This document shows positions 1-48,349 of a DNA stretch of 48,349 nt, in pieces. A program made the position numbers and the translations under genes. Position 1 is the stretch's first letter; every line of letters starts with the position of its first letter. The notes beneath the pieces were generated by a model. The model did not search any database and had not been told where the DNA came from. It was given only the letters and a program-made list of their open reading frames with translations. This stretch comes from Emiliania huxleyi CCMP1516 (lineage: Eukaryota). The stretch spans positions 252,815-301,163 of the forward strand of contig NW_005201327.1 of assembly GCF_000372725.1 (NCBI RefSeq), written 5' to 3'.

Positions 1-38
1 TGACGATCTGCTACGCCAGCTGCCCAAGCGGCTACACG

Positions 39-581
39 GTGAGCCTTGATATCTTTTGCAAGAGCATCCCGGCCCATTGGTATGATATTCCGCATTCCGT
101 CAGCAGACCGAAAGTGCCAAAGACCAATGGCGTCGGTCTTAAAGCGTTCGAGTGCCCCCCTGGCACCCGGCTTGCGGGCGCCAAGGCCATTGGTATTAGC
201 GTGGGCTACTGCTACCAAGACTCGTGCTTCGATCAAACCATCGGGGGTGAGGTGGTCAACGCTGTTGGAGACATCGGCTCGCTATTCACCAGCTCGTACG
301 CCAACTACGAGAACATCGAAAAGATTGAGGAGTGCCTCAAGGCGAATATGAACAACTTTGCGGACCCCTGGCCGGGCATCGAGACGGCGGTCAAGCAGAT
401 GTTCTCAAGCACGACTGGCTTCATCAGCATCGGCTACGACGCCTTCCACTCTTTCGTCGAGCCCTCCCTGCAAACGGGGTTGCTGGACGTCGACACCTTC
501 GTTGGCTTCCTCACATCGAGCTACAGGGTCTCAGTTACAGCCTTGGGCGCGACGGCCGGTGATAATGCCAACCTCACGTAG
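39..581 (+). CDS. Hypothetical protein, 3' part (5' end probably outside window)
   Basis: 180-aa ORF with protein-like composition and several Cys; no recognised domain. Confidence 0.35.
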   Translation: MSLDIFCKSIPAHWYDIPHSVSRPKVPKTNGVGLKAFECPPGTRLAGAKAIGISVGYCYQDSCFDQTIGGEVVNAVGDIGSLFTSSYANYENIEKIEECLKANMNNFADPWPGIETAVKQMFSSTTGFISIGYDAFHSFVEPSLQTGLLDVDTFVGFLTSSYRVSVTALGATAGDNANLT

Positions 582-849
582 AAACCATCACATTCACACT
601 AGATTCCGCCGCAATCCTTGAGGTTGTTAGTCGAATATATCCACATGGCTCAAGGGATTTTATCCCTTTTGGTTTGGAGATTCGTGTTTTGGTTTCGGGT
701 TTTGGGTAAAACGTGTTCGTGTATACTGTACGGAACTCGCTTCAGCGCGATGCGGCCCCTTGGCTCCACTCCTATGCGGTGAGCCTCTAATCGGCCCTAC
801 GAACTCAGTCAGGCGGGCTTGCAGTTGTGAATGATAGCAAAAGTTCGGC

Positions 850-949
850 CGCGCGTGGTAGGCCGCAAGACGACCGAAGGCCTCTGGTACCCCTGCCCTG
901 CTGATGTGGATCAAAATCGAGCGGATCGCCGCCTTTGGTACCCCAAGGT
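850..949. repeat. 100-bp block identical to 5301-5400; probable shared promoter segment
   Basis: Base-for-base identity (cgcgcgtggtagg...accccaaggt); contains two gcct(c/t)tggtacccc motifs. Confidence 0.95.
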
Positions 950-1072
950 GGGCTGCACCACGCGCTCTACGCGCTCTACCCTGGGGTGCCGGCGCATTTT
1001 GGTTGAGTCGGATGACAAGAAAGAGAAAAACTCGCGCCTGAAGGACAGACTCCATACCCCCGATACCCGCGA

Positions 1073-2594
1073 ATGGCCGCCAGCTCCGACAACGCCGGCA
1101 ACGCCAGCGCCGAAGGCCCATCTCTCCGCACAGTCGTCTGCGGCCTCTCCCTGCCGTCGTGCGTCTTCAACTCGTCAAACCCGTTCGCAACATCACTCGA
1201 GGACCTCCAGGCGCTCGACGCCTCCGCCGCCGGCGCCGTCGCCACGCGCACCGCGTGCCCCGGCTTTGTGCACGATGAGGCTACGATGAAGTGGGCCTCG
1301 CCTGACGGCGCAAACACGATCAACTGCCTCGGCTACTCGCCGCTCCCGTTCGAGTACTACACGGGCTGCCTGCCGCAGCTCTCCGGCGCCAAGCCCTGCT
1401 GGCTCTCCATCTCTGGCAGCGCGGAGGAGGTTGGTGCGATGGTGCGCGAGGCTGCAGCGCTGGCACCGTCCCTGCCAGGCGGCCTCGCGGTGGAGATCAA
1501 CCTCTCGTGCCCAAACATCGCCGGCAAGCCTCCCCTCGCGTACGACTTTGACGCGCTGCGAAACTACCTCGGCACCGTCTTTGCTGCCGGGCCGCCGCCG
1601 CCGACCCTCGCGGTCGGCGTCAAGATGATGCCGAGTTCTTATTAGTAGTAGCATCATCATCACCATCTTCTTCTTCTTCTAGGTCGGCGTCAAGACGACG
1701 CCCTATTTCTACGACGCGCAGTACACCGGCGCCGCCGCCGTGCTGAACGGCTGCCCGCACCTGTCCTTTGTCACCGCCATCAACACGGTCGGCAACGGCC
1801 TCTACGTCGACGTCGCCACAGAGGCGCCCCTCCTCGCTCCCAGCTGCTACGGCGGGCTGGGCGGCGCCGCGGTGCACGCCGTCGCCCTCGGCAACTCACA
1901 CCATGAGCTATCAACACCATTAGCTATCATGACTCATAACAGGTGCACGCCATCGCCCTCGGCAACTCACACCATGAGCTATCAACACCATTAGCTATCA
2001 TGACTCATAACAGGTGCACGCCATCGCTCTCGGCAACGTGCGGAGGCTGCGTGCGCTGCTGCGGCCGTCGATCGCCGTCATCGGCTGCGGAGGAGTCGAC
2101 TCTGGGGAGGCTGCCCTGCCCCTAGAAGCGGAAGACGTACGCGCACTCTTGTGTGTGGGGAGAGGTATCCCCTTACCTTACCTCAGGCTGCCTTCCGCCA
2201 CCTGCTCTGCGGCGCCTCGGCGGTGATGGTCGCCTCGGCGCTCCTGCACGAGGGCGTGGGCGTCTTCGCGAGGGTCGAGGCAGAGCTGCGCGGCATCATG
2301 GCCTCCAAGGGCTACTCCGCCGTCGCAGACTTCCAAGGCGATCTGGGGAGATCTGGGGAGATCTGGGGAGATCTGGGGAGACTCCACCACGCCTCCGCAT
2401 GCCCCGCCCCTCCTCACGCCCCGCGCCTCTCTCTGTATGCGCCCGCGAGGGTGCCTCCCTATCCCATCTCCCCATCTCTCCCCAGCTCTCCCCAGCTCTC
2501 CTCATAGGCAAGCTGAGGGAGCCAGCCGCACCGCAGCAGCGCGCCGCCGCCCCGTGCGCCGGCCTCGCGCCCCCTGCCACCAACGGCCGCAGCA

Positions 2595-2632
<38 letters not shown>

Positions 2633-5600
2633 AGCGGCGGCGGCGGCGGCGGCGGCGGCAGCGGCAGCGGCGCCAACGGCCGCGCGTTCGTCGCGCCGGA
2701 ACACATTCGAGCTGCCAACGGCGCCGCGGCCGACAAGTTCGCCTCTTTCGCCCAAGTGCCTGTGGTGGACTTTGGCGCCTTCTACTCTGACGACGCGGCG
2801 GGACGGGCGACGCTGGCGGCGCAGCTCTTCTCCGCCTTCAAGGAGATCGGCTGATCTCGGCTGATCTCGGCTGATCCTCGGCTGATCCTCGGCTGATCCT
2901 CGGCTGATCGCGGCTGATCTCGGCTGATCTCGGCTGATCTCCGCCCCCAAGGACATCGGCTTCGCCACACTGATCAACCACAACCTCCCTCCGGAGCTCA
3001 ACGCTCGCGCGTTCGCGCTGTCCGAGGCTTTCTTTGCTCTGCCGGCCGCGCAGAAGGCTGCGTACGGGTGGGAGAGCCCCGAGTCGAATCGAGGCTACCT
3101 CGCGCTGGGCAAGGAGCGCCTCGACGGCGGGCTAATCTCGGCGAATCTCGGGCCATCTCGCCTGAGCTGCGCCAATCCTGCNNNNNNNNNNNNNNNNNNN
3201 NNNNNNNNNNNNNNNNNNNNNNNNNNNNNNNNNNNNNNNNNNNNNNNNNNNNNNNNNNNNNNNNNNNNNNNNNNNNNNNNNGGGTGGCGGGGGGGAGGTG
3301 GGGGGCTAAGAGTGGTAGACTCCCGCGCCTCGCTCCGCGCGCGTGCCCGGGATGAGGTTGTCCAGGAGGACACCCGCGAGCAGCGAGACGATCATCGTGT
3401 TGCTAAAGAAGACCTGGGACACCGAGAGATGTGGCCGAGATGTCGCCGAGTTCTGGCCGAGATGGAGAGCCGAGATGGAGAGCCGAGATGGAGCCGAGAT
3501 CAGCCGTGATCAAGCCGATGTGGCCGAGATGTCGCCGCCGAGCTGCCGGGCGGCCGCAGTTGCCGCCTTTGTGTTTTGGGCGTCCGAGCACGGCTCGCCC
3601 CACGGGCCGGTGTTGGCAAAGTAGCCGGCGGGCCCGCCCAGCGCGAGGCCTACAAATAACGAAACTCTGTGCTAGGAGACGGGTACGAAGGGGGCTCGGG
3701 TCCCCGCCCAGCGAAAGGCCGTTGTAGATGCAGAAGCCGAGGATGAACAGGTTGCGCGACGAGTTGAGGTCGACGTGCTGGAGCTGCGCGAGGCCGCAGG
3801 AGCAGATGAGGCCGAACAGGCACATGTAGAGACCGCCCACGAGCCAGCCAGGCATCGCGGCGAACACGGCGCCAAACTTGGGGAAGCAGCCCATGAAGAT
3901 CATCGTGCACGCGCCCGCTTGCACAACGGCGCGCGAGCCAACCTTGGTGACGCCGAGCGCGCCGATGTTCTCGCCGTACGAGGTGGTGCCGTTGCCGGTG
4001 CCGATGAGGCCGCAGAGAATGAGTCCCCACCTACGCGTGCCACAGCCGCAGCTCTGCGGACAAGCTTCAGAAGACCGGCCACAGAGGGCACTGCTAGCAC
4101 ACGCGCCCTTCTCCTGCGAGGCCGCGCGAGATGACGGGACCCGACGGCGGCGGGGCGCCCGCGAGCTGCGCGGCGGCGTAGTAGTCTCCGATCGACTCGA
4201 CCATCGAGACGAGCATGGCGGCGATCATGGGCAGGATGGCGCACTTGTCGAAGATGGGCGCGCCCCACTGACCCGGGTACGGCCACCTGAACCACTTCGA
4301 GTCCTCGATGACCTGGCTCGACGTCTTGCAGATCGCGTAGCGCCCGCCGAGGTAATCGTCGTCCATGCCGCCGGCCGCCTGCGCGATGGCGCCGATACCC
4401 CACGCCACCATCACGGTCCACAGCACCGGGAAGAGCGCAAAGATCTTGATGCTCGCTCCCCCGATCTTGAGGTTGACGAAGCCGAGGAGCTGCGAGAAGA
4501 CTACCATGCAGATAATGACCGCCGCGGCATATCCCTCGCAGCCGGGCACGGGCAACGGACGTTGGAAGTTCCCGTTAATGTTTGGGGCAGTATACAGCCC
4601 GAGCCCAACCATGCACACGGTCGGGGCGATCGTGAGCGGCGAGATGAAGCGTGTGAGCAGGCCGAGCACGCCCGAGTAGCCAAGAGCAACCTGGATGAAG
4701 CCGCACGTCAGGATGGCGCCTTGGATGCGGCGCATCGTCTGCTCGAACTGCTCCTCCGCGCCGATCTCTCCGGAGGCGACCATCGCCCTGACCTGGCCGA
4801 TGACGGCAAAGGTGGGGCTCAAGAAGGCAAAGGAGCCGCCCTGCACGATGGGCAGCCGGTCCCCGATGGTGGTCTGAAGGAGTGTGTTGCAGCCGGAAAC
4901 GAAGAAGATGGTGCAGATAACCTCGGCCATCTGCGTCGGCGTGCCGCCCATCTCCGGCACGATGAGGAGGGGGATGAGGGCCGTGGCGCCGAGCATGGTG
5001 AGGTAGTGCTGCGGCGGAGGCGGGGAATGGTGAGGCGGTACCAGAGGCAGGCGGCTTGCGCGGAGCGGCGGGATACCTGGAATCCGAGGATGACGCCGAG
5101 GTAGGCGGGAGGCACGTCACTGACGGTGTACAGCATGCCGCCATTCTTTGCCTGTGAGGAGGAGCAGGAGTCGCCGCGGCTCGGATCGGCGTCAAGCGGC
5201 GGCGGCGGCGGCGGTGAGTATTAAGCATACGGCGGCCGCCGACTACGCGAGTGGTGCAGCGTGTGTGTGCACACCTTCTGTTTGAATGACTTGTCCATGA
5301 CGCGCGTGGTAGGCCGCAAGACGACCGAAGGCCTCTGGTACCCCTGCCCTGCTGATGTGGATCAAAATCGAGCGGATCGCCGCCTTTGGTACCCCAAGGT
5401 NNNNNNNNNNNNNNNNNNNNNNNNNNNNNNNNNNNNNNNNNNNNNNNNNNNNNNNNNNNNNNNNNNNNNNNNNNNNNNNNNNNNNNNNNNNNNNNNNNNN
5501 CCACTCTCTCGGCCACTCTCGGCCTCTCGGCTACTCTCGGGCTCCTCTCGGCCAATCTCGGCTCCTCGCGGCCACTCTCGGCTCCTCTCGGCCAATCTGC

Positions 5601-5850
5601 TCTCTGATCTGTGTGAGCACAGGTGCTCTGCGACCCGCGCTGCGAGGGCGAGGAGGTGCCCGCGCGCTACTCGATTGCCTTCTTTTGCAACCCGAACAAG
5701 GCGACGCTCGTGCAGTGCCTGCCCGGCTGCAGCGGCGAGGGCAACCCGCCCCGGTACGCGCCGATCAACGCCTTCGAGTACATCACGCGCCGGCTCTGCG
5801 GCACCATCGACGATCCGATTACGGGCCAGGGACACCGACGGGGCGAGTAG
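1073..5850 (+). CDS. Fusion: class-1A DHODH-fold flavoenzyme (dihydrouracil oxidase-like) + Gly linker + IPNS-family 2OG-Fe(II) dioxygenase (thymine 7-hydroxylase-like); middle exons lost in gaps
   Basis: Exons ~1073-1612, 1683-1871, 2014-2109, 2187-2337, 2508-2842, 2952-~3130, 5623-5850. DHODH motifs EINLSCPN, VGVKTTPY, INTVGNG, GGLGG, IGCGGV, DFQGKLR; continues in frame into VPVVDF...GFATLINH...ESNRGY and RYSIAFFCNPN (RxS). HxD motif not visible. Confidence 0.8.
3324..5298 (-). CDS. NCS2/NAT (xanthine-uracil permease, SLC23-like) nucleobase transporter; 3' end runs into gap
   Basis: Spliced start MDKSFKQK|AKNGGMLYTV; FQ|HYLTML, LPIVQGGSF, ESIGDY, signature ENIGALGVTKVGSR, LDNLIPGTRAERG; many hydrophobic helices. 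Confidence 0.9.
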
Positions 5851-6888
5851 GCGAGAGGGCCGGTGGGGAAGGAAGCTGGCATGCAAACTTGAGGGTCACG
5901 CCACGTCGCCAGCGCTGTGTCGACAGTTACGCACGTGTGATGCGCCCGATGTGTTGTATTTTCCTGTGTACATTGAGAGGGGTGAACCGCGCCATCCTCG
6001 ACAAAGAACCTTGTGCACAAAGATCGCACGGGCGGGAGCGACTGTTCCTTTTCACCCCCTCCTTTTCCCCTATAGTTCTGGTCTGTGGTCAGTGGTGTCC
6101 GGGGGGCGGGGGGCACCCCCGTATCGGATCGGGTAGTGCCATTTCACTGTGGCACAGCCCGCGTTACAAAACCTTGATTTGACCATTTGCGCAAAAAGGT
6201 ACCTCTCGGTGCCTTCCAGAGGCAGCTGCGACCACGCCGAGTAGACGGCGGCACACAGCAGGTGGCGCGGTGTGCCGCCGTCCACTCGGCGGGGTCGCAG
6301 CTGCCTCTGCGCGTCCTGGGGATGTACCTTTGTCGCGCGCCGGAGACGACTCGACGCCGCTGAGATCGGAGATCAAGCTCTGACAGGTCGCACGTCGCTC
6401 CTTTGACGCCGACGTGACTCACCCGTGCAGATCACATCAGGACACGGTCTCGACGCGCTCGGTACGACACCTGCGACCCGTCTCTGGTCAGGTGGCACGA
6501 CGCTCATCGCGCCTGCCAGCGCTGCCATGCAGGCTGCCACGACGAGGTCGAGCACGCTTCTATACGCTCGCCGAGCCTTCCTTTCCATCCCATTAGGCAG
6601 CCTGGGAACGGTGGCGGCCAGAGGCAAAGCCTACGAGGGTGGTGGAACCACATGTCACGGCTACTGCCGGCTCGACCCCACGATAGCCTCCGAAGGCTGA
6701 CTTTGCGGCACCATCATCGGACGATGTCGACGAGTTGGGTCGCTCTCGCGGTAGCCAGATGACCCCCCATACTAGTATCATCGGCCATGGCCGCAGGAAG
6801 CGCGGGGGAGGGCGCTGGGAGCAACACGGAGCTCCGTTGGAGACGTTTTCAAGATTAGCGTGTCAGAGTGAAATGGCACTAGCCATCT

Positions 6889-6955
6889 GTACTGGGATAT
6901 GTCCCCAGAATATCGACGCGGATATGTCCCCAGTGCCCAGAATATATCCCAGTAC
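6889..6955. repeat. Miniature inverted-repeat element
   Basis: 12-bp inverted ends gtactgggatat/atatcccagtac, internal direct repeat ggatatgtccccag. Confidence 0.6.
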
Positions 6956-7159
6956 GTACTTTTAGCTTACTCTCTCTCTCCCAGTAAAGTCCACCCCGGT
7001 TTTCGCCCGCGGGAATCGCCGTAACGCGGTCACTCAGCCAGACCACGCTCGCCCCTTCACGTGAACGGCACAAAGTAGGCCGGCCGCGGTTTTAGCCCGT
7101 TTAGCCCGTCGTCGTCTCCGCCCGTGTTCCCCGGCTTGGCACGCGCGGCGAGGGCCACA

Positions 7160-10080
7160 ATGTTGGCGCGAGGCATGGCCCGGGCCCTCTCAGCAACCTC
7201 GGCAGACACAGCCGACGTCGACGCTGGCTTTGAGCATGCACACGGCCTTGAGGTTCGGCATGACCCCGTACTGCGCCCCTCCCAACCCTAGCCTGACAGC
7301 TGAAGCCCGCTCACCGAGCAAAAGCCCTTGCACCACCGCAAGAGGCGGACGCCGCGAGTCTTGCCAGTCCCTCACGTCGCGTGCACTCCACCACTCTCAG
7401 GTCGAGTTTGACGACGTGGTCATGTCGTTCCTCTTCCTGATTGCCGTGTGGGTGGGGGGCAAGGCGGCGGCGGGTATGCGGATGCCGTCGCTGGTGGGCG
7501 AGCTTGCCGTGGGCCTTGTGATGGGGCCGCCACTCCTCGACGTTGTTCCGCTCGCCGAAGCGCTCATGCTCTACGGAGAAGTCGGACTGCTGCTGTTGGT
7601 GCGCCGCTGCCGCCCCTCCGCCGTGCGCCGCTCCCAGTGGACGCCAGGCATCGGAATCCAGAAGGCGGCTGCGGCGAGCTCTGAACTCCTGTCCACCCGC
7701 AGCGCACAGAGAGCGCTGCGACACAGCCACCGACGGAATCTCATGCGTCTGCGCATGCCGGCGCAGGTGCTCGAGGCGGGCCTCGACGCCGACCTGCCAA
7801 TGATGCGCACCGTCGGCCCGCGCGGTGTCGCAATCGCCCTGTGTGGCACCTGCCTGCCCGTGTGCATCGCCGCCGGGCTTGGCCGCGCCGTGCTCGGGCT
7901 CGACCGCACAGATGCCAAATCCTAGCCCTGTGACTGTGAGAGGCAAGCATCCCCGTGTCCTCCCGGTGGTCCGCAGTGCGATGGACAGCTGCGCTCACGC
8001 CGCGTGAGCCCCGCCTCCTAGTCGAGATGTGTTCCGACGCGCATGGCCACGCCAGGGCTGCAGCACCGCACGCGAAAACGCTACCTTTGACCGCCGGCTC
8101 CCACCGGGTAGGCTCGACCCTCTCGCCAGCCTCGCCGCGGGGTGCACGCTTGCGCCCTCCTCCATCGGCATCGCGCTCAACGTGCTCCGCGCCGCGGACG
8201 CGCTCAACACGCCGGTTGGCCAGCTGATCATCGCCTCCGCCGTGCTGGACGACGTGATCGCGCTGCTGCTGCTCACTCTGCTGCAGGCGCTCGGCTCGGA
8301 CGCCTCGCCCGCATCGATGGTCGCGCCGGCGGTCGCCTCGGTTGGGCTGATGGCGGCGGCGGTGGTCATCGCAAAGCATGGGACCCCGCGCCTTGTCCGG
8401 CTCGCCGAGCGGGTCGCTCCTGCGCAGCTGCGGAGCGGGGGCCGTGCCGCCGAGGAGCGGGCGCTGCTGTTGCTGCTGCTGCTAGTCACGGCTGTCTTTG
8501 TGCCTCTGGCGCGCGCCTTTGCTCCGCTGGAGAGCTGGAGAGCCTTCGAGACGTACGCCGCGACGTGCCACGTCCCCTCTAGGCGCATTCGCTCGGGTCC
8601 AGTCATTTGCTCGGCGCTTTTCTGGCCGGGCTTTCCTGCTGCACCATCCCGCGGCTGCACGACGCGTGGATCAAGCAGGTCAAGCGGCTACAGTCGTGGC
8701 TCGTCAAGCTCTTCTTCGCTGCCACGTGCGGATTCATCGTCCCGGTCCGCTCCTTTGCTTCCGCCACCGTCTTTGGCCGTGCCGCACTTTTCAGGTGCTG
8801 CGGAGCTCGATCGCACGACCGAATCACCGTCGCCACGCCCACCCGCTTCACCCCCTCCCCCCACCCCCCTCCCCGCTCCTTCCCCAGCTGCGCCGGCCTC
8901 GGCAAGCTCGCGTCGGGCTTGCTGGTGGTACCTGCATCGCGCGCCAATGTGTTAACGGTCGGCCTCACCATGGCCGCGTGGGGTGAGTTCGCTTTCATCG
9001 TCGCGACCGCCTCGCTCAACAGCGGCCTGCTCGACCAGACGACCTTCGCCGCGCTGCTGCTCGCTGTCCTCGCGTCGGTGGTGATTGCGCCGGTGCTCGC
9101 GCGCGCCGCCCTCCGCGGCTCGCAGAGGCGGAAAGAGCGCGCCATCCTCGACGCCATCAAGGGGGGGCGACGAGCTGGCGCGCGCGCGGGGCCGGTGGTG
9201 GACGTGTCAACAGCGCCCGTCTTCTTTCGGCTGCGCACGTCGGCGCCACCAGCGTGGGGGCTGAGCGTGCGGCTGATGGATCTGATTCGGCAGCACGGCC
9301 TCGAGGCGCGCGTGCAGCGTCCCTTTGCACTTGGGATCTGCGCGGGGATCCAGCTTGATGCAACAGGGAATAGCTCGGCGCTTACCCAGTGGTCCTCCGC
9401 ACGTTGCCTCAGGTCCTCGACTTTCGCTCGCACCAGTACGCTTCGGCTATCCTCTTTGAGGTCCGCTAGTATGGCCTAGAGATCAACAGAGCGAGTTCTC
9501 CAATATCTCGAGCAATGTCTCCCCGCAGGTCCACCTCAAGGATGCCGACTTGCGCGCCCCGCCGACGCGTGCTTTGAGCGCCGACGACGAGGCGGTTGTG
9601 CGGCGGCGGCAGTCCGACTTGCTCGCTATCTTTTCGCCCCTTTGCGGCGGAGGAGGCTCGTGCGTGCTCGAGCGGTGGCTCCCGGGAGAAGCGCTCGCCT
9701 CGCGGCTGCCGCGCGCAGGGGTAGAGCCGGCGCAGTCGCATCTCGCGCAGGCGCTCGAGGGAGAGGAGGACACGGACTTCGCAGAGAGCTCGTACAAGTG
9801 TGCTGCCCGCTCGGCGTCGCGCGACGCCTTCTCCCTCACGGGTGCCGGGACTAGGCTTGGCGCTTTTTGTGGCGGTGGCGGCGGCATGGGCCCGCCTTCG
9901 CCGCGGATCGCAGCGCCGGCTTTTGCACGGGGCGGCGGCGGCGATCGTGGGGTTGACGCGGTGATGCCTTCGTCTCCGAGGCCGCCAGAGTTACACACGG
10001 AGCTGACTGGGGAGCCGCTGGTGCGTCCCTCGCGGCGCGGCGATTCGCTTCCCTCGCCCGACGAGCGCCAGTTCGTCTGA
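7160..10080 (+). CDS. Cation/H+ antiporter (CPA2, Kef/NapA-like), multi-exon
   Basis: MPSLVGELAVGLVMGP, GEVGLLLL|VLEAGL, APSSIGIA, ASAVLDDVIAL, LGAFLAG, LFFAATCG, WGEFAFI. Confidence 0.85.
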
Positions 10081-11329
10081 GCCTGTACGCGGAGTGTGTA
10101 TCCCTCGCATGCTTACTTCGGTTTCACCGAGAGCCGCTCTTTGTAGTCTCGCACCGGAGTGCTGAGAGTCTCTTTCCCTTGATTATTGTTGTAGTTGTGT
10201 GTATCTTGTCCTGTTTGCGCTTCTATCTGTGGCGTGATGTATCGTTTTAGAAACTGCATTCCACGACTCCCCGGCAGGAGAAAGCAGAAACCCCTGCCGC
10301 CGCGTGGCTGCTTTTGCGCGCACAGCGCCCAGCTCCGCTTCTCCGCACTCCACGGTCTCCGGTCCGCTCCTGCAACACCTACCTCCTCCGTTGCGGATAC
10401 GCTGCGGCGAGAGGGCCGAGCACCGCGCACCTTCTGCCGCCGTTCCCCCTTTGCTTTTTTGTACATGTCATCACTGTCACTCATCGGACGCACATCTCGG
10501 CGCGGCCTCCTAGGAGCCCTTGTCAACGCACAAGCCGGTCGGGTTGTCAACGTCACACGTCGCGGCGCCGCCCGCCTCTGCGGCACTGTCCACCACCCCC
10601 GAGGCCTCCGCGCGAACCGCGCCTCTTGCCTCCGCCTCCGCCCCTCCGCCCTCGCCGCGCCCCGGCTTGCCTCCGTGGCGCATGACGAGGAGAGACGTCG
10701 CCGCAAAGACGCGACCGCGCCACCAGTCGACCGCATACCGGCTGCCTGCGTGGAAGAGCACGTGAGCTGAGGGACGAAGAGTTGAGTGTGCGTCGGTACT
10801 GGCTGCCGGTGGAGACGCGGGGAGCAGCTGAGGGTGCGGAGACGGGGTCGCGCAGTGTCGAATGCAGCTGCAGCTTCGAGGTGTGGCACCTGCTAAGAGA
10901 AGGCGCATCTCGCGGCATCCAAAAGGAGTGGCATCGAGCGGAGTGGCATCGGGAGAAGGGCTGTCAAGCATCTAGCGCCGGGCTGCCCTCCTTCTCCGCC
11001 GCCACCTCGAAGCCGCATGCCTAGGGAGGTAGGGAATGAGGTGACGAGCAGCGAGAGGCTCGGACTGGGACGCCAGGTCGGTATGGGTGGACGCGAGACA
11101 GGAGATGACGGTCACATTGGAGCGACACGCAGACACACACACAACTCTCACAAGACACTCCGCCAGCTGCCTGCGAGCAGTAGTTGTAGTAGGCGACAAG
11201 CACCCAGACTCGACGCCAGGCTAGTGAGCGGGATGAAGGTGTGGACCCAACGGCTTGGAGAGTGGTGCTCTTGGGAAGAGGTTCCGCTCCCCCCCGCCGC
11301 AGGGCGCGAGACACACGGCTTGGAGCTCT

Positions 11330-12146
11330 AGCGGGACGAAGGTATGGAGCTAGCAGCACGCCTGCGAATGACAAGCTGGCGGGCAGGGGATCAAAAAGCG
11401 GCTGTGGACCGCCCGCCCCCTGCCACGCCGCACTCGCCTCGTACAAGCCGACGGCCGCGCGATTGCTCTTCTCCACCTCGAGCAGGGTCGGCCTGATCTC
11501 GGGCAACCTCGGGTCATCTCGGGCAATCTCGCCCCGTCTCCACCTCGAGCAACGGCCTGCATCCCGCCGATTCGAGTACCCTCTCCACCAGCCGGCGGCC
11601 GAGGCGCCGCCGCCTGCTCACAGCCACACTCGTGAACACACACCGTTCGGAACCCTCTCTCCGTTGGCGGCCGAGGCGACGGTGGCGCCGCTCGGCTGGT
11701 GCGACTGCGAGGTTTGTCAGTAGCAGCGCTCGGCCACCGTTGGCGGACGTGGCGGCGACAAACCCGACCAGCCTAGCAGGTAGACGAACAGTTGCTGTCG
11801 ATGTACATCGAGATGAGCCGCCGATGCGGCGCCGCCTCCCGTCTGGCGCCGTGGCCTTGAGGGCGGTGCCAGAGCAGATTATCGCGCGGAGACTGGCAGC
11901 CTGTTCGGCCGAGAGCTGGGAAAACGCGATTGCACGCGCGTTATTGAAGCCTCGCTCGCGGCCGAGCTTGCCGAAGAAGGCGCGCACGGTCAGGGCGACG
12001 GCAGGCTCGAGGTCGGCTACCTCGGCCTCAGAGATGAGCACAGACGGCGGCGCAGCAGCGGCTTCGGAGGCGAGCGGACCGACCAAACGGCCGGCTCGAG
12101 GCTGCGTGCACTGCCAGGAGGGGAGCCAGGCAATGAGGAACAGCAT
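11330..12146 (-). CDS. GNAT (RimI-like) acetyltransferase with possible N-terminal targeting peptide; 3' end uncertain
   Basis: LVGFV, LTNLAVAPAERR..RLGRRLV, LLEVEKSNRAAVGLYE across spliced exons. Confidence 0.75.
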
Positions 12147-12189
12147 ATTGGTACTAACTAGCGGACGTGAATGCCACAACGGTGTGGAG

Positions 12190-13251
12190 AAGACCTGACC
12201 GCTACGCCAACGGCATCGCCGCCGACGCGCTCTTGGAGACGCGCATCGGCCGCATCAAGCTCTACCTCGGCAAGGTGATCACCTTCCAAATCGTTCGCGT
12301 CAAGACTGCGCTCGACTCCTTCTTCGCGTGCGTGCGAGAGTCCCTCTCCGGCATCGGCGCCGACCCGGACAAGGTGCCGAAGGTGCCCAAAACGCGGCGG
12401 GTGCTCAAGGCGGACACGGACCGCCAGTTGATCATTGAGAAGCTGAGGCCGATGCACATCTTCGACCCTCCACGTGGCGTGGCGCGAAGATCGCTGGCGG
12501 AGCTAACTGGTAATTAATGTAATAATGATCACGCTGCAGAGTACAGTAACAGGTTTAATGTAATGACAATGCAACAGGTGGCATGGTGAAGCGGAACTAC
12601 GAACCGGACGCATTTGACATCTACTCGGTTGATTTTGCTCTGACGCTCAACTCGCTCGAGACGCCGGCTCTCATCATGGGCATGGCCGCCTTCAACGAGG
12701 TGCTGGTGCGCGGCGGCGTCGCCGCGGCGGCGGAGGATGCTGTACCCGAGATGGCGCAGGCTGACGGTGCAGGCACGCAGGTGAGGTGCGCGTGCTGCGC
12801 GGAGCCAGCTGGCATTAGGGACAGCACCATCCTCCGATGCCGCAGCTGCCTCAACCCGACATGCGGCGCCGCGCGTTGTTTTGCGCCCGATCTCGCCGCG
12901 CCTGGGCTTGCTGGCATGTGCCGTCTGTGCGATCCCGGCACGAGCGCTGCCGCTGAGCGCGAAGAGGAGGACGCCCAGGCACGCGCCGCAGCCCTCGAAG
13001 GAGAGGAGGGCGAGACGGCGCCGAGTGGGGACGGCGACGATGACTCGAGTCTTGGCATGGACATTAGCGATGCGCCACCGACTGCGCCACCGACCCTGCG
13101 CCCGCGCTGCCCGCGCGTCCCCTCGATGGCCGCCTCGAGGCCGCGCTCGCCACCGTCTCCGCCGCCTCCGCCGCCCGCGCCGCCTGCCTGGTGCTCGTGG
13201 CCCCGCACTTGCCCTAGCCCGAGAGGGGAGCTTCCGAGACCCACTACATGA
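12190..13251 (+). other. Truncated gene or transposon-derived ORF with PHD-like Cys cluster
   Basis: Two coding-like blocks separated by an AT-rich intron-like gap (~12510-12577); CACC...CRSC...C...C...CRLC. Confidence 0.35.
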
Positions 13252-14245
13252 CCACGCACACATCATCCCGCGGCCTGGTGGTCGGCGGGATTTGTTGGGA
13301 GTGTGAATACCCCACTCGTGTATATAGAGAGATGTCCCTGTTGAGTGCGTCTCCCAGTGCACGAGCACTTCCAACCGCGCCCGCTCGAACACTCCCTGCG
13401 CGGCTCGCGGCACCAGCGACGTGCCAGCGCCGAGCGCGTTCAGCGATCTGCCAGCGTACTCCTTCGCACGTTGCCCGCGGCGCGCCGCCTCGCGCCCCTC
13501 ACTGTCCGCGTCACGCAGCTGCTCCTTCTCGCCATCGCAGTTCCAGCGCCTCGTCGCCCGTGCATCGTTCCGCGTCTCGCGCCGGCAGTAGATGCACTGC
13601 CAGTGAGTGAGGCGCCGATCCATCCGCCTCGTCTTGTTTGCTCGCGTCGGCCCGACGTCGCCTCTGCGCTCATCTTGTGTGATCGCGCCTTCGCCGGCCT
13701 CCCGAACAACGCATGCAGGCAACGGTTGTGTCCCGACACCGAACTCCCTGCCGATCCCGTGGAGCTGCCCCATCGGCTGCAACGGCCCGGTGTACATCAC
13801 CACGTCGCCGACCGGCGCGGACAGCGGCTGCAGTATCACCACCGGCGTGATCGTTCCTCGCGAAGTCGTCGACAGCCGAGGTCTCGCGAGCCACTCGTCG
13901 GTTCCCTGCGGGAGCCGCTCCTCGATTCGTTGGGTCTCCGCTCGGTCGTCCATCGCCGCCAGCCACCCTCGGGTCGCGTTCGGTCGCCAGCTCTCCAGCT
14001 CGTCGTTTGGTCACCGAGGAGAGGGAACGAAAGCACACCTCAAACTGCAGGACGTGCATCCTGGACGCATCCCTCCTTGTCCCACTTATCGAATTTGTGC
14101 AGGCGAGAGTACTCGTCCGAATTCCGGCGTTTTTCATAATTCTCACCCTACTATACTACAAGTACCACGAGTTGCACGCACGATTTGCGCAGGTTGAGGG
14201 GAAATTGGCGTAAGCGTCTGAAAGCAGTCTTGGGTGGTCAGGCAC

Positions 14246-14372
14246 CTCGAAGAAGAATTCTTAAGATACAAGCCTCTCTCACAGCACACTGGCACGACAA
14301 GGGCGCAGACTGGCGCGGACTGGCACACACACAGGCTCACCACCGGAGCCGCCTAAGCGACTCCGTTAAGAA
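14246..14372 (-). mobile_element. Short repeat sharing motifs with the Penelope-like element (putative non-autonomous fragment)
   Basis: Shares agcacactggcacgacaag with 18864-18882 and ctcgaagaagaattct with 15228-15243; inverted homologs at ~38688-38790 and ~46060-46118. Confidence 0.6.
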
Positions 14373-14570
14373 CGGCAATGCACTCCGCACCATGCACAAT
14401 GCCGCTCTCCCCGCACGCTAGCTCGTTCAGGACAACCACGTCGGCGTCGTCCAGACTGACGCCAAGCACATCGCAGAGCTCCTCCTCGAGAGTGAGAAGG
14501 GGCTGGCGAGGAAGCGGGTGGCCAGCGCGGCGGCAGACGTCGCCTCGCAGCAGGTCGCCTCGCTGCGCTC

Positions 14571-14925
14571 GCCTCGCTGCTGCTCGCCTCGCTGCTGCTC
14601 GCCTCGCTGCTGCTCGCCTCGCTGCTGCTCGCCTCGCTGCTGCTCGCCTCGCTGCTGCTCGCCTCGCTGCTGCTCGCCTCGCTGCTGCTCGCCTCGCTGC
14701 TGCTCGCCTCGCTGCTGCTCGCCTCGCTGCTGCTCGCCTCGCTGCTGCTCGCCTCGCTGCTGCTCGCCTCGCTGCTGCTCGCCTCGCTGCTGCTCGCCTC
14801 GCTGCTGCTCGCCTCGCTGCTGCTCGCCTCGCTGCTGCTCGCCTCGCTGCTGCTCGCCTCGCTGCTGCTCGCCTCGCTGCTGCTCGCCTCGCTGCTGCTC
14901 GCCTCGCTGCTGCTCGCCTCGCTGC
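14571..14925. repeat. 15-bp perfect minisatellite (gcctcgctgctgctc), ~24 copies
   Basis: Directly visible. Confidence 0.97.
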
Positions 14926-15227
14926 GCGCCCGGCGGTCGAGCTGAGGCAGCAGCGCCAGGAGGGGCCTCCAGGTGCTCGCCGCCCCATCGCGGCGGCCGG
15001 CCGGCCGAGCTCTGCTGAAGCGTGCACGGGATGCCTTTTGCATCCAGGCGTCGTCCTGCGGAGCGCGGCCCACCGGCCGGTGGCGCGCATGCCGAGCCAG
15101 AGTCCTCGCGACCGGTGCCAGCGGCAGCGGTCGCGCGCGGCTGTAGCCGCGTAGGAGCCCTGGGTCGGCCACCGTGGCCACTGCCCAAGGCAGCGGCCAC
15201 CATGGCAGCGCGCTACGGCGTCTTGGA

Positions 15228-18200
15228 CTCGAAGAAGAATTCTCCGCTTGCTCACAAAAATGTGTTCACTTGTAGTGAGCGTCGGGCTGGTGGTTCGACA
15301 CCGAGTTTGAAAGATCTGTTTCTCTACGTCTCTCTTCACAGGAAAATCCTGTGAAGAAAAGCGGAGAAAAAAACAGAAACCTTTTCTGCCTCGGCCTTAG
15401 CCGTCGGTACTCCGAAAGCGTGCTATCCAAGTAGCACGCAGCCGGGTCCCGAAGGTGTCCCATCCCAAATTCGTGCTGTCGACAGACCAGATTCGTGGTC
15501 CTTTGGTCGACTACACCCGCCTTTGGACGGTAGCCCGACACAATACATTTGTCTGTCTTTTTGGATTTTTTGGTTCGTCTGGGTAAGGGTTTTGCAAGAA
15601 ACCTCCTCACCACTGCGAACACTGTCTTGCTCGTAGGAGCCGTTCGCCCTTTGTCCGAGCAAACGCGCGTCCGATCACCCCGTTGAGCACGTGTGCAGGG
15701 TATCCGAGCGCCATGAACTCCCTGAGTTTGCTCGTCACGCTGAGCGCGAACCCTTCGTCATCGCTCGCCATAGCACTCACCTTGAGCAGGCATCCAACGA
15801 CTATTCCCTCTTTCATCTTCGCGCATGTGAAGCTATCCCAGCGATGGTAGCGCCACACCCGAGGCTCTCTCTCGCAGCCCTCATTGACGTTCTTGAGTCT
15901 CGTCCGGAAACCTCCGTTCGCGTCGAGCTCGAGAGCCGTCTCTAAAAAATGAGCGTTATCGGCTGCCTCCAGCTTCAAAGGCGCCCAGTAGCATTCAGAA
16001 CGACGGAAATCCTCCCGGAAACGATCGACATCCCATGCGTTATCGTCTTTGGCAGTCACCGTGATCACATCGTCCATGTAGCGCTTCATACGGAAACGCG
16101 CTTTCGCATCATCGTCGAGCGTTTGCATCCACTCGTGCTCCATCCACGCAAGAGTTCCTATCGCCAGTGGTGGCGATAGCGCACTCCCCATTGGAATTCC
16201 GCGGGTTTGTTTCAGCAAGCGTCCGTCATACGTAATGACATAGCAGTTATCCAGATCGAAATCGATTACCTCGAGCATCGTCGAGAAGTTAATCGACGCG
16301 TGTCCCCACACTTCCCCTTCTTGTGCCCACGAGCACTTCTTCTTGCCTCTTTTCGGTACAAGTATTTTCGGGTCCTCTCCCGCGCCCGGTGGCAGGTTCT
16401 GGCGTACATTGTGTAGAATATCCCTCATCGCCACCTGCATCGCTTCCTTTGGCATGCTCGGGTAACAGCTGTCGACGTCGTTAATCTCGTAGCTGAGCTC
16501 TCCCTTCCCTTGGAGCGCTTCAGCCGCCTCCTTCAGCATCCGGGGTACACTTTGGCAGTCGTGCTGAATGAAGTGCTCACCCTTCAGGTGCCGGAGTGCG
16601 AAACTCCACGCCCGGCCCACGAGGCTCAAAAGTTTCGCCATCGGATGCTTCGCGTACGGCGTGATCGGCCTCGCCTTGTGCAGCTTCCGTTCTCGCACAA
16701 GAGGGTCAGTCACATTTTTTGCCTTATACAGCGCGTACGGCGCAGTTATCCTTCCTTTGCTATCGAATTTAGTGATCTTGTGCCATCCCTTCTTTCTGTA
16801 GAACCATCGCCATGCAGAGATTAGCGTCGCGTCGAGCGTACCGTCAGTACTCAGCTGGTTCGCCCGTACTCGCGACCGATCCTCCGTCGTCATATTCTTG
16901 AGCAGATCCTCAGCTCCATGCTTCTTCCTCTTATATGACGTGTCCTTCAGAGGGTACATGCGCGTATAATTGCCGTTTGAAGTGTTGAAGAGCGCGTCCA
17001 GCGTCTTCTCGTACGTGACGGGGCACGTAACAAAACACTCTCCGACATTCTTGTCCAGCCATCCTATCACGCTACCTCGCAGGACGCTCTTCACCTGCAC
17101 AACCTGGTTCGAAGTAACCGCGTCTTCGCATGGTACACACGTCTCGTCCGTCTCCGCAAGTGTCTCCTCGAGTACCTTCTTCCAGTCGCGATCTCTCCCC
17201 GCTTCTCGTACGCTCGCGGGAAGGCTTCCGAGTGCCTTATCCCATGCTACACGCATGTCTCTCTCGGTTGGGATGGGCACGTTTTTATTGCTCCGACGTA
17301 GGACTTCGGCGTGCGGGCCGTTGTATTCACGTCCAATGCAGAAGATATGCCCTTCCGCCATCGGCAGAGGCTCGAACCCGAAAGACGTTAGTCGCTGCTG
17401 TATCGCCTGACAGGCGCACCGCTGCGGTCTTTTTGGGTCACTGACATTTGAGAGCCGTTCAATGATATTTTTCTGCCGTACCGTCACTATCTTGATCCTT
17501 TGGCAGTGCCACTCGATTATGTGTTCCGGCCAGGGTTGCCTCCGTACTAGTTCATCGAGGTAGGCTCGAAGCGGGCGAGCGTCGACTCCTGGTACGAAAG
17601 GCAAGCGCACCTCAATCGTATTACGTGTGAGCCCTTCGTATCTGGTCTCGTACTCCTTCCATAGCACACGACGCATCTGTAACCATGTGGATTTGTCGAG
17701 GTACTTCCCTCTTTTCCACAGGCTCATTTCTTTTTCGGTCAGATTGCAAACTTCTTTTCCGACGTCCCTGAAGAAGTCTGCCGACGAGGCATCCTCCGTC
17801 CTCACAAACCATGCACTGCTCGCCAGCAGGAAAGCAGCACTACTCGGCTCTTCAAAGGGAGTGCTGTTCAAGCGTCTCGCCGTCACGGTGAAACTTCCGT
17901 GGTCTTCGCCGTGCCGTATCGCTGCCACTCCGTTACTGAAGCTCGTTGTTTCCCCGGTGTGCGTTGCGATGTCCCAGTGAGCAAACCTCATCCTTAGGTA
18001 CCGCCAGTTGGAGACGTCCTCGCTGCCCATGCGGTAGCAAACAACAAGGTTCATGCTCTCGCCTACCATACTCTCCTCTGCTTCCCGCAGGATTGTGCCA
18101 AGGTTGCAGCATTTGCGCGTTTCACCTTCCCGCCAAAACCATGTGAAGCCAAACCGGCTCTGTCTCTCCGTACTGGACCCGCCCCTCAGCCGGAGGACTC

Positions 18201-19074
18201 TTCGGAGCGGATTTCTCCATGGCGGAACGCCAGGTCTCCTTCGGGTCCTCTCTGCCCGGTTCTGTTTCCTCATCTCTTCTTTGTATGTAGGCTGGCTGTT
18301 CCTACCTGTGCGTCTCTTCTCCTCCATATTGAGCTTTGACCGCAATGTGCGGATTAGCCTCCCCTCCATTCGCACTGCTTCACGCTTGCTCGCACACACA
18401 GCTAGCGGTACAGTAAACCACGTATGCGGGCGTGCAGCGCGGTGCGCCACATACCTCGCATGTCCACCGCACCCTTTCCCGCTGCAGGCATGGTACTCTC
18501 GTGAATGCCGTACGGTCCCGGTGAAGTGCTGCTCCTGTCGGCGACGCCAGAACTCGGTTTCGCCGATATAAATCGCTTTTGTGCCGTCGAGGCTGAATCT
18601 AGCATAGACAATCGCGCGCGTGTCCTCGGTCTGAACCTCCTCTGCGCTCTGTATGAAGTCTGCGAGTCGCTCTATAGCAGGAATGCGTACTGCCCGTGTA
18701 AGCGCCTTGATCCACGGCTGTGCTAGGGTGTGAAGCTCAGCAACCCATCGCTTGGCTTTCGTCTGTACCCTAGTCTTCTCTCCATTCCCCTTCGGAAGGC
18801 AAAATTCCTTCACAAAGGCTTGAGTCGCCCAAATTTCCCGTAAGATGAAGCCAGCCATTGTAAAGCACACTGGCACGACAAGACCATCCGGATCAATCTG
18901 CCGCGTCCTCCGTACGCAGCAGTCCCCGCGATGGCCCACAGTCCTCCGCCACCAGGTTGAACCCCCTCCCCCCCCAGTCCTCGTACTCGACCAAGCCTCA
19001 TCAGTTACTAATTCCACGCATTCCTCCCCTCCACCTCCCACCTCAGCAATCATTGTCCAATGTCACGCATGCCA

Positions 19075-19077
<3 letters not shown>
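15228..19077 (-). mobile_element. Penelope-like retroelement, N-terminal-endonuclease (Naiad/Chlamys) type; boundaries approximate
   Basis: Single long intronless ORF, visibly lower GC than flanks, hairpin-rich 3' region, abuts (CT)n. Confidence 0.85.
15607..18858 (-). CDS. GIY-YIG endonuclease - CxC linker - reverse transcriptase polyprotein (likely start MAGFIL; frame open from 19053)
   Basis: IVYARF...IYIGET..RRRQEQH...E...LN; CACQ...GHIFC; LDKN...VTCP; RPIT; DVDSCYPSM; QTRGIPMGSALSP; RYMDDV; FLE. Confidence 0.92.
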   Translation of the reverse strand: MAGFILREIWATQAFVKEFCLPKGNGEKTRVQTKAKRWVAELHTLAQPWIKALTRAVRIPAIERLADFIQSAEEVQTEDTRAIVYARFSLDGTKAIYIGETEFWRRRQEQHFTGTVRHSREYHACSGKGCGGHARYVAHRAARPHTWFTVPLAVCASKREAVRMEGRLIRTLRSKLNMEEKRRTGRNSQPTYKEEMRKQNRAERTRRRPGVPPWRNPLRRVLRLRGGSSTERQSRFGFTWFWREGETRKCCNLGTILREAEESMVGESMNLVVCYRMGSEDVSNWRYLRMRFAHWDIATHTGETTSFSNGVAAIRHGEDHGSFTVTARRLNSTPFEEPSSAAFLLASSAWFVRTEDASSADFFRDVGKEVCNLTEKEMSLWKRGKYLDKSTWLQMRRVLWKEYETRYEGLTRNTIEVRLPFVPGVDARPLRAYLDELVRRQPWPEHIIEWHCQRIKIVTVRQKNIIERLSNVSDPKRPQRCACQAIQQRLTSFGFEPLPMAEGHIFCIGREYNGPHAEVLRRSNKNVPIPTERDMRVAWDKALGSLPASVREAGRDRDWKKVLEETLAETDETCVPCEDAVTSNQVVQVKSVLRGSVIGWLDKNVGECFVTCPVTYEKTLDALFNTSNGNYTRMYPLKDTSYKRKKHGAEDLLKNMTTEDRSRVRANQLSTDGTLDATLISAWRWFYRKKGWHKITKFDSKGRITAPYALYKAKNVTDPLVRERKLHKARPITPYAKHPMAKLLSLVGRAWSFALRHLKGEHFIQHDCQSVPRMLKEAAEALQGKGELSYEINDVDSCYPSMPKEAMQVAMRDILHNVRQNLPPGAGEDPKILVPKRGKKKCSWAQEGEVWGHASINFSTMLEVIDFDLDNCYVITYDGRLLKQTRGIPMGSALSPPLAIGTLAWMEHEWMQTLDDDAKARFRMKRYMDDVITVTAKDDNAWDVDRFREDFRRSECYWAPLKLEAADNAHFLETALELDANGGFRTRLKNVNEGCEREPRVWRYHRWDSFTCAKMKEGIVVGCLLKVSAMASDDEGFALSVTSKLREFMALGYPAHVLNGVIGRAFARTKGERLLRARQCSQW

Positions 19078-19129
<52 letters not shown>
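19078..19129. repeat. (CT)n microsatellite
   Basis: Directly visible. Confidence 0.97.
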
Positions 19130-19132
<3 letters not shown>

Positions 19133-19169
19133 CGGGCCCCCCTGCCCCCCAAAAAGCCGGAACCCAGCG

Positions 19170-21119
19170 ATGGTGAGTGCACGCGCGCTTGGCGGCCCGC
19201 CGAGTGCACGCGAGCTTAGCACCGGCGCAGGATCCCTGAGCTGCTCCGACGCGGCCGTGCTGGCGGCGGAGCGTGGCGAGGAGGAGGCGGTGCTGGCGTG
19301 GCTCGAGGGCGGCGGGCGGGTCAACGCGACGTACGAGAGAGGCGGCTTGAGCGGCCTCACGCTGCTGATGGGCGCCGCCTCCAAAGGCCACGAGCGGATG
19401 GTCGAGCTGATGCTCCGGCGTGGGGCGGATGTCAACCTGCAGAACAGCCGCGGCGACACCGCGCTGATGGACGCCGCCGTCAGAGGCCACGAGCGGGTGG
19501 TCGAGCTGCTGATTCGGCACGGTGCTGAGGTCAACCTGCAGGACAGCGTCGGCTGCACCGCGTTGATGCTCGCCGCCCACCACGGTCACGAGCGGGTGGT
19601 CGACCTGCTGATACGGCACGGTGCTGAGATCAACCTGCAGAGCAGCGACGGCGGCACCGCGCTGATGCTCGCCGCCCACAGCGGCCACGAGCGGGTGGTC
19701 GACTTGCTGATACGGCACGGCGCTGAGGTCAACCAGCGGAACAGCGACGGCGGCAAAGCGCTGATGATCGCCGCCCTCCAAGGCCACCCCGCCGTCGTGC
19801 ATCGCTTGCTTCGGGCTGGCGCGGATACAAAGGCTCGCTCTGCAGACGGCTGGTCCGCGCTGGAGATCGCCAAGGAGAAGGCGGCCAAGGTGCTAGCTAC
19901 TGCCGACGCCGCCAGTGCTCCTGAAACGGACCACGCCGGGTGCGTGCGCGCTCTCACAGAGCACGCAGCGGCGCTGAGGGAGGCGCAGGCGGCTGAGAAG
20001 GCGGCCGAGAAGGCGCTAGAGGCCAAGAGGCGGCGCGAGCAGCGCGAGCGGGAGGAGGCGGCGGCGGCGCGAGAGCGCGAGCAGGCGGCACGACAGCGCG
20101 AAGCAGAGCGAGCGGCGGACGAGGCGCGGCGAGCGGCGGACGCGGCGGCGCTGGAGGAGCAGAGGCGAGCCATTGCGGCGGAGGCGGAGGCGAAGCTGGC
20201 CGCTGAGCGCGCGGCAGCAGAGGAGACGCTGCGGGCGAGGGAGGCGGAGAGGCTTGCGGCGGAGGAGGCGCAGCGAGAGGAGCAGCGGGCGGCCGCGGCG
20301 GCGCGCAAAGCCGCTCAGGCAGAGGCAGCGCGGCGCGAGAAGGAGGCTGCGGACAGGAGGGCGGAGGAGGAGAAGGCGAGGCGGCGCGCAAAGGCGGCGG
20401 AGGCAACGGCGGCCAAGAAGGAGGCCAAGGCGAAGAACAATAAGGCCAAGAAGGCGCCGTCTGCTTTCGCGCTCGAGGAGGAGCGGAGGGCAAAGGCTGC
20501 GGCAGAGGTTCGCGCACAGGAGGAGAGGGCGGCGCAGCTGGCTGCTGAGCAGGAGTCGGCGAAGCGGGCGGAGCGCGAGGCGGCAGAGCTAGCGGGTGCG
20601 GCAGAGCGGGCGGCGCTGCGCGAGGATGCGGAGCTGGCAGAGGCGCTGCTCCGGTCAGAGGTGGATGCGGAGGAGGCGCTGGCGCGTCGGGTGTCGCGGT
20701 GCGAGGAGGCGGTGAGCAGTGAGTCGACCGGCGGCGGCGGGGACTTGCCGCGGCGTGTCGATCGGCTGGAGGCGAGCCTCGGCGCGGCGACCGAGGGTAG
20801 CCTCGAGGAGCGGGTCGGCGCAATCGAGCGCTTGATCGAGCCGGAGGCGGGAGAGGCGGCGGAGCAGCATCTGCCAGTCACCGAGCCGCTTGCTGCCGTC
20901 TCACTAGCCGACGCCGGCCTCGACACGGGGCGGCCGGCTGCCCCCGAGTCCACGATGGGGGGCGAGACCACGTGTATCGTGTGTTTCGCGAGAGTCAAGT
21001 CGCATGCTGCGGTTCCGTGCGGGCACCTGTGTGCTTGCGGGCCATGCTCTGAGCTGATGCGAGAGTGCCCTTACTGCCGCGAGCCAGTGATGATGTGGAT
21101 GGTTCCGCGTCCGGTCTAG
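19170..21119 (+). CDS. Ankyrin repeat + coiled coil + C-terminal RING (C3HC4, IAP-like) protein, intronless
   Basis: Repeated G.TALM.AA..GHERVV.LLI.HGA.VN; E/A/R-rich helix; CIVC...PCGHLCACGPC...CPYCR. Confidence 0.9.
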   Translation: MVSARALGGPPSARELSTGAGSLSCSDAAVLAAERGEEEAVLAWLEGGGRVNATYERGGLSGLTLLMGAASKGHERMVELMLRRGADVNLQNSRGDTALMDAAVRGHERVVELLIRHGAEVNLQDSVGCTALMLAAHHGHERVVDLLIRHGAEINLQSSDGGTALMLAAHSGHERVVDLLIRHGAEVNQRNSDGGKALMIAALQGHPAVVHRLLRAGADTKARSADGWSALEIAKEKAAKVLATADAASAPETDHAGCVRALTEHAAALREAQAAEKAAEKALEAKRRREQREREEAAAAREREQAARQREAERAADEARRAADAAALEEQRRAIAAEAEAKLAAERAAAEETLRAREAERLAAEEAQREEQRAAAAARKAAQAEAARREKEAADRRAEEEKARRRAKAAEATAAKKEAKAKNNKAKKAPSAFALEEERRAKAAAEVRAQEERAAQLAAEQESAKRAEREAAELAGAAERAALREDAELAEALLRSEVDAEEALARRVSRCEEAVSSESTGGGGDLPRRVDRLEASLGAATEGSLEERVGAIERLIEPEAGEAAEQHLPVTEPLAAVSLADAGLDTGRPAAPESTMGGETTCIVCFARVKSHAAVPCGHLCACGPCSELMRECPYCREPVMMWMVPRPV

Positions 21120-22380
21120 GCAGAACCGCATCGCGAGGCTGCTGAACCCAGCTCCCAGCTAGCTAGAGACGCTGACTCAGACTCTGATTGGGTCGCGCCG
21201 TATGTCTTTTGTGAGCCTTGGGATAAGCTGAAGACAGCCAGCGTCTGGAGGACGCTGCGACTGGAGCCGCTTCTGCCACGGCGGGGTTCTGCGCGGTGTC
21301 GCCGAGCCCACACCTCCAAAACTCGCCCCCGTGCAGCGAGCTGGATAGCCGTGTAGACAAGAAAGACACCTCATTGGAGGGGACCCGCCGCCGCAAGTCG
21401 CGCCTATGGCAGCGAGGACTTGTTCTGAGGCGTCAGAACCTAGCAGCGATTCCGCCCTCGCTGTGCCTTGCCGCTAAGCTTGGCCGCTCGCTCCTACTCA
21501 CAGCCAGAACTGTGAAGAGCTTGCCTCTCAGTAGCAACGTGCTCGGCAAATGGCCGCGCCTCAGCCCGCTCGGCGCGGGTCCACGGGTCGATCGAGCCGT
21601 CCCCAAGCAAGATTTGAGCCATAGTTGGGCGGTCCCTGTGCGACACGTCGGCCGGCGCATCCACCTAAAAGCAAGGTCGTTGGTCTTGCGGTGTCCGTTC
21701 TAACAGTGCGCCTGTCGCAAGGGAGAGGTCCAGCCTTAACCGACCGACCTCGGCCCTTTGGCATTGGCGGCTGCTCGCTCGCCTTGATGCCGTACTTGCG
21801 CTCAAAGACGTCCGGCGAAGCAAACGCGGGCCGCTTGGAGGGGGTCATGACGTCGTCGATCATCCGCTGGCGGCGCGCCGTCATGATGTGCGGCCTACCA
21901 GGAGACGTGGTGGTCAGCGCGGCGGAGGCGGTGGAACTATCAAAACACACTTACACACACACACCTGTGCGCTGCATGATCGCGCGAAAGCAATAGGGTT
22001 CAGGTGCTCCTCTTCCGCCAGCCCGACCTAGATGCATGTCGCACACCGGTTTCTCATCTGCGTGGGAGCGGTCGTTCGTTGCTCCTTCTCCCGGCTGCCC
22101 TCGCAAAACGAGCGTGCACATCCTCCTGGCTCACAAAGAGGCCGGCGGCACGGAGGAGCTCTGACATCTCTGCAGTGTCGAGTGTGCCCGAGCCATCCAC
22201 GTCCATCTCCCGGAACCAATGGACGAGAAGGGCCTGCAGAGCGATCGACAGACAAGGATCCTACAGTTTTCAATCAATCGCAGCGCGACGCGTGATTGGC
22301 CGAGGGAGTCGGCATCGGTCGAGACGGGCTGTCTCGTCTGCTCTGCCAATCACCGGATCGCGAGAAACGACTACGGTACC

Positions 22381-22743
22381 ATGGGCTGTGTCAGTTCCAA
22401 GCCACCCGTCAAGCCCGCGGCGCAAGTGCAGGACACCCAAAGCAATTGGAGGGTAGACTTCAGCCGAGCCTCAGACCCGTGTGCAGCCACGCTGAAGATG
22501 CAGATCAGCGAAGATGACACTCGTGAGGCGCCATCTACTGGGTGTGTCCCGACGCCGTGCTCAACACCACCGCAGTCGCCGCGCCGTCGCTCAGTTCAGC
22601 TCGTGGGTGCCGGAGACACCGACGCCGATCCGATTGGCGCATCGCCACTAAGAATTGCTGATAGCGACTGTGGCGGTGGTCGGACCTGCGTCGTGACGGT
22701 GGAGGTGGCGCCTCCTGGGGTGTGCGTGCGGATCGGCAGCTGA
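22381..22743 (+). CDS. Small hypothetical protein with N-myristoylation/palmitoylation-type start
   Basis: MGCVSSK N-terminus; nothing else recognised. Confidence 0.35.
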   Translation: MGCVSSKPPVKPAAQVQDTQSNWRVDFSRASDPCAATLKMQISEDDTREAPSTGCVPTPCSTPPQSPRRRSVQLVGAGDTDADPIGASPLRIADSDCGGGRTCVVTVEVAPPGVCVRIGS

Positions 22744-22957
22744 CGGTACGAGCACTGCAGGGTCGAGCTCGAGATGACTGTCTGTTCGTTCACATGAGAT
22801 TCACGCGAGAGCCTGCTGCCACTGCCCCAGTAGAGACGCGGGCCTCCGATGGGGGAGATCGTGCAGGGCGGGGACCCTCGTCCCACAACCATCTTGCTTC
22901 GGAGTTTCAGCGCTTTGTGTTATTGTTCAGCGTCTCTTGCGTCCTACACACTACTCG

Positions 22958-23140
22958 TTACACTATCTCGATCTGCCTAGGCGCGTCGATATTAGACGTG
23001 TCCTCCCCCTGGCCTACAGCAAAGTTGTCCCCCTCGCCCCACCCCCAGAAGGCACCGTCTGAGGTTTGTGCGAGGCTGTGGTTGCCTGCTGCCGTCACAG
23101 CGACCACGCGCCGCCCCGCGAATGCCTCGCATGGACAGGA
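22958..23140 (-). pseudogene. RCC1-repeat fragment with no visible upstream exons
   Basis: VVAVTAAGNHSLAQTSDGAFWGWGEG...GQG...P. Confidence 0.65.
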
Positions 23141-23309
23141 TCTGAGGCGGCACGCATGCCGTGTCTGACGTCGATGGCGTCGCCCCGCGCGTCGTGGACG
23201 CAACCTTGGGATTTCCTGCTCTGACATAGCATCTCGTCTGTATGTGGCGGCCAGGGCACGCCGTGCGCAGGCATGACCTTTGAGTATCTGTTGTAAAGTC
23301 ATAGTCATA

Positions 23310-24113
23310 CTCGACACCCCTCGACACCATCTACGATCAGGCTGGTACCACGCTCGCCGGTGTCAAGGTGCCAAACTCGACACCTCGACACCTCGACACC
23401 GCTCGACACCGCTCGACACCGCTCGACACCGCTCGACACGACCTCGAGCGCTCGACACCGCTCGACACCACCTCGACACCTCTGATGATCTAACACCAGC
23501 AGAGACGTAGACCCACATTGGAGTCACAGAGTTAGAAAATCAGGGTTTGCAGCAGCAATACTTGGATGGCAGTACTTTTATCCCTCAGTTGCAGCCTCTC
23601 AAAAGTTCTAGGTCAAGTTGCGGCTCAGCACCCCTGTTGATGTAGCAAACATGGCAGTACTCAGGTAGCCAGCTCAGGTGCTGCACAGCACCTTGTACAG
23701 TGGCAATGAATCCTCACACCAGTGAGCTTGTGCCATGAGTGCAGACCTGTGGTCCATTGCGCTTTGTGCACTGGCGATGCTGACAACGGCGACGCTGCAG
23801 CGGCGGCGACGCTGCTGCGATGGGGTGCTGTAGCCCTTAGCTGCTGGACAGCACCTTGTGCAGTGGCAATGTCCACTGATTCATGGCACCAGAGAGTATA
23901 CTGGTTGTGCTCAGGTTGTGCTACATCAACAGGGTGCACTGAGAGGCTGCAACTTCTAAGGGATGAAACAGCTTTGCAACTGCTGCCCAAGTTTTGTTGA
24001 TGGGCTGCAACTGCATCCTGCCACCTTGGACACCTCGACACCTCAGAGACGCCTCTTGACAACACTCGACACCCGCTCGACACCCTCGACACACCTCGAC
24101 ACACCCCTTGACA
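23310..24113. repeat. Two clusters of ctcgacac motifs (including a 10-bp gctcgacacc tandem) bracketing a CpG-poor core
   Basis: Clusters at ~23310-23480 and ~24028-24113. Confidence 0.75.
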
Positions 24114-26600
24114 CGAGGAGGAGGAGGAGGGGGGCGGAGGGGGGAGGAGCAGGAGGAGTCGGACGTGGGCGCCACGCGTCTCGATCACTCCGTGGAGGAG
24201 CCATGATGTAGAATGAAACTCGCTCTGCTGGTTGTCATCTCTGTCAACGGCGAGCTGTAGACGGTTCGGTGTGAACTCAAACTCACTCACTCTCAAAAAG
24301 TCTTTTCGCTCACTCGAGGTTCTCGAGGTTCTCGAGGTGGATATCCTTTGGCCGCGTTGGGTAGCGAGGATTGGTGTAACCCGAGCCACGGAGGCGTGTT
24401 TTCTGGCGGCCGACCGTCAGTGCACGGAGTTGCCACTTCTCCGACTGCCCCGGCTAGTTCCCGAGTTTCGCGGGAGTGACCCCATGCGTCAAACCCGAGA
24501 CCTAGCGCGGGTGGGTTGGAGGGGGCTCGCCCCGTTCCTCCCCATCGGGCCGCATGAGCGGCCACGCCTCGCAGATTCGTTTTCGCGCCTGGGTCAGGCG
24601 CGCGGGGCATCCCCCGGGTCGCTCGACCAGCGATCCGAAGAGTGGCCGCTATGCGAGGGAAAGAGTGGGGCCCTCGACGCCTCAGTCCGGCCCTCCGAGG
24701 GGGGAAGGGAATTGCGGGGTCCCCACGGGCGCCTCAGTTCGGCCCTCCCGAGGGGGGGGAGGGGAGCAAGGGGGTGGGGGGATCGGGGCGGGGGGGGAGG
24801 GGTCTCGGTTTCGTGTGGCTAATACTTGCCTTTCGGGGAGGGGCCTCCGTTCATCGCGACTGGGCCGCTCGGGATGCAGCCCCGCGCTCTCCCCGCCCCG
24901 CCCTCCTCCTCCCTCCCTCCCTGCCTCGACCCTCTTCCACGCGCCCGTCGCCCGTCGACGTCGCGCTGTGGCTGCCAGCCTGGCCCGGCCCCGCTCGGGT
25001 GCTCCGCCCTCCGCCCTCCGCAACCGCAATCCGCATCTCTGTCCCGTCACGGGGACGCGAGTCGCGCCGTGAATTACGGCTCGGCTTTACAAATTACAAT
25101 AAAATCAACTTCCATCAAACCCCCGTGCCCGGGTACTGTACCGTGGAGCGTGGTAAAGTAGTGCGACTACTAATAGCCTCTACCCAGCACCCCCGACCCC
25201 CGTAGCCGTACGCGCTCAAGAGGCACGACCCCCACGAGGGGGGTCGCAACTTCGCAGCCGGTGGCAACACTACAGGCTTGTATTATGGATCTTGGATGCC
25301 CGAGTAGGACCATCTGCTAGTGGCTCAAGTATCACTTTCAGGTGTAAATTAGGCAAACGCGGTTCTAGGTTAGGCCTGTTTAACGTTTTACATTACATAG
25401 GTCATCAGGAAGAGCAAGAGGTTGCACAGGGCTAATGGGCTCGTGCAAGCCTTGCGTCGCACAGGAACGGGGTAGCGCCCGCATCTTTCATCCCGCGAAT
25501 TTTCTCGTGCGGACGGCCCGCGCGCACCCACATACCCGGTTTCCTCAGCACCAGCGTGTCATTGTCCACCTTGCTGCTGGCTGCGTCGAAGACTCCCGCG
25601 CAGCCATTCATGTTCGGGCCGTGGAACTGGTGCATNNNNNNNNNNNNNNNNNNNNNNNNNNNNNNNNNNNNNNNNNNNNNNNNNNNNNNNNNNNNNNNNN
25701 NNNNNNNNNNNNNNNNNNNNNNNNNNNNNNNNNNNGCGGGCAAGCAAGCGGGGAGCGGCGGGCCGACGCGGCGGAGCGGGCGGGCAGGGTTATCGGGGGA
25801 ATCGTGTCCACAATCAGCGGCAGCGGAGCAGCAGCCGCAGCAGCAGCTGCTGCAGCAGCAAGCAGCAGCCAGATTGCTGCCGTTGTCTGCGCCGCGATCC
25901 GCCGCCGCGTCGCCGCGCCGCCGCCGCCTGCGCTCGCCGCCGCCTCGTAGACGACTCCTCTCGCGCTCGGAGAGCCGCGCAGCGGGCCGCGAGGTTGTGG
26001 TCAGAGAGCAGCAGGGTTGAGATCCACAAAATCGGCCAAATTTGAGGTTGCTCGAGAGAGCCTGGAAGAATGGTCCCGCGCCGTTGCCCCGGTGCCGGCG
26101 CATCACGTCTCAGCCGCGATGGGCCGGTTCCGCCGCGCAGTCGAGCAGCAGGAGCTCGGAGGCAACTTTGTCGACAAACTGGTCGAGCCAAAAATCGGCG
26201 AAGAAGCGGCACTGGCGGCACGCCGGGACGAATCCGGACTGATCACATTGTTCGGCACCGCGGCGGCGAGCCGCCGCGAGCCCACAGGAGAGCTGGGCGC
26301 CGCGGCACCAGACCGCGCCGCCAGCGAGGCGAGAGCACCAGCCGACCGGCCGTGACATGGCAGTTAGACGGCGGGAGCCCGTAATCCAGAAGGTGTGGCC
26401 AAATTTCTCTCTCGATCTTTTTCTTTATCTGTTGTGGAGAGAGAGAGTTTATCTGTTGTGTTCGATCCTTATCTGTTGTGTTCTCGCGCAGCGACTGTTC
26501 GCAGACCTAGTGGGCAGCGTTGTGCCGGAGATGCGAGCACGTCGCTCGCGCCGTCTTTTTGTGCTTGTTTTTTCTTTTCTCGCTGGAGGGGCGCCAAAAA

Positions 26601-29600
26601 ATGCCCGAGTCAGTGTGTGGCACGTCGCCTGCCGGGGCGCCGCTGCTTGGGCAGCGAGTCGAGCTCGGCGGGCTCTCCTCCCGCCCCGAGCTGAACGGGC
26701 AGCGGGGTGAGGCGCTGAGCTTCGAGGGCGGGCGGTACGCTGTGGCGCTCGAGGGCGGCGGCGAGAGCGTGCGGGTGCGGCCGGGTAATCTGTCGCCAGC
26801 GGTGTCGAGCGGTGGCGTGGCAGTCGCCGACGAGGTCGTGGCAGCGGCTGAGCGAGGCGAGGAGGAGGCGGTGCTGGCGTGGCTTGAAAGTGGCGGGCGG
26901 CCTGACGCGACGTACAAGAGAGGCAGCGTGAGCGGCATCACGCTGCTGATGCCCGCCGCCGGCGCAGGCCACGAGCGGGTGGTCGACTTGCTGATTCGGC
27001 GCGGCGCTGAGGTAAACTTGCAGAGCAGCAAAGGCGTCACCGCGCTGATGGGCGCCGCCTTCAACGGCCACGAGCGGGTGGTCGACTTGCTGCTGCAGCA
27101 CGGCGGTGAGGTCAACCTGCGGGACAGCCTCGGCTCCACCGCGCTGATGCACGCCGCCTGCTTCAACCACTCCGCCGTCGTGCGGCGCTTGCTGCGGGCG
27201 GGCGCAGACACGGCGGCGCGCAGTGCGAACGGCAAGACGGCGCTGCAGTTTGCCAAGGAGCAGAGCCACGCCGAGTGCGTCGAGGCTTTCAGGCAGCACG
27301 TCAAGGAGTCGGTCGTGGCGGGACGGCCCACTGCGGCGGTAGCCGGCGGCGCAGGCGCAGGCGGCGTTTCCTCCGGCGGCGCTTCCTCGGCTGGATCGAG
27401 AGTCGCGAAGACGCTCTCTCCAGCGGGGGCGGCGGAGCAGGCGTCGAGCGGTGTCGTGGCAGTCTCCGATGAGGTCGTGGCAGCGGCGGAGCGAGGCGAC
27501 GAGGAGGCGGTGCTGGCGTGGCTCGAGGGCGGCGGGAAGGTCAACGCGACGTACGAGAGTTACTCCGAGAGAGGCGACGCGAGCGGCCTCACGCTGCTGA
27601 TGAAAGCCGCTGTCCACGGCCACAAGCGGCTGGTCGAGCTGCTGCTGCAGCACGGCGCGGACATCGATCTGCAGAGCAGCACCGGCACCACCGCGCTGGT
27701 GGGCGCCGCCCTCCGGGGCCACGAGCGGGTGGTCGACTTGCTGATTCGGCGCGGCGCTGATGTCAACCTGCAGAGCAGCGAGGGCGGCACCGCGCTGATG
27801 AACGCCACCACCAACGGCCATGGGCGGGTGGTCGACTTGCTGATACGACGTGGTGGGGCGGAGATCAACCTGCAGGACAGCGGCGGCAACACCGCGCTGA
27901 TGTACGCCGCCGCCCACGGCCACGAGCGGGTGGTCGAGTTGCTGCAGCACGGGGCGGAGCTCGACCTGCAGAACAGCAAAGGCTACACTGCGCTGATGTT
28001 CGCCGCCAGCCGCAACCACCCCGCCGTCGTGCGGCGCTTGCTGCAGGCGGGCGCAGACGCGACGGCGCGCAGCACGAGCGGCAAGACGGCGCTGCAGTTG
28101 GCCAAGGAGAAGGGCTTCGCCGAGTGCGTGCGCGCCTTCGAGGAGCACTCGTCGGCCGCAGCAGAAGCAGAGCGGGAGACGGCGGTGGCAGAACAGGCCG
28201 CGGCGGCCGCACGCGAGGTGGCAGCGGCTGCGGAGGCGGCGGAGGCGCGCGATGCTGCCGAGGCGGCGCTGCGCGAGGCTGTGGAGGCGTGCGAGCGAGG
28301 CGACGCCGATCTCGAGGCGCTCAGGGCGGTGATCAACGCGAACGTCGAAGCCGCCGACGGCTCGGAGGCGTTACGGGTGGCGCGGCGGCTGTGCGACGAG
28401 CTGGCGGAGCGAAGGACCCGCGAGGCGAGGGCGCTGAAGCGGCAGCGGCAGAAGGAGGAGAAGGCGGCGGCGAGGCAGGCGGCGGAGGAGGCGCGGGCGG
28501 CGGACGAGGCGCGGGCGGCGGAGGAGGCGCGGGCGGCTGAGGAGACGCGAGTGGCGGAGGAAGCGGATCGGGTGGTAGCAGAGATTGCGGCGGCGCGGGC
28601 GGCAGAGGAAGCGGAGGCGGCGTCGCGGGCAAGGGAGGAGGCAGAGGCGAGGGCAAGGGAGGAGGCGGCAAGGGAGAGGGAAGAAGCGAGGGAGAGGGCG
28701 GCGACGGAGGCGGCGGCGGAGGCGGCGGCGGAGGTGGCGGCTGTAGAGGCGGCCGTCGCGGCCGTGGCGGCGGCGGAGGCTCAAGAGGCGGCGGCAGCGG
28801 AGCCGTCGGCAGCGGCGGCGGCAGCGGTGGCTTCGGCGAGTGTCGCCACCCTCGCCGCCGCCGCCGCGCCGCCCGCCGCCGTCCCTCTCGACGAGCTCAT
28901 CGCAGCGACGGACGGCTTTGCCGAGGCGCGCAAGGTGGGCGAGGGAGGCTTCGGGCGCGTCTACCGCTGCGACGCGCTGCCGTCGCTCCTGCGCGTCGCT
29001 TGCGGGTTCGCCGTCAAGACGGCGCTGGTCGGTGTCGGCGCCCAAGGCCTCGCCGAGCTGCAGAGCGAGGTGCGCACGCTCAGCGCGGCGTGTCACCGGT
29101 CCCTGCTCCCTCTCCTCGGCGTCTGCTTGGCGCCGGCGAGAGCGTGCCTCGTCTACCCCCTCTGCCGCGGCGGCAGCCTCGAGGACCGCCTCTACCGCTC
29201 GCCAGCCGCACTGCAGCGGCTCCGCATGCTCGGCTTCGAGACGCCGCCTCCGCCGCTCTCCTCTGCCGCACGGCTCCGCGTGCTGCGCGACGCCGCGAGC
29301 GCGCTACATTACTTGCACACGCGCTCTCCGATGATCCTGCACCGCGACGTCTCGGCGGGCAACATCCTGCTCGACGAGCGCGGCAACGGCTACCTCGCCG
29401 ACGTGGGCCTCGCGCGCGCGGCAGACGCGACGGCCGGCAGCAATGGACAGGTGTCGCACCTGTCGACGCAGCGCCTCTTCGGCAAGCTTGGGTACATGGA
29501 CTCGATCATTTCGCAGAGCGGGCAGGCGTCGCAGCTGACCGACGGCTTTGCGCTCGGCATCACTCTGCTTGTCGCCCTGACCGGCCGCGGCGCCGTCGGC

Positions 29601-30170
29601 CTCCTCGACGAGTGCTACGCTGCCCTGGAGGAGCCCGACACCGCGAAGGAGGGCATCGCGGCGGCCGACGCGGGCTGGTCGGCGGCGCAGGCCGAGGAGC
29701 TGGCGAGGCTTGTGGTCGGGCTGGCGTACGAGAGGAAACCGAAGCGGATGCCGCTCGCAGACGCACTGCCGCGGCTGGAGGCGCTAGTCGAAGCAGCGGG
29801 GGAAGTGGGTGAGACGGCTCGGGCCGAGGAGCGCCAGTGTGACCTCTGCTGGGACGCGCCGCGCTCGGTCCGCTTCGCGTGCGGCCATGCGCTGTACTGT
29901 GAGACGTGTGCGCCGCGCGTGCTGGAGCGCGACACCAACTGCCCGGCTTGCCGCAAGCCGGCGCTGCCGCTCGCCGCAATTGGGACACAGGTGGCAGAGC
30001 AGGCGACGTTTGTCCACCAGCCGCCCGCTCGCGCTGTGCCACACCCTCCGCCCGCTGGTGCCGCGGCGGTGGTCGGCGGGCGAGGCGGGCGAGGCGGGCG
30101 GGGAGGGCGGGGCGGGCGGGGCGGGCGGGGGAGGCCGCGGGGCGAGGGGCGGGGCGCTGGCAGCTCGTAG
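26601..30170 (+). CDS. SH3-like N-terminus + two ankyrin blocks + coiled coil + IRAK/Pelle-like kinase + RING + RGG tail, intronless
   Basis: GQRVELGGLSSRPELNG; ankyrin repeats; DELIAATDGF, GEGGFGRVY, FAVK, HRDVSAGN, DVG; CDLC...CGH..YCETC...CPACR; (GGR)n. Confidence 0.9.
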   Translation: MPESVCGTSPAGAPLLGQRVELGGLSSRPELNGQRGEALSFEGGRYAVALEGGGESVRVRPGNLSPAVSSGGVAVADEVVAAAERGEEEAVLAWLESGGRPDATYKRGSVSGITLLMPAAGAGHERVVDLLIRRGAEVNLQSSKGVTALMGAAFNGHERVVDLLLQHGGEVNLRDSLGSTALMHAACFNHSAVVRRLLRAGADTAARSANGKTALQFAKEQSHAECVEAFRQHVKESVVAGRPTAAVAGGAGAGGVSSGGASSAGSRVAKTLSPAGAAEQASSGVVAVSDEVVAAAERGDEEAVLAWLEGGGKVNATYESYSERGDASGLTLLMKAAVHGHKRLVELLLQHGADIDLQSSTGTTALVGAALRGHERVVDLLIRRGADVNLQSSEGGTALMNATTNGHGRVVDLLIRRGGAEINLQDSGGNTALMYAAAHGHERVVELLQHGAELDLQNSKGYTALMFAASRNHPAVVRRLLQAGADATARSTSGKTALQLAKEKGFAECVRAFEEHSSAAAEAERETAVAEQAAAAAREVAAAAEAAEARDAAEAALREAVEACERGDADLEALRAVINANVEAADGSEALRVARRLCDELAERRTREARALKRQRQKEEKAAARQAAEEARAADEARAAEEARAAEETRVAEEADRVVAEIAAARAAEEAEAASRAREEAEARAREEAAREREEARERAATEAAAEAAAEVAAVEAAVAAVAAAEAQEAAAAEPSAAAAAAVASASVATLAAAAAPPAAVPLDELIAATDGFAEARKVGEGGFGRVYRCDALPSLLRVACGFAVKTALVGVGAQGLAELQSEVRTLSAACHRSLLPLLGVCLAPARACLVYPLCRGGSLEDRLYRSPAALQRLRMLGFETPPPPLSSAARLRVLRDAASALHYLHTRSPMILHRDVSAGNILLDERGNGYLADVGLARAADATAGSNGQVSHLSTQRLFGKLGYMDSIISQSGQASQLTDGFALGITLLVALTGRGAVGLLDECYAALEEPDTAKEGIAAADAGWSAAQAEELARLVVGLAYERKPKRMPLADALPRLEALVEAAGEVGETARAEERQCDLCWDAPRSVRFACGHALYCETCAPRVLERDTNCPACRKPALPLAAIGTQVAEQATFVHQPPARAVPHPPPAGAAAVVGGRGGRGGRGGRGGRGGRGRPRGEGRGAGSS

Positions 30171-31388
30171 CTCATAAGACATTACCGGTAGTACGTGAAT
30201 GCGTTTTGCATGTTTTATCCCCCACGCCGGTGCGGCCCAGGGTGTGTGCGTGCGGTGACTGCTGATATACGATTACACAGTACGCGATAGCGTGTGAATG
30301 CTGCGAATCGTTAAACTATGAATGATCGTGTGAGCCGCTTTTGTTTCGGCGGCGCAGCGCGTGGTTCGTTTTCTCATCATAAATAGCGAACGACTCCCTC
30401 TCCTCGCATGCCTCTCGCGCTGCGCTGCGGGCCCTCTTGCGCCGTTCGTGGGAGTTCGGACATCTCGTTCGAGTTGACACGCGCTTCTCCAACCTCTCTC
30501 GCTCTCTCTCTCTCTTGCGCACTTCCCCCCCCCCGACTAGTCGTGTGAGCACGAAGCGCTTCGCGTGCTTTGCGCTCTCGAGCTCGGCCAGGCACGCGTT
30601 CCTCGCCCATCGGGCGCAGAAGGCGAGCATGGACTCCATCTCCTTGCGGCCGCCTACTCACGCGCGGGCCACCCGTGAGGAGCCGCCGCGCCGGCGTGGG
30701 TCGCGCGGACGGCGTCGGCGTCGCGGCCGCCCGTGTTGGAAATCGTGATGTTGTTCATCGTGAAGCCGAGCGTGAAGACGTCCGCCTGTTCACGCCGCGG
30801 TATTTGAGGAGCACCGCTACACTCTGAAGTTCGGCCGGGTGGTCTGCAGACCCCCCCCCCCCCCCCGAAGCAGCAGAGGCTCCGTGGGGTCGCAAAGTCG
30901 ACGCTGGGAGTCGCACTCGTCAAACCATCGCAGCACCACGCGGTCCGCACGTACCGCCCACATCCGCTCCACCGCTGAGAAGGCGCAGATCGACCGCCGG
31001 GCCGCGTAGTCGGCGTTAAGGAGCGGTTTTCGGAGCCGTACGAAGAGGTCCCAGACGGGCGAACATGCGGTTTTTCGATGACCACACGCGATGTGGTATC
31101 TGGTTTTTGCTAAAAACGGGCCGCCTAGTGCAGCATCACTAGTAAAACACGCAACCACACTGAGAGCTCCACACTAGCCGGTATAGGCGAGCCCCGGCGG
31201 CCTCACCGTCGCCGCTCGCGGCGGAGCCGACGGCGGAGCCACGGGCCGCCAGGGTGCAGCTGCAGGAAGTCGAGAGTGCCATCAAAGGGACTGCGGCAGA
31301 AGACGCCCAATCTTGCTGCGCAAGAACCATGCGGTGTGCGTGGCATTACCAGGGCCAGAGTGAGCAGGTGGCGCGGTCTAATTTTTCC

Positions 31389-31523
31389 TTTGGAGCACTT
31401 GGAGTGCAGTCATTAGCCTCACATCCAGGGCCGGGGAGCTAAGAAGCGCACCCAGCGGGCCGGATGATCGGGATCGGGTTGCGGGCAAGAGAGCCCTAGC
31501 CCCGGGGGTGCGCGTTCGCAGGG
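31389..31523 (+). repeat. Dispersed repeat; second copy at ~38881-39015
   Basis: tttggagcacttggagtgc...gggcaagagagccctagcc...tcgcaggg in both copies, with substitutions. Confidence 0.85.
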
Positions 31524-32340
31524 AAAGGGCCTTAAAGTAAACACGGGTCTCCGAGGGTTGGCTCCGCGCTCCGGGTTTCCCCTAGCAGCAGACCGCCCCC
31601 TCTACTCGGCGCTATAATGAACACCAGACATGAACACGACACGTACTCTCACACGACGTCACCGCTCAGGGCCCCTTCGCGCAAGGTCCTCATCCTCACT
31701 CCGGAGGAGGCTCCCCTCTCCTCTGAGTTCTTCCTCCTGTTCGCCTTCCGATGATCATCCGACGGGCGCGGGGCCCGACCTCCCCTCCTAGCCTTTTCGC
31801 AGCCGCGGCCCCGCCACCACCTCGTCTTCTCTGTCCGATTCCGTCGCCACCACCGACGGTGATCCCATGCCCGACTCCTCGGGCGATGGCAGCGGCATTG
31901 GATCGCCACCCTACCCTTCCCCGGGAAGTGGGGCCAGCTCACTTTGATCGAGGACTCGTGCCCGCCCCCGCAGTCTCCCTATCGTCCTCGGCTCGTCCGA
32001 ACGTCCCGACTCTACTCGCAAAGGCCGCGCCAGCTCATCTCTCACCCTCTCCGAGTGAGTGAGTACACACACACACACACACACACCCTTGGGCCGCGTA
32101 CCATACCATACCCCGGAAAAAGTTGGAACCGAGGTGGGGCCTCAGAAGCCGTCGCCCCCACCACAGGAGGAAGCCGTCGCCCGCGCCTCGCCTGTTCCCC
32201 TGAATCGTGTCGGCGCGCACGTTTTTTTGGAATTTTTTCCATAAATCTTTTTCTCAAATCTTTTACAACTCACGGTTCCAGCCTGGTGGGGGCTGCCATC
32301 GCCGCCAGCCACTCTCGGCCGACACCGACCTCCTCTGGTA

Positions 32341-33817
32341 ATGCTGGTGCTACCTCTCATCGCCCATACGTTCGCCACACCGGGCCGCTCTCCGGTCCTG
32401 CGGCTGCCGTCCGCCGCCAGCGTGTCGGGCCGGCTCGATGGCGCGCAAAGTGCTGCCACGCTAGCTGAGGAGAACGAGCTGCTGCGGGCGCGCGTGGCGG
32501 AGCTGGAAGAGCGTGCGGAGTCGACCGAGGGGCTCTGCGAACTGCTCGACGACGGCGGCGGCTGGACGTCCTCCCTCCGCACGCGCGCCTCGTGGCTGCT
32601 CGGGCTGCTCGTGTGCCAGAGCGCATCTTCGCTGGTGCTGGTGAGTCCACGGAGGGTAGTGCTGGTGGCCCCACACGTGCACACACACGCTCCTCGCGCC
32701 CGGGGCGAGCCGACACGGAGGCCCGCCATCGCGAGGCGCGGCGTGTCGGACCTTCGAGCCGCCCCTCTCACCCCGCACCTGGAATCATCAGCACCAAGTC
32801 GGGTACGCGAGCAAGCCAACGCGCTGCGAGAGAAGCCTGCTCCGCCCTCTGAAGACGCGGTCCACACCGCCTGCTCGCACCGAGCCACCCTGACGCAACG
32901 GCTCTTGCGATGTTGCGATGTGCCGCGCCCGCCCCCGCCAGGCGGAGAACGAGTCTCTGCTGCTCGAGCACCCGACGGTCATCTTCTTCATGACGATGCT
33001 CGTCGGCGCGGGCGGGAACGCCGGCAACCAGGCGGCCGCGCGAATCACGTGCACGACATGCCCACGACATGCCCACGACACGTCCACGACACGTCCACGA
33101 CACGCCCACGACACGTCCACGACACGTCCACGACACGCCCACGACACGTCCACGACACGTCCACGACACGCCCACGACACGTCCACGACACGTCCACGAC
33201 ACGCCCACGACACGTCCACGACATGTCCACGACACGCCCACGACACGTCCACGACACGCCCACGACACGCCCACGACACGTCCACGACACGCCCACGACA
33301 CGTCCACGACACGTCCACGACACGTCCAGGCGGCAGTGCGAATCATCCGCGGCCTCGCCACCGGAGAGGTTGATCCGCGGCCGACGCAGCGCACGCGCAG
33401 CATCGTGTCGGACGAGCTGCTGCGAGCGGCGGTGCTCGCCTTTATCCTCGTCGTCGCCGGGTTTGTGCGCGTCGTCGCCTTCGACGCAACGCTCGCCGCC
33501 CTCTAGATGCCGGGACACCCCCCACCTCTCCCCATCTTTCGCGTCGCTCGGCGCTCTGAATGCAGTGCACGCCGGGACTATCTTCACACCGCCGGCATTC
33601 GCGCTCCAGGCTCGCCGATGCCGCCGCCATCTCCGCCTCCCTCTTCCTCATCGTTAGCACGTCAGTTGTGCTCGGCACCCTACTCCCGCTGCTGCTGCAG
33701 GCCGCAAAGATCGACGCGGCACACGCGTCCACCACTATCCAGGTGGTCATGGACGTGCTAGGAGTGCTAATCACCTGCTCCGTCGCCCCTGTCGTCTTTG
33801 GCGCCTTGGCCACGTAG
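32341..33817 (+). CDS. MgtE-family Mg2+ transporter (membrane domain), multi-exon
   Basis: RASWLLGLL, TMLVGAGGNAGNQ|AAVRIIRGLATGE, IDAAHASTTIQVVMDVLG. Confidence 0.9.
33050..33327. repeat. Intronic 11-bp tandem repeat cacgacacg(t/c)c
   Basis: Directly visible inside an intron of the MgtE gene. Confidence 0.95.
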
Positions 33818-34928
33818 GGGCTGTCTAGTTTTTCGTCCCCAGACGGTGTGCGGCTGTACGCTCTGCGTGGGTCATGGTCAGCGTGTGCTGGAGTGAGACT
33901 GGCGTAACACGGTAAGGTTCGCGAGCGTGGCAATAGCTCCACACACGCGGCGAGCGGCGTAGAGCGCCTTAGCCCTTACGTCCACATCTTTAAAAAGATA
34001 GTAGGATAAAGCCGATCGCGTATTTCGATCGCACCGTATGCGACGCGTGACTGCCCGGGTTCTCGCTGATTCGCTCGGTTCTCCGCACGCGGCGCGGCTC
34101 GGTGGCCCCCCCGCCAGTTGTGCGTACGAGGAAGTAATTACTATGAACCAGACCACGAAACTTTCTACACCACACCATCTCACACCACACACCAATCACC
34201 ATGGTCCATGCTCGTCACATGTGCGACTGCGCACACTCAAGGCAATGCCAATGGCGTCCGATGGTGAAGCAGTGAGGCGAGCTTAGATGCTGAAGAGTCC
34301 AAAGCGGCGCAGCCGGTTGAGGCGTGGTTGCTCGCCCTGCAGGGAAAAGTTCGTGGGACCCCGTGGCCACTGTGGCTTGGCGCTGCTGACAAGCGGCAGG
34401 CGGGTGCCATTATCCAAGACCGTGGGTCCGGCCTCGCCTTTGCTGTGCCGCCGCTGCGGAGTGGGCGGTTGTGGGCCGTCGATGTGCGCGAGGGTGAAGG
34501 GGACCGGCATGGGCGCAAGGAAGACGAAGGAGAGAGAGGTTTCGAGAGGCCTTGTTGATCGCGGTGGCAACTATGACTCCTTGTCTGTGATGAGAGGCGG
34601 CTGGAAATTTCATCTTAATCCTGACGAAATAAGGGCGGGCACTGACGGACGGAGATCAGCTATAGAGAGCGTCACATGTGCCCCCCCCCCCCCCCTGTGT
34701 TAGTGCCAGTGCGCACCAGAAAGAAAGAAAGAAAACAGACACGCCAAACGAGGGATGGGACGAGGACAGGGTCCCCACCTGCACGAGCAGGATTTTGGAA
34801 GGACGATCAGGGGGACAGGTGGGGCTCTCCTGCTCCTGACAAGGGACACGACAGGCTCGCAGCGCGGTGCGCGGTGGACTCCCACATCCACTGGCGGTCT
34901 CATCTCAGTCTAGCGACCTGCCTCCAGC

Positions 34929-36508
34929 TTGTCGCTGGCAGTCTCTCCTACCAACCACAGGCACACTGACACAGGGGTGGCAGGGGCGGCGGCACGAGTC
35001 TCCCACATACTATGCGGGCCTCTCTTCAGCTGCCGCATCTGCCTTTGGGACGCCTGCCGTGTGTGCGCCGCCTCGGGCCGCCTCACCCTCCCCGGCAACG
35101 ACGCGCGTTCGAAGCGCATCTCCCGAGTCGGCGAGAGCCTTGAGGCGCAGATCGGTTGGATTGCGAGTGCGGTGGAGAGCAAGGCCGCTGCAGATGACCC
35201 GGCGGCGCTCGCTGGCATTCCCGCGCCCTTTGAGAGGACGTCGTGCTTTGCGTGCGTCCCTCCTGAGGATCGCGCCTGGTGGAGGTTCCTCGTTCCTCCT
35301 GAGTGGGTGCCGCCGCTCCTGGTAGAGGTGCGTTTGCCGTCCGGCCTCCTCCTCCTCGCGCCTCCGCCCCCGGGCAGCGCCGGCACCTACCTGCGCTGCT
35401 CCATTCCAAAAAGCGAGGCGTCGGCGCGCGACCTCGCCTACTGCTCCCAGTGCGGTCGCACCAACTGCCAGTGCTCAGTCAAGACCCAGCTGGCGAGGGA
35501 CTTTGGTCAGCTCAGCCGGCGGCTGTCCTTCAACCGACGCAACACAGTCCGCCGCGTGCAGCTCGACGACCCTGGCGCGTGGGCCGGTGTGAAGGAGGCC
35601 AAGAAGGCGCTCTCCTTCTCGCGCCGCAGAAGCGGCAGCAGCAGCGGCAGACGGACCGCGGCGGAGGAGCCGGCAATGGCGCAGGCGCCGGCAGTGCCGC
35701 TTGGCAGGTCGGCAGGCGCGGCCGAGGCGGCACTGAGGGTGGTCGCGCCCGCTTCGCCTGCCGCTTCCTTCCCTCCGCTCGCCCCCGTGCTGGCGACGCG
35801 TTGGCGGCGGGTGCGCGCGGCAGCCCACCTCGAGTCGATGGCTGGCGCACGGCTTCAGGTACCGCGAGCCCCTGCCCACACACCCGGTGTAGACGCGCCA
35901 TTCTCGAGGGCCCCACCGCAGGTGGCGCCGCTGCCGGCGGGTGAGCAGGGCGTCCGATTCGAGCAAGGCGTGAGGCCACCCGTGGTTCACTCCATAAGTG
36001 ATGCGAGCCCGCTCCGCGGCGTGATCTCCCCGGGCGCCATCGTCGCGTTTGTCGGTCTCGCCGGCAGCTCTCTCCCTAGATGCCGAGTACACATCCTTCA
36101 TGCCCAGCGAGCACTCGAAACGGCATATGCCATTGCGAGCCTCCCTTGAACCTTCCCGGAACCTTCCCGGAACTTTCCCCCTCAGGAGAGTCGACGGATT
36201 GCGCCGCGATGGACGGCGACGCGCTCGACGCGGCCTTGCGAGCGCATGCGGAGAGCGAGCGTCGCACTCTCCACTGGATCGCCGCCGCCGACATCCCCGA
36301 TGTGCTCGCCTCCATCGCCGAGCGCGAGGCGTCGCTGGTGACAGTCAAGGTGCGCACGAGCTGGACCCCGCAGCGGGAGGTCGACTACCGGACGCGTCTG
36401 GCGCTCCCTTCTGGCAAGAGGGCGACGCCGCAGGAGATCGAGGCGGCCACCGCGGAGCTCTCGCTCCAGCTAGCAAACCTTGGGCGCGTTGCGCCCGGCG
36501 AGGCGTGA
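34929..36508 (+). CDS. Hypothetical multi-exon protein, possible PDZ-like segment; start uncertain
   Basis: GEQGVRF...VVHSISDASPLRGVISPG; CSQC...CQC; acceptor-like cag at ~35921 and ~36185. Confidence 0.4.
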
Positions 36509-36674
36509 CAAGACCGGGGATGTGGGGGAGCTGGGACAAACCGACGGGGGAGCGAGTGAGAGGACAGGACCCCTTGCGCCTTGGCCTTGCCACCGGCTTT
36601 ATCTCCCCGAGATACCGGATACCGCCCACCCGCCCCACGGAGCACGGTGGCATAAGGTGTGACTGACGAGGGAG
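36392..36674 (+). repeat. Direct repeat copy 1 (copy 2 at 37984-38278)
   Basis: Near-identical; copy 2 has a short insertion after gagaggacagg and rare substitutions. Confidence 0.95.
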
Positions 36675-36897
36675 AGGCGGTGGTTGGTGGCGGAGGCGGC
36701 GAGGGGACGCGCGAGCGGCGCGGCGGGGTGGACATGTCGCTCAAGGTGAGAAAAGAGTTGAGAAGTTTACAACAATGAATGGGCTTCCGCGTCGGGAGCG
36801 CCGAGCCGTGGAGAGAGCGAAGTACTCCGAGTAAATAACGGCGAAGCTCGCGGCGGAGCCGCCCATGGATGTGGTGTCGTGTTTGTTTTGTGTTTGC

Positions 36898-37902
36898 TCA
36901 CTTCGCGCCGGGGTTGGCGTCGCGCGCGCGGCGCGCGCGCGCATAGCACAAGGCAGCCTCCTCTGCAGTGGCGAATGAGCCAAGGTTCCTGTGCTTTGGC
37001 TTGTGGAGATACGCCATGAAAGGTCGGTGGCGAGTGACCCGCCTCTTGTCCTTTTGGACGCCCTCGAATCCGGTAGCGGTGGTCTCGGAGCGGTACAGGC
37101 TGATGCCCTCCGCCTCTGCATGCCTCAGAACCTCATCTACTGTGAAGGGGGTAGACGGAGGAAGGTGGCGCAGAGATGGATCGTACCTTTGGGGCACGCC
37201 TGGCATCGATGGCGGCGAGACGATTGCTGCGGTGGTGGCCGTGGCCGCGGCTGCAGCCTCCTCGTTGGACGCTTCCGGACCGATAGCCCGAGCGTACGCG
37301 AGAGCAGCTTCCTCCGCCGAGTGGTAGCTGCCTAGCTTCACGTTCACACCGTCAAGTCGCCTTTCTGCGACGAAGCGAAATTTGACGCCGGACTTTCCAT
37401 TGCCAGCCACATGCTTGAAGCCACTTTTCGAGCCAGTTCGAATCAACTGCAGTCCTTCATCCTTTGCTGTTTGAAGGACCTCCTCGGCGGTCATGCGTGG
37501 CTGTTCTGCTCTCTTCTTTTGCAACGATGGATTATCACGGGCATCACGCGCATATGCGAGCGCCGCCTCCTCAGCAGTCACGAATGTACCAAGGCGTTCG
37601 TGCCTTCGCACCGCAGTGAAATGGTGCCCCAAGCTATTCGCAGGCACGGGCACGACGCCAACATAGCCAGATGACCGCTCAGATTTCTCCAGGACGAGGC
37701 TCTCAGCCTCTGCAGCACGCAGCGCTTCCTCACGCAGTTCCTGCTCTTGCTGTGCGTTGAATTGAACGTGCACGGCTCGGCGAGGCAGAATGATGCAGCC
37801 TTCCACCACATCCTCGGCCGCCACTGCAGTACATTCAACAACAGCACAGGGCTCGCCAGCAGGCGGGCCATCGTCCGTCGCGACGAGAACTTCGACCTCC
37901 AT
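36898..37902 (-). CDS. AP2-domain repeat protein (3 units), intronless
   Basis: Three units of A..EGL.L.....SG[YF].GV....LG[ST][FY].[TS]AEEAAL.YAR. Confidence 0.85.
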   Translation of the reverse strand: MEVEVLVATDDGPPAGEPCAVVECTAVAAEDVVEGCIILPRRAVHVQFNAQQEQELREEALRAAEAESLVLEKSERSSGYVGVVPVPANSLGHHFTAVRRHERLGTFVTAEEAALAYARDARDNPSLQKKRAEQPRMTAEEVLQTAKDEGLQLIRTGSKSGFKHVAGNGKSGVKFRFVAERRLDGVNVKLGSYHSAEEAALAYARAIGPEASNEEAAAAATATTAAIVSPPSMPGVPQRYDPSLRHLPPSTPFTVDEVLRHAEAEGISLYRSETTATGFEGVQKDKRRVTRHRPFMAYLHKPKHRNLGSFATAEEAALCYARARRARDANPGAK

Positions 37903-37983
37903 TCTGCGCGCGCCCGCTCCAAGTTTTACACGGAGTGCGAGTAAAACGGCAACGCCATAAAATGAATCACGGACGCGGCACAA

Positions 37984-38278
37984 ACGCGTCTGGCGCTCCC
38001 TTCTGGCAAGAGGGCGACGCCGCAGGAGATCGAGGCGGCCACCGCGGAGCTCTCGCTCCAGCTAGCAAACCTTGGGCGCATTGCGCCCGGCGAGGCGTGA
38101 CAAGACCGGGGATGTGGGGGAGCTGGGACAAACCGACGGGGGAGCGAGTGAGAGGACAGGGCACAGCCGGGGACCCCTTGCGCCTTGGCCTTGCCACCGG
38201 CTTTATCTCCCCGAGATACCGGATACCGCCCACCCGCCCCACGGAGCACGGTGGCATAAGGTGTGACTGACGAGGGAG
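37984..38278 (+). repeat. Direct repeat copy 2
   Basis: Matches 36392-36674. Confidence 0.95.
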
Positions 38279-38544
38279 TTCCCCCTTTTGCGCAGCAACA
38301 CCTTTAACTTTTAGGCCCTCCGAATTCGGATCGGAGCGTAGCGGCCGTAGGCCGTAGCGCGGAGTGGACCCCGAGTTTGGAAAAGGGCGACGGACGCTTG
38401 TGTCCTAGCCTCCAACAAACAACGCCTCCCCGGCGCAGAGGGGCCCCCGGAGGGATGCTCAACCGCCTCACGCCACGCCGCTTGCGGCGGTCTTCTTCCC
38501 AGCTCAGCTGTGGAATCGCGCGTTATTCTTTTTTCAGGGACAGG

Positions 38545-38816
38545 GTGTGCCTGTAATAGTGCTAGCACGCGCCAGTTCGCACCTGTGTCGAAAAAGAAAG
38601 AAAGAAAGAAAACAGACAACCCAAGCCCCAAGGGAGGGATGGGAGAACGGCACGCCGAGCCTGTCTGTTGGAATAATAAATTCTTTTTTCTTAACGGAGT
38701 CGCTTAGCCTTAGGCGGCTCCGGTGGTGTGCCGGTGATAGTACTAGCACGCGCCAGTTCGCACCTGTGTCGAGCCTGTCTGCTGTGAGTGAGTGAGTGAG
38801 TGAGTGAGTGAGTGAG

Positions 38817-38860
<44 letters not shown>
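38545..38860 (+). mobile_element. Putative non-autonomous Penelope-like fragment with ~47-bp terminal direct repeat, followed by (GTGA)n/(CA)n
   Basis: 38545-38591 repeated at ~38726-38772; ttcttaacggagtcgcttag...ggcggctccggtggtg homologous to the reverse complement of ~14338-14372. Confidence 0.55.
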
Positions 38861-38862
<2 letters not shown>

Positions 38863-39087
38863 TGAGAGAGAGTTCCTTTGTTTGGAGCACTTGGAGTGCG
38901 GTCAGTAACCTCACGCCCAGGACCGGGGAGCTGAGAAGCGCACCCAGTTGGCCGGACGCTCGGCATCGGGTTACGGGCAAGAGAGCCCTAGCCCTGGGGG
39001 GTGCGCGGTCGCAGGGCCGGAGCGCCCCTCTACTCCTTTTTAAATTCTTTTTTCGCAAAGACGCGCTCGCAAAGTAGTAAATTCTCC

Positions 39088-40523
39088 ATGCCCGCTCGCA
39101 AACGCGCGCGCCGCGGGGGTGGCTTGACGCCGGCCGGGGAGCGTCCGCTCCTGGTTCCGCTGAACGACCCGGACGGTTCCCACCCCACGCTCCGCGCTCT
39201 CGCTGAGCAGTACCGCGCGCAGCAGCTTTGCGACTGCACTGTCACGGTCGATAGCCGCGCCTTTCTGGCGCACCGCTGCGTGCTCGCGTGCTGATGCTTT
39301 CCGGTGGGTCCGCCTCGTTTGCCGACTCGCAGAGCGCCGCGCTCGAGCTGCCGGAGCTTTGCGCCACCTGCTTTGAGGCGGCGCTCGAATACGTCTACAC
39401 GGGCTCCTGCTCGATCGACGAGGCGGGTCTGCAGACCTTGTTGGAAGTGGCCGGGCGGCTTCAACTCGCGTCGCTGCAAGGCGTCGTCGCGGAGGCGCTG
39501 GAGGCGCGGCTCTCGGTGTCCAACTGCGTCGAGACGTGGAGCTTCGCCTCAGACGCAGCGCTGGTGCGGCTCGAGGCGGCGGCGACCGCCTTCGTGCTCA
39601 AGCACTTTGTGGAGGTGTCGCTCGGCGCCAGCCTCTCGCCCGAGATGATGGGCGTGCTGCTGCGCAGCGAGGACATCGAGGCCAGCGAGGAGGCTGTCTT
39701 CTCGGCCCTCGTGCGCTGGCTCCGCGCTCAGCCCGAGTCTGCGCGCGAGGAGGGCGCGGTGGCGGCGCTGCTGGAGCACGTCCGCTTCGCGGCGATGGAC
39801 CAGAAGTTCGTCCGCGAGACCGTCGAGCAAGAGCCGCTGATGAAGAATGTCCCGGCACTCACGGTGCTCGCGCAGGCGCTTCGCGAGGGGCTGTCAAAGG
39901 AGGGGACGGCGCGGAGCCTGCCTCGCCTTCCACAAGGGGGCGAGTGGGTGATCGAAGCACCAGGTGCGATCGCGGCGGTGGATGGCAAGACGCTGACGTT
40001 CCTCAGTCGGCAAGACGATGATGACGACGACGACAACGAACGCAGTCGGAACGGTTTGGTGCGTCTGAGCGTGCCATTGGCCGCGGGGCGCTACGAAGTG
40101 CGCTTCAAGCTGCTGGAGGATGAGGTGAGAGGCGATAATGCGCGCTGCGGCTTCGGACTGATCAAGGAGGGAGCTTCTGAGGCATTTGAGCTTCAGCCCT
40201 GGTCCCACGGTTTTGGCGTGCAGAATCTTTGGTGGCTCCGGCGCTTCGAGCGCACCGTCTACAGCGAGTGGGAGACGTCCGGGAATTTTGATGATGAGAC
40301 AAACCACCAACCGTACCAGCAGTTCCCCATCCCCTCGGATGTCCGCATCGTGGTCGACATGGATGCGGGCGAGGCTACCTTCTACGTCGACGAGGTCGAG
40401 ATCCCGCACAAGGCGACGGGCATCACGGGGGCCGTCTTTCCGTGTGCCATGGCTTACAAAATGGAGAACTCTCTGGGAAACACCAACGTCGTTGTGTCGT
40501 TCGCGGGCGTGCGGCGGCTGTAG
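39088..40523 (+). pseudogene. BTB-BACK-SPRY-like gene with a frameshift in the BTB domain
   Basis: LCDCTVTV...AHRCVLA then frame change to LMLSG...LEYVYTG; BACK EEAVFSALVRW..VRF; SPRY-like VDMDAGEATFYVD...VFP. Confidence 0.75.
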
Positions 40524-40989
40524 CGCGTTTTGCGATGCCAGCCGCTAACCGCGCGAGGGCGCCCTTGAGTTTTGCTTTTTTCCGCGGCTTTTCTTTTTAT
40601 CGCAGAGTGAGGAAGAAAGTTTCGCGCCACACACAACCGAACTCTTACGTTACAGTCTTGCAAATCAATCCCCCCCCCACATGGACCTGCTACAAGTGCA
40701 TATGTACATGTTCTCATGCACACATGGGCATGTCCCTCCAGCAATTCGTGCCAATTCCCGCCCGCCACAAACCGAAAATAACGCGCCTCGCCGCTGATAA
40801 ACGCGTCGGGCCGGGCGCGTGGTGAGGCTGTTCCTTGCTGCAGCGCGGCGGCGGCGGCGGACCCCCAGCTCTCCACACGGCCGGTTGCCGCGTGGTGGTC
40901 CCGGCTACTCGCGGGCACGCCCTCGCGCCCCGTCCCTTCCCCCTCTCCCACCGCCGCGCCCCCCTGCCCGCGGCGAGGGAGTAGCCGCA

Positions 40990-41230
40990 GCGAGGCAGCT
41001 CCTCGATGCCGCTCGACCAGCGGACGGAGCCCGTGTTCGCGTGTTGACCTCGCAGACGAGGCAGTGCACCGACAGGTTCTCGGAGAGCGAGTCCTCGTTG
41101 CCTAATTAAATTAATTTATTAATTTATTAATTTAAACAATTTAACTCGGAGAGCGAGTCCTCGTTGCCGAACGGGTCGAGGAACGACTTTGAGAGGGCGA
41201 GGAAGCCGCGGAAGAAGACGCATCCGTCGC
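40990..41230 (-). pseudogene. Bestrophin-family C-terminal fragment
   Basis: FFRGFLALSKSFLDPF|GNEDS..NLSV..LVCEVN across intron 41102-41167; upstream frame interrupted. Confidence 0.6.
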
Positions 41231-42492
41231 GTGTCAGTTTAATGACCGCGACCTTGAGTTGGTGTTCGGGCGAGCTCTGCGGTCGAGAGATGTTGCACTA
41301 CTCGTCGACGCGCACGTCACTGGGTGTGGAGGGGAAGTCTCAGCCTTGTTGAAGCGCCCGTGGTGACAGAGAGCCGTGCTATACTTTCTTTCAGCTTCAA
41401 GGGAGGAGAGGAAAGGGGATTCTTTTCAGAGTTGGCCAGAATGTTCGTCGTTTCGTGTCAGTCGATACACGAACCTTTGTAGTATCTCTAGTAACCATAT
41501 AATCAGTCGTATATCATCATGTATGAATATGAGGGTGGGTCATTAACAACGTTGGCGCTCTCAAGGAAAAGGAAAACTAGAAAAACGAACAAAACAGCGA
41601 GCGCGGCGCGTCGCATGGTGGCCGCTCTGCACCGCTCGCTGCTGGCGCGCGATTGATCGCGGCCACGCGCGGGGCGCCAAGCAACCCCGCGGCGGGGCGC
41701 CATCTCGCGCGGCGGGACGCGGCGCTGCGTCGGCGCCAAAACAGACGCGAGCTCGCGGCGCGGCCGCTGCGGCAAAAACATCAACGTCTACTCTCCTCTG
41801 GCTCTGCTCGGCTCGTCTTCGGTCGCGGGCGCGCACGCGCGCAGATGCGCGCGACGCGCGCCCGCGTCGCCGCGCGAAGAGCGATTTCGAACTCGGAGCC
41901 AACCGGCGAGGCGGTGGCGCGCGGCGGCAAAACACGCGGCGTCCGCTTCGTTGAGATGCTGCTGATCTGGCAGCACTAAATGTACTGCTGAGCGGGGCGG
42001 GGCTCGCGGTATACTGCGGCGGCGGACGAAGTCTCGTACCTGTTCGACCCCCTGCCATGGTTATAGCTTCGCGATTGGGGAGGATCTACCTGTCCGACCC
42101 AGCCGACGTCATCAGAAAGGCTGGCAGCCCTCAGCTGAGGGAGTGCGGAGAAAAGAGGAACGGGGTGCCCTTAGTCACAGCTTCCCCCGGGACATGTCCA
42201 CGCTCTGGACGTCCCGGGACATGGCGATGGACGACCGGCCCTCGCGGGCCGGCCCACCCTGAGCCACGCCTGCTGCGCGGCGCTCGCGCGGCGGCGGTGT
42301 GTGTGTGTGTAGGGGGGGGGGGGGGGGCGCAGGGCAGAGGCTCAACGGTCACGTCGGCCGTCGTCCGAGGTTTTGCAGGTTGGAAAAGGGGGGAGGGGCA
42401 GGGGGCCCCTTCCCCCTTTGGCCCACGCCCAATTTAAAATGAAAGGGCGACTTCCCCTTTGTTTTATTTGGGCCTTTACTAATTTTTTTGAG

Positions 42493-44169
42493 TCACACTT
42501 GCACAATCCGCAGATGAGCCCTCCTTCCCGCAAGACTCCTTCCCGCAAGACTCCTAGCAAGACTCCTTCCCCCCGCCGCCGCAATTCTCCGCCCGGCGAC
42601 CAGCAGCGCCGCGGCGACCGTCGCCACCGCCCCCGCCATCGCCGTTGCTGGCGGCGCCGCCCCCGCCCCCGCAGACGCCGCCGCCGGCTCGGCGCGCGCG
42701 AGGAAGGGGATCCATCCGAGCGGGATGTGCACCGTCGCATACCCATGCACCTGCTGCTCCGCGTAGTCCGTCAGCAGGGTCACGCCGCCGGTCCGCGAGG
42801 TGGGCGCCTACAGGAAGGTTCCAGGAAGGTTCCAGGAAAGGGCTAGGAAAGGGCACGCCGCCGGTCCGCGAGGCGGGCGCCTCCCCCCCCCACTCCTTGT
42901 ACTCCTTGTCTGGGCACGGAGAGCCGCAACACAGCCCCTCGCCGTCGGCAGCCGCGATGGCGAGAGCGGCGGCAGCGCAGACGGGCGCATCGCCTACGTT
43001 CCGAATACGCCAGCCTCGGGGCGGGAAGGCGGGGCATTGTGCAGCGTCTTCAGAGCACCGCGTGAAGACAAGAGAGGCGGAGGCGGTGAGTGCAGGTGAA
43101 TGCGGCCGAAGACGATCGAATGCAGTGGAATACGTTGCGCCCTCGAGGGCTAGTTGGGAGACAGGAACACGTATTCAGCTTCTAGGCCCGAGATATGGGG
43201 AGATATGGGGAGATGTGGAGAGGTATTCCGCTTCTAGGCGCATCGCCTTGCCAGGCGTGCCCGGCGGCGCAGGCGGCGTCGCAGGCGAGCATCTGGCGGT
43301 TGCAGGAGGAGGTGTCGTCGGAGCTGCAGCACTCGTCGTGCGCCCTGCGTCGGGCGGAGACGGGACTCGCCGAGTGCGGCGGGTAACGGGCAAGCAGCGG
43401 GCGAGCGGCGGGGGCAGAGAGCAGCGGGCGAGCGGCGGGGGCAGAGAGCAGAGGCCACAGACGGCAGCCGGCAGCGGCAGAGAGGGTACAGAGCAGAGCC
43501 GGCAGAGGGAGAGCGGTGGTGGGAGGTGTGGAGCTGGGCGGAGGCGGTGAGAGGTGCGACGGTGTATCAGTCGCCTTATGCCACCGTTGCATATCCGAAT
43601 ATGCAACGGTGGCATAAGTCCTCGCAAAACTGAGGCGGCACGCTAAGGTCGCAGGTGTGGAGCTGGGCGGAGGCGGTGAGAGGTGAGGTGAGGAGGCGCC
43701 TGCAACAGGCGTCCTCGCAAAACTGAGGCGGCACGCTAAAGTCGCAGGCAAAGTCGTCTCCCGCCTCGTACCTCTCGCGCACGTCGGCGCCGCCGCACCA
43801 GCGCACGCCGCAGTAGGCGCCGCAGGCGCGTAGACCGAACCAGTGCTGCGGGTTGCTGTCCGTAAAGACGTCGATCAGGTCGATGGAGAGCTCGAGGTCG
43901 GAGTGCGGCGCCCCGGGAGGCGACGGCGGCGCGGGAGGGAGCGGCGGAGGCGGCGAGGGCGAGGGCGGCGAGGGCGGCGGCGACGATGGCTCGGGAGGAG
44001 GGGGCGGAGGAGGCGGAGGCGGAGGCGGAGGCGGCGGAGGCGGCGAGGGTGGCGGCAGAGAGGGGGGTGGTGGCGGCTCCGGCGGCGCTGGGGGCGTGGC
44101 GGGCCCCGCCGAGCCCCACCATACGAAGGCGGAGCTGCCCGCGGCGAGCAGAAGCGTGGCGGCGGCCAT
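42493..44169 (-). CDS. Secreted phospholipase A2-like protein with Pro-rich stalk and hydrophobic C-terminus
   Basis: CGAYCG..WC Ca-loop-like motif; splice 43700->43344 builds DACCRAHDECC (catalytic His-Asp). Confidence 0.75.
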
Positions 44170-44454
44170 GGCGCGCGGGGGGAGCAGTGGAGCGGCGGCG
44201 CGGCGGCGTGGCTGCTGGGGAGGCCTAGTGCGCGCACGCTGGACGTGGAGGTACCTCCTTGGTCAAGGTCAAAGAGAAAGTGGACCTATTTGGATTCCCT
44301 CCGCCGCCGCCGCTGCCGCGGCAATAACGGGATTTTCTTTTCTTCTCGACCAGACGCCGTCGGCGGCCTGCCGCCGCTCTCTGCCCTCTCGGCGGCCGCC
44401 ACAGCGAGCACCCACCCGCAGCCCGGGGCCACGCGGCCGGGCACCAGGCCTTCG

Positions 44455-46032
44455 ATGGCGGCTTCGCCCGCCATCGACCTGCGAGAGCCGCTCGCGGCTC
44501 TGTTCAAGCGCGCGGGAGTCGCCGACATCCTCTACCGCAGGTATGAGGGGCGGCTCGCGGAGCTGGGCGTTGGCGATGCCGGCGACCTCCTCGAGGAGGT
44601 CGCTGAGAAGGGCATCGGCTCGCTCGACATCCACGACCGCCAGGCGGAGAAGCTCCGCCGAGCTCTTCTCGGCCCGCGGGGCTGGGGGGACGCAGCTGCG
44701 GTCTTGGCATCCCTCAGCGGCTTGTCGCTGGGCGACACCCCGGCTGGGGTGGCGGCTGGCGATCAGGCGGCTGGTGGCGGGGCAGCGGCTGGCGGCGCGG
44801 GCCGCGGCGGCGCGCGCCCCGAAGAGGCGGACGGCGGTGCCTGCGACGCGCAGGCCGCTGAAGGTGGGTCCGGAGGTGGGACCGAGGGATCCAGTTTGGA
44901 CCCCTTGGAGCCCGCGCTGCCGGAGAGCGGCGATGGGACGATTGCCGCCGAGGGGGGGGAGGAGGAGGTCGAGGACGGGCGGAAGGCGCCGCGGCGCCGC
45001 CGAGGGCGGCGCGGCCGTGGCGCCAGGGGTCGCGGGGGGGGGCTCGAGAAGGTGCCCGACACCGCGGCGGGTTTGGCTGCTGAGCGGCCCAACCAAGTGG
45101 AGGAGGTTTCCACCGGCGGCGCGGCGCCGGCGGAGGGGGAGGAGAGCGGCGCCGTGTCGCCCGATTGTTCCCGAGAGGTCCACACGGCCTCCCTTCTTGA
45201 AGGTGAGGCCTCCATGACCGCCCGCATTGAGTCGCGCGACCTCGAGTCGCGCGCAGCAGGCGCTCAGGATTCTTCTTTTTCCAGTGCCGACCATCGGGAA
45301 CATGAAAGCTGGCGGCGCCGCGGCGGGGCGGCGTGGTGGCGGGCGCATTGGGCGCAGCTGAACGTCGGGCAGTGGCTCGGCGTCGTCGAGCCGTGCTGCC
45401 TCTGCGGGCGGCCCGGGGCGGCGGGCCAGTACACAGGCTTCTGCGCGGCGCCCTATCTCGCCACCACTGACGATCGGTGGGAGGTGCCTGGCCTGCGCCA
45501 GGCATACGTCGCGCATGGCATGTGCGGCGGGCTCTGCCGAGGATGGGGCTGCTGCGAGGCGCGGGGCGTGGCGCAGCCGCAGGATGGGAGCGGCGAGGCG
45601 CGAGGCGAGGGCGAGGGCGAGGGCGAGCTAAGCTCGGACGGCGACTCGGACCGGTCTGCGGGAGACCCTGTGTGGGGCTCGGCGGCGCTGGAGGACGAGT
45701 GGCGCGCCGCGTCTCTCGCGAGGCAGGCGGTAGGCGACGCGGCGTACGCCGCGGCGCATGCTGCTGGCGCTTCGCGGGCTGAGGCGTGCGACGCCGCCGT
45801 GAGGGCGGTGAGGTTGGACGAGGTTGAGGCTCAGTCCTCGTTCCTCGTGCGCGCTGGGTGGTACGGCTCCGGCCGTGATGGGGGCGGGGAGGGGGAGGGG
45901 GCGACGGCCGCACGGAATCGCCGCCGGCGGGGGGCGAGGGCGCGGGCGAAGGAGGAGGAGCCAGAGCCCGGGGAGGATTGGGAGGGGGAGGAGCGGCCGG
46001 AGGAGTACGCCGGCCTCTTTGACGACCCGTAA
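44455..46032 (+). CDS. Hypothetical intronless protein with SAM-like N-terminus and Cys/His cluster
   Basis: YEGRLAELGV...L.I......KLRRAL; CCLC...C...H..C...C...CC. Confidence 0.45.
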   Translation: MAASPAIDLREPLAALFKRAGVADILYRRYEGRLAELGVGDAGDLLEEVAEKGIGSLDIHDRQAEKLRRALLGPRGWGDAAAVLASLSGLSLGDTPAGVAAGDQAAGGGAAAGGAGRGGARPEEADGGACDAQAAEGGSGGGTEGSSLDPLEPALPESGDGTIAAEGGEEEVEDGRKAPRRRRGRRGRGARGRGGGLEKVPDTAAGLAAERPNQVEEVSTGGAAPAEGEESGAVSPDCSREVHTASLLEGEASMTARIESRDLESRAAGAQDSSFSSADHREHESWRRRGGAAWWRAHWAQLNVGQWLGVVEPCCLCGRPGAAGQYTGFCAAPYLATTDDRWEVPGLRQAYVAHGMCGGLCRGWGCCEARGVAQPQDGSGEARGEGEGEGELSSDGDSDRSAGDPVWGSAALEDEWRAASLARQAVGDAAYAAAHAAGASRAEACDAAVRAVRLDEVEAQSSFLVRAGWYGSGRDGGGEGEGATAARNRRRRGARARAKEEEPEPGEDWEGEERPEEYAGLFDDP

Positions 46033-46233
46033 GGGGCCGTCGCCTGCTGTGCCATTTGTAGTGCCAGTCCGAGCCAGTCTGCTGTGAGAGGGGCCTGTAT
46101 AGTAAAATTCTTCTCGACCCGCAGAATTCCCAAGCACGCCCGCGACCGCCCCCGCTGCTGCAACGAGGAGCGCTTGCCACTGCACCACTCTGGTCGCGCG
46201 GGGTGTTTCTGGTGATTCTCGCTCCACAAAACC

Positions 46234-48349
46234 ATGGCAGGCACCACCGATTCGACGACAGCGACCAGCGCCCCTGACGCAGCGGTTGGCGATGCGCCAG
46301 AGAAGACGCGCAAGGCTGGTGAGCGCAAGGATGGTGAGGGGCGGTACTCTCGCTCGCGCTCGCGCGAGCGCACCAGCTACCGCGACCGCGACCGATCGCG
46401 TGACCGCGACAGGCGTGACCGCCGCGACAGCGACCGAGACCGTCGCTCCTCACGCTCAGACCGGGACCGGCGCGACCGGCGCTCTGACACGCGCGACCGG
46501 CGGTACGAGGATGAGCGGCGGTCCTCGCGCTACGAGCGCCGCTCGTCGCGCTCTCGCTCTCCGCGCCGCAAGCGGACCAAGGATAAGACGCCCGCATTTG
46601 ATAAAGGCGCGGTCGCAGCGGCGCTTGCGCGCGCAAACGGAGCAATCACAGGCTCCTTCGCGTCGACGGTACCGGGGGCGGACCCGTCGCTGGGCTACGG
46701 GCTGGGGACGGTCGGGCTGCTCGCGAACCCCGCCGTCTCAGCCCTGCAGGCAGACCCCCCCCCCCCCTCCCCCCCCTCTAACCAGGCGCCAAAAGGCCGT
46801 CTCCGGGATGGAGACGCGCCGCGCCGGCGAGTCGGTGCAGCAGTTCTTCCAGCGGCGCATGGCGGGCATGCGCATGCTCAAGGCGAGATACACCGAGATA
46901 CATCGAGATACACCGAGATAGACCGAGATACACCGAGAANNNNNNNNNNNNNNNNNNNNNNNNNNNNNNNNNNNNNNNNNNNNNNNNNNNNNNNNNNNNN
47001 NNNNNNNNNNNNNNNNNNNNNNNNNNNNNNNNNNNNNNNNNNNNNNNNNNNNNNNNNNNNNNNNNNNNNNNNNNNNNNNNNNNNNNNNNNNNNNNNNNNN
47101 NNNNNNNNNNNNNNNNNNNNNNNNNNNNNNNNNNNNNNNNNNNNNNNNNNNNNNNNNNNNNNNNNNNNNNNNNNNNNNNNNNNNNNNNNNNNNNNNNNNN
47201 NNNNNNNNNNNNNNNNNNNNNNNNNNNNNNNNNNNNNNNNNNNNNNNNNNNNNNNNNNNNNNNNNNNNNNNNNNNNNNNNNNNNNNNNNNNNNNNNNNNN
47301 NNNNNNNNNNNNNNNNNNNNNNNNNNNNNNNNNNNNNNNNNNNNNNNNNNNNNNNNNNNNNNNNNNNNNNNNNNNNNNNNNNNNNNNNNNNNNNNNNNNN
47401 NNNNNNNNNNNNNNNNNNNNNNNNNNNNNNNNNNNNNNNNNNNNNNNNNNNNNNNNNNNNNNNNNNNNNNNNNNNNNNNNNNNNNNNNNNNNNNNNNNNN
47501 NNNNNNNNNNNNNNNNNNNNNNNNNNNNNNNNNNNNNNNNNNNNNNNNNNNNNNNNNNNNNNNNNNNNNNNNNNNNNNNNNNNNNNNNNNNNNNNNNNNN
47601 NNNNNNNNNNNNNNNNNNNNNNNNNNNNNCGCTCCCCCCCCCCCCCCGCCCATGGGCCCCCCCCCCCCCCCCTTCCTCCCCCCCTCCTCCCCCCCCTCCC
47701 CCCCGACCCCCTCCCTCCCCCCGACCGCAGGCCGAGGCAGGCTCCTCCACCGCAAAGCAGCTCGAGAACGAGGTGCGGGGGAGAGGCGGGGGAGATATGG
47801 GGAGATACGGGGGAGATGTGGGGAGATATGGGGAGATATGGCAGCTCGAGAACGAGGTGCGGCCAGCGCGGTCATACCCCCACCCCCCTGCAGAGAGTCC
47901 CCGGTGTGGGTTCAGGCTCCGTGGGTGGTGCGGTAGGGTGTGGGTTCAGGCTCCGTGGGTGGTGCGGTAGGGTGTGGGTTCAGGCTCCGTGGGTGGTGCG
48001 GTAGGGTGTGGGTTCAGGCTCCGTGGGTGGTGCGGTAGGGTGTGGGTTCAGGCTCCGTGGGTGGTGCGGTAGGGTGTGGGTTCAGGCTCCGTGGGTGGTG
48101 CGGTAGGGTGTGGGTTCAGGCTCCGGGGGTGGTGCGGTAGGGTATGGGTTCAGGCTCCGTGGGTGGTGCGGTAGGGTGTGGGTTCAGGCTCCGTGGGTGG
48201 TGCGGTAGGGTGTGGGTTCAGGCTCCGTGGGTGGTGCGGTAGGGTGTGGGTTCAGGCTCCGTGGGTGGTGCGGTAGGGTGTGGGTTCAGGCTCCGTGGGT
48301 GGTGCGGTAGGGTGTGGGTTCAGGCTCCGTGGGTGGTGCGGTAGGGTGT
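46234..48349 (+). CDS. RS/RD-rich protein, probable splicing factor; partial (gap, runs off window)
   Basis: RSRSRER...RDRDR...SRSRSPRR N-terminus; intron-like repeats downstream; no RRM visible. Confidence 0.55.
47903..48349. repeat. 34-bp G-rich minisatellite, ~13 copies, probably intronic
   Basis: Unit ggtgtgggttcaggctccgtgggtggtgcggtag. Confidence 0.97.

What the first reader, a model, noticed from the sequence alone, without database searches (positions are those of the whole stretch)
1073..5850. Dihydrouracil-oxidase-like flavoenzyme fused to a thymine-7-hydroxylase-like dioxygenase
Seen: after the usual DHODH end (DFQG|KLRE) the frame stays open through a poly-Gly linker into a DIOX_N domain. 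The flavoenzyme has NSSNPFATSLEDL, ATRT (Arg where class-1A DHODHs have TKS), GFVHD and INCLGYSP. Recalled knowledge: these motifs resemble fungal Ura1 homologs shown to be dihydrouracil oxidases, and GWESPESNRGY / RYSIAFFCNPN resemble Neurospora thymine 7-hydroxylase. Inference: one polypeptide could oxidise dihydrothymine/dihydrouracil to thymine/uracil and then thymine towards 5-carboxyuracil, i.e. a two-step salvage enzyme for reduced or damaged pyrimidines. I do not know of this fusion being described.
Basis: partly seen in the sequence, partly recalled or inferred. Interest (0 to 1): 0.88.

Follow-up and report, generated by a model that had tools for sequence, protein, structure and literature searches.

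The report
Twice-evolved algal pyrimidine-salvage enzyme fusion
This algal gene joins a flavin enzyme of the dihydrouracil-oxidase branch to a dioxygenase closest to fungal thymine hydroxylase, and other algae carry the same pair in the opposite order, so it likely recycles reduced and methylated pyrimidine bases towards uracil, which would give a poorly understood enzyme family a pathway.

Summary
The fusion is real. RNA-like contigs from four studies splice the flavoenzyme exons into the exon carrying the poly-Gly linker and dioxygenase start; the frame has no stop and no later Met. The dioxygenase middle (about 156 codons, including HxD...H) is missing from this assembly. A misplaced 2.1 kb contig with an NCS2 nucleobase permease sits in the gap, and one RNA contig bridges it in frame. 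A second species has the same fusion as one intron-free 676-aa frame, head-to-head with the same permease. Diatom-like proteins carry the pair in reverse order, and a single clade of fusions is rejected. The flavoenzyme groups with validated fungal dihydrouracil oxidases (100/100) and shares their diagnostic residues. The dioxygenase's best solved match is thymine-7-hydroxylase; the orthologue keeps 16 of 16 active-site residues, and a close relative lies beside an isoorotate decarboxylase. Likely role: salvage of dihydrouracil, dihydrothymine and thymine towards uracil. No activity was tested; electron acceptor and channelling are open. No description found in nine literature searches.

The parts
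1073..1612 (+). Exon 1: start Met, N-terminal half of the FMN barrel (NSSNP, ATRT with Arg59, GFVHD, INCLGYS, catalytic SCPN with Cys146)
   Evidence: Pfam DHO_dh; RNA joint at 1611; residue table
1683..1871 (+). Exon 2 of flavoenzyme domain
2014..2109 (+). Exon 3 of flavoenzyme domain
2187..2337 (+). Exon 4, end of flavoenzyme domain; followed by a GC-AG intron
   Evidence: joint 2335>2506 in 4 of 4 runs
2508..2842 (+). Exon 5: last flavoenzyme residues, linker with poly-Gly run (about 2590-2672; absent in the orthologue P0229), start of dioxygenase; no Met, no stop
2843..2951 (+). GA-AG intron; spliced in contigs of 2 runs, read through in contigs of 2 runs; retention would stop the frame at 2852-2854
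2952..3130 (+). Exon 6: DIOX_N part with the NRGY motif (T7H Asn87 equivalent)
   Evidence: Pfam DIOX_N 7.9e-15; best PDB match thymine dioxygenase
3182..3281 (.). Assembly gap; with gap 5401-5500 it hides about 156 codons of the dioxygenase core
   Evidence: joint 3133>5622 with 468 letters between
3282..5298 (-). NCS2/NAT nucleobase permease gene (start Met at 5298; 3' end near 3400 not fixed exactly), on a misplaced contig; inferred true place head-to-head with the fusion, 225 bases from its ATG
   Evidence: Pfam Xan_ur_permease 2e-40 and 5e-26
850..949 (.). 100 bases identical to 5301-5400: overlap that ties the permease contig to the region upstream of the fusion (likely shared divergent promoter)
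   Evidence: self-BLAST
5623..5850 (+). Last exon: dioxygenase C-terminus with the RYSIAFFCNPN motif (T7H Arg286, Ser288, Phe292, Asn294 equivalents), Tyr324/Arg328 equivalents, stop
   Evidence: best PDB match thymine dioxygenase 1.3e-8

Best explanation
The gene encodes one spliced protein of about 729 residues in which a flavin enzyme of the dihydrouracil-oxidase branch is joined to a thymine-7-hydroxylase-like dioxygenase, and it likely works as a pyrimidine-salvage unit beside a permease predicted to import nucleobases. Inferred steps: the NCS2 permease imports bases; the flavin domain removes two hydrogens from dihydrouracil or dihydrothymine (catalytic Cys146, FMN re-oxidised most likely by O2, giving H2O2) to give uracil or thymine; the Fe(II)/2-oxoglutarate domain oxidises the thymine methyl group in three steps to 5-carboxyuracil; a separate isoorotate decarboxylase (not located in this organism) releases uracil for UMP synthesis. 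For dihydrothymine the two domains act in series, for dihydrouracil and free thymine (from DNA or from modified tRNA bases, inference) in parallel. Shown: gene structure, fusion, reverse-order fusion, family placement, gene neighbours. Inferred: all activities, substrates, acceptor and flux.
For: Fusion: splice joints in 4 of 4 runs into an exon with no stop or Met; contiguous intron-free 676-aa orthologue, 64% identical over 485 aligned positions. Flavoenzyme: 100/100 clade with P. minimum XP_007917020.1 and M. mycetomatis KXX81961.1, which complement yeast ura1 only with dihydrouracil and oxygen (PMC10395836); Arg59 in 12 of 12 algal/protist rows and 40 of 40 fungal oxidase-side rows against Lys in 32 of 34 class-1A-side rows; same pattern at Ser34, His67, Tyr88, Ser89. 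Fungal enzymes oxidise dihydrothymine faster than dihydrouracil (PMC9585004 Table 2), so they make the T7H substrate. Dioxygenase: T7H best PDB match for the orthologue at 2e-69, next 2OG enzyme 1e-37; 16 of 16 listed active-site residues kept; 97/98 clade with Sordariomycete T7H orthologues. Context: head-to-head NCS2 permease in the second species (73% identical over 41 aa); NCS2-dioxygenase gene model in Chrysophaeum taylorii (P0151); sister-clade dioxygenase in locus L006 head-to-head with an isoorotate decarboxylase (PDB 5e-60). Reverse-order fusions with one clade of all fusions rejected, p-AU 2e-6.
Against: No activity measured for any algal member. HxD...H, Arg190 and Tyr217 of the window's own protein were not seen (assembly gap). 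No contig spans the poly-Gly repeat. The algal flavoenzymes are a sister branch of the fungal oxidases, are less diverged from class 1A (orthologue 263 bits against 99 for a Didymella protein on the class 1A model) and differ at Cys85, Thr186, Val216 and Gly240, so the acceptor may not be O2. Many T7H residues are family-wide: 21 of 160 rows score 16 of 16, but 102 of 160 score 14 or more, and the T7H-containing clade also holds fungal paralogues of unknown function. Unfused forms are common, even inside the same 90% clusters as the fusions, and none of the best 150 representatives was a full fusion, so fusion is not required. An isoorotate decarboxylase was not shown in this organism (no genome held). 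H2O2 made next to an Fe(II) site would be a liability (established chemistry).
Confidence: 0.66

Rival explanations
1. Same substrates but not an oxidase: the algal flavin domain passes electrons to fumarate or another acceptor, or runs in the reducing direction as a plant-PYD1-like first step of pyrimidine breakdown.
For: Closer to class 1A DHODH than fungal oxidases are (263 against 99 bits); separate branch with its own residues; avoids H2O2 beside Fe(II). PYD1 comparison is recalled.
Against: Nested with validated oxidases at 100/100 and far from PreA/class 1B outgroups (NCBIfam PreA 57 bits); thymine hydroxylation plus decarboxylation is a salvage route (PMC4787775).
Confidence: 0.14
2. 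The dioxygenase acts on another pyrimidine substrate (for example a pyrimidine nucleoside sugar, or a thiamin-related methylpyrimidine) rather than free thymine.
For: Only about 40% identical to T7H by alignment; residue set is weakly specific; paralogues in the same clade. Orphan nucleoside hydroxylases in fungi are recalled, not tested.
Against: 16 of 16 residues including Asn87, Glu122, Tyr217, Asn294 in the orthologue; neighbour isoorotate decarboxylase in a 95/97 sister row.
Confidence: 0.1
3. The flavin domain is a variant class 1A dihydroorotate dehydrogenase for de novo pyrimidine synthesis, fused by chance to a salvage enzyme.
For: Pfam and database labels say DHODH; best PDB matches of this domain are class 1A enzymes (no oxidase structure appears in the list).
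Against: Lys needed for class 1A activity (K45A inactive, PMC10395836) is Arg; below the NCBIfam class 1A cut-off (263 of 301, orthologue); tree placement.
Confidence: 0.05
4. No functional fused protein: two neighbouring genes or an assembly accident, with the main product being the flavoenzyme alone.
For: No contig spans the linker repeat; intron 5 is read through in 2 of 4 runs; stand-alone flavoenzyme records lie on 19 and 26 contigs against 1 each for listed fusions in the orthologue cluster.
Against: No stop or Met between domains; intron-free fused frame in a second species; linker-adjacent residues conserved with it.
Confidence: 0.05

Closest known systems
Fungal dihydrouracil oxidases (DHO/DHUO, EC 1.3.3.7; PMC9585004, PMC10395836)
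   Same: FMN barrel with catalytic SCPN cysteine; Arg for the class 1A Lys; shared NSxNP, FxHD and LGYS positions; one clade in the tree
   Different: Described only as single-domain fungal proteins (plus some Pasteurellaceae sequences); here algal, fused to a dioxygenase, on a sister branch that is less diverged from class 1A; activity untested
Neurospora crassa thymine-7-hydroxylase (PDB 5C3O-5C3S; PMC4787775)
   Same: Best solved match of both visible pieces and of the orthologue; 16 of 16 listed active-site residues in the orthologue, 7 of these readable and kept in the window
   Different: Single-domain and known from fungi; here fused, about 40% identical, lacks the roughly 12-residue insertion after the NRGY region (alignment)
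Class 1A dihydroorotate dehydrogenase (L. lactis PyrDA, yeast Ura1, trypanosomatid DHODH)
   Same: Fold family, catalytic Cys and Asn residues
   Different: Lys43-equivalent is Arg; NAxG and SMGLP motifs replaced; below family cut-off; separated by a long 100/100 branch
Aspartate carbamoyltransferase-DHODH fusion of Neobodo saliens (P0190, UniRef label)
   Same: A class-1-type flavoenzyme fused to another pyrimidine enzyme
   Different: True class 1A domain (425 bits), biosynthetic partner

Membership tests
Dihydrouracil oxidase (DHO/DHUO) | Groups with validated DHUOs apart from class 1A/1B DHODH | tested here: met
   100/100 clade of 22 rows including P0495 and P0453, rooted on 4 class 1B/PreA-like rows (long-branch warning on the outgroup)
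Dihydrouracil oxidase (DHO/DHUO) | Catalytic cysteine in SCPN motif (C157A inactive in A. alternata) | tested here: met
   Cys146; paper passage
Dihydrouracil oxidase (DHO/DHUO) | Residues separating the oxidase side from the class 1A side (derived here, groups taken from the tree) | tested here: met
   Ser34, Arg59, Phe65, His67, Asp68, Tyr88, Ser89 shared with both validated enzymes
Dihydrouracil oxidase (DHO/DHUO) | O2-dependent oxidation of dihydrouracil/dihydrothymine with H2O2 release | not testable with these tools
   needs enzyme assay
Class 1A DHODH | N-terminal Lys (L. lactis K43; K45A inactive in R. arrhizus) | tested here: not met
   Arg59; paper passage
Class 1A DHODH | NCBIfam NF002702 cut-off 301 bits | tested here: not met
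   orthologue P0229 263 bits, reverse fusion P0121 255 bits; true 1A fusion P0190 425 bits; window full domain not scanned as one piece
Thymine-7-hydroxylase | Fe(II) triad HxD...H and Arg190, Tyr217 | tested here: inconclusive
   lies in the window's assembly gap; present in orthologue P0229
Thymine-7-hydroxylase | Asn87, Arg286, Ser288, Phe292, Asn294, Tyr324, Arg328 equivalents | tested here: met
   window pieces aligned to 5C3P; residue list from PMC4787775
Thymine-7-hydroxylase | Same clade as fungal T7H orthologues | tested here: met
   97/98 clade of 48 rows with P0177 and P0179 (501 and 438 bits to 5C3P); clade also holds untested paralogues; N. crassa T7H itself not in the tree; window row 48% filled
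Thymine-7-hydroxylase | Three-step oxidation of thymine to 5-carboxyuracil | not testable with these tools
   needs enzyme assay
Thymidine salvage pathway | Isoorotate decarboxylase in the same genome | not testable with these tools
   no genome held; none among 60 of 156 long frames of the window scanned with Pfam; found beside a related dioxygenase in L006
NCS2/NAT permease (neighbour) | Pfam Xan_ur_permease above cut-off | tested here: met
   139 and 92 bits, cut-off 27; substrate not determined

The most novel reading that the evidence does not exclude
Dihydrouracil oxidase and thymine hydroxylase were fused independently, in opposite orders, in two algal lineages, and with a nucleobase permease they form an unrecognised route by which phytoplankton scavenge reduced and methylated pyrimidines into uracil; this would reveal the physiological job of the whole dihydrouracil-oxidase family, extend fungal thymine salvage to algae, and show fused and unfused forms still coexisting among near-identical proteins.
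Probability: 0.5. Interest if true: 0.8.

Novelty: new variant of a known kind. Interest (0 to 1): 0.66.

Why it matters
The discoverers of the dihydrouracil-oxidase genes left their physiological role open and called the enzyme enigmatic (PMC9585004 abstract and discussion); a second paper suggested pyrimidine recycling without evidence (PMC10395836 discussion). A recurrent fusion with a thymine-hydroxylase-like domain, next to a nucleobase permease, is direct genomic evidence for a salvage role and gives a one-gene test in yeast. It also places both enzymes, so far studied in fungi, in abundant eukaryotic algae, where databases label the flavin domain 'dihydroorotate dehydrogenase (fumarate)', probably wrongly.

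Tried and rejected
No whole genome is held, so gene content (isoorotate decarboxylase, class 2 DHODH, reductive pathway) is open. No run was on record as RNA; the four laid are 'RNA?' guesses whose intron-skipping joints show splicing. No DNA run was laid, so whether 1-849 is a second haplotype, an insertion at the permease start or a mis-join is open. Single-sequence AlphaFold of P0229 failed (mean pLDDT 37) and was not used. Atlas searches: no usable hit for P0229; generic amidohydrolase clusters for the L006 decarboxylase. Genome-contig scan returned only 4 class 1A DHODH loci, no bacterial oxidase. Bacterial relatives of the dioxygenase (L008, L013, L014; 38-41%) lie near an NCS1 transporter and base deaminases (28 frames scanned) but fall outside the T7H-containing clade, so they were not used as support. 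The second AU test was badly framed (unnamed class-1A-like rows were forced to the other side) and is not used; the first test's group was named after earlier trees were seen. Peroxisomal targeting: only 2 of 312 family rows end in a PTS1-like tripeptide, none of the fusions; idea dropped. Earlier scan findings: none. Trees were thinned: 86 rows from 312 candidates at 58% identity, 44 hand-picked rows, 59 dioxygenase rows of which 53 came from 160 candidates; candidates came from searches seeded with the fusions, so distant paralogues are under-sampled.
Full report
Setting. The window is GC-rich eukaryotic DNA with GC-AG introns full of short repeats; from recall this fits a coccolithophore-type haptophyte, but no tool named the organism and no genome is held.

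Observation. The first 7.5 kb hold a DHO_dh domain in four pieces, a DIOX_N piece, and a final dioxygenase-like piece at 5623-5850. Contigs of four runs from four studies, guessed to be RNA, skip introns at 1611>1682, 1870>2013, 2107>2185 and 2335>2506 in 4 of 4 runs and at 2838>2948 in 2 of 4; the other two runs have contigs that read through that intron. Resolved splice sites are GT-AG, GT-AG, GC-AG, GC-AG and GA-AG. The spliced frame runs 496 codons without a stop, and its last Met is residue 313, inside the flavoenzyme, so the dioxygenase cannot start on its own. No contig crosses the GGC repeat 2577-2681, which the tool skips; contigs enter it about 40 letters from each side.

Assembly artefact. 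Between two 100-N gaps, 3282-5400 encodes an NCS2 permease on the minus strand. Its last 100 bases equal 850-949, which would put its start codon 225 bases upstream of the fusion, head-to-head. One contig of run X8 joins 3133 to 5622 with 468 other letters, which keeps the frame and gives about 729 residues; the orthologue has 158 residues in that interval. So the catalytic core of the dioxygenase is missing from this assembly, and the permease is not inside the gene. Whether 1-849 is another haplotype or a mis-join is open.

Relatives. Of 120 listed longer relatives of exon 1, 2 carry both Pfam domains (P0005, P0006), and both have the order dioxygenase-flavoenzyme, the reverse of the window. 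Their clusters hold 9 of 13 and 3 of 3 full-length members. A search with P0005 gave 89 proteins, of which 3 carry both domains; the third (P0147) has the window's order. Its cluster has 32 members, 15 listed, including four full fusions of 676-684 residues and stand-alone flavoenzymes with their own stop (P0228, P0231 read). P0229 is 64% identical to the window frame over 485 positions and lacks only the poly-Gly run. Its contig L005 shows one intron-free frame and, 280 bases upstream on the other strand, a permease 73% identical over 41 residues to the window's. A Chrysophaeum taylorii gene model joins an NCS2 permease to the same dioxygenase family (P0151; may be a merged model of neighbours). 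None of the best 150 representatives at 50% clustering was a full fusion, so the fusion is patchy.

Flavin domain. Two proteins in hand are validated oxidases: P0495 (P. minimum XP_007917020.1) and P0453 (M. mycetomatis KXX81961.1). In a 44-row tree rooted on class 1B/PreA-like rows, the window domain lies in a 97/90 algal group within a 100/100 clade with these fungal enzymes, on a long branch away from class 1A rows (the outgroup carries a long-branch warning; same split in the 86-row tree). Arg59 is shared by 12 of 12 algal/protist and 40 of 40 fungal rows, where 32 of 34 class-1A-side rows have Lys (2 gaps); Ser34, His67, Tyr88 and Ser89 follow the same pattern; the catalytic Cys is in all rows. 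The Lys is needed for class 1A activity (PMC10395836). The orthologue scores 263 bits on the class 1A model, below its 301 cut-off but well above a Didymella oxidase-side protein (99), so the algal enzymes are less diverged and their acceptor is uncertain.

Dioxygenase. Both window pieces match N. crassa thymine-7-hydroxylase best (1.3e-8 and 6e-8; next different proteins 8e-4 and 3e-3); the orthologue does so at 2e-69 against 1e-37. It keeps 16 of 16 residues listed in PMC4787775 for metal, 2-oxoglutarate and base binding; 21 of 160 related rows do, while 102 of 160 keep 14 or more, so the test is only moderately specific. In a 59-row tree the window row is sister to P0229 (100/92), in a 95/97 group with the L006 protein, inside a 97/98 clade with Sordariomycete T7H orthologues. 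In L006 this dioxygenase lies head-to-head with a gene whose best solved match is uracil-5-carboxylate (isoorotate) decarboxylase at 5e-60, the next enzyme of the fungal pathway.

Origin of the fusions. In both trees forward and reverse fusions sit in different subgroups with unfused relatives between them (for example the Amphora coffeiformis cluster). Holding the four fused flavin domains together is rejected (p-AU 1.8e-6; group named after seeing earlier trees). Two independent fusions are the simplest reading; an old fusion followed by fissions and a permutation is not excluded. Clusters of both fusion types also contain single-domain members at 90% identity, which may be alleles, paralogues or partial records.

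Mechanism. Shown: gene structure, fusion in two orders, family placement, neighbours. Inferred: permease uptake; flavin oxidation of dihydrouracil and dihydrothymine (the fungal enzymes take both, the latter faster; PMC9585004 Table 2); thymine oxidation to 5-carboxyuracil; decarboxylation by an enzyme not located here. My rough odds: fused protein real 0.95, pyrimidine-ring substrate for the flavin domain other than dihydroorotate 0.85, T7H activity 0.85, O2 as acceptor 0.6, true channelling 0.3.

Literature. Read: PMC9585004 parts 1-4 of 7 and its one held supplement (the alignment figure and datasets S01-S03 were not available as text); PMC10395836 passages, section 22, first part of section 25, supplement 1 and a term search of 9 supplements; PMC4787775 passages. 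Others seen as listings only. Nine searches found three papers naming dihydrouracil oxidase and none describing this fusion or these enzymes in algae; subscription journals are largely not covered.

Verdict. A real, apparently undescribed fusion of two known enzyme types, recurrent in opposite orders, that points to a salvage role for an enzyme family whose role was left open. New variant of a known kind; interest 0.66.

Noticed in passing
window 15607-19062 (-): 1151-codon open frame with weak GIY-YIG (residues 151-245) before a weak reverse transcriptase match: Penelope-like retroelement with an N-terminal endonuclease (architecture name recalled, not tested).
   Followed up: no
window 850 / 5298-5301: The two copies of the upstream region diverge exactly 2 bases before the permease start codon, so one haplotype may have lost or displaced the permease from the shared promoter.
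   Followed up: partly
window 1613-1682, 1872-2013, 2110-2186, 2843-2951: Introns begin with near-copies of the next exon's first bases (splice joints ambiguous over 4-20 letters; a 96-base tandem overlap at 1871-2037), as if made by local duplication; one has a GA donor.
   Followed up: partly
clusters of P0147 and P0005: Fused and single-domain proteins share the same 90% clusters (P0228/P0231 flavoenzyme only; P0123/P0124 dioxygenase only; P0127 dioxygenase start joined straight to the flavoenzyme): possible fusion polymorphism.
   Followed up: partly
L006 325-2444: T7H-like dioxygenase head-to-head with an isoorotate decarboxylase in an unnamed 45% GC contig with an intron, apparently outside the fungal T7H branch.
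   Followed up: yes
L008, L013, L014: Bacterial T7H-related dioxygenases beside an NCS1 transporter, cytosine deaminase, 8-oxoguanine deaminase and cyanuric acid hydrolase genes; three paralogues in L014: possible base-salvage clusters.
   Followed up: partly
P0152, P0506, P0251: A sister group of the fusion's dioxygenase carries a different, unannotated N-terminal domain of about 170 residues.
   Followed up: no
P0001, P0276: Stand-alone flavoenzyme and stand-alone dioxygenase closest to the forward fusion begin with Arg/Ala-rich leaders resembling mitochondrial presequences (by eye).
   Followed up: no
window 7065-9479 (+), 18864-21119 (+), 26511-30170 (+), 39255-40523 (+): Na/H exchanger, two ankyrin-repeat genes and a BTB-BACK-SPRY gene; no other pyrimidine gene among the 60 frames scanned.
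   Followed up: no
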